A program made the translations under genes and the position numbers. From NCBI GenBank assembly GCA_965208125.1, contig OZ242320.1, forward strand, positions 416,001 through 480,000: DNA of 64,000 nucleotides, given 5' to 3'. This DNA is from Candidatus Latescibacterota bacterium. GTDB lineage: Bacteria; Latescibacterota; UBA2968. Each line of letters opens with the position of its first letter. Position 1 is the stretch's first letter. Below are positions 1 through 64,000 of the stretch, in pieces. Below the pieces are notes generated by a model. That model did no database searches. It was not told the origin of the DNA and was given only the letters and a program-made list of their open reading frames with translations.

Positions 1-273
1 ATTAAACGTGCCCGAATGATCGCCCCCCGTGCCACAAGTATCGACAATCACATCGTGCTTTGTCACAATAGGCGTTGCCTTCTCGCGCATCACAGACGCG
101 GCCCCGGCAATCTCATCAACACTCTCCCCCTTCACGCGCAACGCAATCAAAAGCGCGCCGATCTGCGCATCTGTCGCCTCGCCCGACATAATCTGATTCA
201 TCGCATCTGTCATCTCACCCCGGCTCAAATCTTCGCCTTCGATCACTTTTGCAATCGCCTCTTGTATGTTCAT
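1..273 (-). CDS. trpD: Anthranilate phosphoribosyltransferase, N-terminal part (runs off the window)
   Basis: Manual translation MNIQEAIAKVIEGEDLSRGEM...IVDTCGTGGDHSGTFN contains the DTCGTGGD PRPP-binding motif; RBS GAGGA upstream; follows trpG. Not in the ORF track. Confidence 0.95.
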   Translation of the reverse strand, partial: MNIQEAIAKVIEGEDLSRGEMTDAMNQIMSGEATDAQIGALLIALRVKGESVDEIAGAASVMREKATPIVTKHDVIVDTCGTGGDHSGTFN

Positions 274-309
274 ACTCATCTCCTCGGTCAAAAAAATTTG
301 AGGATAAGC

Positions 310-873
310 TCACGCATTGAGAAAATTTTGCAGCAAATTCTTACCTTCACCCGTCAAAATCGATTCTGGGTGAAACTGCACGCCATCTACAGCCATATCT
401 CGATGGCGCAAGCCCATAATCACGCCATCATCGGTCTCTGCCATAATTTCCAGACAATCGGGAAGGCTGTCTCTCTCCACTATCAAAGAGTGATAGCGCG
501 TGGCAATAAACGGCTCAGGTAATCCCTGAAAAATAGACTCTCCGCTATGATGAATCTCCGACACCTTCCCGTGCATAATCGTCGGCGCGCCCACAATTTT
601 CCCACCAAACGCCTGTCCAATAGATTGATGTCCCAAACAAACCCCTAAAATTGGAATTTTTCCTGCAAAATGCTGTACCAGAGCCACGGAAATCCCCGCT
701 TCGTTTGGCGTGCACGGCCCCGGAGAAATCACGATCTTCTCGGGCGCAATATCCGCAATCTCTTCGAGGGAGATCTGATCATTGCGATATACCACCAGAT
801 CCGCACCCAGTTCGCCGAGATATTGAACGAGGTTATAAGTAAAAGAATCGTAATTATCAATGACGAGAATCAC
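310..873 (-). CDS. trpG: Anthranilate synthase component II (glutamine amidotransferase)
   Basis: [23 protein letters not shown] and QFHPES motifs; overlaps the trpE stop. Confidence 0.95.
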
Positions 874-2345
874 AACAACTCTCCTCCCTCAGCCATTTCT
901 ACCGCCCGAAACAATGCTCGTGCTTTGTTCACGGTCTCCTGATATTCGTATTCAGGCTCGGAATCGAACACCACGCCACCCCCTGCCTGCACATACGCTT
1001 TGCCATCCTTAATCACCATCGTGCGAATGGCAATGCACGTATCCATATTGCCCGCAAAATCGATATAACCCACCGCACCGGCATAAGGCCCGCGGCGCGT
1101 TGGCTCCATCTCGTCGATAATCTCCATCGCTCGAATCTTCGGTGCGCCCGACACTGTACCAGCCGGATAACAGGCAAAAAGCGCATCCAGCGCATCGACA
1201 CCCTCGTGCAATTCGCCGCGCACATTCGAAACGATATGCATCACATGTGAATAGCGTTCAATCGTCATCTGCTCGGTCACGCGCACCGTATCAAACTTTG
1301 AGACGCGCCCCACATCATTGCGCCCCAAATCCACCAGCATAATATGCTCGGCGCATTCTTTTTCATCGGCCAACAACTCCTGTGACAGTACCTGATCCTC
1401 TGCCTCTGTTTTGCCGCGCCACCGCGTCCCTGCAATGGGGCGCACCTGCACCACGCCATCCTCTACCCTGACGAGCAACTCGGGCGACGCGCCCACGAGT
1501 TGATGATCTTTTAAATCGACGTGAAACATATAAGGCGACGGATTCACTGTCCGCAACGCCCGATAAATATCCAGCGCATCCACCGTCACATCCATTGCAA
1601 AGCGCTGTGAAGGCACCACCTGAAAAATATCACCTGCCACGATGTATTCCCTACAATGCGCCACCACATCCATATACGCTTCTTTGCTCGTATTTGAAGT
1701 CACCTCGCACGAACTCGTTCCAGGCTTCAGGGATGCATCCACCGGTTGCGCCAGTGTCTCGATAAGTGCATCGATCCGCTTGACTGCATCTGCGTAATTT
1801 GCCTCCAGATCGCCCTCTGTATGCACATTGGCCATCACATGCACTTTGTGCGTCACATTGTCAAACGCCAGCACCGAATCGTAAAAGGAAAAAAATATAT
1901 CGTCAAAATCGAGATCGTCTTCAACTGTCTCGGGAATGCGCTCAATCAAACGCACGGCATCGTAGCTCACATAGCCTACAGCACCACCTGTAAATCGAGG
2001 AAACCCCTCCACATGTTGCGAATGATATTTTTTTAACAACCCCCGCAATACCTCAATAGGCTCCCCTTCAAATATTCGCAGTTCACCCGTCGTCGCATGT
2101 TCAACAAAAATTTTTGTTCCGCGCGAACGAAAAACCAAAAACGGATCCACGCCCAAAAACGAATACCGCCCAATTTGCTCGCCGCCCACCACGCTTTCAA
2201 ACAAAAACGCATGAGACGACTTTGCGCGAATTTTCAAATAGGCCGAAACGGGCGTCTCTGTATCCGCGAGAATTTCTCTTGAAATGGGAACGAGACCACA
2301 GCCTTTGCTCAACTTCTCGACAGTTTTGAGATCGGGTTGAATCAC
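870..2345 (-). CDS. trpE: Anthranilate synthase component I
   Basis: [38 protein letters not shown] and [10 protein letters not shown] motifs. Confidence 0.96.
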
Positions 2346-2357
2346 TGGAAAATCCTT

Positions 2358-2397
2358 AAAAAAAATAAAAAGGTCGTGAGCAGTTTGCCCACGACCT
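2358..2397 (-). terminator. Attenuator terminator hairpin upstream of trpE
   Basis: Minus-strand RNA AGGUCGUGGGCA-AAC-UGCUCACGACCU (12-bp stem, one G-U) followed by UUUUAUUUUUUUU, then the trpE RBS (AAGGA). Confidence 0.9.
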
Positions 2398-2423
2398 CGT
2401 ACTTTTATTCTCTTACATCACAC

Positions 2424-2528
2424 TTAAAACGCAGGACAAACCACACTCTTGGACGGGCGGCGATAATAATAATATCGGCCGTCAAATCGACGCCAAAAAT
2501 ACCAGAAGTAGGATGTCAAAACGTTCAT
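2424..2528 (-). CDS. trpL: Attenuation leader peptide, 34 aa, MNVLTSYFWYFWRRFDGRYYYYRRPSKSVVCPAF
   Basis: Manual translation, ATG 2528 to TAA 2424; 12 of 34 codons are aromatic (2 W, 4 F, 6 Y); ends 26 nt before the terminator hairpin. Confidence 0.85.
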   Translation of the reverse strand: MNVLTSYFWYFWRRFDGRYYYYRRPSKSVVCPAF

Positions 2529-2567
2529 TTTAGAGTCCAATTTTCAGTTAAAACAGACACAACGTTA

Positions 2568-2795
2568 TTAGACAAGTTCTTCAGCCGGGATAGTTCTTAA
2601 AAGGGTTTTCATCACTTTTTTTGCATTAAAGATATCAACCAGATAAACCTGATCGTCTTTAAATTCAACAGTAAAACCATCGCCTTCGATCACCTGATCA
2701 GATACACCTCGCATATCTCGCCGAAAAAAAAGAATATTTCCGGTTTCAGGATCGATCTTTTTTTCAAAGAGTTCAGGTCTAAAATTTAAATCCAT
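2568..2795 (-). CDS. DUF2283-like small protein, putative antitoxin
   Basis: 75 aa; ..DPETGNILFF..GDGFTVEFKDDQVYLVDIFNAKK fits the DUF2283 pattern; overlaps the upstream toxin-like gene. Confidence 0.6.
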   Translation of the reverse strand: MDLNFRPELFEKKIDPETGNILFFRRDMRGVSDQVIEGDGFTVEFKDDQVYLVDIFNAKKVMKTLLRTIPAEELV

Positions 2796-3031
2796 CTTTT
2801 TGTCTTCTGTCGGTTGTCAATAGTTTTTTGATCTGTTCGATAAATTGTAATAAGATTTTTATTGTCCGGATCAATGACAAGAACGAATAGTATGCCCGTA
2901 ATGCGAATGATTTTGATATCGGTGCTTTGAGTTTTGTCGTAGAAGGTGTGTATTGAACTGCTTTTTGTTACAGCATCTGGATCAATTTCATAAAGTTTAA
3001 GTTTATCGAGAGCGTGTTGAGTAAAATTCAT
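2786..3031 (-). CDS. DUF4258/RelE-BrnT-like small protein, putative toxin
   Basis: MNFTQHALDKL start and ..LVID...LITIY end are typical of this fold; AT-rich; ATG 3031 preferred over the track start. Confidence 0.6.
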   Translation of the reverse strand: MNFTQHALDKLKLYEIDPDAVTKSSSIHTFYDKTQSTDIKIIRITGILFVLVIDPDNKNLITIYRTDQKTIDNRQKTKRWI

Positions 3032-3045
3032 TATCGAATGCGCCA

Positions 3046-3075
3046 AAGATAACAAATTCTAAAACAAATTGTCAA
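3046..3075 (-). promoter_or_regulatory. Putative sigma70 promoter of the TA-like pair
   Basis: TTGACA (3075-3070), 18-nt spacer, TATCTT (3051-3046). Confidence 0.5.
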
Positions 3076-3084
3076 GAAGGAAGT

Positions 3085-3855
3085 TTATTCATGACCGTCA
3101 ATCGTGCCCACCTCAATTTTCAACTCATCGCGGTCAATAATGCGATCTACACGGCCATCGCGCACCCACACCACGCGGTCGGATACCGACAGCATCTTGT
3201 GATCGTGCGTCGCTGAAATCACGGTCACGCCCGACTCCTCGTTCATCTGGCGCAACAGTTCAATAATCTCCCGCCCCGTATTCAAATCGAGATTCCCAGT
3301 AGGTTCGTCAGCCAGAATGATCGCTGGATCGTTGGCAAAAGCCCGCGCAACAGCCACGCGCTGCTGCTGACCACCTGAAAGCTCAAAAGGCTTGTGCATC
3401 ACGCGTTCGCCCAGACCGACCTGTGTCAACAATTCTACACCCTTGTCGCGTGCCTCGTCGCTCGTCAGCCCGGCAAACACCATCGGCAGGGTCACATTCT
3501 CAAGCGCCGTCATCACCGGAATCAAATTATATGATTGAAAAATATAACCGATCTTCCGACAGCGCAACCATGCGAGTTCATAAGCGTCGAGTTGGGCCAC
3601 ATCGACATCGTCGATGTAAACTTTGCCCTCGGTCGGTTTGTCCAATCCCCCCACCATATTAAATAGAGTACTCTTCCCCGACCCAGAAGGTCCCATGATA
3701 GACAGATATTCGCCCTGCGTTACCTCCAGATCCACACCTTTGAGCGCGTGAATCTGCTCTTCGCCCATTATATACACCTTTTTCACATCCTGCGTGCGTA
3801 CAACTGTTGCCTCTTCGGCCTCTGCATTTGTTTCTGTTTTCTCTTCGGCAGCCAT
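3085..3855 (-). CDS. ABC transporter ATP-binding protein (LolD/MacB-like)
   Basis: GPSGSGKST, LSGGQQQRV and ILADEPTGNLD motifs; ATG 3855 preferred. Confidence 0.92.
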   Translation of the reverse strand: MAAEEKTETNAEAEEATVVRTQDVKKVYIMGEEQIHALKGVDLEVTQGEYLSIMGPSGSGKSTLFNMVGGLDKPTEGKVYIDDVDVAQLDAYELAWLRCRKIGYIFQSYNLIPVMTALENVTLPMVFAGLTSDEARDKGVELLTQVGLGERVMHKPFELSGGQQQRVAVARAFANDPAIILADEPTGNLDLNTGREIIELLRQMNEESGVTVISATHDHKMLSVSDRVVWVRDGRVDRIIDRDELKIEVGTIDGHE

Positions 3856-3881
3856 AAAACACCTCACAATCGGTTTGTCAT

Positions 3882-4553
3882 TTAAACTTCCAACGACATC
3901 GCATCGACCGGCTCCATCTTGGCAGCGCGATAGGCCGGCAAAATACCGCCAATCAGCGACAAAACAGAACCAATAACAATAGCTTTAATACCATCTTCAA
4001 GAATTTGAGCCAGAGGAAGGTGATCGAAAATCACCGTACCAAAACTCGACATATTGAGCAATGCAGTCAGCAAAAACCCAATGACCACGCCAATGACCGT
4101 GCCTGCAGTACCCATAAACGTCGATTCGAGAATAAACAGCTTAATAATAAATCCGTCCAATGCGCCCATACACTTCATGGTGCCAATCTCGCGGAACCGC
4201 TCGGTAACAGACATCAGCATAGCATTGGCAATACCCACCAAACACACGAGCAGTGACAACACCACCAGCCATGCATCCTTTGACCGTTGCTGCATTGCGG
4301 CGGCACTGTCGGGATCAATTTCAACGCCCTTTTGCTGCAAGATCAAGTTAATCTTGGGATCGCTGGCAGCCATCAAACCGTCAATAATGGCATTGCCTGC
4401 CCAAATCGACATTAAAAAAGCGATAGCAAGCACAATGCCACTCACCGTAATCAAAGACCGACCAAATCGGATCTTAACGCTATTAAAGCTGATCTCAACA
4501 GCTTTGGAAAGCGGAAGAGATATCTGGGTATTGAGTTCGTGCTGCTCTGCCAT
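3882..4553 (-). CDS. FtsX/MacB-like ABC permease with a very short periplasmic loop
   Basis: About 4 TM segments; ANAMLMSVTERFREIGTMKCMGA and PAYRAAKMEPVDA FtsX signatures; GGAGG RBS before ATG 4553. Confidence 0.85.
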   Translation of the reverse strand: MAEQHELNTQISLPLSKAVEISFNSVKIRFGRSLITVSGIVLAIAFLMSIWAGNAIIDGLMAASDPKINLILQQKGVEIDPDSAAAMQQRSKDAWLVVLSLLVCLVGIANAMLMSVTERFREIGTMKCMGALDGFIIKLFILESTFMGTAGTVIGVVIGFLLTALLNMSSFGTVIFDHLPLAQILEDGIKAIVIGSVLSLIGGILPAYRAAKMEPVDAMSLEV

Positions 4554-4594
4554 AAACGCCTCCAGTAACAAAAAAATTGCACAAATCAATGCTC

Positions 4595-4623
4595 AACATA
4601 AAAGCCAATTGCCCCTCTGTCAA
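4595..4623 (-). promoter_or_regulatory. Putative sigma70 promoter for the permease/ATPase pair
   Basis: TTGACA (4623-4618), 17-nt spacer, TATGTT (4600-4595). Confidence 0.55.
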
Positions 4624-4638
4624 GCCAAAATACCAGAC

Positions 4639-5358
4639 TTATTTATTTTTGGCGTTGGTCTTTTTTCTCAAAAAATAGAATGTCAACAATTGCTTGAGAA
4701 ACAAATAGTACTCAGTCCAGTTCAATTTGCTGCTGCTGTGTTGCCGGTTGCGAAACACGAAGGGCACCTCCATAAAAGACTTATATTGCCCCTTGACCAG
4801 AATCTCCAGCAAAATTTTATACCCCGGCGAAGTCAATACCAGGTCTTTAATGACGCGCCGATGCAAGAAAAAATAGCCCGCCAGTGGGTCTTGTACACCG
4901 GTTAATTGCCGGGCGAGAAATACCCCCAATTGAGAAATAATCCTGCGGTACCAGGCCCATTGTTCGACGTGGCTCTCCGAATCAAATCGGCTGCCAATAG
5001 CCAGATCGTGATTTCGCAACCCGTAAATGAGTTGAGGCAAAACAATGGGGTCGTGGCTCAAATCGGCATCCATCACCCCCAAAAGATCTCGCTCTGCCCG
5101 CTCAAAACCGGCCATCACAGCACTGCCCAACCCCAATTTACCGGCGCGGTGAATCACCTGCACTGGATACCGACCCACGAGTGATTCGGCCACCTCACCC
5201 GTACCATCGGGAGAATTGTCATCAACCACAATCAATTCGAGGTCGATGTCGGAATAGTCTTTCAGGACATCGAATATTTCTTCGACCAGCAAGGAAATAT
5301 TCTCGCGCTCGTTATAGGTGGGCGTAATCAGAGAAATGCGGAGTGTACTATCAGACAT
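4639..5358 (-). CDS. GT2 polyprenol monophosphomannose synthase (Dpm1-like)
   Basis: PTYNEREN, VVDDNSPDGT, MDADLSHDP and GYKILLEIL motifs. Confidence 0.9.
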   Translation of the reverse strand: MSDSTLRISLITPTYNERENISLLVEEIFDVLKDYSDIDLELIVVDDNSPDGTGEVAESLVGRYPVQVIHRAGKLGLGSAVMAGFERAERDLLGVMDADLSHDPIVLPQLIYGLRNHDLAIGSRFDSESHVEQWAWYRRIISQLGVFLARQLTGVQDPLAGYFFLHRRVIKDLVLTSPGYKILLEILVKGQYKSFMEVPFVFRNRQHSSSKLNWTEYYLFLKQLLTFYFLRKKTNAKNK

Positions 5359-6247
5359 AGGTATTGGCGATCTTTTGGAAAACGCCCTTTAATTGCCCCA
5401 AATTATGCTCAAAAGAGGCAGGCGCAATATCACATAATGTCCTGGCAAGTTCTATTGTCAACCCGGCTCGCAGCGGACGCTGTGCGGCCCGCCCAAATTC
5501 TGCAGACGTTACGGCAGACACCAGCGAAAGGTCAAGCCCCATAACCACACAAACCCGCTCGACCATTTCAAAGCGCGTCAAAAAATCTGTCCCACCAAAA
5601 TGCACCACACCGCGAAAGTCCGTGCGACACAATTTTAATATAAATGCGGCGAGTTCATCGACAAAAGTCGGATTCGTCCACTCGTCTGTCACCACGCGAA
5701 TCGCCTCGCGGCCCGCCAGCGATGAAATGGCCCAGGTCACAAAATTGGGCCGACAAGACGGGCGAAAACCGTACAACACCGCCGTTCGTACCACAATGCC
5801 GGGACAATGTGCATTCAACAGAATAACTTCGCTTTCTAACTTGGTCTGTCCATACACGTTCACCGGATGTGCTTCATCGCCCTCGGCATAAGGTCCCTTC
5901 TCTCCATCAAACACATAATTGGTCGATAAGTTCACCAGACCACATCCAATCCGTTCACACGCTTGAACCAAATTGCGCGTTCCATCGACGTGTATCGCAC
6001 GTGCAAGCGCGGGATTTCGCTCACATCCATCAACGCTTGTCATAGCTGCTGAATTGATCACCCACCTCGGGCGCACCTGCGCTACCACCTCGTGAACCAA
6101 ATCGGGCCGTGTCAAATCTACGACGAGATGTCCCTTTTGACCGCTACGCGACGCAGGTACTCGCTCCCAATCATCGCAGGATGCATCGCAAAGCGCGTGC
6201 CCTAAAAAGCCCGATGCGCCGACAATGAGCAATCGATTATTAGCCAT
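5351..6247 (-). CDS. rfbD: dTDP-4-dehydrorhamnose reductase family protein
   Basis: GASGFLG, STNYVFDG and YGQTK motifs; start MANNR at 6247 is coupled to the upstream stop (TAATG). Confidence 0.85.
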   Translation of the reverse strand: MANNRLLIVGASGFLGHALCDASCDDWERVPASRSGQKGHLVVDLTRPDLVHEVVAQVRPRWVINSAAMTSVDGCERNPALARAIHVDGTRNLVQACERIGCGLVNLSTNYVFDGEKGPYAEGDEAHPVNVYGQTKLESEVILLNAHCPGIVVRTAVLYGFRPSCRPNFVTWAISSLAGREAIRVVTDEWTNPTFVDELAAFILKLCRTDFRGVVHFGGTDFLTRFEMVERVCVVMGLDLSLVSAVTSAEFGRAAQRPLRAGLTIELARTLCDIAPASFEHNLGQLKGVFQKIANTYV

Positions 6248-7707
6248 TAGTTTTCGCTTTCCCGCACAAATAATGCCAATCCGCGATTCAGCGCACCAGC
6301 ATATCCAATACGATCTATATTGGGTCCAATCAGAGCCGTCAAAATTGTCTCTGCCCGATCTCGATAATGCGGCTTTTTCGTATGCACAAAAAGCCGCATT
6401 AAAACCTGCGCCGCCACACCATTTCCCGAAGGCAACCACCGATCAATAGCGGGCGAGAGCGCCTCATCGGTCTCGGGGATTCGGTCTCTCAAAGCGCCCG
6501 AAGAATCGGCAAAAGCTGTCATAACCCGATCGGCATGCGCCCGCGCAAATAACAAATCTGCCCGGCGTTCTTGCACCTCAAACAAATCGAGGGCAGCGCG
6601 AATGATTAAAACTTGATCCAGCAAAAAATGGGGTGTTATCAGAGATCCCGCGTGGGCAAACAGGCTATCTTCCTGCACAAAGCGCGTCTTAACCGCTTCA
6701 AAAATTCGCCGCCCAGCATCTAAAAAACGCGCCTCGCGAGTTTCGAGAAACGCCGCGCACAAGCCCGAAACTGCCAGTGCATTCCAGCCCGAATAAACCT
6801 CTGCATCCCGCAATATATTTCCCGCCTGATCTCGAAAACCCGTCAGCCCGGCCCCCAGTAAAACATCTCCAGATAAGGCAAACTGTTCGAGCACTGCATC
6901 AGCCAGATCGCGGGACAAATTTACCTGTGCAAATGCCCGCAATAATTGAGCATTGACCGCCATGTGTTTTTCTGCATCAATCACAGGCCCGCGATCTGTT
7001 AATACCCCCAACACATAAACGCCATCTGTATCGCGTCGTGCGCTGTGTGCAAAATTGATCAAAGGCGAATCAATACCCGCTTCTGCAAGTGCGAGAAGAC
7101 CTTCCGGACCTGGATCAAAACCGCTTTTTACCACCGATTTCAAACTATCGCGCACGCGGTGCAAAAGCGCTGTGCTGGGATTGATACGAGGGCGCGGATT
7201 TTTCTTTTTATCGCGTACTGCTCGCCGCTTCAACTCTGCCCGCTGCACCTCGAGCCTGACGAGTCTATCGGGGTTATCGTACAAAATTTGCACCCACCGC
7301 AACAGGTCTGTCATATCCTCGGGATCGAGATAGGTGCTACCCGTAATCCACTGTCCATCGGGCGTTAAAAAAGAGAGAGATGGAATCCCGCCCAGACCAA
7401 AACGCTCAAACAAATCGGGCCGTTGATCGGCATCAACCCATATTGGCAGAGTGTAACGGGCAATCGCCCGCGCAATTTCTGAATCTTCAAAACACCGCGC
7501 TACCAGATCGCGGCACCAAACCGACCGTTGCGTGTACAAAAACAATAAAATGGGGCGCCCGAGTATTCGGGCAGAATCTCTTTGGCTCCATGTTCGCCAG
7601 CTTATTCTTCCACCATCCAACGCCGTTACATCTAATTTTGTCGCCTCATCTCCCCCGACACATGCTAAAAACCCCAACACGAGCGCGATCCAGATATTTT
7701 GCCGCAT
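6247..7707 (-). CDS. DUF255/YyaL-like thioredoxin-domain plus (alpha/alpha)6 protein, probable lipoprotein
   Basis: Lipobox-like FLAC; ISWRTW, VDADQRPDL, GGIPSLSFLTPDG, WNALAVSGL and PSGNGVAA motifs. Confidence 0.75.
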   Translation of the reverse strand: MRQNIWIALVLGFLACVGGDEATKLDVTALDGGRISWRTWSQRDSARILGRPILLFLYTQRSVWCRDLVARCFEDSEIARAIARYTLPIWVDADQRPDLFERFGLGGIPSLSFLTPDGQWITGSTYLDPEDMTDLLRWVQILYDNPDRLVRLEVQRAELKRRAVRDKKKNPRPRINPSTALLHRVRDSLKSVVKSGFDPGPEGLLALAEAGIDSPLINFAHSARRDTDGVYVLGVLTDRGPVIDAEKHMAVNAQLLRAFAQVNLSRDLADAVLEQFALSGDVLLGAGLTGFRDQAGNILRDAEVYSGWNALAVSGLCAAFLETREARFLDAGRRIFEAVKTRFVQEDSLFAHAGSLITPHFLLDQVLIIRAALDLFEVQERRADLLFARAHADRVMTAFADSSGALRDRIPETDEALSPAIDRWLPSGNGVAAQVLMRLFVHTKKPHYRDRAETILTALIGPNIDRIGYAGALNRGLALFVRESEN

Positions 7708-7853
7708 AACGACCTGCGTGTGACCAGTATTGATAATGTTTCTAAAAAATGTGGAACTCGCTGCTTGGGAAAACGTATAAACCGTTCAAAAAAGGCTTGA
7801 CACATGGGAAGGATTTGCTGAAGTTTTAAAATACTTCAGAAACGGGACAAAGC

Positions 7854-8117
7854 CTATTGAGACGCGAATTTTTCTATTGGAATAGCTTCGTCGATCAACA
7901 TAATGGGAATCGCGTCCTGAATGGGATATAAAAAGACGTGATCTTCGCGCACCAGGCCCCCATCAATTGGCTGTGCAATTTTTTGCCCGCCCCGGTTTTT
8001 AACCTCGCCTTTTGCAATCGCGCGGTTGATGGTGTCAATCAGCGGTTGATCGGCCAATTTCACGGGCGTTTTGTTCTCTGGACAGGCCAAAATATCGAGT
8101 AGGTCTTGATCAATCAC
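7854..8117 (-). CDS. Trm112-family protein
   Basis: LLDILACP...YPIQDAIPIMLIDEA. Confidence 0.85.
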   Translation of the reverse strand: MIDQDLLDILACPENKTPVKLADQPLIDTINRAIAKGEVKNRGGQKIAQPIDGGLVREDHVFLYPIQDAIPIMLIDEAIPIEKFASQ

Positions 8118-8331
8118 AGTTCTTCCCTTTCATCAATCAAAAATTCGTGACCTGAAAATAGGCAACACGCGAGTCTCAAACAAGCGGTTTTTTTGATCTT
8201 ATCTCACCATTAATCAGGGAATTTGTCTATCGCATCACCGCTAAAGCGCTGTTTTTTCTCAGTAAAATCCCATCGGTCACTTGTCCGATATCCGAGATGT
8301 GTCTGCTTTAGCGCGCGATGTTAGAATGCCC

Positions 8332-8375
8332 CCCGGTTGGCGGCGCGTTCACACGCGCTCACGGCCGGGTTTTTT
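8332..8375 (+). terminator. Terminator-like hairpin in the 5' region of the PorV-like gene
   Basis: CCCGGTTG/CGGCCGGG outer stem, GCGCGT/ACGCGC inner stem, then T6; lies 44 nt before the ATG. Confidence 0.55.
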
Positions 8376-8419
8376 ATATCTTGCAGGCTCTCCGGTCAAT
8401 TCTATAAAGGAGAATCCCC

Positions 8420-9484
8420 ATGAAACACCGCCTTCTCGCCCTTTTCACGCTTGGTATTGGCCTGCTCAGCACCCCAGCTTATGCAACGCCAGAAAGCCAG
8501 GCCGCAGCCACTTTTTTGTTGTTCGCACCATCGGCTCGTGCAGCGGGCATGGGCAATGCGTATGTCGCTATTGCCGATGACGCAAATGCCACGTATTACA
8601 ATCCCGCCGCACTGGCCTCATTACAAATTCACAGTCTCAGTACCACCCTGTACAAACCCGTTCCCCGACTGGCCGGCGACATCTTTTCGTCATTCGGCGC
8701 TTATACACACCCCTTTAGTGGCATTGGCAATCTGGGATATAGCCTCATTTATAGTTCTTTGGGTGAACAAGTACGCACAGATGAAGAGGGAAACACCTTA
8801 GGTACGTTTAAGAGTTACGGCATGGCCCTGGGTGTATCTTATGGCACGCATCTCTTCAAAAATCTGGCACTGGGCATCACGGCTAAGTTTATCCATGAAA
8901 ACCTCTCCGACGCAGGTGCGGGTATTGAGCAAGGCAAAGGTACAGCGACTTCTTTTGCCGGAGATATAGGCCTCATGTGGGCAGCCACAGATCGGCTTAG
9001 CTTCGGCAGCGTGTTGCGCAATGTTGGCCCAAACATGACCTTTATCGATGCTGACCAGGCAGATCCACTGCCGCAAAATTTCGTTTTGGGCATCGCATAC
9101 AAAGTGATCAAAAACAACTCGTCTTCCCTGATGCTCACCGCAGATATTTACAAACCCCTCGCCTCTGATAATTTCTTTTCCTTTATTTCGGGCTGGAACG
9201 ACGACGCCTTTGGCTGGAAGCCCAATCCGGGCGGCAACGGTTTTACAGAATTTGACGATATGGATTACCGCGTAGGTGCCGAATGGATGTACCAGCTTTC
9301 TGAAGATTCGGCTTTTGCCCTGCGCAGTGGCTACTCCTATGACAAAGATGGTAAACGCAACTTTCCCACCTTTGGACTTGGTTTGAAATACAACTGGGCA
9401 AATTTCGATATCTCGTATTTTGTGCCAACTGAAGATACACCTGCCAGCAATACATTCCGCTTCACGGGTGGATTTATATTTTAA
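8420..9484 (+). CDS. PorV/PorQ-family outer-membrane beta-barrel (T9SS-associated)
   Basis: Signal peptide; FLLFAPSARAAGMGNAYVAIADDANATYYNPAAL N-terminal motif; C-terminal Phe. Confidence 0.85.
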   Translation: MKHRLLALFTLGIGLLSTPAYATPESQAAATFLLFAPSARAAGMGNAYVAIADDANATYYNPAALASLQIHSLSTTLYKPVPRLAGDIFSSFGAYTHPFSGIGNLGYSLIYSSLGEQVRTDEEGNTLGTFKSYGMALGVSYGTHLFKNLALGITAKFIHENLSDAGAGIEQGKGTATSFAGDIGLMWAATDRLSFGSVLRNVGPNMTFIDADQADPLPQNFVLGIAYKVIKNNSSSLMLTADIYKPLASDNFFSFISGWNDDAFGWKPNPGGNGFTEFDDMDYRVGAEWMYQLSEDSAFALRSGYSYDKDGKRNFPTFGLGLKYNWANFDISYFVPTEDTPASNTFRFTGGFIF

Positions 9485-9531
9485 TTTTTCAAGGTTCAGA
9501 AACTGACTCCTCTTGCATCAGTTGAAATACA

Positions 9532-10881
9532 ATGCTAAATCTCTTGAGATACAATGCCAAACCTCGCCTTCTCGCGCTCGGTACCGCCAGTTTGCTGAAC
9601 CTCACACTCTTAATTTCGTCTCTTTTCTCTCAAAATAGCAGCCCCCCTTCTTCGGATTTTAATGGCAATGGTGTTGTCGATTTCCCCGACTTTTTACTCT
9701 TTGCCAGCGCATTCGGATCTCAAGCCGGTCAAGAGCGGTACGATGCGAAATACGATCTGGATGGCAATGGCGAGATTGCATTTGACGATTTTCTGCTCTT
9801 TGTCGATAGCTTTAGCAAAGCGACACCACCACAGCCACCACCTCCCAGCGATCCACGCCTGACGCGGATTGAACTACCTGAAGGATTCCACATTCGCATA
9901 TACGCCGAAGGGGTAACGGGTGCCCGCTCAATGAGCCTCAGTCCAGACGGCACCCTGTTTGTCGGCACTCGCCCCCACGGCCGCGTGTACGCGCTACGCG
10001 ACGAAGACGGCGACCACAAAGCAGAGCGGGTCATTATCCTCGCCCGCGGCCTGAACAACCCCAACGGCGTCGCCTTCAAGAACGGCGACCTGTACGTAGC
10101 CGAAATCAACCGCATCCTGCGCTATACCAATATCGAATCACAACTCGACAATCCACCACAGCCGGACATCGTCAACGACGCTTTCCCCACGAATCGATCA
10201 CACGGCTGGAAGTTCATCCGATTTGGACCCGACGATTTACTGTACGTACCCGTCGGCGCGCCGTGCAACATCTGCAATCGCGGCGATCCTTATGCCTCAA
10301 TCGGAAGATTGGACACCAATGGCAACTTCAGCATCATAGCGCGGGGCATTCGCAACACCGTCGGCTTCGATTGGCACCCGGAAACGGGCGAACTGTGGTT
10401 CACGGACAATGGAAGAGACAGGATGGGCGACGATGTACCACCGGACGAACTGAACAGAATAACCGTCAATGGACAGCACTTCGGCTATCCCTACTGCCAC
10501 GGCACCAACATCGCCGATCCTGAATTCGGCGATCAGCGTAGCTGCGGCGAGTTTGTCGCGCCGGTCCAGAATCTCGGTCCGCACGTAGCGGCTCTGGGAA
10601 TGCGCTTCTACACTGGCGACATGTTTCCAGAGGAATACCACAACCAGATCTTCATCGCCGAACACGGATCCTGGAATCGCAGCAGCAAGATCGGTTATCG
10701 CGTCACCCTGGTGCGCCTGAATGGCAACGAGGCGGTCAGCTACGAACCGTTCGCAGAAGGCTGGCTACAGGGTGAATCGAACTGGGGCAGGCCAGTCGAT
10801 GTACTCGTCATGCCCGACGGTTCCCTATTGGTATCGGACGACTACGCCGGTCTGATCTATCGCATCAGCTATTCAAATTGA
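9532..10881 (+). CDS. Glucose/sorbosone (PQQ-type) dehydrogenase with an N-terminal dockerin-like EF-hand pair
   Basis: DFNGNGVVDFPDF...DLDGNGEIAFDDF, Pro-rich linker, then HGWKFIRFGPD, GIRNTVGFDWHP, HGSWNRS and GRPVDV motifs. Confidence 0.88.
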   Translation: MLNLLRYNAKPRLLALGTASLLNLTLLISSLFSQNSSPPSSDFNGNGVVDFPDFLLFASAFGSQAGQERYDAKYDLDGNGEIAFDDFLLFVDSFSKATPPQPPPPSDPRLTRIELPEGFHIRIYAEGVTGARSMSLSPDGTLFVGTRPHGRVYALRDEDGDHKAERVIILARGLNNPNGVAFKNGDLYVAEINRILRYTNIESQLDNPPQPDIVNDAFPTNRSHGWKFIRFGPDDLLYVPVGAPCNICNRGDPYASIGRLDTNGNFSIIARGIRNTVGFDWHPETGELWFTDNGRDRMGDDVPPDELNRITVNGQHFGYPYCHGTNIADPEFGDQRSCGEFVAPVQNLGPHVAALGMRFYTGDMFPEEYHNQIFIAEHGSWNRSSKIGYRVTLVRLNGNEAVSYEPFAEGWLQGESNWGRPVDVLVMPDGSLLVSDDYAGLIYRISYSN

Positions 10882-10890
10882 TCTCGCATT

Positions 10891-13800
10891 ATGAAACCGA
10901 ATACACGCTTGATGATAAACTATATGCACAAATCGCGTAGGGGCAGGTTTCAAACCTGCCCCTACATAATCATTTGCCCCTACATTTACGCTATTCTCCT
11001 GTGTCTTGTAGCCCTTTTAGTACAGCCCATTATGGCTTACGACACCTATCGCGTTTTGGCCGTGCGCGTCTCTTTTCCCCCCGAAGACCCCGACAACGAA
11101 ACCACCAGTGGAAACGGCACGTTCAATCTCAGTACAGTCGAAAGTCCCGATCGCATATACCCCTTTGACGCGCCTCCCCATGACCGCGCTTATTTTGAAG
11201 CCCACCTGCAGGCACTTTCCAATTATTACCGCGACATATCCCGAGGTCAACTGACCATAGAATACGATGTCTATCCACAAGACCTCACCGCGAGTTACGT
11301 CCTCGACACACCCTTGATCGAATACGGCAATGGACGCACGAGGCGCGAAATAAATGAGCGCGTCACGAGGCTTTTTCGGGATGGTATTCGCGCCGCAGAC
11401 GATGCAGATGGCGCAAATATAGTTTTCTCAAAATACCGCGCCTTTGCAGTATTTCACGCAGGACTCGGTGGAGAAGCAGGTCAAAAACTCAACGACATAC
11501 CCTCGGCCTTTATTTTTCAACGCGACCTCATTGAACTCGCCGACGGCGCAATTTCCGTCAACAATGGTGCTTTTCAGGTCACATCGGGCATGCTATTGCC
11601 CGAAGCCATCAGCACAAACGGTCAGGGTGGTCTCAATGGTACTATCGCCCGATTTTTTGCCTCGCAACTCGGCTTGCCTGGTCTTTCGGACTTTGAAAAC
11701 GATCTGCCCGCAATTGGCGACTGGAGTTTGATGGACACGGGTGCCAACAATCAAATTGACGCCACGCGCCTGGAACTCCAACCTCTCATAAACGACCCCG
11801 CCAGCACAACCCTGATCGGATTCTTGCCCAGTGGCATGATCGCCTGGTGCCGCATGCAACTCGGCTGGCTCAAACCACTCGTGATTACCCACAACGACAC
11901 CGTAGAAATCGCTGCATCCAGCATCACGTCCGATCTTCCGCAGGCTATTCGCGTGCCCATCAGCGCCACAGAATATTTTTTAATCGAAAACCGCTACTCG
12001 CGCTTCAATATTGAAAATCGCATTCCGCAAATCGAATTTTCCACCCCTCATAATGTCTGGCTTTCCACAGACGACTACGATGCATTCATACCAAGCTCAG
12101 GCATTCTCATCTACCACATTGACGACACCGTCATTCGAGCCAGCGACGCAGAAAAACACATTAATAGCCACCCCGATTACAAAATTGCACCTGCCCAATA
12201 TCGTCGCGGCATTGCCCTCGAAGAAGCCGATGGCCTGCAAGACATCGGCAATGTATCGGCCAGCCGCGTCATTCAGGGCGGTATCATCTCATTAAGCAGT
12301 ATCGAAGGCGTACCAGAAGACGCCTTTTACGCAGGCAACAACGCCGTATTTGGTCCCAATACCTCGCCGAACACCCGCAGCAATTTGGGCTATGAAAGCG
12401 GCATAACCATCGAAATCCTCAGTCCACCCGGCGAAGTAATGAAAATTGCTATTCGTTTTGACAATCGGATAGATAACTGGCCGATTACAAACTTGCATCC
12501 CACACGAGGAGCACCCCGCGTCATCGACCTCGACGGAGATAGAAGCAAAGAAATCCTTCACAGTTCTGGCGCGTGGAAAATCGCGGGTACACTGCACAGC
12601 ACGGACGAGGCATTTGCCACAACCCCTGCTATTGGCGACCTGAAAGAACCTGGATTCATCTATCATCGCGGAGAAACAACCCGAACGCACTGGCGTCCCA
12701 GTGGTACAGTCCACGAAACCGTCGATATCAATCCCCCTCCATTTTTCTCTTCCACACCCGTCATTGCAAAATTTCCCACAACACATGTCGATATCTGGGG
12801 ATGGAGCGATGGGAAAATCGAATGGGGCAATTTTCTATCTGAAACCGCGGGCGGCATCGCCCTGGACGACGCCATTCAATCACTCGCCGTGGGCAATATC
12901 GACGGCGACTCGGACAATGAACTCATCGCCATTACCAGCAGTGCTCAGATCCACCTCATTCACGGAACCAACCAGTCCAATCCACTTGCCACATTCGCAT
13001 CTCCCATCATCGGCGGCCCGACAACAGGCGACCTCGACCGCGATGGCGATGACGACATTGCGGTCGTCTCAACAGACGGCATCCTCTCCATCCTCGACGC
13101 CAACGGCCTCGCCTTTGCGAGCGACCCCGTGCCCGGTGGCGCGCATTCACCCCCTGTTGTCGCTGACCTCGATCGGGACGGATTTGTCGAAGTCCTCTTC
13201 GGCGGCAACGGCAAACTCTGGCTTTATCGCTTCAACGCCATCTTGCAAACCGAAGGCGCGCACGCCTTTCCGATAAAAGACGATGCTGGTCCCATCGAAG
13301 CGCCGCCCATTCTCGCCGACATCAATAACGACGCATCCCCCGATATTTTTGCAGGTACACGCGGTGGCCTTCTCTACGGCCTGACCGCCGAAGGACATCC
13401 TCTACCGGGATTTCCCCTATTAGTGCCCGGCCCCATTCTCTCATCACCACTTATCGACGACCTTGACAACGACGGCACCCTGGAACTCATTATCTATACC
13501 GCCGACGGCAGCGCGCAACTCTTCCACCTGGAAACAATTGACCCATCTTATACCGGCAACAAAATTATCTGGGGACAACTCGGCGGCGGACCGGGCAACG
13601 CGGGCAAATTGCTCCAACAGCCAGGCGAAATCACAACCCCAACAGAAACCTCGCTTTTACCTGCGGCGCGAGCATATCTCTACCCCAACCCGATCCGCAA
13701 TGGCGACAGGGCGCGCATTCGCTTTTTTTTATTAGAACCCGCCGAAGTTAGTATGACCATTTACAATCCCCTCGGTGAAAGAGTCGCCGACCTCACTCAC

Positions 13801-13941
13801 AACAATCCCAGGCCCAACACCGACAACGAAATCGCCTGGGATGTATCCGATTACGCCAGCGGCCTCTATATCTGTCGCCTGCAAGCCAGCAACAGCACGC
13901 GCACAGAGGTGCGATTTATCAAAGCCGCGGTAATTAAATAA
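10891..13941 (+). CDS. M6 (immune inhibitor A)-like protease homologue with FG-GAP repeats and a T9SS C-terminal sorting domain
   Basis: VFHAG, LGLP.L, WSLMDTG, EYFLIENR, GILIYHID and LEEADG M6 motifs; several D.DGDG/DLDRDG repeats; C-terminal YPNP...IYNPLGERV...ASGLYICRL. Start may be ATG 10924. Confidence 0.82.
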   Translation: MKPNTRLMINYMHKSRRGRFQTCPYIIICPYIYAILLCLVALLVQPIMAYDTYRVLAVRVSFPPEDPDNETTSGNGTFNLSTVESPDRIYPFDAPPHDRAYFEAHLQALSNYYRDISRGQLTIEYDVYPQDLTASYVLDTPLIEYGNGRTRREINERVTRLFRDGIRAADDADGANIVFSKYRAFAVFHAGLGGEAGQKLNDIPSAFIFQRDLIELADGAISVNNGAFQVTSGMLLPEAISTNGQGGLNGTIARFFASQLGLPGLSDFENDLPAIGDWSLMDTGANNQIDATRLELQPLINDPASTTLIGFLPSGMIAWCRMQLGWLKPLVITHNDTVEIAASSITSDLPQAIRVPISATEYFLIENRYSRFNIENRIPQIEFSTPHNVWLSTDDYDAFIPSSGILIYHIDDTVIRASDAEKHINSHPDYKIAPAQYRRGIALEEADGLQDIGNVSASRVIQGGIISLSSIEGVPEDAFYAGNNAVFGPNTSPNTRSNLGYESGITIEILSPPGEVMKIAIRFDNRIDNWPITNLHPTRGAPRVIDLDGDRSKEILHSSGAWKIAGTLHSTDEAFATTPAIGDLKEPGFIYHRGETTRTHWRPSGTVHETVDINPPPFFSSTPVIAKFPTTHVDIWGWSDGKIEWGNFLSETAGGIALDDAIQSLAVGNIDGDSDNELIAITSSAQIHLIHGTNQSNPLATFASPIIGGPTTGDLDRDGDDDIAVVSTDGILSILDANGLAFASDPVPGGAHSPPVVADLDRDGFVEVLFGGNGKLWLYRFNAILQTEGAHAFPIKDDAGPIEAPPILADINNDASPDIFAGTRGGLLYGLTAEGHPLPGFPLLVPGPILSSPLIDDLDNDGTLELIIYTADGSAQLFHLETIDPSYTGNKIIWGQLGGGPGNAGKLLQQPGEITTPTETSLLPAARAYLYPNPIRNGDRARIRFFLLEPAEVSMTIYNPLGERVADLTHNNPRPNTDNEIAWDVSDYASGLYICRLQASNSTRTEVRFIKAAVIK
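10937..10965. repeat. GTAG-type REP-like palindrome
   Basis: GTAGGGGCAGGTTT-C-AAACCTGCCCCTAC with perfect 14-nt arms; partial second copy TGCCCCTACAT at 10975-10985. Confidence 0.8.
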
Positions 13942-13946
13942 ACACT

Positions 13947-16900
13947 ATGTCTCGCAAACTCACACAAACGATCCTCATCCTCCTGACCCTGAGTACACAG
14001 GCCCTCGCGCAATTTGACGCCAATCACCCCGAACTGAACTGGCGCGTCATTGAAACCGAGCACTTCAAAGTCTATTACCATCAGGGGCTGGAAAAACTGG
14101 CGCCACATGCTGCCCAAATCGCCGAAGACGCGTACAGCCCGATCGCGTCCTTTTACAATTTTGAACCCGATAGCAAAGTCCGCATCATTCTCAAAGACAC
14201 CGAAGACTATGCCAATGGCGCGGCGTATTACTACCACAACACCATCGAAATTTGGGTCTCCAACCTCGACTTTGCACTGCGCGGCAGTACAGATTGGCTC
14301 CCAAACGTGATAACGCACGAATTGACGCACATCATCGCGCTCCAAATCGCCCGCAAATCCTCGCGGCGTATCCCCGCCATCTTCGTCAACTACCTGCAAT
14401 ATCAGGGCGAAGGCAAACGCGACGACATCCTCGCCGGCTATCCCAATGTCCTGGCCGCTTACGCCATTCCCGCTACCATCATCCCGCCCTGGTTTGCCGA
14501 AGGTACGGCGCAATACATGGCACCGGGCGCACAACACGACCGCTGGGACTCGCACCGCGATATGATTTTGCGCCAGGCCACGCGCAGTGGAAGCTTACTC
14601 ACCCGCGACGAAATGTCCGTCTTTGGTGCCAAAACGGGTCTTGGATTTGAAAAAGTATATGACCACGGCTATTCGCTCACCCTCTTTATTGTCGATACCT
14701 TTGGGCGCGACAAACTTCCCGAATTGTATCGGCAGATGAAAGTATGGTGGCGCACGGATTTTGGCAGTGCAATCCTCTCAACTCTGGGCATCTCTGCAAG
14801 CGAATTGCACGAGCGCTGGGTCGCATCGCTCGAAAAACGCTATGCGGCTCAAATCGCACAGATCGAAACCCGTCCCGCACAGGGCGACCTCATCCGCGAA
14901 GACGGCTACCTCAATCTGCACCCTCGCTGGTCGCCCGATGGCACAAAACTCGCCTACCTTTCCAATAAAGGGCGTGATTATGGGCGCACGAGTTTGATGG
15001 TCTATACCCTCGCCGACAGCAGCGTAGAAATCGCCGCTCCCAGCGCGGTTACGGCCTTTGACTGGTCAACCGATGGCAAGCAACTCCTCTACGCACGCCA
15101 CAGCCAGCCCAATAAATATGGCGGGCGGCAATGGGACCTCTACACCATGGATCCCAAAGCCGCGAAATCGAACCTGTTTCAAAATGTCAAAACCGCCATT
15201 GGCCTCGCGCGTGCCACCTTCCCCGGCGAAACGCGCCTCAGCACTGGCTTGCGCAGCATTCACCCGGCCTATTCGCCAGACAGAAAGCAAATTGCGTTTG
15301 TCAAAAATGGCGGGGGCAGCACCAACCTCTGCATCCTCGACATCGCGGCAGGCACTATTCGCTACCTCACATCCTTCGACGATGGCTCACAAGTTGCCAC
15401 CCCGCGCTGGTCGCCCGATGGATCGCAAATCGCATTCTCGCTTTACCAGAGCGGCACCTCGCGAGACATTGCCACCATTCCCGCAACAGGTGGAAACTAC
15501 ACAGTGCGCGTTGCCTCACGCGAAACCGACCGCGACCCGTGCTGGACACCCGATGGATCATCCCTCGTATTTGCCTCTGATCACGACGGCATCTTCAACC
15601 TCTATCGCGCCAATCTATCCAGCGGCGCAATAGACCGCCTCACCCGCGTGTACGGCGGTGCATTTCAACCCCACGTTCATCCAGACGGCCACCGCATCGC
15701 CTATGCCCACTACGGCAAAAACGCCTACGAAATTCGCGTTATTTCTCAGCCATTAAATGAGTCCGTAGAGACCAACATCTTTCGGATCGAACCCTTCGCC
15801 CCCACACCGCCTAAACCCGCAATAACGAGCCGCCCATACAAAAATGAATTTGCAACCACCACCATACTTCCGCGTCTGGCAATCGACAGCGGCAAACTCA
15901 AACTCGGCGCCATAGCGGGATCCGACGACGTCTTGCGAAAGCAAACCTTTTTTATCAGTGGCCTGCTTGCCCACGATCTGGATATGGACCTCTATGCGCT
16001 TTACGAATACCGCAAAAAACGTCCCACCTTTTTTCTTGAAGCCTATCGTCTATCGCGCCACGTTGAAGAAGATATAATCAGCCGCGATGAAGACTTTCGC
16101 ATCTACAACCGCACCTTTGCGCTCACGGGCATTGAAATAGGCGGCAAATACACCATGAGACGTGGCGGTACGATCGACGCTCGACTCGTGTACAATCGCA
16201 CGGGCGCAGTTCTGGACCAGGCGCGATTTAACGGCCTCAATCGCGACATAGTGGCCGCCACAACCCTCAACGGATTTGACCTCGCTCTCACCTATCGCCT
16301 CAATGCCATAGGTCGATCCCGCGACTCGGAAATCAATCCCCGATCAGGACGTCGTCTCGCGCTGCGTTACGACCGCTATTTCAACTGGTTCATCAGCGGC
16401 TTTGAGGAAAATACCTCGCTAATCGTCGAAACCTACGACCGCTATTTCTACAACCAACTATCCCTCGACTGGAACGAATTTATCCCGGTTGCCCCCGGAC
16501 GCAGTGCTCTGAGTTTCCGCTTTTTTGGCGGCGTGATCGACAGCGAAGTTGACGACACCTTTGACTTCTTCCTCGGGGGCTTGCCCGGCATGAAAGGATA
16601 TACGTTTTACAGCCTGGAAGGCCGCCGCGCCCTGATGTTGCGGTCGGCTTATCGCTTTCCCTTATGGTCGCGCATCAATCGGCAAACCGGTCCAATCTAC
16701 TCCGACCAACTCTACGGCGCTTTCTTTGCCGGCATTGCCCGCGCCTGGGATGGCACACCCGACGACGCGATACTCAAACGAGGCTGGAAGCGCGAACTGG
16801 GTACGCAATTGCGCTACGACGCCACCTCGTTTTATCTTTTTCCCACACGCGCCAGCCTCGACGTAGCCTATGGTTTCGACCATGTGCCTTTGCAACGGGC

Positions 16901-16988
16901 TGGCGATCCACTTGGACGAAGTGGCTTGAAGATTTATTTTACGTTATTATTTGGATTTGTTACGGATGTTGGAAAGAACATGAACTGA
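13947..16988 (+). CDS. Zinc-peptidase + PD40/TolB propeller + Omp85-like barrel outer-membrane protein
   Basis: Signal peptide; THELTH and WFAEG; repeated PRWSPDG/PAYSPD; C-terminal beta-strands with LGGLPGMKGY (Omp85 loop-6-like). Confidence 0.8.
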   Translation: MSRKLTQTILILLTLSTQALAQFDANHPELNWRVIETEHFKVYYHQGLEKLAPHAAQIAEDAYSPIASFYNFEPDSKVRIILKDTEDYANGAAYYYHNTIEIWVSNLDFALRGSTDWLPNVITHELTHIIALQIARKSSRRIPAIFVNYLQYQGEGKRDDILAGYPNVLAAYAIPATIIPPWFAEGTAQYMAPGAQHDRWDSHRDMILRQATRSGSLLTRDEMSVFGAKTGLGFEKVYDHGYSLTLFIVDTFGRDKLPELYRQMKVWWRTDFGSAILSTLGISASELHERWVASLEKRYAAQIAQIETRPAQGDLIREDGYLNLHPRWSPDGTKLAYLSNKGRDYGRTSLMVYTLADSSVEIAAPSAVTAFDWSTDGKQLLYARHSQPNKYGGRQWDLYTMDPKAAKSNLFQNVKTAIGLARATFPGETRLSTGLRSIHPAYSPDRKQIAFVKNGGGSTNLCILDIAAGTIRYLTSFDDGSQVATPRWSPDGSQIAFSLYQSGTSRDIATIPATGGNYTVRVASRETDRDPCWTPDGSSLVFASDHDGIFNLYRANLSSGAIDRLTRVYGGAFQPHVHPDGHRIAYAHYGKNAYEIRVISQPLNESVETNIFRIEPFAPTPPKPAITSRPYKNEFATTTILPRLAIDSGKLKLGAIAGSDDVLRKQTFFISGLLAHDLDMDLYALYEYRKKRPTFFLEAYRLSRHVEEDIISRDEDFRIYNRTFALTGIEIGGKYTMRRGGTIDARLVYNRTGAVLDQARFNGLNRDIVAATTLNGFDLALTYRLNAIGRSRDSEINPRSGRRLALRYDRYFNWFISGFEENTSLIVETYDRYFYNQLSLDWNEFIPVAPGRSALSFRFFGGVIDSEVDDTFDFFLGGLPGMKGYTFYSLEGRRALMLRSAYRFPLWSRINRQTGPIYSDQLYGAFFAGIARAWDGTPDDAILKRGWKRELGTQLRYDATSFYLFPTRASLDVAYGFDHVPLQRAGDPLGRSGLKIYFTLLFGFVTDVGKNMN

Positions 16989-17008
16989 CCGCTCACAAAG
17001 GAATTCCC

Positions 17009-17680
17009 ATGAGAAAATTCACACTCTGCACGCTTGTTTTCGCGCTCATGTGCGGACAGGCCGCGGCAGAAAAATCGCCTAAAACGGCCTTCTTTCTCTC
17101 ACTACTTGTACCTGGTCTGGGTGAATTATATGCCGGAGCCAAAATGCGCGCAGTCGGGTTTATGGGTGCAGAAGCCCTCACATGGACCGCTTATGTATCA
17201 TGGCGGGGCAAAGGCAATGACATTAAAGAAGAATTTCGAGCGTATGCCGATCGGCATTGGCGGGAAGCGCAGTACAGCGCCTGGCGAGAATGGAACAAAA
17301 CTCAGCCCGAGCCATATCACGAAACCCACGCCCTGCCCTCCAAAAGCGAAGACACACAACAGTATTACGAACTCATTGGCAAATATCATCAATTTGTCTA
17401 TGGCTGGGACGATGTGACAGCTAACTTTTCCACCGACAATAAAAACGTGCCATCGTCACGCAGGCAGGACTATGAAACCCGTCGCAACGACAGCAACAAA
17501 TACCTCAAACGCGCATCTGTTGTCACAGGCCTGGCCGTACTCAATCACATTGCCAGTGCCATACACGCCTCAGTCTATACGCGCACGCTCCAAAAAAAGA
17601 CCGGTCCGAGCTTGTGGATCGACATCACGCCGGTCGATAACCATGGGCGGTCCATGGTTGAATTGAAAACGAGATTTTAG
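17009..17680 (+). CDS. DUF5683-like secreted/outer-membrane protein
   Basis: AAGGA RBS; signal peptide MRKF..AAA; KSPKTAFFLSLLVPGLGELY; QQYYELIGKY; C-terminal Phe. Confidence 0.7.
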   Translation: MRKFTLCTLVFALMCGQAAAEKSPKTAFFLSLLVPGLGELYAGAKMRAVGFMGAEALTWTAYVSWRGKGNDIKEEFRAYADRHWREAQYSAWREWNKTQPEPYHETHALPSKSEDTQQYYELIGKYHQFVYGWDDVTANFSTDNKNVPSSRRQDYETRRNDSNKYLKRASVVTGLAVLNHIASAIHASVYTRTLQKKTGPSLWIDITPVDNHGRSMVELKTRF

Positions 17681-17684
17681 CATC

Positions 17685-18314
17685 ATGAAAACATCATCCC
17701 AAATCCTGATCGCATTCTCAATCGCCTGTTTCCTCGCTCCGTCTGCCGCATTTGCACAAGAAGCGAAATCACCTAAAAAAGCCGCCTTTTTATCCGTTCT
17801 CTTACCCGGCCTGGGCGAGCGATATGCGGGCGGGCGAAAATCCGCGAAATTTTTCCTATTTACCGAAGGCATGTTCTGGACGGGATTATTTGCATTTCAA
17901 AAACTCAACACCACGCGAGAAAACACCTTCCGCGCCTATGCCGCGGCGCGCGCTGGCGCAACCACCGTCAAAAAACCCAACTCTCATTACGACCGCCTAT
18001 CCAGTTACAACAGCATCTACGACTACAACGCCCGATTGCTATATGTCGAAGGCACATCGGCCAACCCACTGCCAGAAACACCTGAAAACTTTTGGGAGTG
18101 GGACACACCGTCTTCCCGCGAACACTTTCGGGAACTGCGAAGCAAAGCCACCTGGGCGCGCACGCGTGGCTTTCTCTTTGTGGGCGCACTCATCTTCAAC
18201 CGATTTGCCAGTGCGTTAAATGCCGCCAACATCGCCGCCAAAACCCGTCCCATTGCTACTGTTTCCCCCAATACCTCTGGGAACTTACAGGTGCGACTCT
18301 CAGTCCGGTTCTGA
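17685..18314 (+). CDS. DUF5683-like protein, paralogue of the preceding gene
   Basis: Signal peptide; KSPKKAAFLSVLLPGLGERY; C-terminal VRF. Confidence 0.7.
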   Translation: MKTSSQILIAFSIACFLAPSAAFAQEAKSPKKAAFLSVLLPGLGERYAGGRKSAKFFLFTEGMFWTGLFAFQKLNTTRENTFRAYAAARAGATTVKKPNSHYDRLSSYNSIYDYNARLLYVEGTSANPLPETPENFWEWDTPSSREHFRELRSKATWARTRGFLFVGALIFNRFASALNAANIAAKTRPIATVSPNTSGNLQVRLSVRF

Positions 18315-18316
18315 CA

Positions 18317-19843
18317 ATGTCTCCGCCAACAACGCCCAAACGCGATTTGCGTTATATTCTTATTTTTTTTTCCTGCTGCATTGCGCTTTTTTGCATCACA
18401 GCGCACGCCCAACCCATCCCCCAGAGCGGAACCCACCTGATCCCACGCAATACCACACCTTATCACCCTGCAACCAAAATATCCTCCTCCACACCTTTCC
18501 GCGTTGGCGATACGCTCACGCTACCCGCATACAGTTTTCAACTCGTTGGCGGCGGAAAATACCACACCACAACAACCTGTCGCTATGTGGGCGACCACTG
18601 TTACATTTTTGTAGAAGACGACATGTGGAACACCCCGCGCGTAACACAAGCGGGCATTGAATCCCTCGCACACGCATTTGATAAATCCACCGCACGTCAT
18701 CCTGACCGCGGCATTTACGAAACTGTCACCGCCCTCTTTGGTGATCCCCCGGATGTCGATGCCGATCCTCGCATACTCATCCTCGTACTCGACGTGCTCG
18801 ACAGTCCAATCACAGGCATCACATTTATCGGTTATATCGATACCGACAACGAATCCCCGCCCGTCTCGCGCGAAATCATTTATATCGACGCTCGGCCCCT
18901 CGACATTAACAGCAACCTCGCACGCGCCACACTCGCCCACGAATTTCAGCACCTGATCCACTGGAAAGCGGATCACGACGAAGCCAAATGGCTCGACGAA
19001 GGGTGCTCAGAATACGCCGAACTCGCCTGTGGATACAGAGATACTACAGCAGCAGCGACCGAAAATTTTCTCTCGCTCGCGGCCAATACAGATCTCACTT
19101 ATTGGGAAGATCAGTTTTTTGATTTTGACCAAGCATATCTCTACATGACGTACTTCGCACAGCGCTATGGCGACAGCGCACTCCGCAAACTCGTCGCAGA
19201 CCCGGACAGCAGCATAGCGAGCATCGACAATATTCTCCAAGCGCTCAACGTGCCCGAACGCTTCGATCACCTCTTTGGGCAATGGGCCGCGGCCATGTAC
19301 CTCGACGGCGAGGGCGACCTCGGCTATCGAGCTATTGACCTGCACCCGGTAAAACGCGAAATCCTCACCATCCCGACCAATAATCTCACGCGACGCGCCA
19401 CGCGCTGGGGCATAGACTATCTCGATCTGGGCGAAACACCCGACCTCGCCTTCACAATTCAATCCACAGGTGACAACGACCTCCTCGTCACACTCATTGC
19501 CGGAGGGAATCAGCCCTTTGCCGCACCGATCCCCATTTCAGCCTCACAGAGCAAACGCATACACACATCGGGCAATGCCATCAGAAGCCTCGCCATCACC
19601 TCCACATCTGGCACAACAATCGGTTACGCCCTCTCTGTATCTGAACTTGCGTCCGGCCCCGCAGCCGCAGACTTTGACGGCGACGGAGAAATCGGCTTCT
19701 CGGACTTCCTCGCCTTTGTCTCGAGCTTTGGCAAAACCGCGGGCGATGTTGGCTTCGACCCCACTTTTGACCTCGACGGCGACCTGAGCGTTACCTTCTC
19801 GGACTTTCTCATTTTTGTCCAAAACTTCGGCACAGACTTTTAG
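18317..19843 (+). CDS. Secreted zinc metallopeptidase (M30-like) with a C-terminal dockerin-like EF-hand pair
   Basis: PPDVDADPRILIL, LAHEFQHLI and WLDEGCSE motifs; C-terminal DFDGDGEIGFSDF...DLDGDLSVTFSDF; start MSPPT at 18317. Confidence 0.82.
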   Translation: MSPPTTPKRDLRYILIFFSCCIALFCITAHAQPIPQSGTHLIPRNTTPYHPATKISSSTPFRVGDTLTLPAYSFQLVGGGKYHTTTTCRYVGDHCYIFVEDDMWNTPRVTQAGIESLAHAFDKSTARHPDRGIYETVTALFGDPPDVDADPRILILVLDVLDSPITGITFIGYIDTDNESPPVSREIIYIDARPLDINSNLARATLAHEFQHLIHWKADHDEAKWLDEGCSEYAELACGYRDTTAAATENFLSLAANTDLTYWEDQFFDFDQAYLYMTYFAQRYGDSALRKLVADPDSSIASIDNILQALNVPERFDHLFGQWAAAMYLDGEGDLGYRAIDLHPVKREILTIPTNNLTRRATRWGIDYLDLGETPDLAFTIQSTGDNDLLVTLIAGGNQPFAAPIPISASQSKRIHTSGNAIRSLAITSTSGTTIGYALSVSELASGPAAADFDGDGEIGFSDFLAFVSSFGKTAGDVGFDPTFDLDGDLSVTFSDFLIFVQNFGTDF

Positions 19844-19867
19844 CCTAAAAAAACGAAAGGGACTCCC

Positions 19868-21469
19868 ATGCCAATCACTACCCTTATTCACTCAGGCAAA
19901 ATTATCGACGGCACTGGCAACCCCTATTTCTACGGCGATATCGCTCTACAAAACGGCAAGATCTCCACCATCGAACCCCCGGGATCCATCCCCCGCGATG
20001 GCATCGGCGAAATCGTCGATGCATCCGGTCACATCGTCTGCCCCGGCTTCATCGACATACAGAGCCACTCCATTGTCCCACTCATGCGCGATGGTCGATG
20101 CCTCTCCAAAATCACCCAGGGCATCACCACCGAAATCATGGGTGAAGCGTGGACACCAGCACCTGTTGGCTCCAATACCCTCTCGCGATCTCTACCCAAA
20201 AACTGGCGGGCGCGGGCGCGGAACTGGCATCGCTTCGGCAACTGGCTCGACGCCATGATCGAAGCCGGCGTCTCACCCAACGTCGGCTCCTTCCTGGGCG
20301 CAGGCACCCTTCGCTCGCTGGCAATGGGCATGCGGATGGGTGAGCCAACTCCCGATGAAATGAAAACCATGCACCGCGTCATGGCCGAATCCATGGAAGA
20401 CGGCGCCTTCGGTCCTTCCTATGCCCTCATCTACCCACCGGACACATATACCAGCACGGATGAAATCGTCGAAATCTGTAAGACAGTGGCGAAATTCGGC
20501 GGCATCTACATCACCCACATCCGGTCCGAAGCCGACAGACTTCTCGAAGCCCTGGACGAAGCCATCGAAATCGGACAGCGCGCCAACCTCCCGGTCGAAG
20601 TCTATCACCTCAAAGCTGTCCCCGAGCACAACTACCCCAAGATGCACCAGGTCATTGAGCGCATAAATCAGGTACGCACCGAGGGCCTCGACATCACCGC
20701 CGATATGTATCCCTACACCGCCAGCGGCACCGGCCTATCTACTGTCCTGCCCACCTGGGTAGCTGCAGACGGCAAATTCTTCGACAACCTGCGCGACCCC
20801 GACATCCGCGCGAAAATCGTCTCCGAAGTCAGAAACCGCCAGGGCGAGATACCCCGTCGCCCCGACCGAATCGCTCCGGTCGGATTTAAAAAACCCGAAA
20901 ATCAGCAGTACATCGGCAAGCGCCTCTCTGAGATTGCCGAGATGCGCGGCCAAGACTGGGTAGAAGCCACCATCGACCTCCTGCTATCGGAAAACCAGCG
21001 CATCTTTACCATCTACCACACCATATCCGAAGACAATGTCCGTCTCCAACTCCAGCTTCCCTGGATCAAAGTCTCCACAGACGCAGGCGGCGTCGATCCA
21101 GAACGGGTGGCTGCTGAGGGACCGCTCCATCCCCGGTCGTACGGCACCTATCCCCGTGTCCTCGGCCGCTATGTCCGCGACGAAAAACTCATGCCACTCG
21201 AAGAAGCCATCCGCAAAATGACCTCCTCGGTCGCCAACCGCCTCTCACTGTGGGACCGCGGACGACTCCAGCCCGGCTGCTGGGCCGATGTCGTCGTCTT
21301 TGACCCCGACACCGTCGCCGACCGCTCGACATTCGACGACACCCATCAACTCTCTATCGGCATCCGCGACGTCTTCGTCAACGGCATCCGCGTCCTCGAA
21401 AATGGCGAACACACGGGCGCAACCCCTGGAATGTTCGTCAAGGGTCCGGGTGCGCAAGCAGGATCATAG
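19868..21469 (+). CDS. N-acyl-D-amino-acid deacylase (D-aminoacylase family)
   Basis: IIDGTGNP, PGFIDI.SH, THIRSE, ADMYPYTA and HPRSYGTYPRVLG motifs. Confidence 0.9.
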   Translation: MPITTLIHSGKIIDGTGNPYFYGDIALQNGKISTIEPPGSIPRDGIGEIVDASGHIVCPGFIDIQSHSIVPLMRDGRCLSKITQGITTEIMGEAWTPAPVGSNTLSRSLPKNWRARARNWHRFGNWLDAMIEAGVSPNVGSFLGAGTLRSLAMGMRMGEPTPDEMKTMHRVMAESMEDGAFGPSYALIYPPDTYTSTDEIVEICKTVAKFGGIYITHIRSEADRLLEALDEAIEIGQRANLPVEVYHLKAVPEHNYPKMHQVIERINQVRTEGLDITADMYPYTASGTGLSTVLPTWVAADGKFFDNLRDPDIRAKIVSEVRNRQGEIPRRPDRIAPVGFKKPENQQYIGKRLSEIAEMRGQDWVEATIDLLLSENQRIFTIYHTISEDNVRLQLQLPWIKVSTDAGGVDPERVAAEGPLHPRSYGTYPRVLGRYVRDEKLMPLEEAIRKMTSSVANRLSLWDRGRLQPGCWADVVVFDPDTVADRSTFDDTHQLSIGIRDVFVNGIRVLENGEHTGATPGMFVKGPGAQAGS

Positions 21470-21807
21470 CTCACTTAACCCTTGAGAGAAAACTAATGAC
21501 CGAAACTAAAAATACAGATCTGTTACAGCGCAATTTCATCGACATGCTCAAGGCGACGGGTAGATTGTACCCTACGAGACAATCGTGCTCGCCGTCAGAG
21601 CTAAGAAAATCTTCTAATTCTTCGGTGCGAAGTACTGGAATCTTCATTTCTGTTACATCCATATTCAAATTGAAGTATTCTTCCACGGTCATCCACCATT
21701 TTATATACTCGCACTGAAAAGACTCATGTGGTCAATGGGTGAGGCCACGTATTCGCTCGCCCTTGAAGTGGCTGCACATATTTATGATCATTGGATAAGG
21801 GATTGAG

Positions 21808-23427
21808 ATGGGGAGACTTGCTGTTTTGTTGGCAATTATTCTATTCGCGGGCGGATCCGTGCATGCACAAGTTCCGCCCATTTTTACGCCCGGAACAGAA
21901 CTTCACGATATTTATTGTCGCGCATGTGCCCATTTTTTTCCTGAGACTCTGCCTGCTGACAGCGAGTTTCGGCTGGATAGAGCTATCTGTGGGACATCGG
22001 CAATAAGAGGTCTGACTGCGAATTGGGATCGTTTGCCTCCCGCTGCAAAGGAGGCATTTGCGTTTCTTCAGCAGCGTCCTATTCTGAGTCATTCAATTCT
22101 GTCTTCAGGGGGGCATTTCAAGATTCACTACAATACGACGGGGACGCACGCCGTTGCTCCAACAGACGCAGATGGCAATGGCGTTCCGGATTATGTCGAT
22201 GAGGCTGCGCGGGTTTTTGAGTCGGTTTGGGATTTGGAGATCAATCAATTGGGGTACAATCCCCCTCCATCTGATGGCGATGGTGTTTACGACATTTATA
22301 TCAAAAATCTTGCCATTCAGTCGGTTTATGGTTTTACATATCCGATTGCATATCCGGAATCGAGAACGTCGAGTTATATGGAAATTGACAATAATTTTAC
22401 GGATAATATTTATCCTGTAAATTCACGTGGATTCAACGGATTGCGCGTGACGGCTGCCCACGAGTTTTTTCACGCGATTCAATTTGGGTATTATGCCGAT
22501 TTTGGTGCCGCCTGGTGGCAAGAGCTCACGGCGACCTGGATGGAGGATGTGGCCTATCCCGACGTAAATGATTTTTACCAATACATGAGTTGTGCGAGCA
22601 ACCATTCGTGTTTTTACGACGATCCCGAAGCCTCATTGGATACAAGCCCTTTGACCAGTCCTCATCCTTTCGGTGCTTCGATTTTTGCCCATCACTTGGA
22701 GCAGGTTTACGGGGTGGATGAGATTAAAAGCGTTTGGGAGTTGCTCAAAAGACGCGATCCGAGCACATATAGTTTGTCGCTTATTGATGATGGGATGCCC
22801 CTGAGCGGATTTGCCCAGGTGATGCCGCGGTTTGCCGCGTGGAATTATTTAACTGATATGCGTGCGCGTCCCGGGTATTATGTTGAGGCGCACGATTTGC
22901 CTTCGATAAAGCATGCCAATATATTCCTCGGCACGGGGAGCTCTTTTGAAGGGTCTGAAACGGTAGATCATTTGGGGACGACATACTTGCGCGTGGCAAC
23001 TTTGAATATCGCTGGCGGACTTCGGGGGGTGTTTTCACTGGACGACCAGGGACAGTGGAAGTTGCTGGTTATGCTGATTTCTCCGTCAGGTGTTGAGCTA
23101 TTGTACCCGCGGGGGACAACGGTGGTTATTCCCAGAGCCAATCGTTTTGACGAGGTTGTATTTATCGTGATGGAGACATCGCTTTCGGGAGAAAGACGGC
23201 GTGTGGATTACACGCTATCAACTGGCGGAAGTATGGCGACAGATCTCGTGTGCGATGTCGATGGCGATGGGCGCGTTGCATTTTCCGATTTTCTACGCTT
23301 TGGGAATGGTTTTAAGCTTTTGCACACGGATGATAAGTACGATCCAAAATTGGATTTCAATGGTGATGGTCCTGTTGATTTTCTGGATTTTCTCATTTTT
23401 GTTTCCCATTTTGGTGAATCGCGTTAA
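21808..23427 (+). CDS. MXAN_6640-like secreted metalloprotease with a C-terminal dockerin-like EF-hand pair
   Basis: Signal peptide; HFKIHY, DGNGVPDYV, TAAHEFFHAIQFGY and WWQELTATWMED motifs; C-terminal DVDGDGRVAFSDF...DFNGDGPVDFLDF. Confidence 0.85.
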   Translation: MGRLAVLLAIILFAGGSVHAQVPPIFTPGTELHDIYCRACAHFFPETLPADSEFRLDRAICGTSAIRGLTANWDRLPPAAKEAFAFLQQRPILSHSILSSGGHFKIHYNTTGTHAVAPTDADGNGVPDYVDEAARVFESVWDLEINQLGYNPPPSDGDGVYDIYIKNLAIQSVYGFTYPIAYPESRTSSYMEIDNNFTDNIYPVNSRGFNGLRVTAAHEFFHAIQFGYYADFGAAWWQELTATWMEDVAYPDVNDFYQYMSCASNHSCFYDDPEASLDTSPLTSPHPFGASIFAHHLEQVYGVDEIKSVWELLKRRDPSTYSLSLIDDGMPLSGFAQVMPRFAAWNYLTDMRARPGYYVEAHDLPSIKHANIFLGTGSSFEGSETVDHLGTTYLRVATLNIAGGLRGVFSLDDQGQWKLLVMLISPSGVELLYPRGTTVVIPRANRFDEVVFIVMETSLSGERRRVDYTLSTGGSMATDLVCDVDGDGRVAFSDFLRFGNGFKLLHTDDKYDPKLDFNGDGPVDFLDFLIFVSHFGESR

Positions 23428-23604
23428 GCGGAGTAACTCCATGCTTGACGCACAGCATGTTTGATTCACGGATCTGTCGCCCAAAAATTGAATCAGTTTG
23501 CAGGCTAATTTGCGCTATGCCACAGCCTTTATACCGGTTCTACCATTGGGGCGTATTTCATTTATTTTTAGCCTAAAATGACACGGACGCAGACAGACCA
23601 AAAC

Positions 23605-24522
23605 CTATGTAATCACACCGCGCTTGCGAAGCACATCATCCACCTCATCATCGCCCGTTGTTTTGTCGGCAAAGTTGAACTCCGATCCCGCATTGAGCAG
23701 CAACTCAATCACCCCAGCGTAATCGGCATCTGGAACGGGATGATTTGCCAAAAAGTACATCGTTGAACCAAGAGCTGTACCACCAAAGTCATTTTTCAGC
23801 TCAACAGAAGCTCCGCACCCCAGAAGCATCTCGACCGCATCTCTGCGGCCGCGTTGTGATGCCAGCATCAACCCCGTATTATTTGCCCCGCCTTTTACAT
23901 CGATATCCACACCGCGTTTGAGAAGACATTTCGCCACCTCAGTGTGGCCATACTTGCAAGCAGACCAGAATACCTCTTCCAACTCCCTGCGGGATATATC
24001 TCCCTCATCAATGAATCTCTCGACCAATTCAAGCTCCCCCAAACCAGCGGCGACTTCGACATTCATGATCTTTGCACCGCATTCAAGAAGAGCCTGAACC
24101 GACTCGGGATACTCAGAACTAAGCGCGAGCCTTAGTGGTTCACCATCTCCCTTTAACCCATCTACCCTCGCTCCCGAATTGACGAATACACTCACAAGCT
24201 CAGCGGCGACACCCGATTTATGTGGGTGAAAACTGGTCACCAGTGAAACAAGAGGTGTAGTCCCCGATCCTCCATCCAGAAACGTAGCATCTATCTCAGC
24301 ACCAGCATCAATAAGCACATTTGCAACATCGACTGCGTTAGTCGGTGTCCTCTGCCGTTCATCTTCCACGCCATTTGCCGCCACATAGTGAATCAACATC
24401 GCCCTATGCGCTCTGGAGGACCGCATGCGAATCAAATCAGGCTCTCTTTTGAGCAGTAGTTTAAGCGTCTCCGTATCACCGGAAATCACGGCATCAACTG
24501 CTTCCTCAAATTTCTCAGTCAT
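23605..24522 (-). CDS. Ankyrin-repeat protein
   Basis: Repeated ankyrin motifs (TPLVSLV, ACKYGHTEVAKCLLKRGVDID, TGLMLASQRG, GGTALG). Confidence 0.88.
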   Translation of the reverse strand: MTEKFEEAVDAVISGDTETLKLLLKREPDLIRMRSSRAHRAMLIHYVAANGVEDERQRTPTNAVDVANVLIDAGAEIDATFLDGGSGTTPLVSLVTSFHPHKSGVAAELVSVFVNSGARVDGLKGDGEPLRLALSSEYPESVQALLECGAKIMNVEVAAGLGELELVERFIDEGDISRRELEEVFWSACKYGHTEVAKCLLKRGVDIDVKGGANNTGLMLASQRGRRDAVEMLLGCGASVELKNDFGGTALGSTMYFLANHPVPDADYAGVIELLLNAGSEFNFADKTTGDDEVDDVLRKRGVIT

Positions 24523-24525
24523 CTT

Positions 24526-25200
24526 TCACACCCCCTCATCCCTCACCACTTCCCCATCGAGCAGATGCACAATGCGTTTGCTATAGCCCGCCCACTTTTC
24601 CGAATGCGTCACCTGCACAATCGTTGTCCCTTCCTCGTGCAACCCGGTGAACAAATCCATCACATGTTCGCCCTGCGTCGAATTTAAATTCCCCGTGGGT
24701 TCATCTGCCAGAATCACACGCGGCTTGATCACCACGGCGCGCGCAACGCCCACGCGCTGTTGTTCGCCGCCAGACAACTGGTGGGGAAACAAATCCTTCT
24801 TTTCCACCAGATCAAACTCATTCAGCATCGCATTCACCATCTCCTCGCGTTCATCGTTCTTCACCTTCTTGTATAACAAAGGCGTCTCGATATTTCCGTA
24901 CACGGTCAACTCGTCAATCAAATGATAGCTCTGAAACACAAAACCGATATTGTTCTTGTGACAATCCGACCGCTCGCGCTCGCGCATCTTATGCACGGCA
25001 TCGCCATCAAACAAATATTCCCCTCTATTCGACGAGTCCAGCATCCCCATAATGTGCAACAACGTAGATTTGCCCGAACCGGAAGGCCCCATAATAGATA
25101 CAAACTCCCCGGACGCGACCTCCAGATCAATCCCCTGCAACACAACCGTCCGAATAAAACGCGACGAATACCACTTTTGAATGCCCGACATCTGAATCAT
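24526..25200 (-). CDS. ABC transporter ATP-binding protein (MacB/LolD-like), no adjacent permease
   Basis: GPSGSGKST, LSGGEQQRV and LADEPTGNL motifs; GGAGG RBS. Confidence 0.92.
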   Translation of the reverse strand: MIQMSGIQKWYSSRFIRTVVLQGIDLEVASGEFVSIMGPSGSGKSTLLHIMGMLDSSNRGEYLFDGDAVHKMRERERSDCHKNNIGFVFQSYHLIDELTVYGNIETPLLYKKVKNDEREEMVNAMLNEFDLVEKKDLFPHQLSGGEQQRVGVARAVVIKPRVILADEPTGNLNSTQGEHVMDLFTGLHEEGTTIVQVTHSEKWAGYSKRIVHLLDGEVVRDEGV

Positions 25201-25259
25201 CTCACACCTCCTTTATAAACTAATTTTGAACGACGGATCAAATTGTAACTCCCATCCTA

Positions 25260-25275
25260 TGCAATATCCGTGCCA
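25260..25275 (-). promoter_or_regulatory. Sigma54 (-24/-12) promoter
   Basis: Minus strand reads TGGCAC-GGATA-TTGCA, a full consensus match about 60 nt upstream of the ABC ATPase. Confidence 0.85.
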
Positions 25276-25339
25276 AAATATTTATCTCATTATTTTTCAA
25301 TCTTTTATCACAAAACAGCTAAATCGCACTGCGATACAA

Positions 25340-25378
25340 GTGTCCGATATTGATACACAGGTGTCCGAAAATGAACAC
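25340..25378. promoter_or_regulatory. Tandem enhancer-like (UAS) sites for a sigma54 activator
   Basis: GTGTCCGATATTGATACAC and GTGTCCGAAAATGAACAC, starts 21 bp apart, each with GTGT..ACAC dyad ends; IHF-like TTTCAATCTTTTA at 25295-25307 lies between them and the promoter. Confidence 0.65.
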
Positions 25379-25388
25379 TTAAAACCAA

Positions 25389-26264
25389 CTATACCTTCAC
25401 CTTCAACGCACCCGGAACAACCTCAATCTTTGCGGGAACTTCACACATCGGTTCTCCATCCGCAAAAATCCACAGGGGATCATCGGATTCAATCTGCAAA
25501 GTTCTCGTCTGCACAATACGCACAGCAGAATGACCAACATGTGCGCCGGAATACGCGCGCAAAAACATCCGCAGAACCGTCCAGCGCGAAACATCTGCCA
25601 CAATGCACACATCCAGCACCCCATCATCAACAATGGCATCAGGTACAATTTTGACCCCACTCCCATAAAAAGGCGCATTCGCCGTTGCCGCCAGCAAAAT
25701 ACGCCCTTCAAAAACACCAAAATCTCCTCTCAGACGCACAAAAGGAGACCGATATCCAGATAGCGTTCGCAAAACCGCCAGACAATAGGACGCAGTCCCA
25801 CCCAATCTCGAAGGTCGAGACCGCGCCCTTTGCGCCACCACGGTATCGAAACCCAAACTCGCAACAGTCGCAAAAAATCGGTCACCCACTTTCCCCAGAT
25901 CAATCGCGCGCTTCACCCCATGCACCAGCGTATTGACCCCATTCTTCACATCTCTGGACAAACCCAATGCCCGCGCCAGATCATTCCCCCGACCACAGGG
26001 CACAACCCCCAAAACCGCGTCTGAATTTGCAAGCCCATTGACCACCTCATGCACTGTCCCATCCCCCCCACACGCAGCCACCTGTCGTGCCCCACGCGCC
26101 AACGCTTCCCGCGCTAACCGCTCGCAATCGCCCGGTGCTTCAGACATCATCAAATCGGTATCTACACCGCGCTCGCGCAACAAATCCGCAACCCGCTCAC
26201 CTGTGCGCCTTGCACGACCGCGTCCCGAAACGGGATTCGCAATAATTGTCCAGTGATTTGACAT
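25389..26264 (-). CDS. YegS/Rv2252/BmrU diacylglycerol-kinase-family lipid kinase
   Basis: NPVSG, CGGDGTVHEVVNG, P.GRGNDLARALG, GFD and ADGE motifs; start MSNHW at 26264. Confidence 0.9.
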   Translation of the reverse strand: MSNHWTIIANPVSGRGRARRTGERVADLLRERGVDTDLMMSEAPGDCERLAREALARGARQVAACGGDGTVHEVVNGLANSDAVLGVVPCGRGNDLARALGLSRDVKNGVNTLVHGVKRAIDLGKVGDRFFATVASLGFDTVVAQRARSRPSRLGGTASYCLAVLRTLSGYRSPFVRLRGDFGVFEGRILLAATANAPFYGSGVKIVPDAIVDDGVLDVCIVADVSRWTVLRMFLRAYSGAHVGHSAVRIVQTRTLQIESDDPLWIFADGEPMCEVPAKIEVVPGALKVKV

Positions 26265-26341
26265 AAGATTAAAAAGAAAACTCACCTCGCATTGAGATGA
26301 GTAGAGTCGAATCCGAAGCAGGCGGGAACGATTCTATTGAG

Positions 26342-26401
26342 CTTAGGGGGTAACTTAGGGGGTGACTTAAGGGGTAGCTTGGATGGTAACTTGGATGGTA
26401 A
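26342..26401. repeat. Five degenerate 12-bp tandem repeats (CTTAGGGGGTAA-like)
   Basis: cttagggggtaa cttagggggtga cttaaggggtag cttggatggtaa cttggatggtaa. Confidence 0.9.
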
Positions 26402-26475
26402 TTGCCAACCGGGCATCCGCCTCAGATCGCACTTCTGGGTTTGGATGCAGGTCAGAAGACGTCACATTCTCTCCG

Positions 26476-27531
26476 TTAAATCCCGAACCTCTGTTTCAAT
26501 CTTTGAATCCGATTAAAAGATTCGCAAATGCGATCTTCTTCGACAACGCCATCTGCTACCGCCTGCACAATGGCATTTTTAACATCGTACACCTGATCAA
26601 TATTGTATTCCCCAATCTGGTTGGCGAGCAAAATCATATCAACACCTGCTTTTACGGCTTCAACAACCGCCTCTGTCAACCCATACGCCTCGACAATCGC
26701 CCCCATTTGCATATCGTCAGAAATAACGACCCCATCAAAACCCAGCTCATTCCTCAGCAGTTTCGTCATAATATCATGCGACAAAGTTGCCGGTCTTCCG
26801 CTCTTATCGAGCTTCCAATTCACAATATGCGCGGTAAGAATCGGATCATCATAGCCTTTCTGGATAAATTTTTGATACGGCAAAAGCTCTTTCGCACGTC
26901 GGTATGTCTGTGTGACATCGGTAACACCCAGATGCGTATCGCCCGCCGCGCTTCCATGTCCTGGAAAATGTTTCAGCGCCGGTATCACCTGCTGTTCTCG
27001 ATGCGCCTTAATAAACGCATTTGCATGTGCCACCACAGTCCTCGGGACATCGCTAAATGACCGTTCTATCGCGCCAACAGCCGGACTTTGGGGATCTATA
27101 TTCACATCGACAACCGGAGCAAAATTCCAGTTAATCCCCATATCTTTCAATTCGCACGCAAGTGCTTCTGCTACTTTTTTCGTCTTACCCGGAGACTGTC
27201 TGCCGAGTTCTTGAGCAGAAGGCACAGAAACCGAAAATCCATACTCCTCTTTTAGCCGATTGACATACCCACCTTCTACATCAACAGCGATAAAATAGGG
27301 CGCTATGTCCTGAAGCACCGAGGTCAAAGCGCGCAGTTGCCGCGGAGACGTAATATTCCGCACCATCTCACCTTTGCTCGGCAAATCATAATCAAAAAGC
27401 ACAACCCCACCGGGTTGAATATCCCGCAATAGCGCAGCAATATCCCCATATAGAACATCACCGCGAAAACCGATCATCAACATCTGTCCCACGGCTTCCT
27501 CTATGGAAGTTCCAAGATCATCGGGCGTCAC
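26476..27531 (-). CDS. nagZ: GH3 beta-N-acetylhexosaminidase
   Basis: GQMLMIGF, VDVEGGYVNRL, NFAPVVD, KHFPGHG..GDTH and SDDMQMGA motifs; GTG start overlaps the SDR stop (GTGA) with RBS GGGAGA. Confidence 0.85.
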   Translation of the reverse strand: MTPDDLGTSIEEAVGQMLMIGFRGDVLYGDIAALLRDIQPGGVVLFDYDLPSKGEMVRNITSPRQLRALTSVLQDIAPYFIAVDVEGGYVNRLKEEYGFSVSVPSAQELGRQSPGKTKKVAEALACELKDMGINWNFAPVVDVNIDPQSPAVGAIERSFSDVPRTVVAHANAFIKAHREQQVIPALKHFPGHGSAAGDTHLGVTDVTQTYRRAKELLPYQKFIQKGYDDPILTAHIVNWKLDKSGRPATLSHDIMTKLLRNELGFDGVVISDDMQMGAIVEAYGLTEAVVEAVKAGVDMILLANQIGEYNIDQVYDVKNAIVQAVADGVVEEDRICESFNRIQRLKQRFGI

Positions 27532-28340
27532 GCCATATCTCCCAAACCCTGATCCTTCATCTTCCTCCTCACCAGCCACTCGACAATTTTGGGATGAATC
27601 AATTGCAACCATGGCAATGCGCGGTGGTGCCAGGGAAGCACCAATTCGCGCTTCTGTTTTCGCATAGCCTTCAAAATTGCCACACAACAATATTTAAGAG
27701 AAAGCGCCTCTTCATTGTGCCGCTGTGAGGAATCGCCCAGTGCTTCACCATCTTTCCCAAAAGCGTGTTGTCTCAGATTCGTCCCCTGAAGCCAATGCGG
27801 CAAGACCGTCAAAATATGTACGTCTTCCACTTCCAGACGCAGAGCGTTCAAAAAACCCAGCACCGCGTGCTTTGACGCGCCATATCCCGTGTGCAAAGGC
27901 ACGCCAAATTTGCTCTGCAAAGATGCAATGGCCACGATCAGGCCCTTCGAAACTTTTAAATGTGGCAATGCCGCATGCACGCAATAAACCAGACCGAGAT
28001 AATTGGTCTCCATCAGCTTGCGAAACACCTCCAAATCTTCCACCTCATCAAACCTCGCCCACATACTGATCCCGGCATTGGCAATCAAATAATCTATGCA
28101 ACCAAATTCTACAATCGTCGCCTCAACCAATTGCTCGCAATTTTCGATCTGTGTAACATCCCCCACCACTGTCACCACCTGCGCCCCCAACCGCCGACAC
28201 GCCTCAGCCGTCTCGCCCAGCTTTTCCTCTCGCCGTGCAAACAATGTTAGGTGTGCGCCCTGTTTCGCCAGTTCCAGAGCCAACGCAGCCCCAAGCCCCG
28301 AAGACGCGCCTGTAATAATCACTACCTTATCCCTAAACAT
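27528..28340 (-). CDS. SDR oxidoreductase, DHRS7/DHRS7B-like; candidate acyl/alkyl-DHAP reductase
   Basis: ITGASSGLG, ARR (NADP-type), NAG and YGASKHA..GF..LRLE motifs; last gene of the ether-lipid cassette. The specific function is inferred from context. Confidence 0.8.
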   Translation of the reverse strand: MFRDKVVIITGASSGLGAALALELAKQGAHLTLFARREEKLGETAEACRRLGAQVVTVVGDVTQIENCEQLVEATIVEFGCIDYLIANAGISMWARFDEVEDLEVFRKLMETNYLGLVYCVHAALPHLKVSKGLIVAIASLQSKFGVPLHTGYGASKHAVLGFLNALRLEVEDVHILTVLPHWLQGTNLRQHAFGKDGEALGDSSQRHNEEALSLKYCCVAILKAMRKQKRELVLPWHHRALPWLQLIHPKIVEWLVRRKMKDQGLGDMA

Positions 28341-28374
28341 CGCGCCATTCAAAATCAATAATTCCTTTCCATTC

Positions 28375-30207
28375 TCAATCCGCAAACGCCCCATTGCCAA
28401 TGGCGAAGATATTATTTGGATCCATCGCCTTTTTCATCTGCCGCAACACTGCAATGCTATTTTCGCTTTGAATCTGAGGCAAAAATCCACTGCGGAGTTT
28501 GCCCACGCCGTGATGGTGCGACAAAGACCCGCCGTAGTCTAAAATTTCCTGCCGCAACTGGCGCTCAATCGCGTGATAAACGCCAACCGAATCCTCAAGC
28601 CCCTGCGCGCAAAAACCCATTGTAAAATAAATGCACACGCCCGTGTGATAGGTCTGCGTCACGCGATAGGCCAGAAAGGGCTTGCCCGGCACGCCGTATT
28701 CTTCACACAAAACAACCAACTTCTTTTCCACCGCACCAATAACATCGTGAATATTAGTCCACGGCACAGAAGTCTCAAATGTCTCACCCAAAATGTGAAA
28801 CTGAGTAAAAAAATCGCGAATATACGCAATACCAAACGTCAACATATATCCCCGCTCGCCACGGCGCGCACCGCCCGAAATACCGCCGTACTTCTTCGCC
28901 AAACGGAAAATCGTCTTTTCCTGCTGCCGGACCTCGTCTTTTGTGCCCTCCATCACAATCGTACACGCCACCAACTGATTCGGATCAAAACCCTTGACCT
29001 TGACCAAAAAAAATTGCTGAATATCCTGCTGGAACTTCTTGAATCCTTTAGCCTCGGGCTTCAGCGCCTGTCCAAGATGAAATTCCGTATTGTTCACCAG
29101 CCGAATACTCGCCGGAATTTGTCCCGTCTGTCGAAGTGCCTTTAAGTAACCCACACCCCGTTCAAATGACGGAAACACCAACGAACCAAACGCCTGTGCT
29201 TCGGGCTGTTTGTGAATCTTTATCGTCGCCCGGGTAATAATCCCCAAATTGCCCTCACTTCCAAACAAAAACGACCGGGGCTGCACACCCGTCGAATTGC
29301 GCGGCGTCGCATGGTGTGTCTCCACCTCCCCCGTTGGCGTCACCAGCGTGGCCTCTATCACAATATCCTCAATATTGCCATACCGGTTCTTTTTCATACC
29401 ACTGGCATTGGTCGCAATCCATCCCCCCAGAGTTGAAAACTCCAGACTATCTGGATCGTGTCCCGACGTGTATCCCAGCTCATTCAGCGCAATCTCCAAT
29501 TGCTTACCCGAAATACCCGCTTGCACACACGCCTGAAAATTCTCTTCATCCACCTGCACAATGCGACTCATGCGGCGCATATCCACCGACGCGACCATCC
29601 GCGTCTCTGAAATAGGAACAGCGAGCGCACCGCTCACATTCGTCCCGCCGCCATAGGGCACCAGCACCACATTGTGGTCATTTGCAAGCTGAATAATAGC
29701 CTGAATATCCGCGTCTTCCTCTGGGAACAACACCACATCCACCAGGCGTTTGGGCGGCCGATGGTACAAAATTTGATACACCTCATCCACACTCAACTGT
29801 CCGTGGCTATGCACCAGACGCGCTATGTCCTCCTGAGAAACCCCATCTTCGTTGAGCGCATCGCGCACCGCCCTTAAAAATTCGTCATTTGCCACGGGTG
29901 TGGGCAAATCGCGGTGCTCGATCTCTTGCCCCATATCTTCGGGACGGATCGGCACATTGAGCACCTCTTCGACAAAAGGCAAAAAATACGGCATCCGATA
30001 GCCACACAGCGGATACCGCGTTCCCGTCACCTGCACAGTCCTGTCATCGTCAAACTCAAACCGCGTATCCTTATATCCCCACTTGTGTGCAAACCGCTCG
30101 CCTTCTGCTCCCTCAGAAAAACGGTCTTTGCTGGCAAAAGCGCGACGCCCCCGAACGAGCAAAAATACCATCACCAATAAAATTGCAACTATCATCAGTT
30201 CATTCAT
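28375..30207 (-). CDS. Alkyl-dihydroxyacetone-phosphate synthase (AGPS/ADAS), FAD-dependent, with N-terminal membrane anchor
   Basis: WGYKD, PYGGGT, GHDPDSLEFSTLGGWIATNASGMKKNRYGNIED, PASIRL, ETFETSVPW, RVTQTY..GVCIYF and GGSLSHHHGVGKLR match the eukaryotic AGPS motif set. Confidence 0.92.
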   Translation of the reverse strand: MNELMIVAILLVMVFLLVRGRRAFASKDRFSEGAEGERFAHKWGYKDTRFEFDDDRTVQVTGTRYPLCGYRMPYFLPFVEEVLNVPIRPEDMGQEIEHRDLPTPVANDEFLRAVRDALNEDGVSQEDIARLVHSHGQLSVDEVYQILYHRPPKRLVDVVLFPEEDADIQAIIQLANDHNVVLVPYGGGTNVSGALAVPISETRMVASVDMRRMSRIVQVDEENFQACVQAGISGKQLEIALNELGYTSGHDPDSLEFSTLGGWIATNASGMKKNRYGNIEDIVIEATLVTPTGEVETHHATPRNSTGVQPRSFLFGSEGNLGIITRATIKIHKQPEAQAFGSLVFPSFERGVGYLKALRQTGQIPASIRLVNNTEFHLGQALKPEAKGFKKFQQDIQQFFLVKVKGFDPNQLVACTIVMEGTKDEVRQQEKTIFRLAKKYGGISGGARRGERGYMLTFGIAYIRDFFTQFHILGETFETSVPWTNIHDVIGAVEKKLVVLCEEYGVPGKPFLAYRVTQTYHTGVCIYFTMGFCAQGLEDSVGVYHAIERQLRQEILDYGGSLSHHHGVGKLRSGFLPQIQSENSIAVLRQMKKAMDPNNIFAIGNGAFAD

Positions 30208-30223
30208 TTCGTACCTCACGTTT

Positions 30224-32164
30224 TCAAGACTCTTCCGGATTCAACAACGTCGCAATATGCACCGCTTGAAACAGCGCGGCAGCCTCGGACTGAATCCGCA
30301 GCGACCGTCTTTTGGGCAACAGGGTCGTCTCTCCCAGCATAGGCGGCGAGACCCACACATCGACCTGCCCCGGGTTGATATTGATATTGCCTTTTGGACA
30401 TTTGGGCCACAGCGCGTGAAGCCCGCGGTAGGCAATCGGTACAATCACCACATCCTGGGGCAATTGTGCAAACACTCCGTGTTGAAGCGGAAATTGTTGA
30501 AGCGCAAAAGCCGCGGTCGTCGCCATCGGATAAATAACGCCCGGTCGCTCTGTCAATGCCTGTGCCACGCGCTGTGTCGTATGGCCCGCAGCATGGGACC
30601 GCTCGAGCATCACATAGCCATCGACATTTTCCAAAATCTGATCAAAGACCTCCGACGTCATCCCAAACTGCGTGATCTGTTTCGACCCAATTTTGATACC
30701 CGAACGCGCCAGCCCCGTACGCGCCAGAATTACACAAGGTTCGGGTCTTTCCCACCCCATCGCATCCAAAAATTTCCGAGACTGCAAAACCCTGTACAAA
30801 ACGGGATGATCAAACAAACTCTGATGCGTTGGCAAAAAAATAAGACGCCGATCTTCCGTATCGGCTCCCAAATCTCGTACAATGGCTTCAAAATGGGGAT
30901 CGATATAAATATCAACGCGAATATCAAAAATATCCAGCGTGCGACGCCCCCAATCGAGCCAGGTGCGCCATCCAGCTTCGCGGCGACGAATGGGATCGGC
31001 TTCTCTTTCCAACAATTTCTTCTTTTTTCGTCCCACCTTGAGTGAAGTCCCCATCCACCTGACAAAACGCATTCCTCGCTGCAATTTCGAAAATTCCCCT
31101 CGACGCCCGACATCGGAATATTCCAAAAATCGTCCCCGCGCCGTATCTGCGAGCAAAGCGGGAATTTCCACACGCGAAACACTTTGCCCAATGCTATCAA
31201 TTTGCGCGTTCACATCGCATATCAGCTTAACCGACAAATCAATCATATCTCGCGTCAAATAACTATACTCCTGCCCATACCAGTACAACCGGGGACGCAG
31301 CCTGGTGGGATCTTCCTGATGCGCGTGCAAAAATTCAATCAACAATGCCTTGATGTGCAACACATCATCATCTATCCCATTCAGTTCCACATCGTCGCGC
31401 AACTGAGCTAAAGCCACCTCTGCATCCACAATAACCTTCCACACCGACACGCCAAACCAGCCAAAATTTGTCAAATAATTATACCGCGTTGACAGCAGCC
31501 CTCCCGCAGCAATCAAATCGAGCGTGCGCTGTGCCACATCTTGCAACAAATCGCGCAAAGTGCCCACAATCTGCGCGCCATCTCGTTCACAACTGTACTC
31601 CTCGGCCCAGTGTGCACCCTCATCTGCCTCCACATTGCTAAGAACCTCTGCAACGGCGCGGGCATGCGACATCGGCACCTGTGTAATATGCACCTGAGCC
31701 AGAGCCTCTTCAACGGCTTCGGGCGCGTGCAACTCCGCCTGTGCCAGAGCCTTCAAATACAGAGATTGATATAACTTTAAAAAATCTTTCGCATCCCCGC
31801 GTCCGCGCTCGACAAATTGTCGCCGAAGTTGCAAATAAATTCGGCTGCCCGTGTGATATTGCGGAAGCAACTCCGCAAAAGGACGATACGCCTCGTCCAA
31901 ACGCTCATTGCGAACCTCAGGCAGGCCTTGAAAAATCGCATCCACAAGCTGAGCGCGAAATTGTAGTGCCTCCATATCCATTGCCCCGCTCTGACTTTTG
32001 GGCCAGACCAGCGCATCTGGATCGAACTCGTCAAAATAGCCATCGTGACGCACGGCTTCGAGCATAAGCTGAACCGATTGGTCATAAACAGCCAACATCT
32101 GCTCCAGATCGTCGAGCAGTGTTTCGTGCAATGGACGAGTATCCGATTTATTGCGTGGGGTCAT
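30224..32164 (-). CDS. PlsC-superfamily glycerolipid acyltransferase with a large N-terminal helical region; candidate DHAP acyltransferase
   Basis: LIFLPTHQSLFD (HX4D motif I), VIYPMAT (motif III variant) and IVPIAYRG (motif IV); lies between FAR and AGPS. Confidence 0.75.
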   Translation of the reverse strand: MTPRNKSDTRPLHETLLDDLEQMLAVYDQSVQLMLEAVRHDGYFDEFDPDALVWPKSQSGAMDMEALQFRAQLVDAIFQGLPEVRNERLDEAYRPFAELLPQYHTGSRIYLQLRRQFVERGRGDAKDFLKLYQSLYLKALAQAELHAPEAVEEALAQVHITQVPMSHARAVAEVLSNVEADEGAHWAEEYSCERDGAQIVGTLRDLLQDVAQRTLDLIAAGGLLSTRYNYLTNFGWFGVSVWKVIVDAEVALAQLRDDVELNGIDDDVLHIKALLIEFLHAHQEDPTRLRPRLYWYGQEYSYLTRDMIDLSVKLICDVNAQIDSIGQSVSRVEIPALLADTARGRFLEYSDVGRRGEFSKLQRGMRFVRWMGTSLKVGRKKKKLLEREADPIRRREAGWRTWLDWGRRTLDIFDIRVDIYIDPHFEAIVRDLGADTEDRRLIFLPTHQSLFDHPVLYRVLQSRKFLDAMGWERPEPCVILARTGLARSGIKIGSKQITQFGMTSEVFDQILENVDGYVMLERSHAAGHTTQRVAQALTERPGVIYPMATTAAFALQQFPLQHGVFAQLPQDVVIVPIAYRGLHALWPKCPKGNININPGQVDVWVSPPMLGETTLLPKRRSLRIQSEAAALFQAVHIATLLNPEES

Positions 32165-32173
32165 AAGAGAAAC

Positions 32174-33778
32174 CTAAACACCCGTCTTGAGCACATGGCG
32201 TTGCAAGCCGGGAATGTGAATATCCTTTACGTAAACGGGCCAATCTATGCGCGAAATATCACAATTAAAAATCTCTTTATCTTCTGCATCCATACTGTCA
32301 AACAACTGATTCATATTGTCGTTTTGAAACACGCAATCCAGAGAAATATAAGAACCGTAAATATCGGTAAGCGACAGCGTATTTTCCAAAGTGGCATTCA
32401 AAATCGACAAATGGCGTTTGTGCTTTGAAACATCAACCAGCGGCACCAAATTCAGTGCTCGTTGCAAAATTTTGAGTGGCAACTGATACTTATAGCGCAA
32501 CTTTCGACGAAATTGTGACAGCGTCGGATAGGTCCACCGCGTTACCGCAATGGGGTTGCCATTGCGATCGTGCATTGGATTGTTCACAAAATACTCGTAC
32601 ACATACTGAACGACCTCACCCACCGTGACCGGATTTTTTGCACTTGTTGTCACATGATAAACCTTCAAATCGGCATTTGCACGGATGGAAGGCAAAACAC
32701 CGATAATCACATTGATAATAATATCCACGGGAATAACGTCTAAAACCGCTTCTGGACGCGCAGGAAAATCATTCAAACGCCCCTTGCCGTAGTGTACGAT
32801 AAGTGGATCGGCCACTTTTAGTCCCTCCAGCCATCCCGGTTCTGGATCGGACAAACTGCTCTCAATAATAGAAGGGCGTACGATCACGGTTGGCAAATCA
32901 CCCCGAATCTTGGCAACCATCTGCTCACCCATGGCCTTGGTAAAAGAATAACTGTCGTGCCAGCCCAACTCTCGTCCGCGCTTTATGCCCCGTGCCACCA
33001 TCCGTTCCCGCACCCAACGCTGGCGCAAAGCCTCCAACTGGTGTTCCCGCCGATGCGCTGTAACGCGCTTGCCCCGATCCTGCCGGTCCAGCAACCGCGT
33101 AAATTCCGCAAAGCGCTCGGGGCTTCGCGACGCCGCCTCTACTTCGTGGCTATACGCCAGAATAGCTTCAACTTCCGAATCCAGACTATAATCGGGCGCG
33201 CGACCATTTTCCATCTGTTGTGCCACCGTTTGATCGGGTACGGGCGCGTCTTCAGAAATGATCCTCTTTTGTCGTCCATTGACATAAGCCGTCGAAACAT
33301 GCACCAGCACAGCATCTCGACACGCTTTGGCAAATTCGACAACGCGCTTGGCTCCAAGTGTATTTTGCGCCAGAGCCAGATCCAGTGGTGCATCAAAAAC
33401 CACATTGGCCGCGCTGTTAATCACAACATCGACTTCACGGGTCAACCGCGCATATGTCTCCTCGTCCATGCCGAGGTGGTCTTGTGTCAAATCGCTCGGC
33501 ACTGCAATGACCTTTTCGCGCATCACAGCGTCAAAACGATTCCCGAGTTCTGCGCGCAATCGCGCAAAAGCACTGGATTGCAAAATCTCCCTTTGCAGTC
33601 GGTCTTCGGCACTAATGGGCTTGCCCCCTCCCCGACTTTGAGGCCGCACCATGAGATAAATGCGCCCAATATCTGGCGCTTGGCAAAGGATTTTTCCCAC
33701 CAATCCCTTGGCCAAAAAACCGGTTGCACCCGTAATAAAAAGAACTTTGTGGTTCAAAAATGGAATGACAACACTCAT
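32174..33778 (-). CDS. Alcohol-forming fatty acyl-CoA/ACP reductase (FAR, NAD_binding_4 + Sterile domain)
   Basis: ITGATGFLAK, HVSTAYV, YSFTKAMGE, IVRPSII, PEPGW and DVIPVD motifs; C-terminal FNCDISRIDW. Confidence 0.92.
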   Translation of the reverse strand: MSVVIPFLNHKVLFITGATGFLAKGLVGKILCQAPDIGRIYLMVRPQSRGGGKPISAEDRLQREILQSSAFARLRAELGNRFDAVMREKVIAVPSDLTQDHLGMDEETYARLTREVDVVINSAANVVFDAPLDLALAQNTLGAKRVVEFAKACRDAVLVHVSTAYVNGRQKRIISEDAPVPDQTVAQQMENGRAPDYSLDSEVEAILAYSHEVEAASRSPERFAEFTRLLDRQDRGKRVTAHRREHQLEALRQRWVRERMVARGIKRGRELGWHDSYSFTKAMGEQMVAKIRGDLPTVIVRPSIIESSLSDPEPGWLEGLKVADPLIVHYGKGRLNDFPARPEAVLDVIPVDIIINVIIGVLPSIRANADLKVYHVTTSAKNPVTVGEVVQYVYEYFVNNPMHDRNGNPIAVTRWTYPTLSQFRRKLRYKYQLPLKILQRALNLVPLVDVSKHKRHLSILNATLENTLSLTDIYGSYISLDCVFQNDNMNQLFDSMDAEDKEIFNCDISRIDWPVYVKDIHIPGLQRHVLKTGV

Positions 33779-33846
33779 AAAAAGACCCCGGCGTCCAAAA
33801 AATTAAACCGCAACAGCGCGAAAAAGTACCTTCTCAAAGTGCTCTA

Positions 33847-33875
33847 ATTAAAGACGTACATTGGACTTGTGTCAA
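33847..33875 (-). promoter_or_regulatory. Putative sigma70 promoter of the FAR-AGPS operon
   Basis: TTGACA (33875-33870), 17-nt spacer, TTTAAT (33852-33847). Confidence 0.6.
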
Positions 33876-33923
33876 CCTCTTTCTCGCGCAGTTTACAAGC
33901 GCAAATCCTTATCAAAAATGGGG

Positions 33924-33952
33924 TTGACAAAAAAAAGCTCAACTCCTATCTT
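33924..33952 (+). promoter_or_regulatory. Putative sigma70 promoter of the ndk-fab operon
   Basis: TTGACA (33924-33929), 17-nt spacer, TATCTT (33947-33952). Confidence 0.6.
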
Positions 33953-34000
33953 GTCCACCTTTGAGCCGATATGAGCCTATTTTTTATACGGATTTTATGC

Positions 34001-34399
34001 ATGGAACGCACTTTGCTCATCGTCAAACCCGACGCTGTTGCACAAAATGTAATCGGTGAAATTATTCGCCGTCTCGAAAAAAAAAGCTTTCGAATTGTAA
34101 ATCTTGAAATGGTTCGCCTCACGCGCAAACAGGCTGCCGAGTTTTATGCAGTACATTGCCAACGGCCTTTTTACAACGACCTGCTCGATTTTATGACCTC
34201 CGGTCCCTGTGTACCCATGGCACTCGAGCGAGACAACGCCGTCGCATTTTTGCGCGAAGTCATTGGCAGCACCAATCCCGAAGAAGCCGCAGAAGGAACC
34301 ATTCGCAAAGACTTTGCAACCGATATTCAAAACAATGCCGTACACGCCTCAGATTCACTGGAAAATGCAGCCAAAGAAGTGACTTTCTTTTTTGGTTAA
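34001..34399 (+). CDS. ndk: Nucleoside diphosphate kinase
   Basis: MERTLLIVKPDAV, FMTSGP, GTIR and NAVHASDS motifs. Confidence 0.96.
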   Translation: MERTLLIVKPDAVAQNVIGEIIRRLEKKSFRIVNLEMVRLTRKQAAEFYAVHCQRPFYNDLLDFMTSGPCVPMALERDNAVAFLREVIGSTNPEEAAEGTIRKDFATDIQNNAVHASDSLENAAKEVTFFFG

Positions 34400-34416
34400 A
34401 AGCATTCATCTACCTT

Positions 34417-34932
34417 ATGAAAATCGACCTGAGAGATATACAGGAAGGCGAGACCGAACTTTCGTTTGAAGAAACGCCTGCCGACCTGCACATTACCGGA
34501 GAAGACACCCCATTTGCAGGTGCCATAAACACCCGTCTCGTCGTGTACAAATTTGGCGACTCGCTCTCTGCCAAAGGGCAAACCACCTGTCTGGTGCGCC
34601 CCGAATGCGCGCGGTGCCTGGAAACCATCGAATTTCCCATCGCCATCTCATACACATTCGTTTTTCAAAAAGGTCGTCCCGACCAGATGAACGATGACGA
34701 TGACGAAACGCTAATCTGGCTCAATGAAGAACCCGGCGAAATAGACCTGGGCAATGACGTGAAAGATTATATTTTGCTCGAACTACCCATGATTCCAACA
34801 TGCGCTGCATCGCCTTCTGGCCCTTGTGAACGCTATGAGCAAGACCCCCAGGAATTGCTGGAATACACGCGTGAAAAGAGCCACGACCCGCGTTGGGATG
34901 CTCTCCGCGCACTAAAAGAAAACGCACAGTAA
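34417..34932 (+). CDS. yceD: DUF177/YceD-family protein
   Basis: CARCL, LLELPM..C and DPRWDALRAL motifs; directly upstream of rpmF. Confidence 0.9.
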   Translation: MKIDLRDIQEGETELSFEETPADLHITGEDTPFAGAINTRLVVYKFGDSLSAKGQTTCLVRPECARCLETIEFPIAISYTFVFQKGRPDQMNDDDDETLIWLNEEPGEIDLGNDVKDYILLELPMIPTCAASPSGPCERYEQDPQELLEYTREKSHDPRWDALRALKENAQ

Positions 34933-34962
34933 ACAGAGCAACTATTAAAAAGGAATACCACC

Positions 34963-35145
34963 ATGGCCAACCCCAAACGAAAAAGTTCAAATTCCCGCAC
35001 AGGTAAACGCCGTGCCAATTGGAAGCTGCGTCAACCCACTTTTAACGAATGTCCCAACTGTGGGCAGCAAAAAATACCCCATCGGGTCTGTGGAAATTGC
35101 GGTTATTACAATGGGCGCGAAGTGGTTGAAACCGATGGCTTTTAA
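34963..35145 (+). CDS. rpmF: 50S ribosomal protein L32 (zinc-ribbon form)
   Basis: [12 protein letters not shown]; CPNCG...[13 protein letters not shown]. Confidence 0.97.
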
Positions 35146-35189
35146 TTTGGGTCTAAAGTTGCGCAGACTTTGAGGAGCAGAGAATTATC

Positions 35190-36182
35190 ATGTATCCCCT
35201 TGCAGCCACCATCACCGGGGTTGGGCACTATGTCCCAGAACAAAAGTTGACCAATACCGACCTCGAAAAAATAGTCGATACATCCGACGAGTGGATCACA
35301 TCCCGCACCGGCATCAAAGAACGTCGCATTCTCGACGAGGGATTGGGCACGTCTTTTATGGCTCTAAAATCTCTGGAAGCCATTCTGCACAGCAAAGGAC
35401 TCGATGCCAGAGATATCGACCTGATCATCGTTGCAACCATCACGCCCGACATGTTATTTCCATCAACGGCCTGTCTGGTACAGGACCAAATTGGTGCCAC
35501 AAATGCCTGGGCTTTTGATCTGGCAGCAGCCTGTAGCGGTTTTTTATATGCTCTGATGGTGGGGGGGCAATTTATTGAAACGGGCGCACACAAACGCGTA
35601 GTCGTCATTGGAGCCGACAAAATGAGCAGCATTACAGACTACACCGACCGCGACACCTGTGTGCTCTTTGGCGATGGCGCAGGCGCCGTTTTACTCGAAC
35701 CCGGCGAACCCGGTTTGGGGCTTAAAGACTTTATCCTCTATTCTGATGGCAGCGGCGTAAAACATCTGCGACAACCCGCTGGCGGCAGTGTGCTTCCGGC
35801 CTCTCGTAAAACCGTTGAAAAAAAAATGCACTATATTTATCAAGATGGCCGCGAAGTTTTCAAATTTGCAGTCCCCAAAATGGCCGAAGTTTCCGCTCAA
35901 ATTCTCGAACGCAACGGCCTGGTCGGCAAAGACATCGCGCTTTTTGTACCGCACCAGGCCAACAAACGCATCATTGACGCATGTGTCAAACGCACAGATA
36001 TACCCGAAGATCGCGTTGTGGTCAATATCGACCGCTATGCCAACACCTCTGCTGCCACCATTCCCATCGGCCTGTCTGAAGCAGTCGAACAGGGCCGCCT
36101 CAGCCGCGGTGACAATGTGCTGTTCGCCAGTGCCGGTGCGGGATATACCTGGGGCAGCACCCTGCTAACCTGGGCTTATTAA
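35190..36182 (+). CDS. fabH: 3-oxoacyl-ACP synthase III
   Basis: DTSDEWI..RTGIKERR, AACSGF, LFGDGAGA, PHQANKRII and NTSAA motifs. Confidence 0.96.
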   Translation: MYPLAATITGVGHYVPEQKLTNTDLEKIVDTSDEWITSRTGIKERRILDEGLGTSFMALKSLEAILHSKGLDARDIDLIIVATITPDMLFPSTACLVQDQIGATNAWAFDLAAACSGFLYALMVGGQFIETGAHKRVVVIGADKMSSITDYTDRDTCVLFGDGAGAVLLEPGEPGLGLKDFILYSDGSGVKHLRQPAGGSVLPASRKTVEKKMHYIYQDGREVFKFAVPKMAEVSAQILERNGLVGKDIALFVPHQANKRIIDACVKRTDIPEDRVVVNIDRYANTSAATIPIGLSEAVEQGRLSRGDNVLFASAGAGYTWGSTLLTWAY

Positions 36183-37100
36183 ATGACAAAAAAAGCTTTC
36201 CTATTTCCAGGGCAAGGCTCCCAATTCGTTGGCATGGGATACGACCTGTACAGGACCGCACCGGAAGCACACAAAATTTTTGATCTTGCCGACGACTTGC
36301 TCGACATAGACATCAAATCATTCTGCTTCAACGGTCCTGCTGAGTCACTCAAACAAACCGCAGTCACACAACCGGCAATTTTTGCCCACAGCATTGCCGC
36401 CCTCGAAATACTCAAAACCCGGGGACTGCATCCCGACCTCGTGGCAGGACACAGCGTCGGAGAACTCGCCGCGCTCGTTGCGGCAGGTGTTATGCGCGTC
36501 GAAGATGGCTTTCGGGTCGTCAGCGTTCGCGGACATGCCATGCAAGTCGCGGGAAAAATTCGGCCAGGTACCATGGCTGCTGTGCTCGGTCTCAACGACG
36601 ACGTGATGGTTCGGCTTTGCAACGACCTCAGCTCTTCGGGTCATGTCACAACAGCCAATTTCAATTGTCCGGGGCAAGTGGTCCTGTCTGGCGAGGAAAA
36701 CGCCGTTGAAGAAGCACTCGAAAAAGTCAAAGCACTGGGAGCCAAACGCGCTGTGCTCTTGCCCGTAGGCGGCGCATTTCACTCAGCCTTGATGCAACCA
36801 GCCCTAACAGCACTGACCGACATACTCGACGATGTGCCATTTGTGCGGGCGCAAATCCCCGTGATCCCCAATGTCACGGCTGAACCCACACGCGATCCAG
36901 ACTTGCTCAAAGACCTGTTAATCGAGCAAGTTATTTCGCCTGTTCGCTGGACCGAATCCATGCAACGGCTCATAGCAGAAGGCATGACTGAAGCACTCGA
37001 AGTGGGGCCAGGCAATGTGCTCAAGGGCCTCATGCGCCGAATTGACCGAAACATTTCAGTCCGCGAAGCCGGCACATTAGAAGCCATTGAACAACTTTAG
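36183..37100 (+). CDS. fabD: Malonyl-CoA:ACP transacylase
   Basis: FPGQGSQ, GHSVGE and GAFHS motifs. Confidence 0.96.
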   Translation: MTKKAFLFPGQGSQFVGMGYDLYRTAPEAHKIFDLADDLLDIDIKSFCFNGPAESLKQTAVTQPAIFAHSIAALEILKTRGLHPDLVAGHSVGELAALVAAGVMRVEDGFRVVSVRGHAMQVAGKIRPGTMAAVLGLNDDVMVRLCNDLSSSGHVTTANFNCPGQVVLSGEENAVEEALEKVKALGAKRAVLLPVGGAFHSALMQPALTALTDILDDVPFVRAQIPVIPNVTAEPTRDPDLLKDLLIEQVISPVRWTESMQRLIAEGMTEALEVGPGNVLKGLMRRIDRNISVREAGTLEAIEQL

Positions 37101-37123
37101 AACATTCAACCGACAATTATCTC

Positions 37124-37870
37124 ATGAACCGACTCACAGATAAAACAGCTCTTATAACAGGCGGATCTCGCGGCATTGGCGAGGCCATTGCCCTGCGCCT
37201 TGCGCGCGAAGGAGCCAACATCGCCTTATGTGCCAGTCAAAGCACGGAAGCTGCAGAAGCCGTGGCCGAAAAAATCCGCGCACAAGGCAGAGAGGCTATT
37301 GTACGACAAACCGATGTATCCAACGCCGAATCCGTTGAAGCCCTTGTAAAGACCGTCCTCGACATCTGGGGCAAAATTGATATACTCGTCAACAATGCAG
37401 GTATCGCCCGCGACAATTTGCTGATGCGTATGAAAGAAGATGATTGGGATGCTGTTCTTGACGTCAATCTCAAAGGTGCGTACCATTGTATCAAAGCCGT
37501 CACCCGTCCCATGATGAAGGCGCGAACCGGTCGCATCATCAACGTCTCATCGGTCGTGGGGCTCACGGGCAATGCCGGGCAGATCAATTACGCCGCATCC
37601 AAATCGGGCCTGATTGGCCTGACCAAATCGGTAGCCAGAGAATTGGCCAGCCGCAATATTACTGCCAACGCCATTGCGCCCGGATTTATTCCGACTGACA
37701 TGACCGCTAAACTCAACGCCAAAATACAAGAACAGTTGATCGCACAGATTCCACTGGGCAAGCTCGGCAGTCCCGACGATGTTGCCGCAGCCGCAGCCTT
37801 TCTCGCCTCTGACGACGCTACTTATATTACTGGACAGGTTCTCGTTGTCGATGGCGGAATGGTGATGTAA
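37124..37870 (+). CDS. fabG: 3-oxoacyl-ACP reductase
   Basis: [18 protein letters not shown] and VDGGM motifs. Confidence 0.96.
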
Positions 37871-37905
37871 ATAATCACTACACACTACACACGGAGGGCT
37901 TCACA

Positions 37906-38145
37906 ATGACCGATGATATTCAACAAAAAGTTACCGACCTGATCGTTGACCAACTCGGAGTTGATGCCGATAGCGTCAATGCCGACGCCCATTTTATTGA
38001 CGATCTGGGCGCAGACTCGCTCGACACAGTCGAACTGGTCATGGCTTTCGAAGAAGAATTTGACATGGAAATCTCCGATGAAGACGCCGAAAAGCTCGAA
38101 ACAGTTGGCGATGCCATCGCATACTTAGACGAACGTTTGGATTAA
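37906..38145 (+). CDS. acpP: Acyl carrier protein
   Basis: [20 protein letters not shown]. Confidence 0.97.
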
Positions 38146-38153
38146 TTCGGGAA

Positions 38154-38216
38154 CTGGAAGCTGGAGATAGGTTCTCATCCCATTAATGGATGTAGGAACA
38201 AATCTCCAGCCTTCAG
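38154..38216 (+). promoter_or_regulatory. Long intercistronic stem-loop between acpP and fabF
   Basis: CTGGAAGCTGGAGAT/ATCTCCAGCCTTCAG, GTTCT/GGAAC and CATCC/GGATG arms; no U-tract; abuts the fabF RBS GGAGG. Confidence 0.65.
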
Positions 38217-38227
38217 GAGGTCATTCT

Positions 38228-39478
38228 TTGAACAAACAACGCAGAGTGGTCATCACCGGCATGGGCACACTTGCCCCCAATGGCAATACCACAAAAAGCT
38301 ATTGGGAAGCATTGTGCAATGGACAAACAGGCGTTGGCCCCATAACAAAATTTGACGCCTCTGATTTCCGCGTGCAATTTGCAGCCGAAATCAAAAACTT
38401 TGAACCAGAACACTTTGGTATTGATCGTCGCAGCCAGCGGCGCATGGATCTCTTTACCCAATACGCCATTGCATCATCTGTTCAAGCCGTAGAAAATGCA
38501 GGTCTCGATATCAGTAATGAACAGCCCGAACGCATCGGAGTTGTATTTGGCTCGGGCATTGGCGGCATCCAAACCTTTGAGGATCAGCACGAAGCCTATC
38601 GCAAAGATGGTCCACGACGCATCAGTCCGCTTTTTGTGCCCATGATGATTCCCGACATGTCCGCAGGTCAAGTATCCATCCACCTCGGTGCCAAAGGACC
38701 CAACTATACCACCGTCACAGCTTGCGCCTCGGCAGCCCATGCCATTGGCAATGCAGCCCGCGAAATTTGGGACGACGAAGCCGATGTCATGATCACAGGG
38801 GGGGCAGAAGCCGCCATTACCCCAATGTCAGTCGGTGGATTTGCCGCGGCGCGAACGCTTTCAACCCGCAACGACGCCCCAACGCAAGCCAGCCGTCCCT
38901 TCGATGCAGACCGAGATGGATTTGTAATTGGAGAAGGTGCTGGCGGGCTTGTTCTGGAAGAACTCGAACGCGCAACACAACGGGGTGCCACTATCTATGC
39001 CGAAGTTGTAGGGACTGGCTACACTGGCGATGCCTATCACATTACCGGTATGGCACCTGGCGGCGAGGGGGGTGCCCGCGCTATGTGCCGCGCCATGCGA
39101 CAAGCGCAGATCAATCCCGGAGACGTGGCTTATATCAACGCACACGGCACATCAACACCTGTGGGCGATCCGGCAGAAACAGCCGCCATCAAATCCGTAT
39201 TTGGCGACTATGCCAAAAAGCTCGCCGTCAGTTCGACAAAATCCATGACCGGACATCTTTTGGGGGCTTCGGGTGCGATTGAAACCATCGCAGCAACCCT
39301 ATCAATTCACCACAATGTGGTACCGCCCACGATCAACTACGAAACACCCGATCCAGAATGCGACCTCGATTACGTGCCCAATGAAGCGCGGGAAATACCC
39401 GTTGAAATCGCCATCAGTAATTCCTTTGGCTTTGGTGGCCACAACGCAGTACTCATCCTGCGTAAGTTTCGCAACTAA
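38228..39478 (+). CDS. fabF: 3-oxoacyl-ACP synthase II
   Basis: RRVVITG, TACAS, INAHGTST, KSMTGHLLGA and NSFGFGG motifs; TTG start after GGAGG. Confidence 0.96.
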   Translation: MNKQRRVVITGMGTLAPNGNTTKSYWEALCNGQTGVGPITKFDASDFRVQFAAEIKNFEPEHFGIDRRSQRRMDLFTQYAIASSVQAVENAGLDISNEQPERIGVVFGSGIGGIQTFEDQHEAYRKDGPRRISPLFVPMMIPDMSAGQVSIHLGAKGPNYTTVTACASAAHAIGNAAREIWDDEADVMITGGAEAAITPMSVGGFAAARTLSTRNDAPTQASRPFDADRDGFVIGEGAGGLVLEELERATQRGATIYAEVVGTGYTGDAYHITGMAPGGEGGARAMCRAMRQAQINPGDVAYINAHGTSTPVGDPAETAAIKSVFGDYAKKLAVSSTKSMTGHLLGASGAIETIAATLSIHHNVVPPTINYETPDPECDLDYVPNEAREIPVEIAISNSFGFGGHNAVLILRKFRN

Positions 39479-39489
39479 CGAGACCATAC

Positions 39490-40266
39490 ATGCTACGTGA
39501 ATTGAAAGGGGGCGGTTTTATCCGGCTCGGAACTGTCTTACAAACGATCAGACGCTGGTCCGCAGGCAGCAGAGTGCGTTCCCAGGAAGAACTCCAACAC
39601 AAACTCGGTTACACCTTTTCCAATACCGCTTTACTCGAACAAGCCCTTAAACACCGGTCTCATGTTTACGTCACTCAGGAAGGCAGCATTGCTTCCAACG
39701 AACGCCTGGAATTTTTGGGCGATGCCGTGCTCGATCTCATTGTGACAGAACATCTCTACAATCGGTTCAAAAATAAAAGAGAAGGCGAACTCACACAGAT
39801 CAAATCTCTACTCGTCAGCAAGGTGGTCCTGGCCGAAAAAGGCCGCAAAATCCAACTTGGAGAATATCTCTATTTGAGCAAAGAAGAAATCTCATCTGGC
39901 GGGCGCCAACGCACCTCGATTATCGGCGATGCTTTTGAAGCGCTCTTAGGTGCGATTTACCTCGATGGCGGGCTTGAAGCTGCCCGCTCATTTGTCGAAC
40001 GCACAATTCTAACCGATGTTGAAGAAATCCTCGCCGACGGCAACTATCTCAACTTCAAAAGCCTGCTTCTCGAACACACACAAAGTACGGGACAGGGCCA
40101 TCCGCGATATCAGCCCATATCCGAAGAAGGCCCAGATCACCGAAAAATTTTCTTTATTGAAGTAACCCTTCAGGGCGATCGATTGGGCGAAGGACAGGGG
40201 CGCAGTAAAAAAGAAGCCCAACAGATGGCCGCAAAAGACGCGCTCAGACACCTGGGCCTACACTAA
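39490..40266 (+). CDS. rnc: Ribonuclease III
   Basis: NERLEFLGDAVL, DAFEALLGAIYLDGG and dsRBD (GRSKKEAQQ.AA) motifs; exact start uncertain. Confidence 0.95.
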   Translation: MLRELKGGGFIRLGTVLQTIRRWSAGSRVRSQEELQHKLGYTFSNTALLEQALKHRSHVYVTQEGSIASNERLEFLGDAVLDLIVTEHLYNRFKNKREGELTQIKSLLVSKVVLAEKGRKIQLGEYLYLSKEEISSGGRQRTSIIGDAFEALLGAIYLDGGLEAARSFVERTILTDVEEILADGNYLNFKSLLLEHTQSTGQGHPRYQPISEEGPDHRKIFFIEVTLQGDRLGEGQGRSKKEAQQMAAKDALRHLGLH

Positions 40267-40268
40267 CC

Positions 40269-41102
40269 GTGACACAATGCGATCCCTTCACATGGCGTTT
40301 CCTGAATACCCAACACGGAAACGCCTTTTTTAATATGGCAGTCGATGAAGCTCTCGTGCGCTCGATAGGTGCTCGGCCTGCATTTCGCGTTTACGGGTGG
40401 CAACCGCCCGCGGTCTCCTTTGGATATGCACAGCGCATCAGCCGCGAAGTCGATGCCCAAAAAGTTCGCAAGCGCGGTATCGACATTGTCCGTCGGCCCA
40501 CCGGTGGTCGCGCCGTCTTGCACTGGAACGAACTGACCTACAGCGTTATCTGCCCTGCCGACAATCCCGTTATGGGGGGCAATATCAACGAAGCCTATCG
40601 CAGAATCAGCGAGGGCCTTTTGGCGGGTATTCGCGCTCTCGGTATTGATGCGACCTTTGAATCCCGCCGCCAGACGCAACCCTCACCGCGCGGCAAAGAA
40701 CTCACCTCGCCCTGTTTTACCAGCACAGCGCAATACGAAGTCAAATTCAAGGGACGCAAACTCATCGGTAGCGCGCAACAGCGCATCGGCACAATGCTCT
40801 TGCAGCACGGGTCTCTCCTACTCGGCCCAGAGCACAAACAAATCGTCGATCTTCTGCCCATCGACAAACCCGGCCTGAAAAAGCGTTTTGCACGCGACCT
40901 CGACCGCCACACCACCTCGCTCTCTGAAGCCCTTGCATCCCCCATCGATTTTGATACAGTGGCTACCGCCATCCGACAAGGCATTCAAAAGACCTTTAAC
41001 ATCCAACTTGTTGAAGCCACACTCAGCAAAACCGAAATCGCCGAAACCCAACGCCTCATCAACGAGAAATACGCAACGCATGAATGGAATGACAAGTATT
41101 GA
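40269..41102 (+). CDS. Lipoate-protein ligase A family protein (LipM-like octanoyltransferase)
   Basis: NMAVDEAL, VRRPTGGRAVLH, PCF, KLIGSAQ and LQHGSL motifs. Confidence 0.9.
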   Translation: MTQCDPFTWRFLNTQHGNAFFNMAVDEALVRSIGARPAFRVYGWQPPAVSFGYAQRISREVDAQKVRKRGIDIVRRPTGGRAVLHWNELTYSVICPADNPVMGGNINEAYRRISEGLLAGIRALGIDATFESRRQTQPSPRGKELTSPCFTSTAQYEVKFKGRKLIGSAQQRIGTMLLQHGSLLLGPEHKQIVDLLPIDKPGLKKRFARDLDRHTTSLSEALASPIDFDTVATAIRQGIQKTFNIQLVEATLSKTEIAETQRLINEKYATHEWNDKY

Positions 41103-41511
41103 ATCTTCAAAGATCTGGACCTCACATCCCTTGCGCGAAGAGCCTTTGGCAAAATCTGTTTTACTCGTACTCATCATCCTGGGCGTCGCGGCTATTGTCG
41201 GTGTGAGCTTTCAAAGCATCACCTTCGCCTTTCTTGCACTCGTATTGCTCACCGCGGCGATGTCCCGTTATTTTTTTATAACGCACTATGCTATTGACAC
41301 TCACGGTTTTACCATTTCACATATCGGTATGCACAGGCAGTATTTGTGGACAAATTTTCGCCGCGCCGCAATCCATCCCGACGGCGTCTTCTTAAGTCCT
41401 TTTGCCAAACCGCATCGTCTCGACACATTTCGCGGTCAATTCCTGCGCTCGAAAAATCCCTCAGAGATCTACCATGTCGTCCAAAGACACATCAATATTG
41501 ATCCGGCTTAA
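41089..41511 (+). CDS. Hypothetical membrane protein (two TM segments plus small soluble domain)
   Basis: Overlaps the ligase stop; hydrophobic hairpin, then GVFLSPF..PHRLDTFRG. Confidence 0.7.
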   Translation: MTSIESSKIWTSHPLREEPLAKSVLLVLIILGVAAIVGVSFQSITFAFLALVLLTAAMSRYFFITHYAIDTHGFTISHIGMHRQYLWTNFRRAAIHPDGVFLSPFAKPHRLDTFRGQFLRSKNPSEIYHVVQRHINIDPA

Positions 41512-41827
41512 GAATTACTGCGCCCATGCCTTTGCCGTCTCCCCACCCGAAAGTGCCATCACCGAAGAAGACGAAATTCTCGCCGAAAAAGCCGCCGCCT
41601 TCATCGTGAGACGCAAACTCACAGCGCCAGCCATTATGTTACTTGAAACCGGGCGACCCTTTAACTATATTGGCAGCCAACTTTTGACTTTTTTATCGCC
41701 CTTCGTATCTATCATCTTTTCCTCAACAGCTGAGTTTGATCGCTTCACGCGCTTTCTGGAAAAACGGGAAAGCATTCCCTGCCTCATTCGTCACATTGAA
41801 ACCCTGGAAAACAAAAACCATGGATAA
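41474..41827 (+). CDS. Hypothetical protein of the GlmL-like cluster
   Basis: IVRRKLTAPAIMLLETGRPFNYIGSQ; overlaps both neighbours. Confidence 0.7.
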   Translation: MSSKDTSILIRLKNYCAHAFAVSPPESAITEEDEILAEKAAAFIVRRKLTAPAIMLLETGRPFNYIGSQLLTFLSPFVSIIFSSTAEFDRFTRFLEKRESIPCLIRHIETLENKNHG

Positions 41828-43607
41828 ACTCGACGTTATCATCGCTACCGACTGCGGCAGCACCACGACCAAAGCCATCCTCATAGAAAAAAAGGGCGAT
41901 GTCTATCGCCAGACCTATCGGGGCGAAGCACCTACCACAGTTGAAGCCCCCTACGAAGACGTCACGCGCGGCGTGCTCAACGCCATTCAAGAAGTCGAAG
42001 AACTCTCCGGCAGACAAATTCTCGACGGCGAAACCATCATCACACCCGCACGGGATAATCGCGGAGTTGACATCTACATTTCTACCAGCAGTGCAGGCGG
42101 CGGCCTGCAAATGATGGTCGGCGGCGTCATTCAGGCCATGACCGGCGAAAGCGCGCAGCGCTGCGCCCTCGGCGCAGGCGCAATCGTCATGGACATTCTC
42201 GCATCCAACGACGGGCGGCAGCCCCACGAAAAAATCGAACGCATACGCCAGTTGCGCCCCGATATGGTGCTCCTTTCGGGAGGCACAGATGGCGGCACCA
42301 TTTCGCACGTTGTCGAACTGGCCGAATTTATTTCGGCAGCCGACCCCAAACCGCGATTTGGATCGGGATACCAACTGCCCGTTATTTACGCCGGAAACAA
42401 AGATGCCGCGCAGGAAATTGAACGTACCCTGGGCGACAAAACAGCCCTCACCGTCACGGAAAACATCCGCCCCACGCTCGAAGAAGAAAACCTCGGACCT
42501 GCCCGCCATGTGATCCACGACCTCTTTCTCGAACACGTCATGGCGCAAGCACCTGGCTACCGGAAACTCATCTCATGGACAGGCGCGCCCATCATGCCCA
42601 CGCCCGGCGCAGTTGGCCTCATGATGCAAACCGCATCCAAACAACAAAATATCAATGTCGTGGGCGTTGACATAGGCGGTGCCACCACCGACGTATTCAG
42701 CGTCTTTGACGATATCTTCAACCGCACGGTATCTGCCAATCTCGGCATGTCCTACAGCGTATCCAACGTACTCGCCGAAGCGGGCCTCGACGATGTCATG
42801 CGCTGGGTACCTTTCAAAATCGACGAAGCAGACCTGCGCGACCGCATCAAAAACAAAATGATCCGCCCCACCACAATTCCACAAATGCTCGAAGAACTTC
42901 AGGTCGAACAGGCCATTGCCCGCGAAGCCCTGCGCCTGGCCTTTGTCCAGCACCGCGCATTGGCCGTGGGTCTCAAAGGCGTACAGGCCGAGCGTACCCT
43001 ATCCGATGTATTCGACCAATCCGCAGGCGGCGAAAGCCTCATCAAAATGCGCGACCTCGATCTCCTCGTAGGAAGCGGCGGCGTTCTATCTCACGCCCCG
43101 CGTCGAATGCAAACAGCCGCCATGCTCATCGACGCCTTCCAGCCCGAAGGCATCACGCGTCTCGCCGTTGACAGCATCTTTATGATGCCACACCTCGGCG
43201 TACTCTCATCGGTCAACGAAATCGCTGCCACTCAGGTTTTTGAACGCGACTGCCTCATCTACCTCGGCACCTGCATTGCACCCATCGCCCAAGGCAAAAT
43301 AGGCGCATCCTGTGCACAATACGAAATCGACCTTCCCGGCGGAACCCAATCGGGCACACTCAACATCGGCGATCTTCTACACTTCTCCCTCGAAGCCGAT
43401 CGAGAAGCACACCTCACCTTGCACCCCGAGCGCAACACAGACGCAGGTGCCGGATCGGGCCGAGAACTGAACATCACAGTCAAGGGGGGTACCGCCGGGC
43501 TAATCCTCGACGGACGCGGTCGCCCCATTGTATTTGCCGAAAATCAATCCGAACGCGCCGATCAAATAAGCCGGTGGAGCGAGACCCTCGACCTCTATCC
43601 CCGGTAA
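41820..43607 (+). CDS. Glutamate mutase L (GlmL)-like ASKHA-fold ATPase
   Basis: TDCGSTTTK, SSAGGGL, LSGGTDGG, MPTPGAV, VDIGGATTDVFS and RTVSANLGMSYS motifs. Confidence 0.88.
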   Translation: MDKLDVIIATDCGSTTTKAILIEKKGDVYRQTYRGEAPTTVEAPYEDVTRGVLNAIQEVEELSGRQILDGETIITPARDNRGVDIYISTSSAGGGLQMMVGGVIQAMTGESAQRCALGAGAIVMDILASNDGRQPHEKIERIRQLRPDMVLLSGGTDGGTISHVVELAEFISAADPKPRFGSGYQLPVIYAGNKDAAQEIERTLGDKTALTVTENIRPTLEEENLGPARHVIHDLFLEHVMAQAPGYRKLISWTGAPIMPTPGAVGLMMQTASKQQNINVVGVDIGGATTDVFSVFDDIFNRTVSANLGMSYSVSNVLAEAGLDDVMRWVPFKIDEADLRDRIKNKMIRPTTIPQMLEELQVEQAIAREALRLAFVQHRALAVGLKGVQAERTLSDVFDQSAGGESLIKMRDLDLLVGSGGVLSHAPRRMQTAAMLIDAFQPEGITRLAVDSIFMMPHLGVLSSVNEIAATQVFERDCLIYLGTCIAPIAQGKIGASCAQYEIDLPGGTQSGTLNIGDLLHFSLEADREAHLTLHPERNTDAGAGSGRELNITVKGGTAGLILDGRGRPIVFAENQSERADQISRWSETLDLYPR

Positions 43608-43693
43608 GAGAAAGGCCCTGATTTAATTTATTTTTCTTGTAAAGTACCCCTCGCATTGTATATTCCGTTATCCTTAACCCCAGGTATTACCCT

Positions 43694-44812
43694 ATGGCAC
43701 ACGCATACACACCCGGTCTTCGCGTTACCCCACAGACCCTTCTTCAACGCCAGCGCCAACTCCCCCTCAAAGGTGAGGTCGTCGTATCACAAGGCGATAG
43801 CGTAACGCGCGATCAAGTCGTTGCACGCACGCACCTGCCCGGCAACGTCACCACCCTCAACCTGGTCAACATCTTGAGTTGCACGCCAGAAGAACTGCCC
43901 AATTACCTGCTCAAACGCGAAGGCGACCCCGTCGAAGCCGACGAACCCATTGCCGAAACCCGCCCCTTCATCAAATGGTTCAAAACCACCGTTAAAGCAC
44001 CTATTAGTGGCACCCTCGAAAGCATCTCCAAAATCACCGGACAGGTCATCTTTCGCGCGCCCCCCCGCCCCGTTCAGGTACAGGCATACATAGATGGCAA
44101 CGTGACCGAAATCCTGCCCGAAGAAGGCGTCATTGTCGAAACCACAGGTGCATTTGTACAGGGCATCTTTGGCATAGGCGGTGAAACCTGGGGACCTCTG
44201 CACGTCATCTCCGAAGAGCCAGATCAAATTTTAACCCCCGACCAAATCGACGACTCGTGCGCGGGTAAAATCGCCGTAGGCGGCAACCTTCTCACACTCG
44301 ACGTAATTGACAAAGCGCGGGAAAGCGGCGCCGTTGGCATCATTGGGGGCGGCATCCGCGACGCCGATTTGCGCGACCTGCTCGGTTACGACCTCGGCGT
44401 AGCTATCACCGGCACCGAGAATATTGGCCTCACCGTCATCGTCACCGAAGGCTTTGGCCCCATTGCAATGGCGCACAAAACCTTTGACATACTGAGCGAA
44501 AACAACGGCAAAGAAGCCTCTATCTCGGGTGCCACCCAGATTCGCGCCGGGGTTTTGCGTCCCGAAATCATCATCCCGGAATCCAGCAGCCACGAACAAA
44601 CCGAAGAATCCGATCATCCGGGCCTCATCGAAGGGGCACTCTTGCGCGTGATTCGCGCACCCTATTTTGGTCAGGTAGGCAAAGTCACGGCACTACCACC
44701 CGAATTGCAAACAGTCGAATCCGAAACCCATGTGCGCGTACTCGAAGTAGAATTTGACAATGGCGACCGCGCCACTGTCCCGCGCGCCAACGTCGAACTC
44801 ATCCAAGAGTAA
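43694..44812 (+). CDS. Hypothetical protein with barrel-sandwich (lipoyl/biotinyl-like) motifs and a C-terminal KOW-like domain
   Basis: GEVVVSQGDSV..DQVVA; KREGDPVEADEPIAE...VKAPISGTLESI; VQGIFGIGGE; LRVIRAPYFGQVGKV...VPRANVE. Confidence 0.75.
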   Translation: MAHAYTPGLRVTPQTLLQRQRQLPLKGEVVVSQGDSVTRDQVVARTHLPGNVTTLNLVNILSCTPEELPNYLLKREGDPVEADEPIAETRPFIKWFKTTVKAPISGTLESISKITGQVIFRAPPRPVQVQAYIDGNVTEILPEEGVIVETTGAFVQGIFGIGGETWGPLHVISEEPDQILTPDQIDDSCAGKIAVGGNLLTLDVIDKARESGAVGIIGGGIRDADLRDLLGYDLGVAITGTENIGLTVIVTEGFGPIAMAHKTFDILSENNGKEASISGATQIRAGVLRPEIIIPESSSHEQTEESDHPGLIEGALLRVIRAPYFGQVGKVTALPPELQTVESETHVRVLEVEFDNGDRATVPRANVELIQE

Positions 44813-44835
44813 ACGACTCCATCGGGAGATTGCGT

Positions 44836-46044
44836 ATGAGATATTTTTTAACTTGCATCACACTCGTGCTCTGCGCGGCACAGGTATATGCACAACAACC
44901 CACCGGTGTCAAAGCCGAAGACACCCCCAACGACTCGGGAGGCAGCATCACCGTCATCTGGGATTACCCAGAACCCCTCGAGGGAGTCGAACAAATCACA
45001 TACACAATTTCAGTCGGCGAATCTGAAAATGGGCCTTTTCATGGCGCCAAGTACAATGCAGCTAACCTGCAATCCACCGATCCGGGCACTTTTGGGCATG
45101 GCGAAGAAACATTCCACAAGTTTTTTGCCAGAATCTCCGAATATGTTGATCCCGCCGACTCATCTAAAAGAATCGCCATTGAAAATAGTAAAACTTATTA
45201 CGTACAGGTCATCGCCCACCTCCCTTCTGGCGAATCATTTCCCTCGGCAATCGCAAGCGCAGAAGCGTATGAAAATCTCTTCAACCGGACCAAAACCAAC
45301 AACTTCGTTATCGGCACGATCTTCTCTCTCATCATTTTAGGCGGCATTCTCCTCGCCCAAAAACGCGAACTCTTCATTCGGCGCATCGCTGGCCTCGAAG
45401 CCCTTGACGAAGCCCTCGGTCGCGCCACGGAAATGGGTAAACCCGTACTCTTTGTACATGGGTTGCATGACATGGACAGTGTTTCCACTATTGCGGCAAT
45501 CAATGTTCTCTCCCGCGTTGCCCACCGTACAGCCGAATTTAATACCGAATTGCGCGTTGCCAATCGCTACTCAGTTGTCATGGCTGTGAGTCAAGAGGTT
45601 GTCAAAGAATCCTATCTCAATGCAGGCCGTCCCGACGCATATTCCGACGACATGGTCTTTCTGGCAGCTACAGAACAATTCAGCTATGCCGCAGCCCTTG
45701 ACGGCATGATGGTGCGCGACAGACCAGCCACCAATATCATGATGGGATCCTTCTATGCCGAATCGCTCTTGCTGGCAGAAACAGGTGCTTCAATCAATGC
45801 TATTCAGATCGCGGGCACTGACTCCTACACCCAACTGCCCTTTTTCATCACTACCTGCGACTATACGCTCATGGGCGAAGAACTCTATGCGGCGAGTGCG
45901 TATCTCGCCCGAGAACCCAAACTGTTGGGCAGCCTTAAAGGGCAGGACATCGGCAAAGCAGTGCTCTTGATAGCCATGATTTTGGGTACACTTCTGGCGA
46001 GTTTTGAAATTCAAACACTCACGCATATTTTTACCGCATATTAA
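44836..46044 (+). CDS. DUF6754-like membrane protein with an N-terminal fibronectin-III-like domain
   Basis: Signal peptide; DTPNDSGGSITVIW; IRRIAGLEALDEALGRATEMGKP, AESLLLAETG and QLPFFITTCDYTLMGEELYAASAYL motifs. Confidence 0.8.
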   Translation: MRYFLTCITLVLCAAQVYAQQPTGVKAEDTPNDSGGSITVIWDYPEPLEGVEQITYTISVGESENGPFHGAKYNAANLQSTDPGTFGHGEETFHKFFARISEYVDPADSSKRIAIENSKTYYVQVIAHLPSGESFPSAIASAEAYENLFNRTKTNNFVIGTIFSLIILGGILLAQKRELFIRRIAGLEALDEALGRATEMGKPVLFVHGLHDMDSVSTIAAINVLSRVAHRTAEFNTELRVANRYSVVMAVSQEVVKESYLNAGRPDAYSDDMVFLAATEQFSYAAALDGMMVRDRPATNIMMGSFYAESLLLAETGASINAIQIAGTDSYTQLPFFITTCDYTLMGEELYAASAYLAREPKLLGSLKGQDIGKAVLLIAMILGTLLASFEIQTLTHIFTAY

Positions 46045-46059
46045 GCAGGGGATTCTTTT

Positions 46060-46716
46060 ATGCTTTTTTTACGACGTACATTGCCGCTGATCATCGCCTT
46101 TGTTCTGGGTATGATTGGTATTCTCGTTTACTACATTCCACACAGCGGCGCCCAAAATCTTGAGCAGGACTTGACAACCTGGAATCGAATTATCGCGGCC
46201 TTCGCTCTGGTGTTGGGAATCTACAGTCTGATGCGCTTGCACTGGAGTCGTGTTCAGCGGCAACAAGCCGGATGGGGATATAGTTTCCTCGTATTTGTGG
46301 GCTTTGTGCTTATGTCCATCTTCGCAATCTACAACAATGGACAAGGTCCTTTCACCTCCCAGGTACTTGATTCGGGTCCTTTTGACTGGATGTTTAAGTA
46401 TGTACAGGTACCAGCCGATGCCACCATGTTCTCTATTCTCGCGTTTTTCATCGCATCTGCTGCCTATCGCACCTTTCGCGCACGCACGCCAGAAGCGGCA
46501 ATCCTGCTCGTATCGGCTATTATCGTGATGATCGGCCGCGTGCCCATTGGCGCATCAATTTACCAGGAGCTTCCCCAAATTGCCCAATGGATGATGGATG
46601 TGCCCAATCTGGCAGCCAAGCGCGGCATTTTGCTCGGCGTCAGCCTTGGTGCTGTCGCCACGGCATTACGCATCATTTTTGGCATCGAACGCTCTTATCT
46701 CGGCGGAGGTGAATAA
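46060..46716 (+). CDS. Hypothetical multi-pass membrane protein
   Basis: About 6 hydrophobic segments; ATMFSILAFFIASAAYRTFRAR; LRIIFGIERSYLG. Confidence 0.8.
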   Translation: MLFLRRTLPLIIAFVLGMIGILVYYIPHSGAQNLEQDLTTWNRIIAAFALVLGIYSLMRLHWSRVQRQQAGWGYSFLVFVGFVLMSIFAIYNNGQGPFTSQVLDSGPFDWMFKYVQVPADATMFSILAFFIASAAYRTFRARTPEAAILLVSAIIVMIGRVPIGASIYQELPQIAQWMMDVPNLAAKRGILLGVSLGAVATALRIIFGIERSYLGGGE

Positions 46717-47552
46717 TGATAATGAAAGAATTTTTGCTCAATATCGACCGCCGTATCATCTTTGTCTTTGTCGCGCTTGGTATCATCATTCCCTCGTTGG
46801 CTGCCATACGCCTGCCTATCCACATCACGGAAGATGTCAAAGCGATTTACGACACGATCGAAGAAGTGGCAGCAAAAAACGGCACCATTCTCATCTCCTT
46901 TGACTACGGACCCGGATCCATGCCCGAAGTACAGCCCATGGCCATTGCAGTTTTGCGCCACTGTTTCAAGCGCAACGTCAAAGTAGTTGGGATGTCACAC
47001 TGGGTAGATGCTGTTGGTCTTGCACAAGAAGCATTTGATACCACATCAAAAGAATTTGGTGCACAATACGGTGAAGATTATACGTATCTGGGTTATAAAA
47101 CGGGCTTCGGTTCTCTGGTCATCAACATGGGCAACGACTTTCACAATGCATTCCAAAAAGATCTGCAAGGTAGCGATACGACCGAATTACCTGTCACCAA
47201 AAACATAAAGGGATTGGCGGACTTCGACTATGTGATCTGTCTGGCAGCGGGCAACACACCAGATGGTGTCTGGATACCCTATGGACAAGAACGCTACAAA
47301 TTTAAATTTGGCATTGGCTGTACCGCTGTTATGGCACCCGATCAATATCCATATCTGCAATCGGGCCAAATGAACGGCATGATGGGCGGATTGGCCGGTG
47401 CCGCCGAATACGAGACTCTGATTGAAACATCGGGCAAAGCCACCGCGGGTATGGGTGCCCAATCCGTTGTACATCTCATCATCATCGCCTTCATCATCCT
47501 GGGCAATGTGATGTACTTCCTCTATGGACGACAGAGAGGAGGTGCCCAGTGA
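46716..47552 (+). CDS. Hypothetical membrane-anchored protein (TM - alpha/beta domain - TM)
   Basis: DRRIIF; SFDYGPGSMPEVQPM; YGEDYTYLGY; YPYLQSGQMNGMMGGLAGAAEYE; coupled to the previous gene (TAATG). Confidence 0.8.
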   Translation: MIMKEFLLNIDRRIIFVFVALGIIIPSLAAIRLPIHITEDVKAIYDTIEEVAAKNGTILISFDYGPGSMPEVQPMAIAVLRHCFKRNVKVVGMSHWVDAVGLAQEAFDTTSKEFGAQYGEDYTYLGYKTGFGSLVINMGNDFHNAFQKDLQGSDTTELPVTKNIKGLADFDYVICLAAGNTPDGVWIPYGQERYKFKFGIGCTAVMAPDQYPYLQSGQMNGMMGGLAGAAEYETLIETSGKATAGMGAQSVVHLIIIAFIILGNVMYFLYGRQRGGAQ

Positions 47553-48280
47553 GTCGCGATCATATAATTTTTATCACTTTTTTAGTCGTCTTTGCCGCCA
47601 TCAATATCTACCTCTTTGGCTGGGACAGACTCTCCGCGGATTGGACCGGCTTTGGTATATTTATCGCGGCTGGCATCACCCTATCGCTTTACAGTTTTCT
47701 CTATAAGGACAACCCTCTCTTCAAATTTGCCGAAAATCTCTACGTGGGTGTGGCAGCCGCATACTCCCTCACCCAAATTTGGTACACCGTGCTTTGGGCC
47801 GATGTGGTGAATCCCCTCTATGAACTTAGCAGCGAAAGCATGGGCAATTTGTGGCTCATCGTGCCCACATTGCTTGGCCTCTTCATGCTCACCCAACTCT
47901 CCTCGGCAACATTCAGTTGGCTCAGTCGTATCGCATTCGCATTTGTAGTCGGTCTGGGAGCGGGATTAACCATCCCACGTACTATTGCGGCCAATTTGCT
48001 GGCACAAATGGAACCGACCATGCAACCTATAGCAGCCTCATGGGAAGGATTAAATCTGCTCATTATTCTTGTCGGCGTCGTTACAGTACTCGTGTATTTC
48101 TTCTACTCTGTCGAACACACCGGTCCCGTGGGCGTGGCGTCCAAAATTGGTATCTGGTTTCTCATGATTTCATTTGGCGCATCATTTGGCTACACCATCA
48201 TGGCGCGTCTCTCACTGCTGATTGGGCGCGTCGGGTTCTTGCTCGAAGACTGGCTCGTGCTCGAATTGCCTCTATTTTGA
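47549..48280 (+). CDS. Hypothetical multi-pass membrane protein
   Basis: YSFLYKDNPLFKFAENLYVGV; GIWFLMISFGASFGYTIMARLSLLIGR; GTGA overlap with the previous gene. Confidence 0.8.
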   Translation: MSRDHIIFITFLVVFAAINIYLFGWDRLSADWTGFGIFIAAGITLSLYSFLYKDNPLFKFAENLYVGVAAAYSLTQIWYTVLWADVVNPLYELSSESMGNLWLIVPTLLGLFMLTQLSSATFSWLSRIAFAFVVGLGAGLTIPRTIAANLLAQMEPTMQPIAASWEGLNLLIILVGVVTVLVYFFYSVEHTGPVGVASKIGIWFLMISFGASFGYTIMARLSLLIGRVGFLLEDWLVLELPLF

Positions 48281-48363
48281 TTTGAGGAGAAGTGCGTGTT
48301 CATTCGCTCATTTCAAAAAAACGGGAACGTTCAAACCCTTATAGAAGTCCAAAGAAACATTAC

Positions 48364-49326
48364 ATGCCCAATTCCGTGCTGACAGTTGACAACCTCCAAA
48401 CGCATTTTCATACAGACAGCGGAACAGCGAGGGCGGTAGATGGCGTATCATTCACACTCAACAAGGGCGAAACGTATGGCCTTGTTGGTGAATCGGGGTG
48501 CGGAAAAAGTGTCACTTCGCTGTCAATCATGCGATTGGTACCTCATCCTGGCCGCATTGAAAGTGGGCATATTTTTTTTCAGGACCGTGACCTGGTATCC
48601 CTTTCGGATACCGAAATGCGCGACATACGCGGCAATGACATTGCCATGATCTTTCAGGAACCCATGACCAGCCTCAACCCGGTTTACACCTGTGGGTTCC
48701 AGATTGACGAAGCCGTGAGGCGGCATCAGGGATTAGAAAAAACCGAAGCGCGAAAAAAAACAGTTGAAATGCTCCACCTCGTGGGCCTGCCCGATCCCGA
48801 ACAACGCGCAAACGAATACCCGCACCAGTTATCTGGCGGACAACGCCAGCGCGTAATGATCGCCATGGCCCTCTCGTGCAACCCCAAAGTGCTAATTGCG
48901 GACGAACCCACAACAGCACTCGATGTCACTATTCAGGCGCAAATCCTGGACCTGTTGCGCGACTTGCAGCAACAACTCGGTATGGCCGTCCTGCTCATCA
49001 CACACGATTTAGGAGTTATTGCCGAAGCCGCCGATCAGGTCGCGGTCATGTACGCAGGCAAAATTGTAGAAATCGGTCCGGCAGACGCGATCTTTCACAA
49101 CCCCAGGCATCCCTACACGCAGGGATTACTCGCATCAGTACCCCGTCTGGATATCGCGAACAAGCGCCTCAGAACCATTCCGGGCACGGTGCCCGAAGCC
49201 ACGCAATTCCCATCGGGATGTCGATTTGCAGATCGATGTGAAAAGGTCGATTCAATTTGCAGGGAAACCACACCGCAACTGCAAACAATTGACAGCGGTC
49301 ACCAGACCGCGTGTTGGATGGCATAA
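48364..49326 (+). CDS. oppD: Oligopeptide/dipeptide ABC transporter ATP-binding subunit
   Basis: [38 protein letters not shown] and GCRFADRC motifs. Confidence 0.9.
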
Positions 49327-49338
49327 AGGCGAGAAATA

Positions 49339-50289
49339 GTGCTTCTTCAAGTTCAAAATCTAAAAAAATACTACCCCATTTCTCAGGGACTTTGGGGGCG
49401 CAACGCCGGACATGTCAAAGCAGTAGATGACGTGAGCTTCAATATCTCTCCCGGCGAAACCCTCGGCCTGGTCGGAGAATCGGGATGCGGAAAAACCACG
49501 ACAGGACGCGCCATTTTACGCCTTATCGATGCGACATCAGGCACCGTGCGATTCAAAAATACTGACATTCTCTCCCTGGGGAAAAAACAACTTCGAACAC
49601 TGCGCCGGCACATGCAAATCATCTTTCAGGACCCTTATGGATCGCTAAACCCCCGCCTCACCATCGGCGGCATCCTCTCGGAACCCCTGAAAATCCACGG
49701 CGACAAAACAAAAGATCGAGTCGCCGACCTGCTCAACACCGTGGGCTTATCTCCCGACGTCGCGCGCCGATATCCACATGAATTTTCCGGCGGACAGCGA
49801 CAGCGCATTGGCATTGCCCGCGCATTGGCCGTAAAACCGCAATTCATTGTCGCAGACGAACCCGTATCTGCACTCGACGTATCGATTCAGGCACAAATCG
49901 TAAACTTGCTCCAGGATTTACAGACTCAGTTTGGTCTCGCCTATCTCTTTATCGCACACGACTTGAGCGTGGTCAAACACATCTCCAACCGCGTGGCAGT
50001 CATGTATCTGGGCAAAATTGTCGAACTGGCCGAAAGCCAGGAACTCTACGACAATCCGCAGCATCCCTATACGCGCGCATTGCTCTCATCAATCCCCATA
50101 CCCGATCCGCGCGTCAGGGGATCGCGCACCAGTTTAACAGGCGATGTGCCCAGCCCGGTCAACGTACCTTCGGGCTGTGCATTTCATCCGCGCTGTCCCG
50201 AAGCAACGGCGGACTGCGCCCACCGCAACCCCGAACTCTTAGACATTGAACCCGGCCACAGCGTGGCCTGTATCTTGCGACACAATTAA
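49339..50289 (+). CDS. oppF: Oligopeptide/dipeptide ABC transporter ATP-binding subunit
   Basis: [39 protein letters not shown] and GCAFHPRC motifs. Confidence 0.9.
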
Positions 50290-50334
50290 GGCGTAGAACC
50301 CGTGTGCCCCACCCACCATTTCAAGGAGTCATAA

Positions 50335-53300
50335 GTGAAGGTCTTAAGAACATTAACGTTGCTGTGTCTCACCGGTCTCATATCCCACACCGCCCAGGCA
50401 CAGCCCCCCTCTTTAGGTCCCGCCAAAGCCATTGGGGTTGACCTTGCCAATACCCCGTTGAACCGTCCGTCGCCCGACCAAAAAAGCTACACTTATTGGA
50501 AACCCGAAACAGCCGACGGCTTCTTCCCATCGCTTTTGGGACTGCGGACGGCTGGCGCTCAAATGATTCGCACCAGATATTTCAACATCTACTTCTCTAC
50601 AGCCGAAAAAACTGCCCGGCAAATTGCCGACTTCTGCGATGAGGTTCTATCGAATCTCATGCGCCATTATCCCACCTTTGTCGATCGCATTGCGCCCATC
50701 CACGTCGTCGTTGACGATCAGGCGGATTATTTGGGCAATGCCTTTGCCGTGTACAGCGCCAATTACATCCACTTTTGGACCAACCCCATCGACTGGGAAA
50801 TCCGCGGTACCAGTGACTGGGTACGCAATGTTTTTGTCCACGAACTCGCCCACATCGTAACCCTGAAAGCCGCCTATAAGGGCCTGCCATTCCAAATTGG
50901 CATAGTCAACGCCTCTCGCGCCAATGAAAATCCCGATTTTAGCTTCACGCTTGGCTTGTACCACCTCGCCATGAATTCGGGTTTTGCCGAAGGCATCTCG
51001 CAATACGAAGCCACCGAATATGGCGACGATCGCTGGGACACACACCGCGATATGCTCCTGCGCATGGCTGCGCTCGAAAATGATCTGCTTTCCCTGCCCA
51101 GCATGGGGCAACTCGGCGGCAAAGGCAATTTCCACGGTGAAATGGTCTATAATCAGGGATTTGCCATGCTCAACTACATCGGCGAACGCTTTAGTCCCAC
51201 TGTCGTCAGACAGATCTTTGAACACAGGCCCATTATCAACTTCAACTCCTCGCTGAAAAAAGCCACTGGCGTATCGGCCAAACAACTCTACCGCGACTGG
51301 AAAGCGCATATTGTAGAACAATACGGCACCGTTCAAAGCGACATCCAGGAAGCCGGCGAACGCGAGGGCGAATTGGTCGTCGATAGAGGCAGTTTGGACT
51401 ATCATCCCGTCTATTCTCCGCAAGGCGATAAGCTGGGCTTTATCTCCAACGACGACAGCGACTATTTCATCACCGAACTCAAAGTGATGGACCTGGCAAC
51501 AAATAAAGTCACAAAAATATCCGACCGCGTCGATAACCGCTTTGTCTGGACCGCCAGCGGCGACAGCCTGATGTACATCAAAGCCGTAGGCGCGCGTTGG
51601 GACATCTTCACCTATGACATCAAAACGAAAAAAGAAACCCGCGTCACCGTAGGTCTGCGCGGCAAAGACCCCACTCTCTCACCCGATGGCAAACAAATCG
51701 CCTTTGTAACCATGAGGGATGGCACGGCGAATATCGGTCTTGTAAACACCGACGGCACCGATGTGCGATATCTCACACACAACAACGACGCCACACAGTA
51801 TTTTGGCCCGAAATGGTCGCCCGACGGCAAACACCTGCTCTTCAGCGTATTCCGCACGGGCGAAGACCGCGACATTGCCATCATAGACGTGAATGCAACA
51901 ACCTGGGAAAAGAAAAAAGGCAGGCGCTCACTGGAAAAAAAAGAAGTTGACACACAACTCGACAGCCTCCAGCAGGCAAAAGCCGACAGCCTCAAGGCGT
52001 TTCCCGACAGCCTCGCCTATGCCAACAATGCCAACTTCAAAGCCATTGTACACTCCACAGCCGACGAACGCGATCCCATATGGCTACCCGATGGCAGTGG
52101 ATTTATCTTCAGTTCAGACCGCACGGGCATCTTCAATCTCTACACCCACGACATGGCGACCGGCGAACAAAAGCAACTGACCAATGTTGTGGGCGGCGCG
52201 TTTTTGCCCACTATCTCTCCCGACGCAAAAGACGTGATCTACGCGGGGTATCACGCGGCAAACTACAACCTCTATCGCATCCCCCTGTCCGAGGCCGTCG
52301 CCGTTGATCCCCCCGAGGGTATTGCGCGAGACTATGCTGAAATTTACACCGGCAAATCCATCACCGACCTTCACGACATCGGGCGGTATTCCACGCGCCT
52401 CATCTCTTACGGAATCACACCCATCGCATTGCTGGGTCCCACATTTATCGGCAACCGATTTGGCCTGGATCAAATCAGCGCGGGTGTTCAATGGGCCTGG
52501 GGCGATCTGCTCGGCAGCGACGTTTTTGTAACCACCGCCCTGATCGGCAAAAACTTCAGACGACAACAAGACTTCAACTCGGAATTCGCCTTCTACTACC
52601 AGAACAGCCTCACCCCCATTCTATCTGAACAAAGCACCTATGTCCCCCGCATCTTCTTTGGAGGCAGCAGGCAAACCATCAACAGCATCGTGGATTTGGG
52701 CACCGTCCAAACCGTTCGCGATACACTCAGCGGCACAATGATCACCACAAATGACGAAGGACAACAGGTCCTGATCCCCAATGTCACGCAGCACTTAGAC
52801 CTCACGGTTACGGAAGAAGACGATTTTAAGGATGTATTCTCCGATTTTACGGTGGGCGCCGAAATGGGGGTAGGCCGCGGACACTATTTTAGCCTGGCCT
52901 ATGGCTACCGCAAGTACTCCGAAAACTTGCACGCCGTTCAGGTCCTCCACGACAGCTCTCGCGTCTTTCAGACCAATTTGAGTACTGGTGCTGTTGAAGA
53001 CATCACCGACCAGCTCCCCGGACCGGGCTATGCATCGCAGGAAACTGTTCTCGACGATTTTCTCTACAAAGAACTCGACTTCTTCAAAAGTAACGAATGG
53101 ATGGGTGGTTGGAGCTACATCACCCTCAAACCCGCAACCGACCTCTACATCAACCCATCGGGCGGTCGCGCATTGTCCTTCCGCTACCGGCGCATCAATG
53201 CAACCGTGATAGATACACTGGCCCGTACGCCAGATGTGAACGAAGATTTTGTCCCGGATCCAATCGGCGAAGACCTGTCACCTGCATTTTTCCGAGGCGA

Positions 53301-53910
53301 TAAAGTCAACGTGGGTTTCAACGAATACATCGCCTCCTTCAATGAATTTATCCCGCTCGTCGGCCGCTCTACACTTGCCCTCCAGGTCTTTGGAGCCTAC
53401 AAAGACAGCTATGTCAAAGAAGTACAACAAGAAGGCGGCACATTCGAAGGCGTATTCTATTACCCCCTGCGCTATTATCTCGGTGGTCTGGGCACCTTGC
53501 GCGGCTATCCATATTTCACAATCGCAGGCGGCAAAGCCCTCTTTGGTCGCACCACGCTGACCCTGCCGATCTTTAAGCGCGTTGGCGCGGAACTGCCGCC
53601 TCTCTTTTTTGACAAAATTTACGCCTCGCTCTTCTTTGAATTTGGCGGCGTATCCAATGCCGCCAGCCTCGGCGATATTTTCGACGTAAATGAAGAAGTA
53701 CACAGTGGGCGATGGGACAAATTCAAAAACTCTTTCCTATTTGACTACGGCGCCGAAATCCGATTCCAGATATTTTCACATTACCGCTTACCCATGTTCG
53801 GCTATTTCATCGTCGCCCGTCCCACCAAACTCGAAGTCCCATCCCGCAACAACCCCGATATCATCGAAGAGGTCAGTGGGACGCGATTCTATTTTGGCCT
53901 GTCATTGTAA
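50335..53910 (+). CDS. Zinc-peptidase + PD40/TolB propeller + Omp85-like barrel protein (paralogue of 13947..16988)
   Basis: RGTSDWVRNVFVHELAH, FAEG, DRWDTHRDMLLR, PD40 repeats, LGGLGTLRGY; ends FYFGLSL. Confidence 0.8.
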   Translation: MKVLRTLTLLCLTGLISHTAQAQPPSLGPAKAIGVDLANTPLNRPSPDQKSYTYWKPETADGFFPSLLGLRTAGAQMIRTRYFNIYFSTAEKTARQIADFCDEVLSNLMRHYPTFVDRIAPIHVVVDDQADYLGNAFAVYSANYIHFWTNPIDWEIRGTSDWVRNVFVHELAHIVTLKAAYKGLPFQIGIVNASRANENPDFSFTLGLYHLAMNSGFAEGISQYEATEYGDDRWDTHRDMLLRMAALENDLLSLPSMGQLGGKGNFHGEMVYNQGFAMLNYIGERFSPTVVRQIFEHRPIINFNSSLKKATGVSAKQLYRDWKAHIVEQYGTVQSDIQEAGEREGELVVDRGSLDYHPVYSPQGDKLGFISNDDSDYFITELKVMDLATNKVTKISDRVDNRFVWTASGDSLMYIKAVGARWDIFTYDIKTKKETRVTVGLRGKDPTLSPDGKQIAFVTMRDGTANIGLVNTDGTDVRYLTHNNDATQYFGPKWSPDGKHLLFSVFRTGEDRDIAIIDVNATTWEKKKGRRSLEKKEVDTQLDSLQQAKADSLKAFPDSLAYANNANFKAIVHSTADERDPIWLPDGSGFIFSSDRTGIFNLYTHDMATGEQKQLTNVVGGAFLPTISPDAKDVIYAGYHAANYNLYRIPLSEAVAVDPPEGIARDYAEIYTGKSITDLHDIGRYSTRLISYGITPIALLGPTFIGNRFGLDQISAGVQWAWGDLLGSDVFVTTALIGKNFRRQQDFNSEFAFYYQNSLTPILSEQSTYVPRIFFGGSRQTINSIVDLGTVQTVRDTLSGTMITTNDEGQQVLIPNVTQHLDLTVTEEDDFKDVFSDFTVGAEMGVGRGHYFSLAYGYRKYSENLHAVQVLHDSSRVFQTNLSTGAVEDITDQLPGPGYASQETVLDDFLYKELDFFKSNEWMGGWSYITLKPATDLYINPSGGRALSFRYRRINATVIDTLARTPDVNEDFVPDPIGEDLSPAFFRGDKVNVGFNEYIASFNEFIPLVGRSTLALQVFGAYKDSYVKEVQQEGGTFEGVFYYPLRYYLGGLGTLRGYPYFTIAGGKALFGRTTLTLPIFKRVGAELPPLFFDKIYASLFFEFGGVSNAASLGDIFDVNEEVHSGRWDKFKNSFLFDYGAEIRFQIFSHYRLPMFGYFIVARPTKLEVPSRNNPDIIEEVSGTRFYFGLSL

Positions 53911-53927
53911 AGCCATTTCACGCAATC

Positions 53928-53964
53928 AAGTGCTCCGCTTATGTTATAAGCTGGAGCACTTTTT
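53928..53964 (+). terminator. Intrinsic terminator
   Basis: AAGTGCTCC-GCTTAT-GTT-ATAAGC-T-GGAGCACTT followed by a T-run, just after the 50335..53910 gene. Confidence 0.75.
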
Positions 53965-53979
53965 GCTGTTTTAACGCTT

Positions 53980-54846
53980 ATGTCTCCACTCATCTACGCG
54001 ATGCGTCCGAGCGAATGGGTCAAAAATGTCTTTGTATTGGCCGCCCTCGTTTTTACCAAACGCATTTTTGAACCCGATGATCTCCTGCAAGGCGGTCTGG
54101 CCTTTGTCTGTTTTTGCCTCATATCTGGCGCAGCATACCTTTTTAACGACATCCGAGACAGGGAAAACGACCGCCAGCATCCCCTGAAACGCCATCGCCC
54201 GATTGCCTCGGGTGCGTTGCGTATCTCCGTCGCTGCCACCGCCGCTATCCTCCTCTTCTCGATCGCCCTGACCGGGGGATTTTACGTGTATCCCCATTTT
54301 GGCATCGTCATCCTGATCTATGCGGTACTGAACATCGCCTATACGCTGTACCTCAAACACATCGTCATCCTTGATGTCATGATCATCGCCGCGGGATTTC
54401 TTCTGCGCGCCATCGGCGGTGCGGTGGCGATTCAGGTCGCCATTTCCTCCTGGTTCATCCTCTGCACCATGCTGCTGGCACTATTTCTCGGCTTTGCCAA
54501 GCGCCGGCATGAACTCGCCCTGCTCGAAGGAGATGCCAGCACCCACCGCCGCATCCTCGCAGAATATTCCCCACAATTTCTCGACCAGATAATCGCCATC
54601 GTCACAGCCGGTGCACTGGTATCCTACGCGCTTTACACCATGTCGCCCGAAGTCATTGAAAAACTCGGCACCAAATACCTCAACCTCACCATCCCCTTTG
54701 TGATCTACGGTATGCTACGCTACCTCTATCTCATCTACAAAAAAGACGGGGGCGGCAATCCCACCTCCACCGTATTGGGCGATTACCCTCTTCTAATCGT
54801 CTGCGCCCTGTGGTTGCTAACTCTATGTGTGGTGCTCTACATTTGA
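53980..54846 (+). CDS. UbiA-family decaprenyl-phosphate phosphoribosyltransferase
   Basis: RPSEWVKN, NDIRDRENDRQHPLKRHRPIASG, GFLLRAIGG and KRRHEL motifs. Confidence 0.88.
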   Translation: MSPLIYAMRPSEWVKNVFVLAALVFTKRIFEPDDLLQGGLAFVCFCLISGAAYLFNDIRDRENDRQHPLKRHRPIASGALRISVAATAAILLFSIALTGGFYVYPHFGIVILIYAVLNIAYTLYLKHIVILDVMIIAAGFLLRAIGGAVAIQVAISSWFILCTMLLALFLGFAKRRHELALLEGDASTHRRILAEYSPQFLDQIIAIVTAGALVSYALYTMSPEVIEKLGTKYLNLTIPFVIYGMLRYLYLIYKKDGGGNPTSTVLGDYPLLIVCALWLLTLCVVLYI

Positions 54847-54860
54847 TGGCGCTTAAAAAG

Positions 54861-54936
54861 TCGGGAAAAGGATTTCCCTCCTACACAACTAAAGGACGCG
54901 GTTGGAGCGGCGTCCTTGCCGCGACCTCCTACGCGA
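54861..54936. repeat. Degenerate GTAGGAG-type REP-like elements
   Basis: Minus strand reads GTAGGAGGGAAATCCTTTTCCCGA and GTAGGAGGTCGCGGCAAGGACGCCGCTCC; imperfect hairpins in an intergenic region. Confidence 0.5.
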
Positions 54937-55020
54937 CGATGTAACCGTTGTGAAAAAACTTAGTATTTTGTATTTTGAACTTCCTGACAGTTTCTAATTC
55001 CTCACACAAGGAGTTCCCGA

Positions 55021-56589
55021 ATGGCAGAGCGACCAAATATTTTGCTGATTATGAACGACGATATGGGCTATTCTGATATTGGATGTTACGGAGGTGAAAT
55101 CCACACGCCAAATTTAGATCAACTTGCTGCCAATGGGTTGCGACTCACCCAATTTTACAACACAGCGCGGTGCTGCCCTACGCGGGCGTCGTTGCTCACG
55201 GGATTGCACCCCCATCAAGCCAGTGTGGGACACATGATGGATGACCGGGAATACGAAGGGTACCGGGGTGATCTGAATTTTAAAAGCGTAACCATTGCCG
55301 AAGTACTCAAAACAGTGGGATATGCGACCTATATGAGCGGCAAATGGCATATCACGCGGCATACAGATGCGGACGGTCCTAAACACAGTTGGCCCTGTCA
55401 GCGCGGATTTGATCGCTTTTTTGGCATCATTACCGGTGCCGCCAATTATTGGAAGCCACAAACACTCACGCGAGACAACGAGCAAATTACAGTGGATGAA
55501 TTTCCAGAGGATTTCTTTTTAACCGATGCCATCAGCGATCAGGCGGCAGATTATATCCGCGAACACGCACAGGCAAACGGAGATCAGCCATTCTTTTTAT
55601 ACACCGCATATACCGCACCCCATTGGCCCCTGCACGCGCACGATGAAGATATTGCAAAATACAAAGATCGTTTTGCCGCGGGATGGGATCAACTGCGCGA
55701 AGAGCGTTTGGCGCGCATGCGCGAAATGGGCATCTTAAAACCCGAATGGGGGTTGAGCGACCGCGACCCCTCTCAAGTGCCCTGGGAAGAAGCCGACCAC
55801 AAGGCATGGCAGCAACGGCGCATGGAAGTTTATGCCGCCCAGGTTGACCGCATGGATCAGGGCATTGGACGCATCGTCCAATCCCTCGAAGAGACCGGAC
55901 AACTGGACAATACCCTGATCGTATTTCTGGCCGACAATGGGGGGTGTGCCGAAGAACTGGGAGGTGGCATGCGACGCAGTGCCATTGCGCCGGCCACCAC
56001 GCGCAATGGTCGCTCAGTCCAACGCGGCAACGATCCAGACATAATGCCAGGAGATGAAACCACGTACCAGAGCTACGGCGTACCCTGGGCTAACGTATCC
56101 AACACGCCATTTCGCCTGTACAAACACTGGGTTCACGAAGGCGGCATTGCAACCCCCTTTATAGTACACTGGCCCGCTCGCGTAACAGACGGCGGCGCAT
56201 TGCGCGAGCAACCCGGCCAGCTTACCGATGTCATGGCAACCTGCCTCGACATAGCGGGCACCGAATATCCCGAAACTTATAATGGACACGAGATTTTACC
56301 ACTCGAAGGCACCTCGCTAACGCCGATCTTTGACAATCGGGACAACGGCAAAGAATATCTGATCTGGGAACACGAAGGCAATGGCGCAGTTCGCAAAGGC
56401 AAGTGGAAACTGGTCAAGCGTTACCCGGGCGATTGGGAGCTATACGATATTGAAGCCGACAGATCGGAACTCGACGATCTGGCAAATGAAAATCCCGATG
56501 TAGTAGCCGAACTCGCGGCAATTTACGACGCATGGGCAGAGCGGTGCGGGATAGAACCCTGGGATAATATCCTCGCAAAGCGCGGGTAA
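55021..56589 (+). CDS. Arylsulfatase (formylglycine-dependent, Cys type)
   Basis: DDMGY, CCPTRASLLTG, GKWH and YTAPHWPL motifs. Confidence 0.93.
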   Translation: MAERPNILLIMNDDMGYSDIGCYGGEIHTPNLDQLAANGLRLTQFYNTARCCPTRASLLTGLHPHQASVGHMMDDREYEGYRGDLNFKSVTIAEVLKTVGYATYMSGKWHITRHTDADGPKHSWPCQRGFDRFFGIITGAANYWKPQTLTRDNEQITVDEFPEDFFLTDAISDQAADYIREHAQANGDQPFFLYTAYTAPHWPLHAHDEDIAKYKDRFAAGWDQLREERLARMREMGILKPEWGLSDRDPSQVPWEEADHKAWQQRRMEVYAAQVDRMDQGIGRIVQSLEETGQLDNTLIVFLADNGGCAEELGGGMRRSAIAPATTRNGRSVQRGNDPDIMPGDETTYQSYGVPWANVSNTPFRLYKHWVHEGGIATPFIVHWPARVTDGGALREQPGQLTDVMATCLDIAGTEYPETYNGHEILPLEGTSLTPIFDNRDNGKEYLIWEHEGNGAVRKGKWKLVKRYPGDWELYDIEADRSELDDLANENPDVVAELAAIYDAWAERCGIEPWDNILAKRG

Positions 56590-56606
56590 GAAAAAAGGAA
56601 AACACC

Positions 56607-57362
56607 ATGACACCAACAGATATCACAGATGAAATGCTGGCAATATACCGGCGCGATGGCGTCATAAAAATCCCGCAGATCATCTCACCGGATGAAGTGG
56701 CAAAATTTCGTCAGGCATCACTGGATATACTGGAAGCAATGCCAAAAGATCCAAACCGTCCATTTAACCAAAAAGTGAATGTATGGCGAGATGACGAAGT
56801 ATTGCGAAATTTGACACAACACCCGAATGTCGGCGCAGTCGCAGAAAAAATTGCGGGTGTGCGATTGCGAATCTGGCACGATCACATTCTGGCAAAAATG
56901 CCAGAACTCGAAGTACCAACGGCATTCCATCAAGACCTGGTGAAATGGCCTTATGATCGCAATTCCAATGCTCTATCGGCGTGGATCGCGCTACAGGATA
57001 CCCCCGTAGAAATGGGATGCATGTCATTTGTGCAGGGATCGCACGAAATGAAAGACGTACCGGACATGGCGACAAATAACCAGGAAGGGTGGCGGGAATT
57101 CGCACCGGAAATCGCGTGGCGTACCCGGGTAACGCACCCGCTTCAGGCGGGAGATTGTACATTTCATCACGGAATGACATTTCACACCGCGGGACCGAAT
57201 CAAACCGATGATTGGCGGGTGGGATACGTGATAATTTTCGTCGATGCAGCAGCAAAATACACCGGCAAAAAACATGTGGTCACAGATCCCCTGAGACTGG
57301 CACCCGATACATTGCCGCCAGATGATCATTTTCCACCCGTAGTGAAATTTTATGGAGATTAA
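56607..57362 (+). CDS. Phytanoyl-CoA dioxygenase-family Fe(II)/2-oxoglutarate oxygenase
   Basis: HQD, WIALQD...GCM..V.GSH and AGDCTFHH..TFH motifs. Confidence 0.9.
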   Translation: MTPTDITDEMLAIYRRDGVIKIPQIISPDEVAKFRQASLDILEAMPKDPNRPFNQKVNVWRDDEVLRNLTQHPNVGAVAEKIAGVRLRIWHDHILAKMPELEVPTAFHQDLVKWPYDRNSNALSAWIALQDTPVEMGCMSFVQGSHEMKDVPDMATNNQEGWREFAPEIAWRTRVTHPLQAGDCTFHHGMTFHTAGPNQTDDWRVGYVIIFVDAAAKYTGKKHVVTDPLRLAPDTLPPDDHFPPVVKFYGD

Positions 57363-57365
57363 AAA

Positions 57366-58790
57366 ATGAGCACCCCCAACATAATTTTAATGATGTGCGA
57401 CGACCTGGGATATGGCGATGTGGGATTTAACGGAAATGAGATAATCAAAACCCCGAATTTGGACCGGCTGGCGAGCAATGGAATCCGGTTCACGCGATTT
57501 TATGCGGGGGGACCTGTATGTTCCCCAACGCGGGGAACGTGTTTAACCGGGCGGCATTATTTTCGATATGGCGTAACACATGCTAATCGCGGACACTTGC
57601 CCACACAGGAAATAACACTGGCGCGAATGTCGAAATCCTTCGGCTATGCGACCGGACACTTTGGCAAATGGCATCTGGGAACGCTGGACCCGAATTATTC
57701 GGGCAAATCCAATCGCAATCCAGCGCGCAATTACGCCCCACCCTGGGAGCGAGATTACGATGCGTCTTTTGCCACAGAGTATGCAGTTCCCACCTGGGAT
57801 CCAACAATAGATATTAACAACAGAACCGGAAAGCGTCTGGATCGCCCCTGGGCCTCGCCATATTACGAAAATGGAAAACTGGCAACGGAAAATCTGGAAG
57901 GATGCGACTCCCGGGTCTTGATGGATCGCGCAATTCCATTTATCGAACAAGCTGTTGAAAATGGCGAGCAGTTCTTTACGACAATCTGGTTTCACGCGCC
58001 CCATAGCCCGGTCGTTGCCGGACCGGAATATCGCGCAATGTACGCCGAATACAGCGAAGATGAACAGCACTATTACGGCTGCATTACCGCCATAGACGAT
58101 CAGGTGGGGCGGTTATATCACGCATTGGAAGCATGGGGCGTAGCCGACAACACCATGATCTGGTTCTGTTCGGACAACGGTCCCGAAGGCCGCACGGGTC
58201 AAAGTGGTCGCCACCGGGGATCAACAGGCGGCTTGCGCGGGCGCAAACGGTCTCTATTTGACGGCGGCGTAGGCGTACCCGCGCTATTGCATTGGCCGGG
58301 TCATGCAGAACCCGGACGCGTGGTAGAAATGCCGTGCAGCACACTGGATTACTTCCCCACAATCGCCGAAGTCATGGGATATGAAATGCCCGACAATCGC
58401 CCCATTGACGGCATCAGTCTGATACCGACAATTGAAGGAAATATGACAGAACGCCCCACTCCCATTCCGTATCGGTTCAACAGTCCTAAAAACGCAATGT
58501 TTGGCGCCCCGACCATCTCAATGATCGACAACCGATATAAATGCCTGACCAATTTATCGAGCGACGGCAGTGAAGATCTGTGTTTTGACATGATTGAAGA
58601 CCGCGTAGAAACGACCAATTTGGCGAACGAGCAACGCGAGCGAATGGGGCAAACCCGAGAGACACTGCGCCAATGGCTCCGCTCATGCGAAGCCAGCCAC
58701 AACGGTGGCGATTACGACGAAGCTTATGAACCCGTCGCGCCATTTGAAGAAATCACCGGAGATTGGCCTGGAAGAAGAAATAGAAATTAG
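57366..58790 (+). CDS. Sulfatase (Cys type)
   Basis: DDLGYGD, CSPTRGTCLTGR, GKWHLG, SDNG and LRGRK motifs. Confidence 0.93.
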   Translation: MSTPNIILMMCDDLGYGDVGFNGNEIIKTPNLDRLASNGIRFTRFYAGGPVCSPTRGTCLTGRHYFRYGVTHANRGHLPTQEITLARMSKSFGYATGHFGKWHLGTLDPNYSGKSNRNPARNYAPPWERDYDASFATEYAVPTWDPTIDINNRTGKRLDRPWASPYYENGKLATENLEGCDSRVLMDRAIPFIEQAVENGEQFFTTIWFHAPHSPVVAGPEYRAMYAEYSEDEQHYYGCITAIDDQVGRLYHALEAWGVADNTMIWFCSDNGPEGRTGQSGRHRGSTGGLRGRKRSLFDGGVGVPALLHWPGHAEPGRVVEMPCSTLDYFPTIAEVMGYEMPDNRPIDGISLIPTIEGNMTERPTPIPYRFNSPKNAMFGAPTISMIDNRYKCLTNLSSDGSEDLCFDMIEDRVETTNLANEQRERMGQTRETLRQWLRSCEASHNGGDYDEAYEPVAPFEEITGDWPGRRNRN

Positions 58791-58799
58791 AGGTACCGA

Positions 58800-60038
58800 A
58801 TGGCAACTCGATTTGGCGATGAACGCGATTGGTTTTTGGAAAAGCGATTTGGGATGTTCGTCCACTGGGGAATTTACGCAATCCCCGGATGGCACGAACA
58901 GCACCAGTGGCGCGGACGCATGCCCGCAAATGAATACGTGAAATTAGCCGAGCAGTGGAATCCCACAAACTTCAATCCCGACGCATGGTTAGATCTCGCA
59001 GAAGAAGCCGGGATGCAATACATCATCGTCACAACCAAACACCACGATGGATTCTGCTTGTGGGACACATCACATACGGCATTCAACACAATAAATACGC
59101 CGTACGGAAAAGACCTGATGGCAATGCTCGCCGATACGTGTCACAAACGCAACTTCCCCCTGGGCTTCTATTATTCAATTGCCGACTGGCACCACCCCAA
59201 TTACCCCAATCAGGGACGACATCACGAATTGCCCCAACCCAAGCCTGGAGATGATCCCGACTTGGTGAAATACCTCGAATTTCTGAAGGCGCAGGTGTGG
59301 GAATTGTGTACCCATTACGGAAAACTACACGCATTCTGGTGGGATATGAATGTAGATGAACACTTCGACCCATCCATCAACGCGATGATTCGGTCGCTAC
59401 AACCCGCGGCAGTAATCAACAACCGGGGATTTGACCCCGGTGATTTTGGCACGCCCGAGCGCGATTACGAGCAAGGCATAGATACCCAGCAGTCATTTGA
59501 TCGACTGACCGAAGCGTGTCAATCCGTGGGAATCGAAAGCTGGGGCTATCGGGTAGATGAGGATTATTATACGGATCGCCATTTGATACGGAGCATTGAT
59601 CGGTATCTCGCGCGCGACGCAAACTACTTACTCAACGTAGGCCCCAAGCCCGACGGAACGATTCCAGACGCATCCAAACGCATCTTGAAACGCATAGGAA
59701 AATGGTATCGTGCAGTAGAAGAAGCGGTCAAAGACGTAGAACCCGCGTCGCACCTGACGCGCAATCGCGATATACTATTGACGCGCCGGAACAATGTGAT
59801 CTACGTACACCTCATAAACGACCCGCGCACAAGCGGCGTAAAACTCGATCCCATTGCCGTTGCACCAGAGAAAGCAACTTTATTAAACACAGGTGGAACC
59901 GTAGATTTCACAGTGGATCTGGTACCGACCAATCACATAGAACACAAACCCTATTTGCGATTGCAAAACCTGCCAGTAAACGAACTGACCAACACCGTAA
60001 TAGTAGTAAAACTCGAATTTGACGAAACACCTGAATAA
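58800..60038 (+). CDS. GH29 alpha-L-fucosidase
   Basis: FGMFVHWG, TTKHHDGFCLW, WWD, INNR, SWGY and LLNVGP motifs. Confidence 0.92.
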   Translation: MATRFGDERDWFLEKRFGMFVHWGIYAIPGWHEQHQWRGRMPANEYVKLAEQWNPTNFNPDAWLDLAEEAGMQYIIVTTKHHDGFCLWDTSHTAFNTINTPYGKDLMAMLADTCHKRNFPLGFYYSIADWHHPNYPNQGRHHELPQPKPGDDPDLVKYLEFLKAQVWELCTHYGKLHAFWWDMNVDEHFDPSINAMIRSLQPAAVINNRGFDPGDFGTPERDYEQGIDTQQSFDRLTEACQSVGIESWGYRVDEDYYTDRHLIRSIDRYLARDANYLLNVGPKPDGTIPDASKRILKRIGKWYRAVEEAVKDVEPASHLTRNRDILLTRRNNVIYVHLINDPRTSGVKLDPIAVAPEKATLLNTGGTVDFTVDLVPTNHIEHKPYLRLQNLPVNELTNTVIVVKLEFDETPE

Positions 60039-60056
60039 AGATAGCTGGAGAAAATC

Positions 60057-60779
60057 ATGTTTGGAGAAATCCGAAATAAAAACGGTGAAAAACTGGATTA
60101 TGCTTTTCACAGTGGAAATCCCGAAAGCAAACACATCATCGTCCTGGGCCATGGCGTAACTGGCAACAAAGACAGGCCATTTCTGGTCGCGCTGGCACAT
60201 GCACTGGAAGCCGAGAGAATCAACGTCCTGCGTATCTCTTTTGCTGGCAATGGAGACTCAGAAGGTCGGTTTGAAGATGCGACCATAACAAAAGAAGTAG
60301 ATGACCTGGGTTCAGTCCTGGATGCCCTAAATGGACATACAATCTGTTATGCCGGACACAGCATGGGAGGTGCCGTAGGCGTATTGCGGGCGAGCACAGA
60401 TGCGCGCATTCAACAACTCATCTCGTTGGCGGGCATGGTAGATACAAAGGGATTTGCACAGCGCGAATTTGGAGATGTTACCCCCGATGAAGGCAACATG
60501 TGGGATGACCCGGATTGCCCGCTATCCAGCGCATATATGGACGACCTGACAGCGATTGACACCGTCGTAGATCGCGCATCTCAAATCTCGATCCCGTGGT
60601 TGCTCGTACACGGCACAGAAGACGATGTAGTGCCCATTGAAGACTCCCAGACAATATTCGAGCAAGCCAACGAACCAAAAGAACTGATCGTGCTAAACGG
60701 TGCAGATCACGTATTCAGCGATGACGCAACACCCGCCATGATACAGGCCGTTATAGATTGGATTGCAAAACAGGAGTAA
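60057..60779 (+). CDS. Alpha/beta hydrolase
   Basis: GHSMGG nucleophile motif; HGTEDDVVP; GADH. Confidence 0.88.
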   Translation: MFGEIRNKNGEKLDYAFHSGNPESKHIIVLGHGVTGNKDRPFLVALAHALEAERINVLRISFAGNGDSEGRFEDATITKEVDDLGSVLDALNGHTICYAGHSMGGAVGVLRASTDARIQQLISLAGMVDTKGFAQREFGDVTPDEGNMWDDPDCPLSSAYMDDLTAIDTVVDRASQISIPWLLVHGTEDDVVPIEDSQTIFEQANEPKELIVLNGADHVFSDDATPAMIQAVIDWIAKQE

Positions 60780-60781
60780 TA

Positions 60782-61819
60782 ATGTCTTCTAAAACATACC
60801 GAGCCGCGGTAATCGGCCTGGGAATGATCGGTGGAGCAGATCAAGTCTCAGGAGATGTATTGGGTCAGCGCGTGGACAGTATGGACGGCACGCATACTTT
60901 TGCGTATCAAAACCATCCGAGCATCGATCTCGTGGCCGGTGCAAGCCGCGACCAGGGGCGACGCGAGCGCTTTGAAGCGCGCACGGGTGCTATAACTTAT
61001 GAAAGCTGGCGTGAAATGATCGCCAACGAAACACTCGATATCGTCAGCATAGCGACCTACACCCCTACCCACGCGGAAATTGCCATAGCCTGTGCCGAAT
61101 ACGGCATACCCGTCATCTACTGCGAAAAACCCGCGGCAACCACGGTGGTAGATGCCCAGCGCATGCTCGAAGCGCAAAAAGGCGGATTACTGGTTTTCAA
61201 CCATCAGCGCAGATTTGATCCCAATTACCGCCGACTCAGCGCGCTAATTGCCGAAGGAAAACTGGGCACGCTTATTTCCGCTACTCTCCAATGGCCGACG
61301 GGGCGATTGGGCAATGTGGGGACCCATGCAATCGACGCCCTCTTAATGCTCACCGGGCATCGCGTCCAATCAGTCTCCGCAACGCTTGATCTGGCTGGAA
61401 AGCCAGATTGTCGCGGCGATGAATTTCGCGATCCCGGAGGATGGGGCGTCATGCGTATGAACGATGGACTAATGGTTACAGTGAGCGCACCCGATTATTC
61501 CACCGCACCGCCGCGCACGGAAATTAACGGACATAAGGGACGAGTAATTATTGAGGCAAAAGGCATCACACTTGAATACTGGACTGGGGAAACAGAACAG
61601 TGGCCGCCCCATAAGGATAGCGATTCGGGAATGGACCGCGCCGTATCGGAAATCGTCGCCTATCTGGATGATCGCGTCCCCTTTTCTTATAACCCCGAAG
61701 AAGCCGTTCATACACTCGAAGCCATTGTCGCCTTCCATGCTTCTCATAACAAAAACGCAGCCTATGTTGATCTTCCCTTATCGGGCAGCGACCGCGAGAT
61801 AGTTGTGTTAAGTGGATGA
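60782..61819 (+). CDS. Gfo/Idh/MocA-family oxidoreductase
   Basis: IGLGMIG, CEKP and GTHAID motifs; AGGAG RBS before ATG 60782. Confidence 0.88.
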   Translation: MSSKTYRAAVIGLGMIGGADQVSGDVLGQRVDSMDGTHTFAYQNHPSIDLVAGASRDQGRRERFEARTGAITYESWREMIANETLDIVSIATYTPTHAEIAIACAEYGIPVIYCEKPAATTVVDAQRMLEAQKGGLLVFNHQRRFDPNYRRLSALIAEGKLGTLISATLQWPTGRLGNVGTHAIDALLMLTGHRVQSVSATLDLAGKPDCRGDEFRDPGGWGVMRMNDGLMVTVSAPDYSTAPPRTEINGHKGRVIIEAKGITLEYWTGETEQWPPHKDSDSGMDRAVSEIVAYLDDRVPFSYNPEEAVHTLEAIVAFHASHNKNAAYVDLPLSGSDREIVVLSG

Positions 61820-61828
61820 AAGGAATCT

Positions 61829-63010
61829 ATGCCGACCATTGGAACACCGCTTTCACCAACCGCAAATAGAGTGCTCATGTGTGGCTCTGGCGAATTGGGA
61901 AAAGAAGTTGTCATTGAACTCCAGCGCTATGGCGTTGAAGTAATCGCCGTAGATCGCTATGCCAATGCGCCCGCGATGCAAGTAGCGCATCGGTCGCATG
62001 TCATTACCATGCTGGATGGAGTTGCCCTGCGCGAAGTCATAGAAAAAGAACAGCCCGACTTAATTGTGCCCGAAATTGAAGCAATCGCCACAGACACACT
62101 CGTCGAATTGGAAAGCGAAGGATTCACAGTAATCCCAACAGCCAGAGCGGCCCGACTGACAATGAACCGCGAGGGCATTCGCAGATTAGCTGCCGAAGAA
62201 CTGGGCCTAAAGACCTCGCCTTACCGATTTGCGTCGAATTTAGAAGAATACCGCGCAGCAGTTCGTGAAATCGGCGTACCGTGTGTCATAAAACCAACCA
62301 TGAGTTCATCGGGCAAAGGACAAAGCACCGTAAAAAACATGGCAGACGCCGAAAAATCGTGGACCTATGCACAGGAAGGTGCGCGTGGAGGCGCAGATGC
62401 GGTCATCGTGGAGGGCTTTGTGGATTTTGACTATGAAATTACGCTATTGACCCTGCGCTATGAAGGAGGCACGAGTTTTTGCGCGCCAATAGGACATCGA
62501 CAGGTAGATGGCGACTATCGCGAATCGTGGCAGCCACAGCCAATGAGCGAGGCCGCACTTGAAGGCGCACAACGAATTGGCAAAGCAATTACCGACGCAC
62601 TGGGCGGCCGAGGGATATTTGGCGTAGAGCTATTTGTAAAAGGCGACGACATCTACTTCAGCGAAGTATCACCCCGCCCACATGACACGGGCATGGTAAC
62701 CATGATCTCGCAAGACCTCTCTGAATTTGCCCTGCATGCGCGGGCAATCCTGGGATTACCAGTACCAAACATCAAACACCACGGCCCATCTGCTTCGCAT
62801 GTAATCCTGGTAGAAGGACATTCGCAACAGGTGCAATTCGGCAACCTGAGCGCAGCACTCGCCGAACCCGACACAGAAATCCGCTTATTTGGCAAACCCG
62901 AAGTACAGGGAGAACGGCGAATGGGAGTCGTACTTGCAAGGGGCGCAACACTGCAAGAAGCGCGCGAAAAGGCGAAAGCGGGAGCAAAGGCGGTCAGTAT
63001 CTCGCTCTGA
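61829..63010 (+). CDS. purT: Formate-dependent phosphoribosylglycinamide formyltransferase
   Basis: [41 protein letters not shown] and RRMGV motifs. Confidence 0.96.
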
Positions 63011-63069
63011 GAGACTCTTCTGGTTTGTAATGTATAAAACTGTCGTGCTTATTGCGCGGCAGTTTTTAT

Positions 63070-64000
63070 TTATGATAAAATCAGCCGGGCAACAGCCTCT
63101 TCATTAAGCTTAATACCCAAACCGGGTTTGTCACTCAGAGTAACATGCCCATTTTCAAGCAACAAAGGCTCTGTAAGAAGTCCATTACCAAAAGGACCGC
63201 GCGCAAAACCACTGGGACATTCAGAAATAAAGCAATTGGGAGTCGCTGCGCCGACATGCAGACCCGCCATGAGATGAATAGGCGTGCTGGTACTCACATG
63301 AGACGCCCATGACACGCCAAACACATCGGCTAATTGTGCGATACGCAGCGTCTCAGAAATACCCCCAGCCCGGCAAACATCGGGAAGAATGAGATCGCAT
63401 TCCTCGTTCAGCAACCGATCTCGCACAACATAGCGGTTGCAGTCTGTCTCCCCAACAGCGATTCGAACAGAAGTCGATTGGGTTAGCTGCCGATACCCCT
63501 GATGATCTTCGGGCACCAGAGCATCTTCGAACCATTCTACATTGCCGAGATCCTCGAGCAACCGGACAAAACGAAGAGCATCCTTAATATCGAACCCGCC
63601 GTGCGCATCAACGAGCAACTTGCCGCGGTCTCCCACAGCCCGGGACATCTCGCTGACAACGTGCATTTGCTCGTCTATCGTCCCTCGTCCACAGGACGTC
63701 TTCACCACAGAAAAACCTTCGTCCAGAACCCTTTCAATCCCCTCGCAACGAGATTCAATAGTCTGACCCGGCGTACCCGATGAATACACGGGAATTTGCA
63801 AACGGTAGGGACCGCCAAGCAACCGCCAGATCGGCTCATTGTAGTACTTCCCGCGTATATCCCAAAGCGCGATATCGATCCCCGCAATCGCCTCCAGCGT
63901 AAACCCCTGCGTATGGGAGCGCAGGCGCATCGTCGAAAACATGCGCTCCCACAAAACGTCGATTGAACGCGGATCCTCCCCGATAAGGACAGGACACAAC
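63070..64000 (-). CDS. Mandelate racemase/muconate lactonizing enzyme family protein, 5' end outside the window
   Basis: GIDIALWDIRGK, LLVDAH, WFED, GE, PDV...GGISE and PGLGI motifs. Confidence 0.9.
   Translation of the reverse strand, partial: LCPVLIGEDPRSIDVLWERMFSTMRLRSHTQGFTLEAIAGIDIALWDIRGKYYNEPIWRLLGGPYRLQIPVYSSGTPGQTIESRCEGIERVLDEGFSVVKTSCGRGTIDEQMHVVSEMSRAVGDRGKLLVDAHGGFDIKDALRFVRLLEDLGNVEWFEDALVPEDHQGYRQLTQSTSVRIAVGETDCNRYVVRDRLLNEECDLILPDVCRAGGISETLRIAQLADVFGVSWASHVSTSTPIHLMAGLHVGAATPNCFISECPSGFARGPFGNGLLTEPLLLENGHVTLSDKPGLGIKLNEEAVARLILS

Follow-up and report, generated by a model that had tools for sequence, protein, structure and literature searches.

The gene system built around a long GlmL-like ATPase in this Latescibacterota genome recurs across many bacterial phyla and, to judge from sequence comparison, is probably a membrane machine of a novel type that is coupled to ATP; no description of it was found in the literature. 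The initial annotation had described nine co-oriented, overlapping or closely spaced genes at positions 40269-48280 of the window (the whole stretch of 64 kb that was analysed), and all nine ORFs are indeed found there, on the + strand. The flanks are co-directional too, with fabH-fabD-fabG-acpP-fabF-rnc upstream and oppD-oppF downstream (gaps of 2-12 nt; oppD and oppF are retained in some lineages only), and a scan of the block for terminator-like sites found none between its genes. As the gene string is co-directional past both ends, the limits of the system were set by comparison with other genomes and not by the window. In this comparison, which covered about 100 loci, the conserved unit is one of eight genes, from s1 to tm243, rather than nine, and the recurrence in other genomes that had been expected is borne out for many bacterial phyla.

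The strongest regularities are those of gene order and co-occurrence. The four genes of the membrane module, duf6754-tm218-p278-tm243, keep this order at 69 of the 70 loci with downstream room, and at the sole exception (L075) the module order is the same when judged by ORF ends. The s2, glmL-like and bsh372 genes stand together, directly upstream of the module, at 39 of the 62 loci for which 4.2 kb or more of upstream sequence was covered; in five checked genomes where they are not upstream, bsh372 is encoded elsewhere in all five and a PF13941 protein in four. Profiling of the GlmL-like and DUF6754 genes shows that both co-occur with bsh372 across 168 genomes of the phylum, the ATPase, the partner encoded by bsh372 and DUF6754 having one common presence/absence pattern: DUF6754 is present in 143 genomes, bsh372 in 142 and PF13941 in 141, and each of the three is found in 69 of the 76 genomes of family f4 and in none of those of families f8 (0/1), f9 (0/2) and f10 (0/13). 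Two closely related genomes (G097 and G098, 91-93% complete) are without all three markers, and the system is therefore dispensable. Among longer proteins matching bsh372, 77 of 78 carry PF13941; these ATPase-partner fusions, of which 16 were read individually, occur in many lineages, are mostly 950-1050 aa long, and in the closer cases (about 50) cover 99-100% of bsh372. The copy numbers of DUF6754 and bsh372 in five genomes are 5:1, 5:1, 4:1, 2:1 and 5:0, and the paralogous modules are 41-56% identical.

The ATPase is encoded by the glmL-like gene (41820..43607; 595 aa from the ATG) and is a long member of the GlmL/MutL family of ASKHA ATPases, matching PF13941 (MutL; E 4.4e-126) with 421.7 bits, above the Pfam gathering cut-off of 27. 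Its scores against the NCBIfam models all lie below the respective cut-offs, with 220.5 bits against 475 for the GlmL equivalog NF040745, 201.7 against 600 for NF040744 and 156.4 against 204.05 for TIGR01319, and its C-terminus is a beta-rich extension of about 120 aa. The nucleotide-binding loops are intact and nearly invariant: DCGSTTTK (11-18), DIGGATTD (284-291) and GSGGVLSH (418-425), which we take to serve phosphate and adenosine binding, are at least 90% conserved among 60 sequences, and the mean pairwise identity of these sequences, which come from many phyla, is 0.70.

The gene bsh372 (43694..44812) encodes the 372-aa partner of the ATPase, a cytoplasmic protein for which an AlphaFold2 model (pLDDT 86.3) and its fold matches indicate three domains, namely a barrel-sandwich hybrid (about residues 10-150), a swivelling beta/beta/alpha domain (152-298) and a KOW/SH3-like barrel (310-372). 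It is matched by 3547 cluster representatives (E <= 0.001). The N-terminal barrel resembles NqrA/RnfC (4u9o_A, 8a1u_A and 8ahx_C; Z 7.3-7.8, 64-65 residues aligned), and the middle domain matches Enzyme I (2wqd_A, Z 9.6, rmsd 2.9, 107 aligned), rifampin phosphotransferase (5hv1_A, Z 9.4), RraA (3c8o_A, Z 9.0) and 2e28_A (Z 8.5). Since RraA and the aconitase X small subunit score as PEP-utiliser (PF00391) domains do, this likeness is one of the swivelling fold only. Residues 140-305 (62 rows) had no homology to 11 PEP-utiliser domains of related genomes (hhalign probability 0.2%), and the catalytic histidine of these enzymes is absent, the only histidine at least 80% conserved among 62 sequences being the N-terminal His3. 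The latter is kept in 61 of the 62 sequences and missing in three of eight close fusions that were read, and a phosphohistidine relay is therefore unlikely. At the level of sequence families, the protein scores 21.2 bits against Biotin_lipoyl (PF00364; cut-off 22.1) and 20.9 against RnfC_N (cut-off 25.6), below the gathering score in both cases. In its hairpin region (88-97) no lysine is invariant among the 62 sequences: position 90 is K in 31, R in 23 and another residue in eight, while K occupies position 94 in 45 and position 97 in 49. K74, the only lysine that is at least 80% conserved, sits outside the hairpin. As no hairpin lysine is conserved, bsh372 is no lipoyl carrier, and the initial annotation has to be corrected on this point.

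The module is composed of the DUF6754 protein and of three further membrane proteins, which had been expected from the first reading and with which hydropathy agrees. The DUF6754 gene (44836..46044; the ORF start is 44830/44836, and the ATG at 44836 agrees with the 402-aa cluster form P0001) matches PF20539 over residues 148-401 (378.3 bits, E 1.9e-113), above the gathering cut-off of 27. After a signal peptide, its product has an FN3 domain in the periplasm, then a membrane helix, a highly conserved Rossmann-like domain in the cytoplasm and another membrane helix; the FN3 and Rossmann-like folds have matches at Z of about 10 (AlphaFold2 pLDDT 82.2). Both the FN3 domain and the barrel-sandwich of the 372-aa protein, as initially proposed, were confirmed on AlphaFold2 models. 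tm218 (46060..46716) and tm243 (47549..48280), the latter closing the four-gene module, are by hydropathy polytopic, with about six hydrophobic segments each; their alignments contain conserved motifs and, in neither protein, a cysteine at least 90% conserved. Between them, p278 (46716..47552) has, from hydropathy and alignment, a helix-alpha/beta-helix layout, in which an alpha/beta-like domain of about 215 aa is flanked by two membrane helices and is placed in the periplasm by the positive-inside rule. No Pfam or NCBIfam family was found for tm218, p278 or tm243 of this locus, and no Pfam family recurs among the members scanned of tm218 (eight; single weak sub-threshold matches only), p278 (32 of 32) or tm243 (ten; one weak sub-threshold match, to DUF3704, E 0.011); for p278 the Atlas holds no named look-alike cluster either. 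By mean identity the parts of the system follow the order ATPase (0.70), cytoplasmic domain of DUF6754 (0.65 in its Rossmann part), partner (0.56), membrane proteins (0.42-0.47) and FN3 (0.27).

Two small proteins are encoded upstream of the ATPase. By hydropathy s1 (41080..41511; 143 aa) is a membrane protein that has a hydrophobic hairpin at its N-terminus and, at its C-terminus, a domain of about 80 aa that is conserved, and it belongs to no Pfam family in eight of eight members scanned; it is an accessory part, present at 12 of 20 loci of the phylum and at 17 of the 62 loci of other lineages whose upstream sequence spans 4.2 kb or more. s2 (41474..41827; 117 aa), which overlaps s1 by 38 nt and the glmL-like gene by 8 nt, its stop codon overlapping the glmL start, is always located 5' of the ATPase gene and has a single stretch, hydrophobic or amphipathic, that is conserved; a scan of 11 members gave no recurring Pfam family and one weak sub-threshold match (PTS_EIIA_2, E 0.024).

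The best explanation of these features, which we hold tentatively and at slightly less than an even chance, is that a cytoplasmic ATP-driven unit energises substrate-specific membrane modules, several modules sharing one unit. Their fusions, their constant adjacency and their common presence/absence pattern show that the long ATPase and the 372-aa protein act as one unit, predicted to be cytoplasmic and to use ATP. Gene order and co-occurrence suggest that it may work with the four-protein inner-membrane module (DUF6754, tm218, p278 and tm243), in which the Rossmann-like domain of DUF6754, on the cytoplasmic side, is conserved best and which would expose FN3 and alpha/beta domains to the periplasm. 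When the ASKHA fold binds or hydrolyses ATP, the partner's swivel domain would then be set in motion, and the substrate-specific modules may use this movement for transport or for conformational work across the membrane. Since there are up to five diverged modules per genome and a single partner gene, the soluble pair would act as a shared energy-coupling unit, with a logic of sharing like that of the general PTS proteins or of shared ECF/ABC ATPases, which serve several membrane components. Several observations count against this explanation: to our knowledge no ASKHA ATPase energises transport; none of the membrane subunits resembles a known transporter family in Pfam, NCBIfam and Atlas comparisons; the fold matches of the partner have middling Z (7-10) and are common to unrelated families; Poribacteria encode the ATPase, the partner and the module at three separate loci; and no PF13941 protein is encoded in one 1.4-Mb WOR-3 genome. 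Of the ATP-driven membrane complex envisaged by the initial annotation, the ATP-binding part stands, being linked to the membrane genes by co-occurrence, order and fusions, while its lipoyl carrier has to be given up.

The same architecture might instead belong to an envelope machine that is not a transporter, in which ATP-driven movement in the cytoplasm would be relayed by the membrane subunits to the FN3 and alpha/beta domains in the periplasm, and these would perform mechanical work on the envelope (assembly, extraction or remodelling) like MacB, LolCDE or FtsEX-type mechanotransmission. This appears unlikely, but it has some arguments on its side: in two subunits membrane helices anchor periplasmic domains of considerable size, the FN3 domain is the most variable part, as expected of one that meets the outside, and the named hosts of the system are presumably all diderm lineages. 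On the other hand, Pfam scans revealed no similarity to FtsX or MacB, and a scan of the flanks of 18 loci gave no recurrent envelope gene.

A function in lipoic-acid metabolism, for instance in taking up lipoate or octanoate or in helping to assemble lipoyl enzymes, is suggested by the first gene of the block and seems quite improbable. This gene (lplA-like; 40269..41102, 277 aa) encodes an LplA/LipM-like lipoyl(octanoyl) ligase or transferase reduced to the catalytic domain (PF21948, E 1.7e-35, 123.3 bits for a cut-off of 27; 92.3 bits for the equivalog TIGR00545, whose cut-off is 280) and is the genome's only strong LplA-cat match; the enzyme may be a ligase (LplA), an octanoyltransferase (LipM) or an amidotransferase (LipL). 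The ligase had been counted as a member of the system; its distribution does not follow that of the latter, as LplA is present in the system-free families of the phylum (f8 1/1, f9 2/2, f10 12/13), was not found with this query in the system-bearing families f5, f6, f7 and f11, and adjoins the system at only 4 of 20 phylum loci. It is thus a housekeeping gene and a neighbour, not a core member. In favour of a lipoate-related function are the lplA-s1 arrangement of Latescibacterota, with a 23-nt overlap in this window, the order gcvPA-gcvPB-[cluster]-lplA at L079, L111 and L126, and lipA upstream of s2 at L067, L083 and L105 (directly so at L067 and L105, with an E2 gene ahead of lipA at L083 and L105); in total, at least one lipoate-related gene is found at 15 of 104 loci. 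However, the remaining 89 loci have no lipoate gene in the locus DNA covered, LplA does not track the system within the phylum, the partner is without a conserved lysine for lipoylation, and the three arrangements were picked out post hoc from many conceivable classes of neighbour; a machine of seven or eight genes would also seem large for cofactor uptake.

Still less probable is a scaffold role, in which the ATPase would be an actin-like or chaperone-like protein held at the membrane by the membrane proteins: the ASKHA fold, the extreme conservation across phyla and the small membrane proteins s1 and s2 encoded beside it would fit, but the nearest proteins to the family are enzymes of the GlmL and hydantoinase types rather than MreB, ParM or FtsA, and a fixed 1:1 fusion with a three-domain partner suits an enzyme better than a filament. 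The database label, under which the ATPase would reactivate some B12-dependent or radical enzyme whose gene lies elsewhere, can draw on membership in PF13941 and on two B12-binding domains in the genome, and we give it very little credence. A profile search of the single 5.75-Mb contig (96% complete) found no GlmE (PF06368), and the B12-binding domains are at 4.42 and 4.90 Mb, about 4 Mb from the window (0.416-0.480 Mb); the initial statement that no mutase is nearby holds. In two related genomes (G056 and G058) the B12 context belongs to a separate short GlmL of 470 aa, encoded directly after a 149-aa B12-binding protein and about 30% identical to the long ATPase over the first 400 or so residues, while the long form falls below every NCBIfam GlmL cut-off and follows the distribution of DUF6754 and bsh372. 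The absence of GlmE and this canonical short GlmL make "mutase L" a misfit; the system is without any connection to B12-dependent mutases, and the initial view of a conserved multi-gene system that the reactivase label does not explain is supported. Finally, a carrier-dependent modification or export machine, with the 372-aa protein lipoylated by the adjoining ligase, is scarcely credible, for although the barrel-sandwich fold, the weak Biotin_lipoyl and RnfC_N matches and the overlap of the ligase gene with s1 speak for it, the Pfam score is below the cut-off, the hairpin lacks a conserved lysine (K74 lying elsewhere) and the ligase is a housekeeping copy.

As for known systems, GlmL/MutL, which assists glutamate (methylaspartate) mutase as an accessory protein, and the GlmL-related Or-4 of ornithine degradation (PF13941; NF040745, NF040744, TIGR01319) have the Pfam family and the ASKHA fold in common with the ATPase. 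In contrast to canonical GlmL, however, the ATPase described here is about 120 residues longer, scores below all three NCBIfam cut-offs, has no mutase partner, is always paired or fused with the 372-aa protein and is tied to DUF6754 modules; the long ATPases share 55-100% identity from phylum to phylum, compared with about 30% identity to canonical GlmL. With Na+-NQR and Rnf the system has in common a peripheral subunit next to small polytopic ones and a single-pass subunit that carries a domain in the periplasm, and the first domain of the partner alone is similar to NqrA/RnfC in its barrel-sandwich fold, but none of the four membrane proteins belongs to an Rnf or Nqr family and there are no flavin or Fe-S motifs. 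The general PTS (Enzyme I, HPr, EIIA) differs in that its nucleotide-binding counterpart here is an ASKHA protein and not a PEP-utiliser, in that the membrane proteins are unlike EIIC, and in that the partner has neither sequence homology (hhalign probability 0.2%) nor the catalytic histidine; yet the phosphohistidine domain of Enzyme I has the swivelling fold of the partner's middle domain (Z 9.6), EIIA-Glc is, we assume, in the same barrel-sandwich hybrid clan as its first domain, and one soluble unit serves several diverged membrane modules, as would be the case here. ABC and ECF transporters with shared ATPases and the MacB/FtsX type, from which the system is set apart by the lack of an ABC ATPase in its core and of any membrane-family similarity, likewise combine a cytoplasmic nucleotide-using unit with polytopic subunits and periplasmic domains, and in ABC/ECF systems, as in the one described here, there are several membrane modules per energiser.

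Nine tightly packed ORFs occupy 40269-48280 of the window, all on the + strand, in the co-oriented arrangement that the initial annotation had reported. The first, at 40269-41102, encodes an LplA-like, lipoate ligase-type protein of 277 aa (PF21948, E 1.7e-35), and is followed by the genes of two small proteins, s1 (41080-41511, 143 aa), overlapping lplA by 23 nt, and s2 (41474-41827, 117 aa), overlapping s1 by 38 nt. The gene of the GlmL-like ASKHA ATPase (41820-43607, 595 aa; PF13941, E 4.4e-126) overlaps s2 by 8 nt and precedes bsh372 (43694-44812), whose 372-aa product, the partner of the ATPase, matches Biotin_lipoyl (21.2 bits) and RnfC_N (20.9 bits) slightly below the cut-off in both cases. 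The remaining four genes, here called the membrane module, encode DUF6754 (starting at 44830 or 44836 and ending at 46044, 404 or 402 aa; PF20539, E 1.9e-113), tm218 (46060-46716, 218 aa), p278 (46716-47552, 278 aa) and tm243 (47549-48280, 243 aa). No family was found for s1, s2, tm218, p278 or tm243 in scans of the window proteins and of 69 further members. The same strand continues unbroken into fabH, fabD, fabG, acpP, fabF and rnc upstream and into oppD and oppF downstream; a simple scan found no terminator-like sites in the intergenic gaps of the gene block, and the promoter-like sites in it number 15 against a shuffled expectation of 15.6, that is, no excess. Four RNA-seq libraries, taken from three studies, contain contigs of close relatives that match much of the region at 88-99% identity, although contigs of this kind do not prove transcription. 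In X17, one contig spans 39400-43607, from rnc to the end of the ATPase gene, and a second spans 43693-48875, from bsh372 into oppD, except for a diverged 257-base stretch at 47575-47831. Since the gene string of the window alone shows no start or end, the limits of the system were taken from other genomes.

Throughout the phylum, the order duf6754-tm218-p278-tm243 is found in all of the 20 loci sampled, assigned to Latescibacterota by the source names of close homologues; these also contain bsh372 (18 loci), the GlmL-like gene (16), s2 (14), s1 (12) and the LplA-like gene (4); in several of them insertions of 0.8-7 kb split the ATPase gene from bsh372. A pattern scan derived from the DUF6754 alignment, over one genome per prokaryote species, matched at least 633 stretches, at least 630 of which encode a relative, and 79 loci were retained. 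These are labelled Latescibacterota, Brocadiaceae/Scalindua, Methylomirabilis, Phycisphaerae and other Planctomycetota, Nitrospirota including Nitrospira, WOR-3, Poribacteria, Edwardsbacteria, Stahlbacteria, BRC1, Eisenbacteria, Elusimicrobia, Ignavibacteria, and deltaproteobacterial and myxococcal bins. The order of the four-gene module is kept in 69 of the 70 loci with room downstream, the single miss (L075) being an artefact of ORF start calling, and tandem arrays of two or three complete modules are present in eight loci. Where at least 4.2 kb of upstream sequence was available (62 loci), s2-glmL-bsh372 stand immediately 5' of the module in 39 and s1 is present in 17. Of the genomes whose module is without these neighbours, five were checked; bsh372 is encoded elsewhere in all five and a PF13941 gene in four, the WOR-3 genome without PF13941 comprising just 1.4 Mb of sequence. 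Two Poribacteria encode ATPase, partner and module at three separate sites. The bsh372 family itself comprises 3547 cluster representatives at E <= 0.001. Comparison of gene content and order thus marks the eight genes from s1 to tm243 as one conserved set.

Within the phylum, DUF6754 is matched in 143, bsh372 in 142 and PF13941 in 141 of the 168 species genomes, each of the three in 69/76 genomes of family f4, 0/1 of f8, 0/2 of f9 and 0/13 of f10, and the three patterns are almost the same. Gene-neighbourhood comparison and phylogenetic profiling had been proposed as a check for the GlmL-like and DUF6754 genes; over about 100 loci and these 168 genomes, respectively, the two co-occur with each other and with bsh372. 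The listed genomes with an incomplete trio of markers have a completeness of at most 90%, all of them falling below 90% except G063 (90%). Within one genus, a genome with all three markers (G096) stands against two relatives with none (G097 and G098, 91-93% complete, in 1-5 contigs); gain or loss therefore affects the system as a whole, which is not essential.

Several neighbours were recorded beside the system. In 16 Nitrospirota loci (L067, L080, L081, L083, L087, L089-L092, L095, L098, L100, L105, L109, L112 and L116) a Memo-like gene (PF01875) lies just 3' of the module, with an N-terminal extension of about 120-175 aa in the five loci scanned, and in the anammox-related locus L061 a PF01451 gene of the low-molecular-weight phosphotyrosine phosphatase/ArsC type (5852-6259) lies directly 5' of s2. 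Elsewhere in the window, a run of four genes on the - strand (27528-33778) may form a gene set for fatty alcohols or ether lipids; the products are an SDR, a 614-aa FAD-linked oxidase, a protein of 646 aa without Pfam family and a protein of the fatty acyl reductase type (NAD_binding_4 + Sterile). The gene directly 3' of oppF (50335-53910) encodes a protein of 1191 aa that contains PD40 beta-propeller repeats and matches Peptidase_MA_2 weakly, and a string at 55021-60038 encodes two sulfatases, a PhyH-type dioxygenase and an alpha-L-fucosidase, as expected for the breakdown of sulfated fucose-rich glycans.

The ATPase and its partner belong together. Longer proteins containing bsh372 were matched 78 times, and 77 of these carry PF13941, mostly with a length of 950-1050 aa; in the sequences read, the ATPase is followed by a short linker and then by the conserved start of the partner. 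In a more distant class (950-990 aa), the middle domain of the partner still shows its motifs TEGFG and TQIRAGVxRP, and the last domain is missing. Gene fusion thus marks the ATPase and the partner as acting together, and we refer to them as the soluble pair. Further fusions, of ATPase with partner and of partner with DUF6754, apparent from long open frames in high-GC genomes, were rejected as artefacts, the genes of L039 being divided by a stop codon. Nor was the joint protein P0122 (707 aa) counted, in which no stop separates the end of bsh372 from the signal peptide and FN3 domain of DUF6754; the sole hit with PF20539, it is a single record and probably a read-through or sequencing error.

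The structural model of bsh372 (mean pLDDT 86.3, pTM 0.74) has three domains. The first (about 10-150) is predicted to be a barrel-sandwich hybrid resembling the N-termini of NqrA and RnfC (Z 7.3-7.8, 64-65 residues aligned), and the third (310-372) a KOW/SH3-like barrel. The second (152-298) is modelled as a swivelling beta/beta/alpha domain, similar to Enzyme I (2wqd_A, Z 9.6, rmsd 2.9, 107 aligned), rifampin phosphotransferase (5hv1_A, Z 9.4), RraA (3c8o_A, Z 9.0), the C-terminal domain of pyruvate kinase (2e28_A, Z 8.5) and the small subunit of aconitase X (7cnr_B, Z 8.1). These middling Z values indicate the fold and nothing beyond. Homology of the swivel domain to PEP-utilisers was rejected, hhalign against the PEP-utiliser domains of related genomes giving a probability of 0.2%. 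In partners that stand free, the N-terminal motif AHAYTPGL hardly varies, with His3 in 61/62, and phosphohistidine on this residue was discarded as a general mechanism, the histidine being lost in three of the eight close fusions read (P0165, P0171 and P0172). The model of DUF6754 (mean pLDDT 82.2) begins with a signal peptide and an FN3 domain (22-148), which many FN3 domains match at Z about 10. Two membrane helices then enclose a five-stranded Rossmann-like domain (186-360), whose matches to SDRs, sirtuins and KTN/RCK domains are generic (Z 9.3-10.6). Hydropathy and the positive-inside rule predict the FN3 domain and the soluble domain of p278 to lie in the periplasm and the Rossmann-like domain in the cytoplasm. 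Apart from KOW/FN3 hints, neither profiles of bsh372 and DUF6754 nor the GlmL-like protein matched the sequence of a solved structure below E 0.03; in the ESM Atlas, a DUF6754 homologue found DUF6754 clusters only and p278 no named look-alike cluster. No internal homology was detected by hhalign among the eight families, DUF6754 against p278 and tm218 against tm243 both remaining below 1%.

The name of the ATPase points to glutamate mutase, a label that the initial annotation had judged unfit, and rightly so: the long GlmL-like protein falls below all three NCBIfam GlmL models. The statement that no mutase lies nearby also held, as GlmE is missing from the genome of the window and the two B12-binding domains there are encoded some 4 Mb away. 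As a control, two close relatives from the same order, G056 and G058, encode a further PF13941 protein, which is short (470 aa, 531.9 bits) and follows directly on a 149-aa B12-binding protein. This short form is 30% identical to the long form, whereas long forms across phyla are at least 55% identical to each other (mean 70%). The eight-gene set is independent of B12 mutases. The gene that comes after the short, canonical GlmL, a 619-aa ORF, has no Pfam match at E 1e-5, and together with the B12-binding protein and the short GlmL it may form an unusual B12 mutase set, seen at L136 6435-8293 in G056 and at L137 in G058.

How the set might work is suggested by conservation and copy number. Mean pairwise identity is 0.70 for the ATPase, 0.65 for the cytoplasmic domain of DUF6754, 0.56 for the partner, 0.42-0.47 for the membrane proteins and 0.27 for FN3, a gradient from which it follows that constraint lies on the cytoplasmic faces and that the domain facing outward can vary freely. 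In five genomes that carry tandem modules, and that may be incomplete, DUF6754 and bsh372 are counted at 5:1, 5:1, 4:1, 2:1 and 5:0, and paralogous modules within a genome are 41-56% identical, as diverged as orthologues between phyla. We tentatively propose, giving the idea a little under an even chance, that the soluble pair is a shared ATP-driven energiser of substrate-specific membrane modules. The pair would dock on the module, most plausibly at the cytoplasmic domain of DUF6754, because this is the module's only sizeable cytoplasmic part and the best conserved one, and would spend ATP on transport or conformational work carried out through the module. Many modules to one partner, and the scattered loci of Poribacteria, fit such a general energiser. 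The main rival, which we regard as unlikely, is a mechanotransmission or envelope machine instead of a transporter; it differs from the energiser model solely in the job given to the periplasmic domains.

A lipoate-related role of the system is improbable, although lipoate-related genes flank the co-oriented cluster in 15 of 104 loci, which was judged to be above chance expectation. Three arrangements recur: lplA-s1 in part of Latescibacterota; gcvPA-gcvPB-[cluster]-lplA in L079, L111 and the Eisenbacteria locus L126; and lipA 5' of s2 in the Nitrospirota loci L067, L083 and L105, directly so in L067 and L105, with an E2 gene ahead of lipA in L083 and L105. This flanking is, however, a post hoc pattern, and the LplA-like gene does not track the system across the phylum: it is present in 156/168 genomes, including those of f8 (1/1), f9 (2/2), f10 (12/13), G097 and G098, and was not found with this query in f5, f6, f7 and f11, families that have the system. 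It also encodes the only strong LplA-type catalytic domain in the genome of the window, and from its distribution and sole strong copy it is therefore read as a housekeeping lipoyl/octanoyl transferase whose adjacency is lineage-specific gene order. The lipoate ligase, counted initially as a ninth component, thus drops out of the system, its distribution across the phylum differing and its gene occurring in only 4/20 phylum loci. The claim of a lipoyl-like carrier fails as well: no conserved lysine is found at the lipoyl-type hairpin of bsh372, which makes the usual lipoylation impossible.

OppD/OppF were set aside as the true energiser; they follow the module in Latescibacterota, L094 and partly L061, and in no other lineage. 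The orphan oppD/oppF-type ABC ATPase genes of the window (48292-50289) begin 11 nt past tm243, and the window lacks genes for an Opp permease or binding protein; two other oppDF pairs and six SBP_bac_5 genes occur in the genome. In 11 distinct Latescibacterota loci such a pair comes after the module, and in L039 it sits next to the module on the other strand. The BRC1 locus L094 has oppD/oppF and an SBP_bac_5 gene without permease after the module, and L061 one similar ATPase.

The system is widespread and strongly conserved, yet six of its eight proteins are without a family name, named families covering only PF13941 and PF20539, the latter a DUF. No description of it was found in the literature searched, nor any paper for the term DUF6754; most subscription journals lie outside that coverage, so a description may exist. 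By record titles, the hosts include the environmentally important Nitrospira, anammox Brocadiaceae/Scalindua and Methylomirabilis, as well as the sponge-associated Poribacteria and Latescibacterota. The only database label, "glutamate mutase L", misleads, and the present result corrects a common annotation error. Mechanism aside, the eight genes are a defined target for genetics and cryo-EM. If the soluble pair energises the membrane modules, this would be a new energy-coupling principle for membrane biology. That the ATPase and its swivel-domain partner represent a new general energy-coupling class, with an ASKHA-fold motor driving four-protein modules in many phyla, is a bolder and more doubtful proposition; if true, it would add to the ABC, P-type, PTS and ion-driven systems a new kind of primary active transport or of work across the membrane. 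In its logic, one energiser for several substrate-specific modules, the proposed shared energiser would be like the general PTS proteins and the shared ATPases of ECF and ABC systems.
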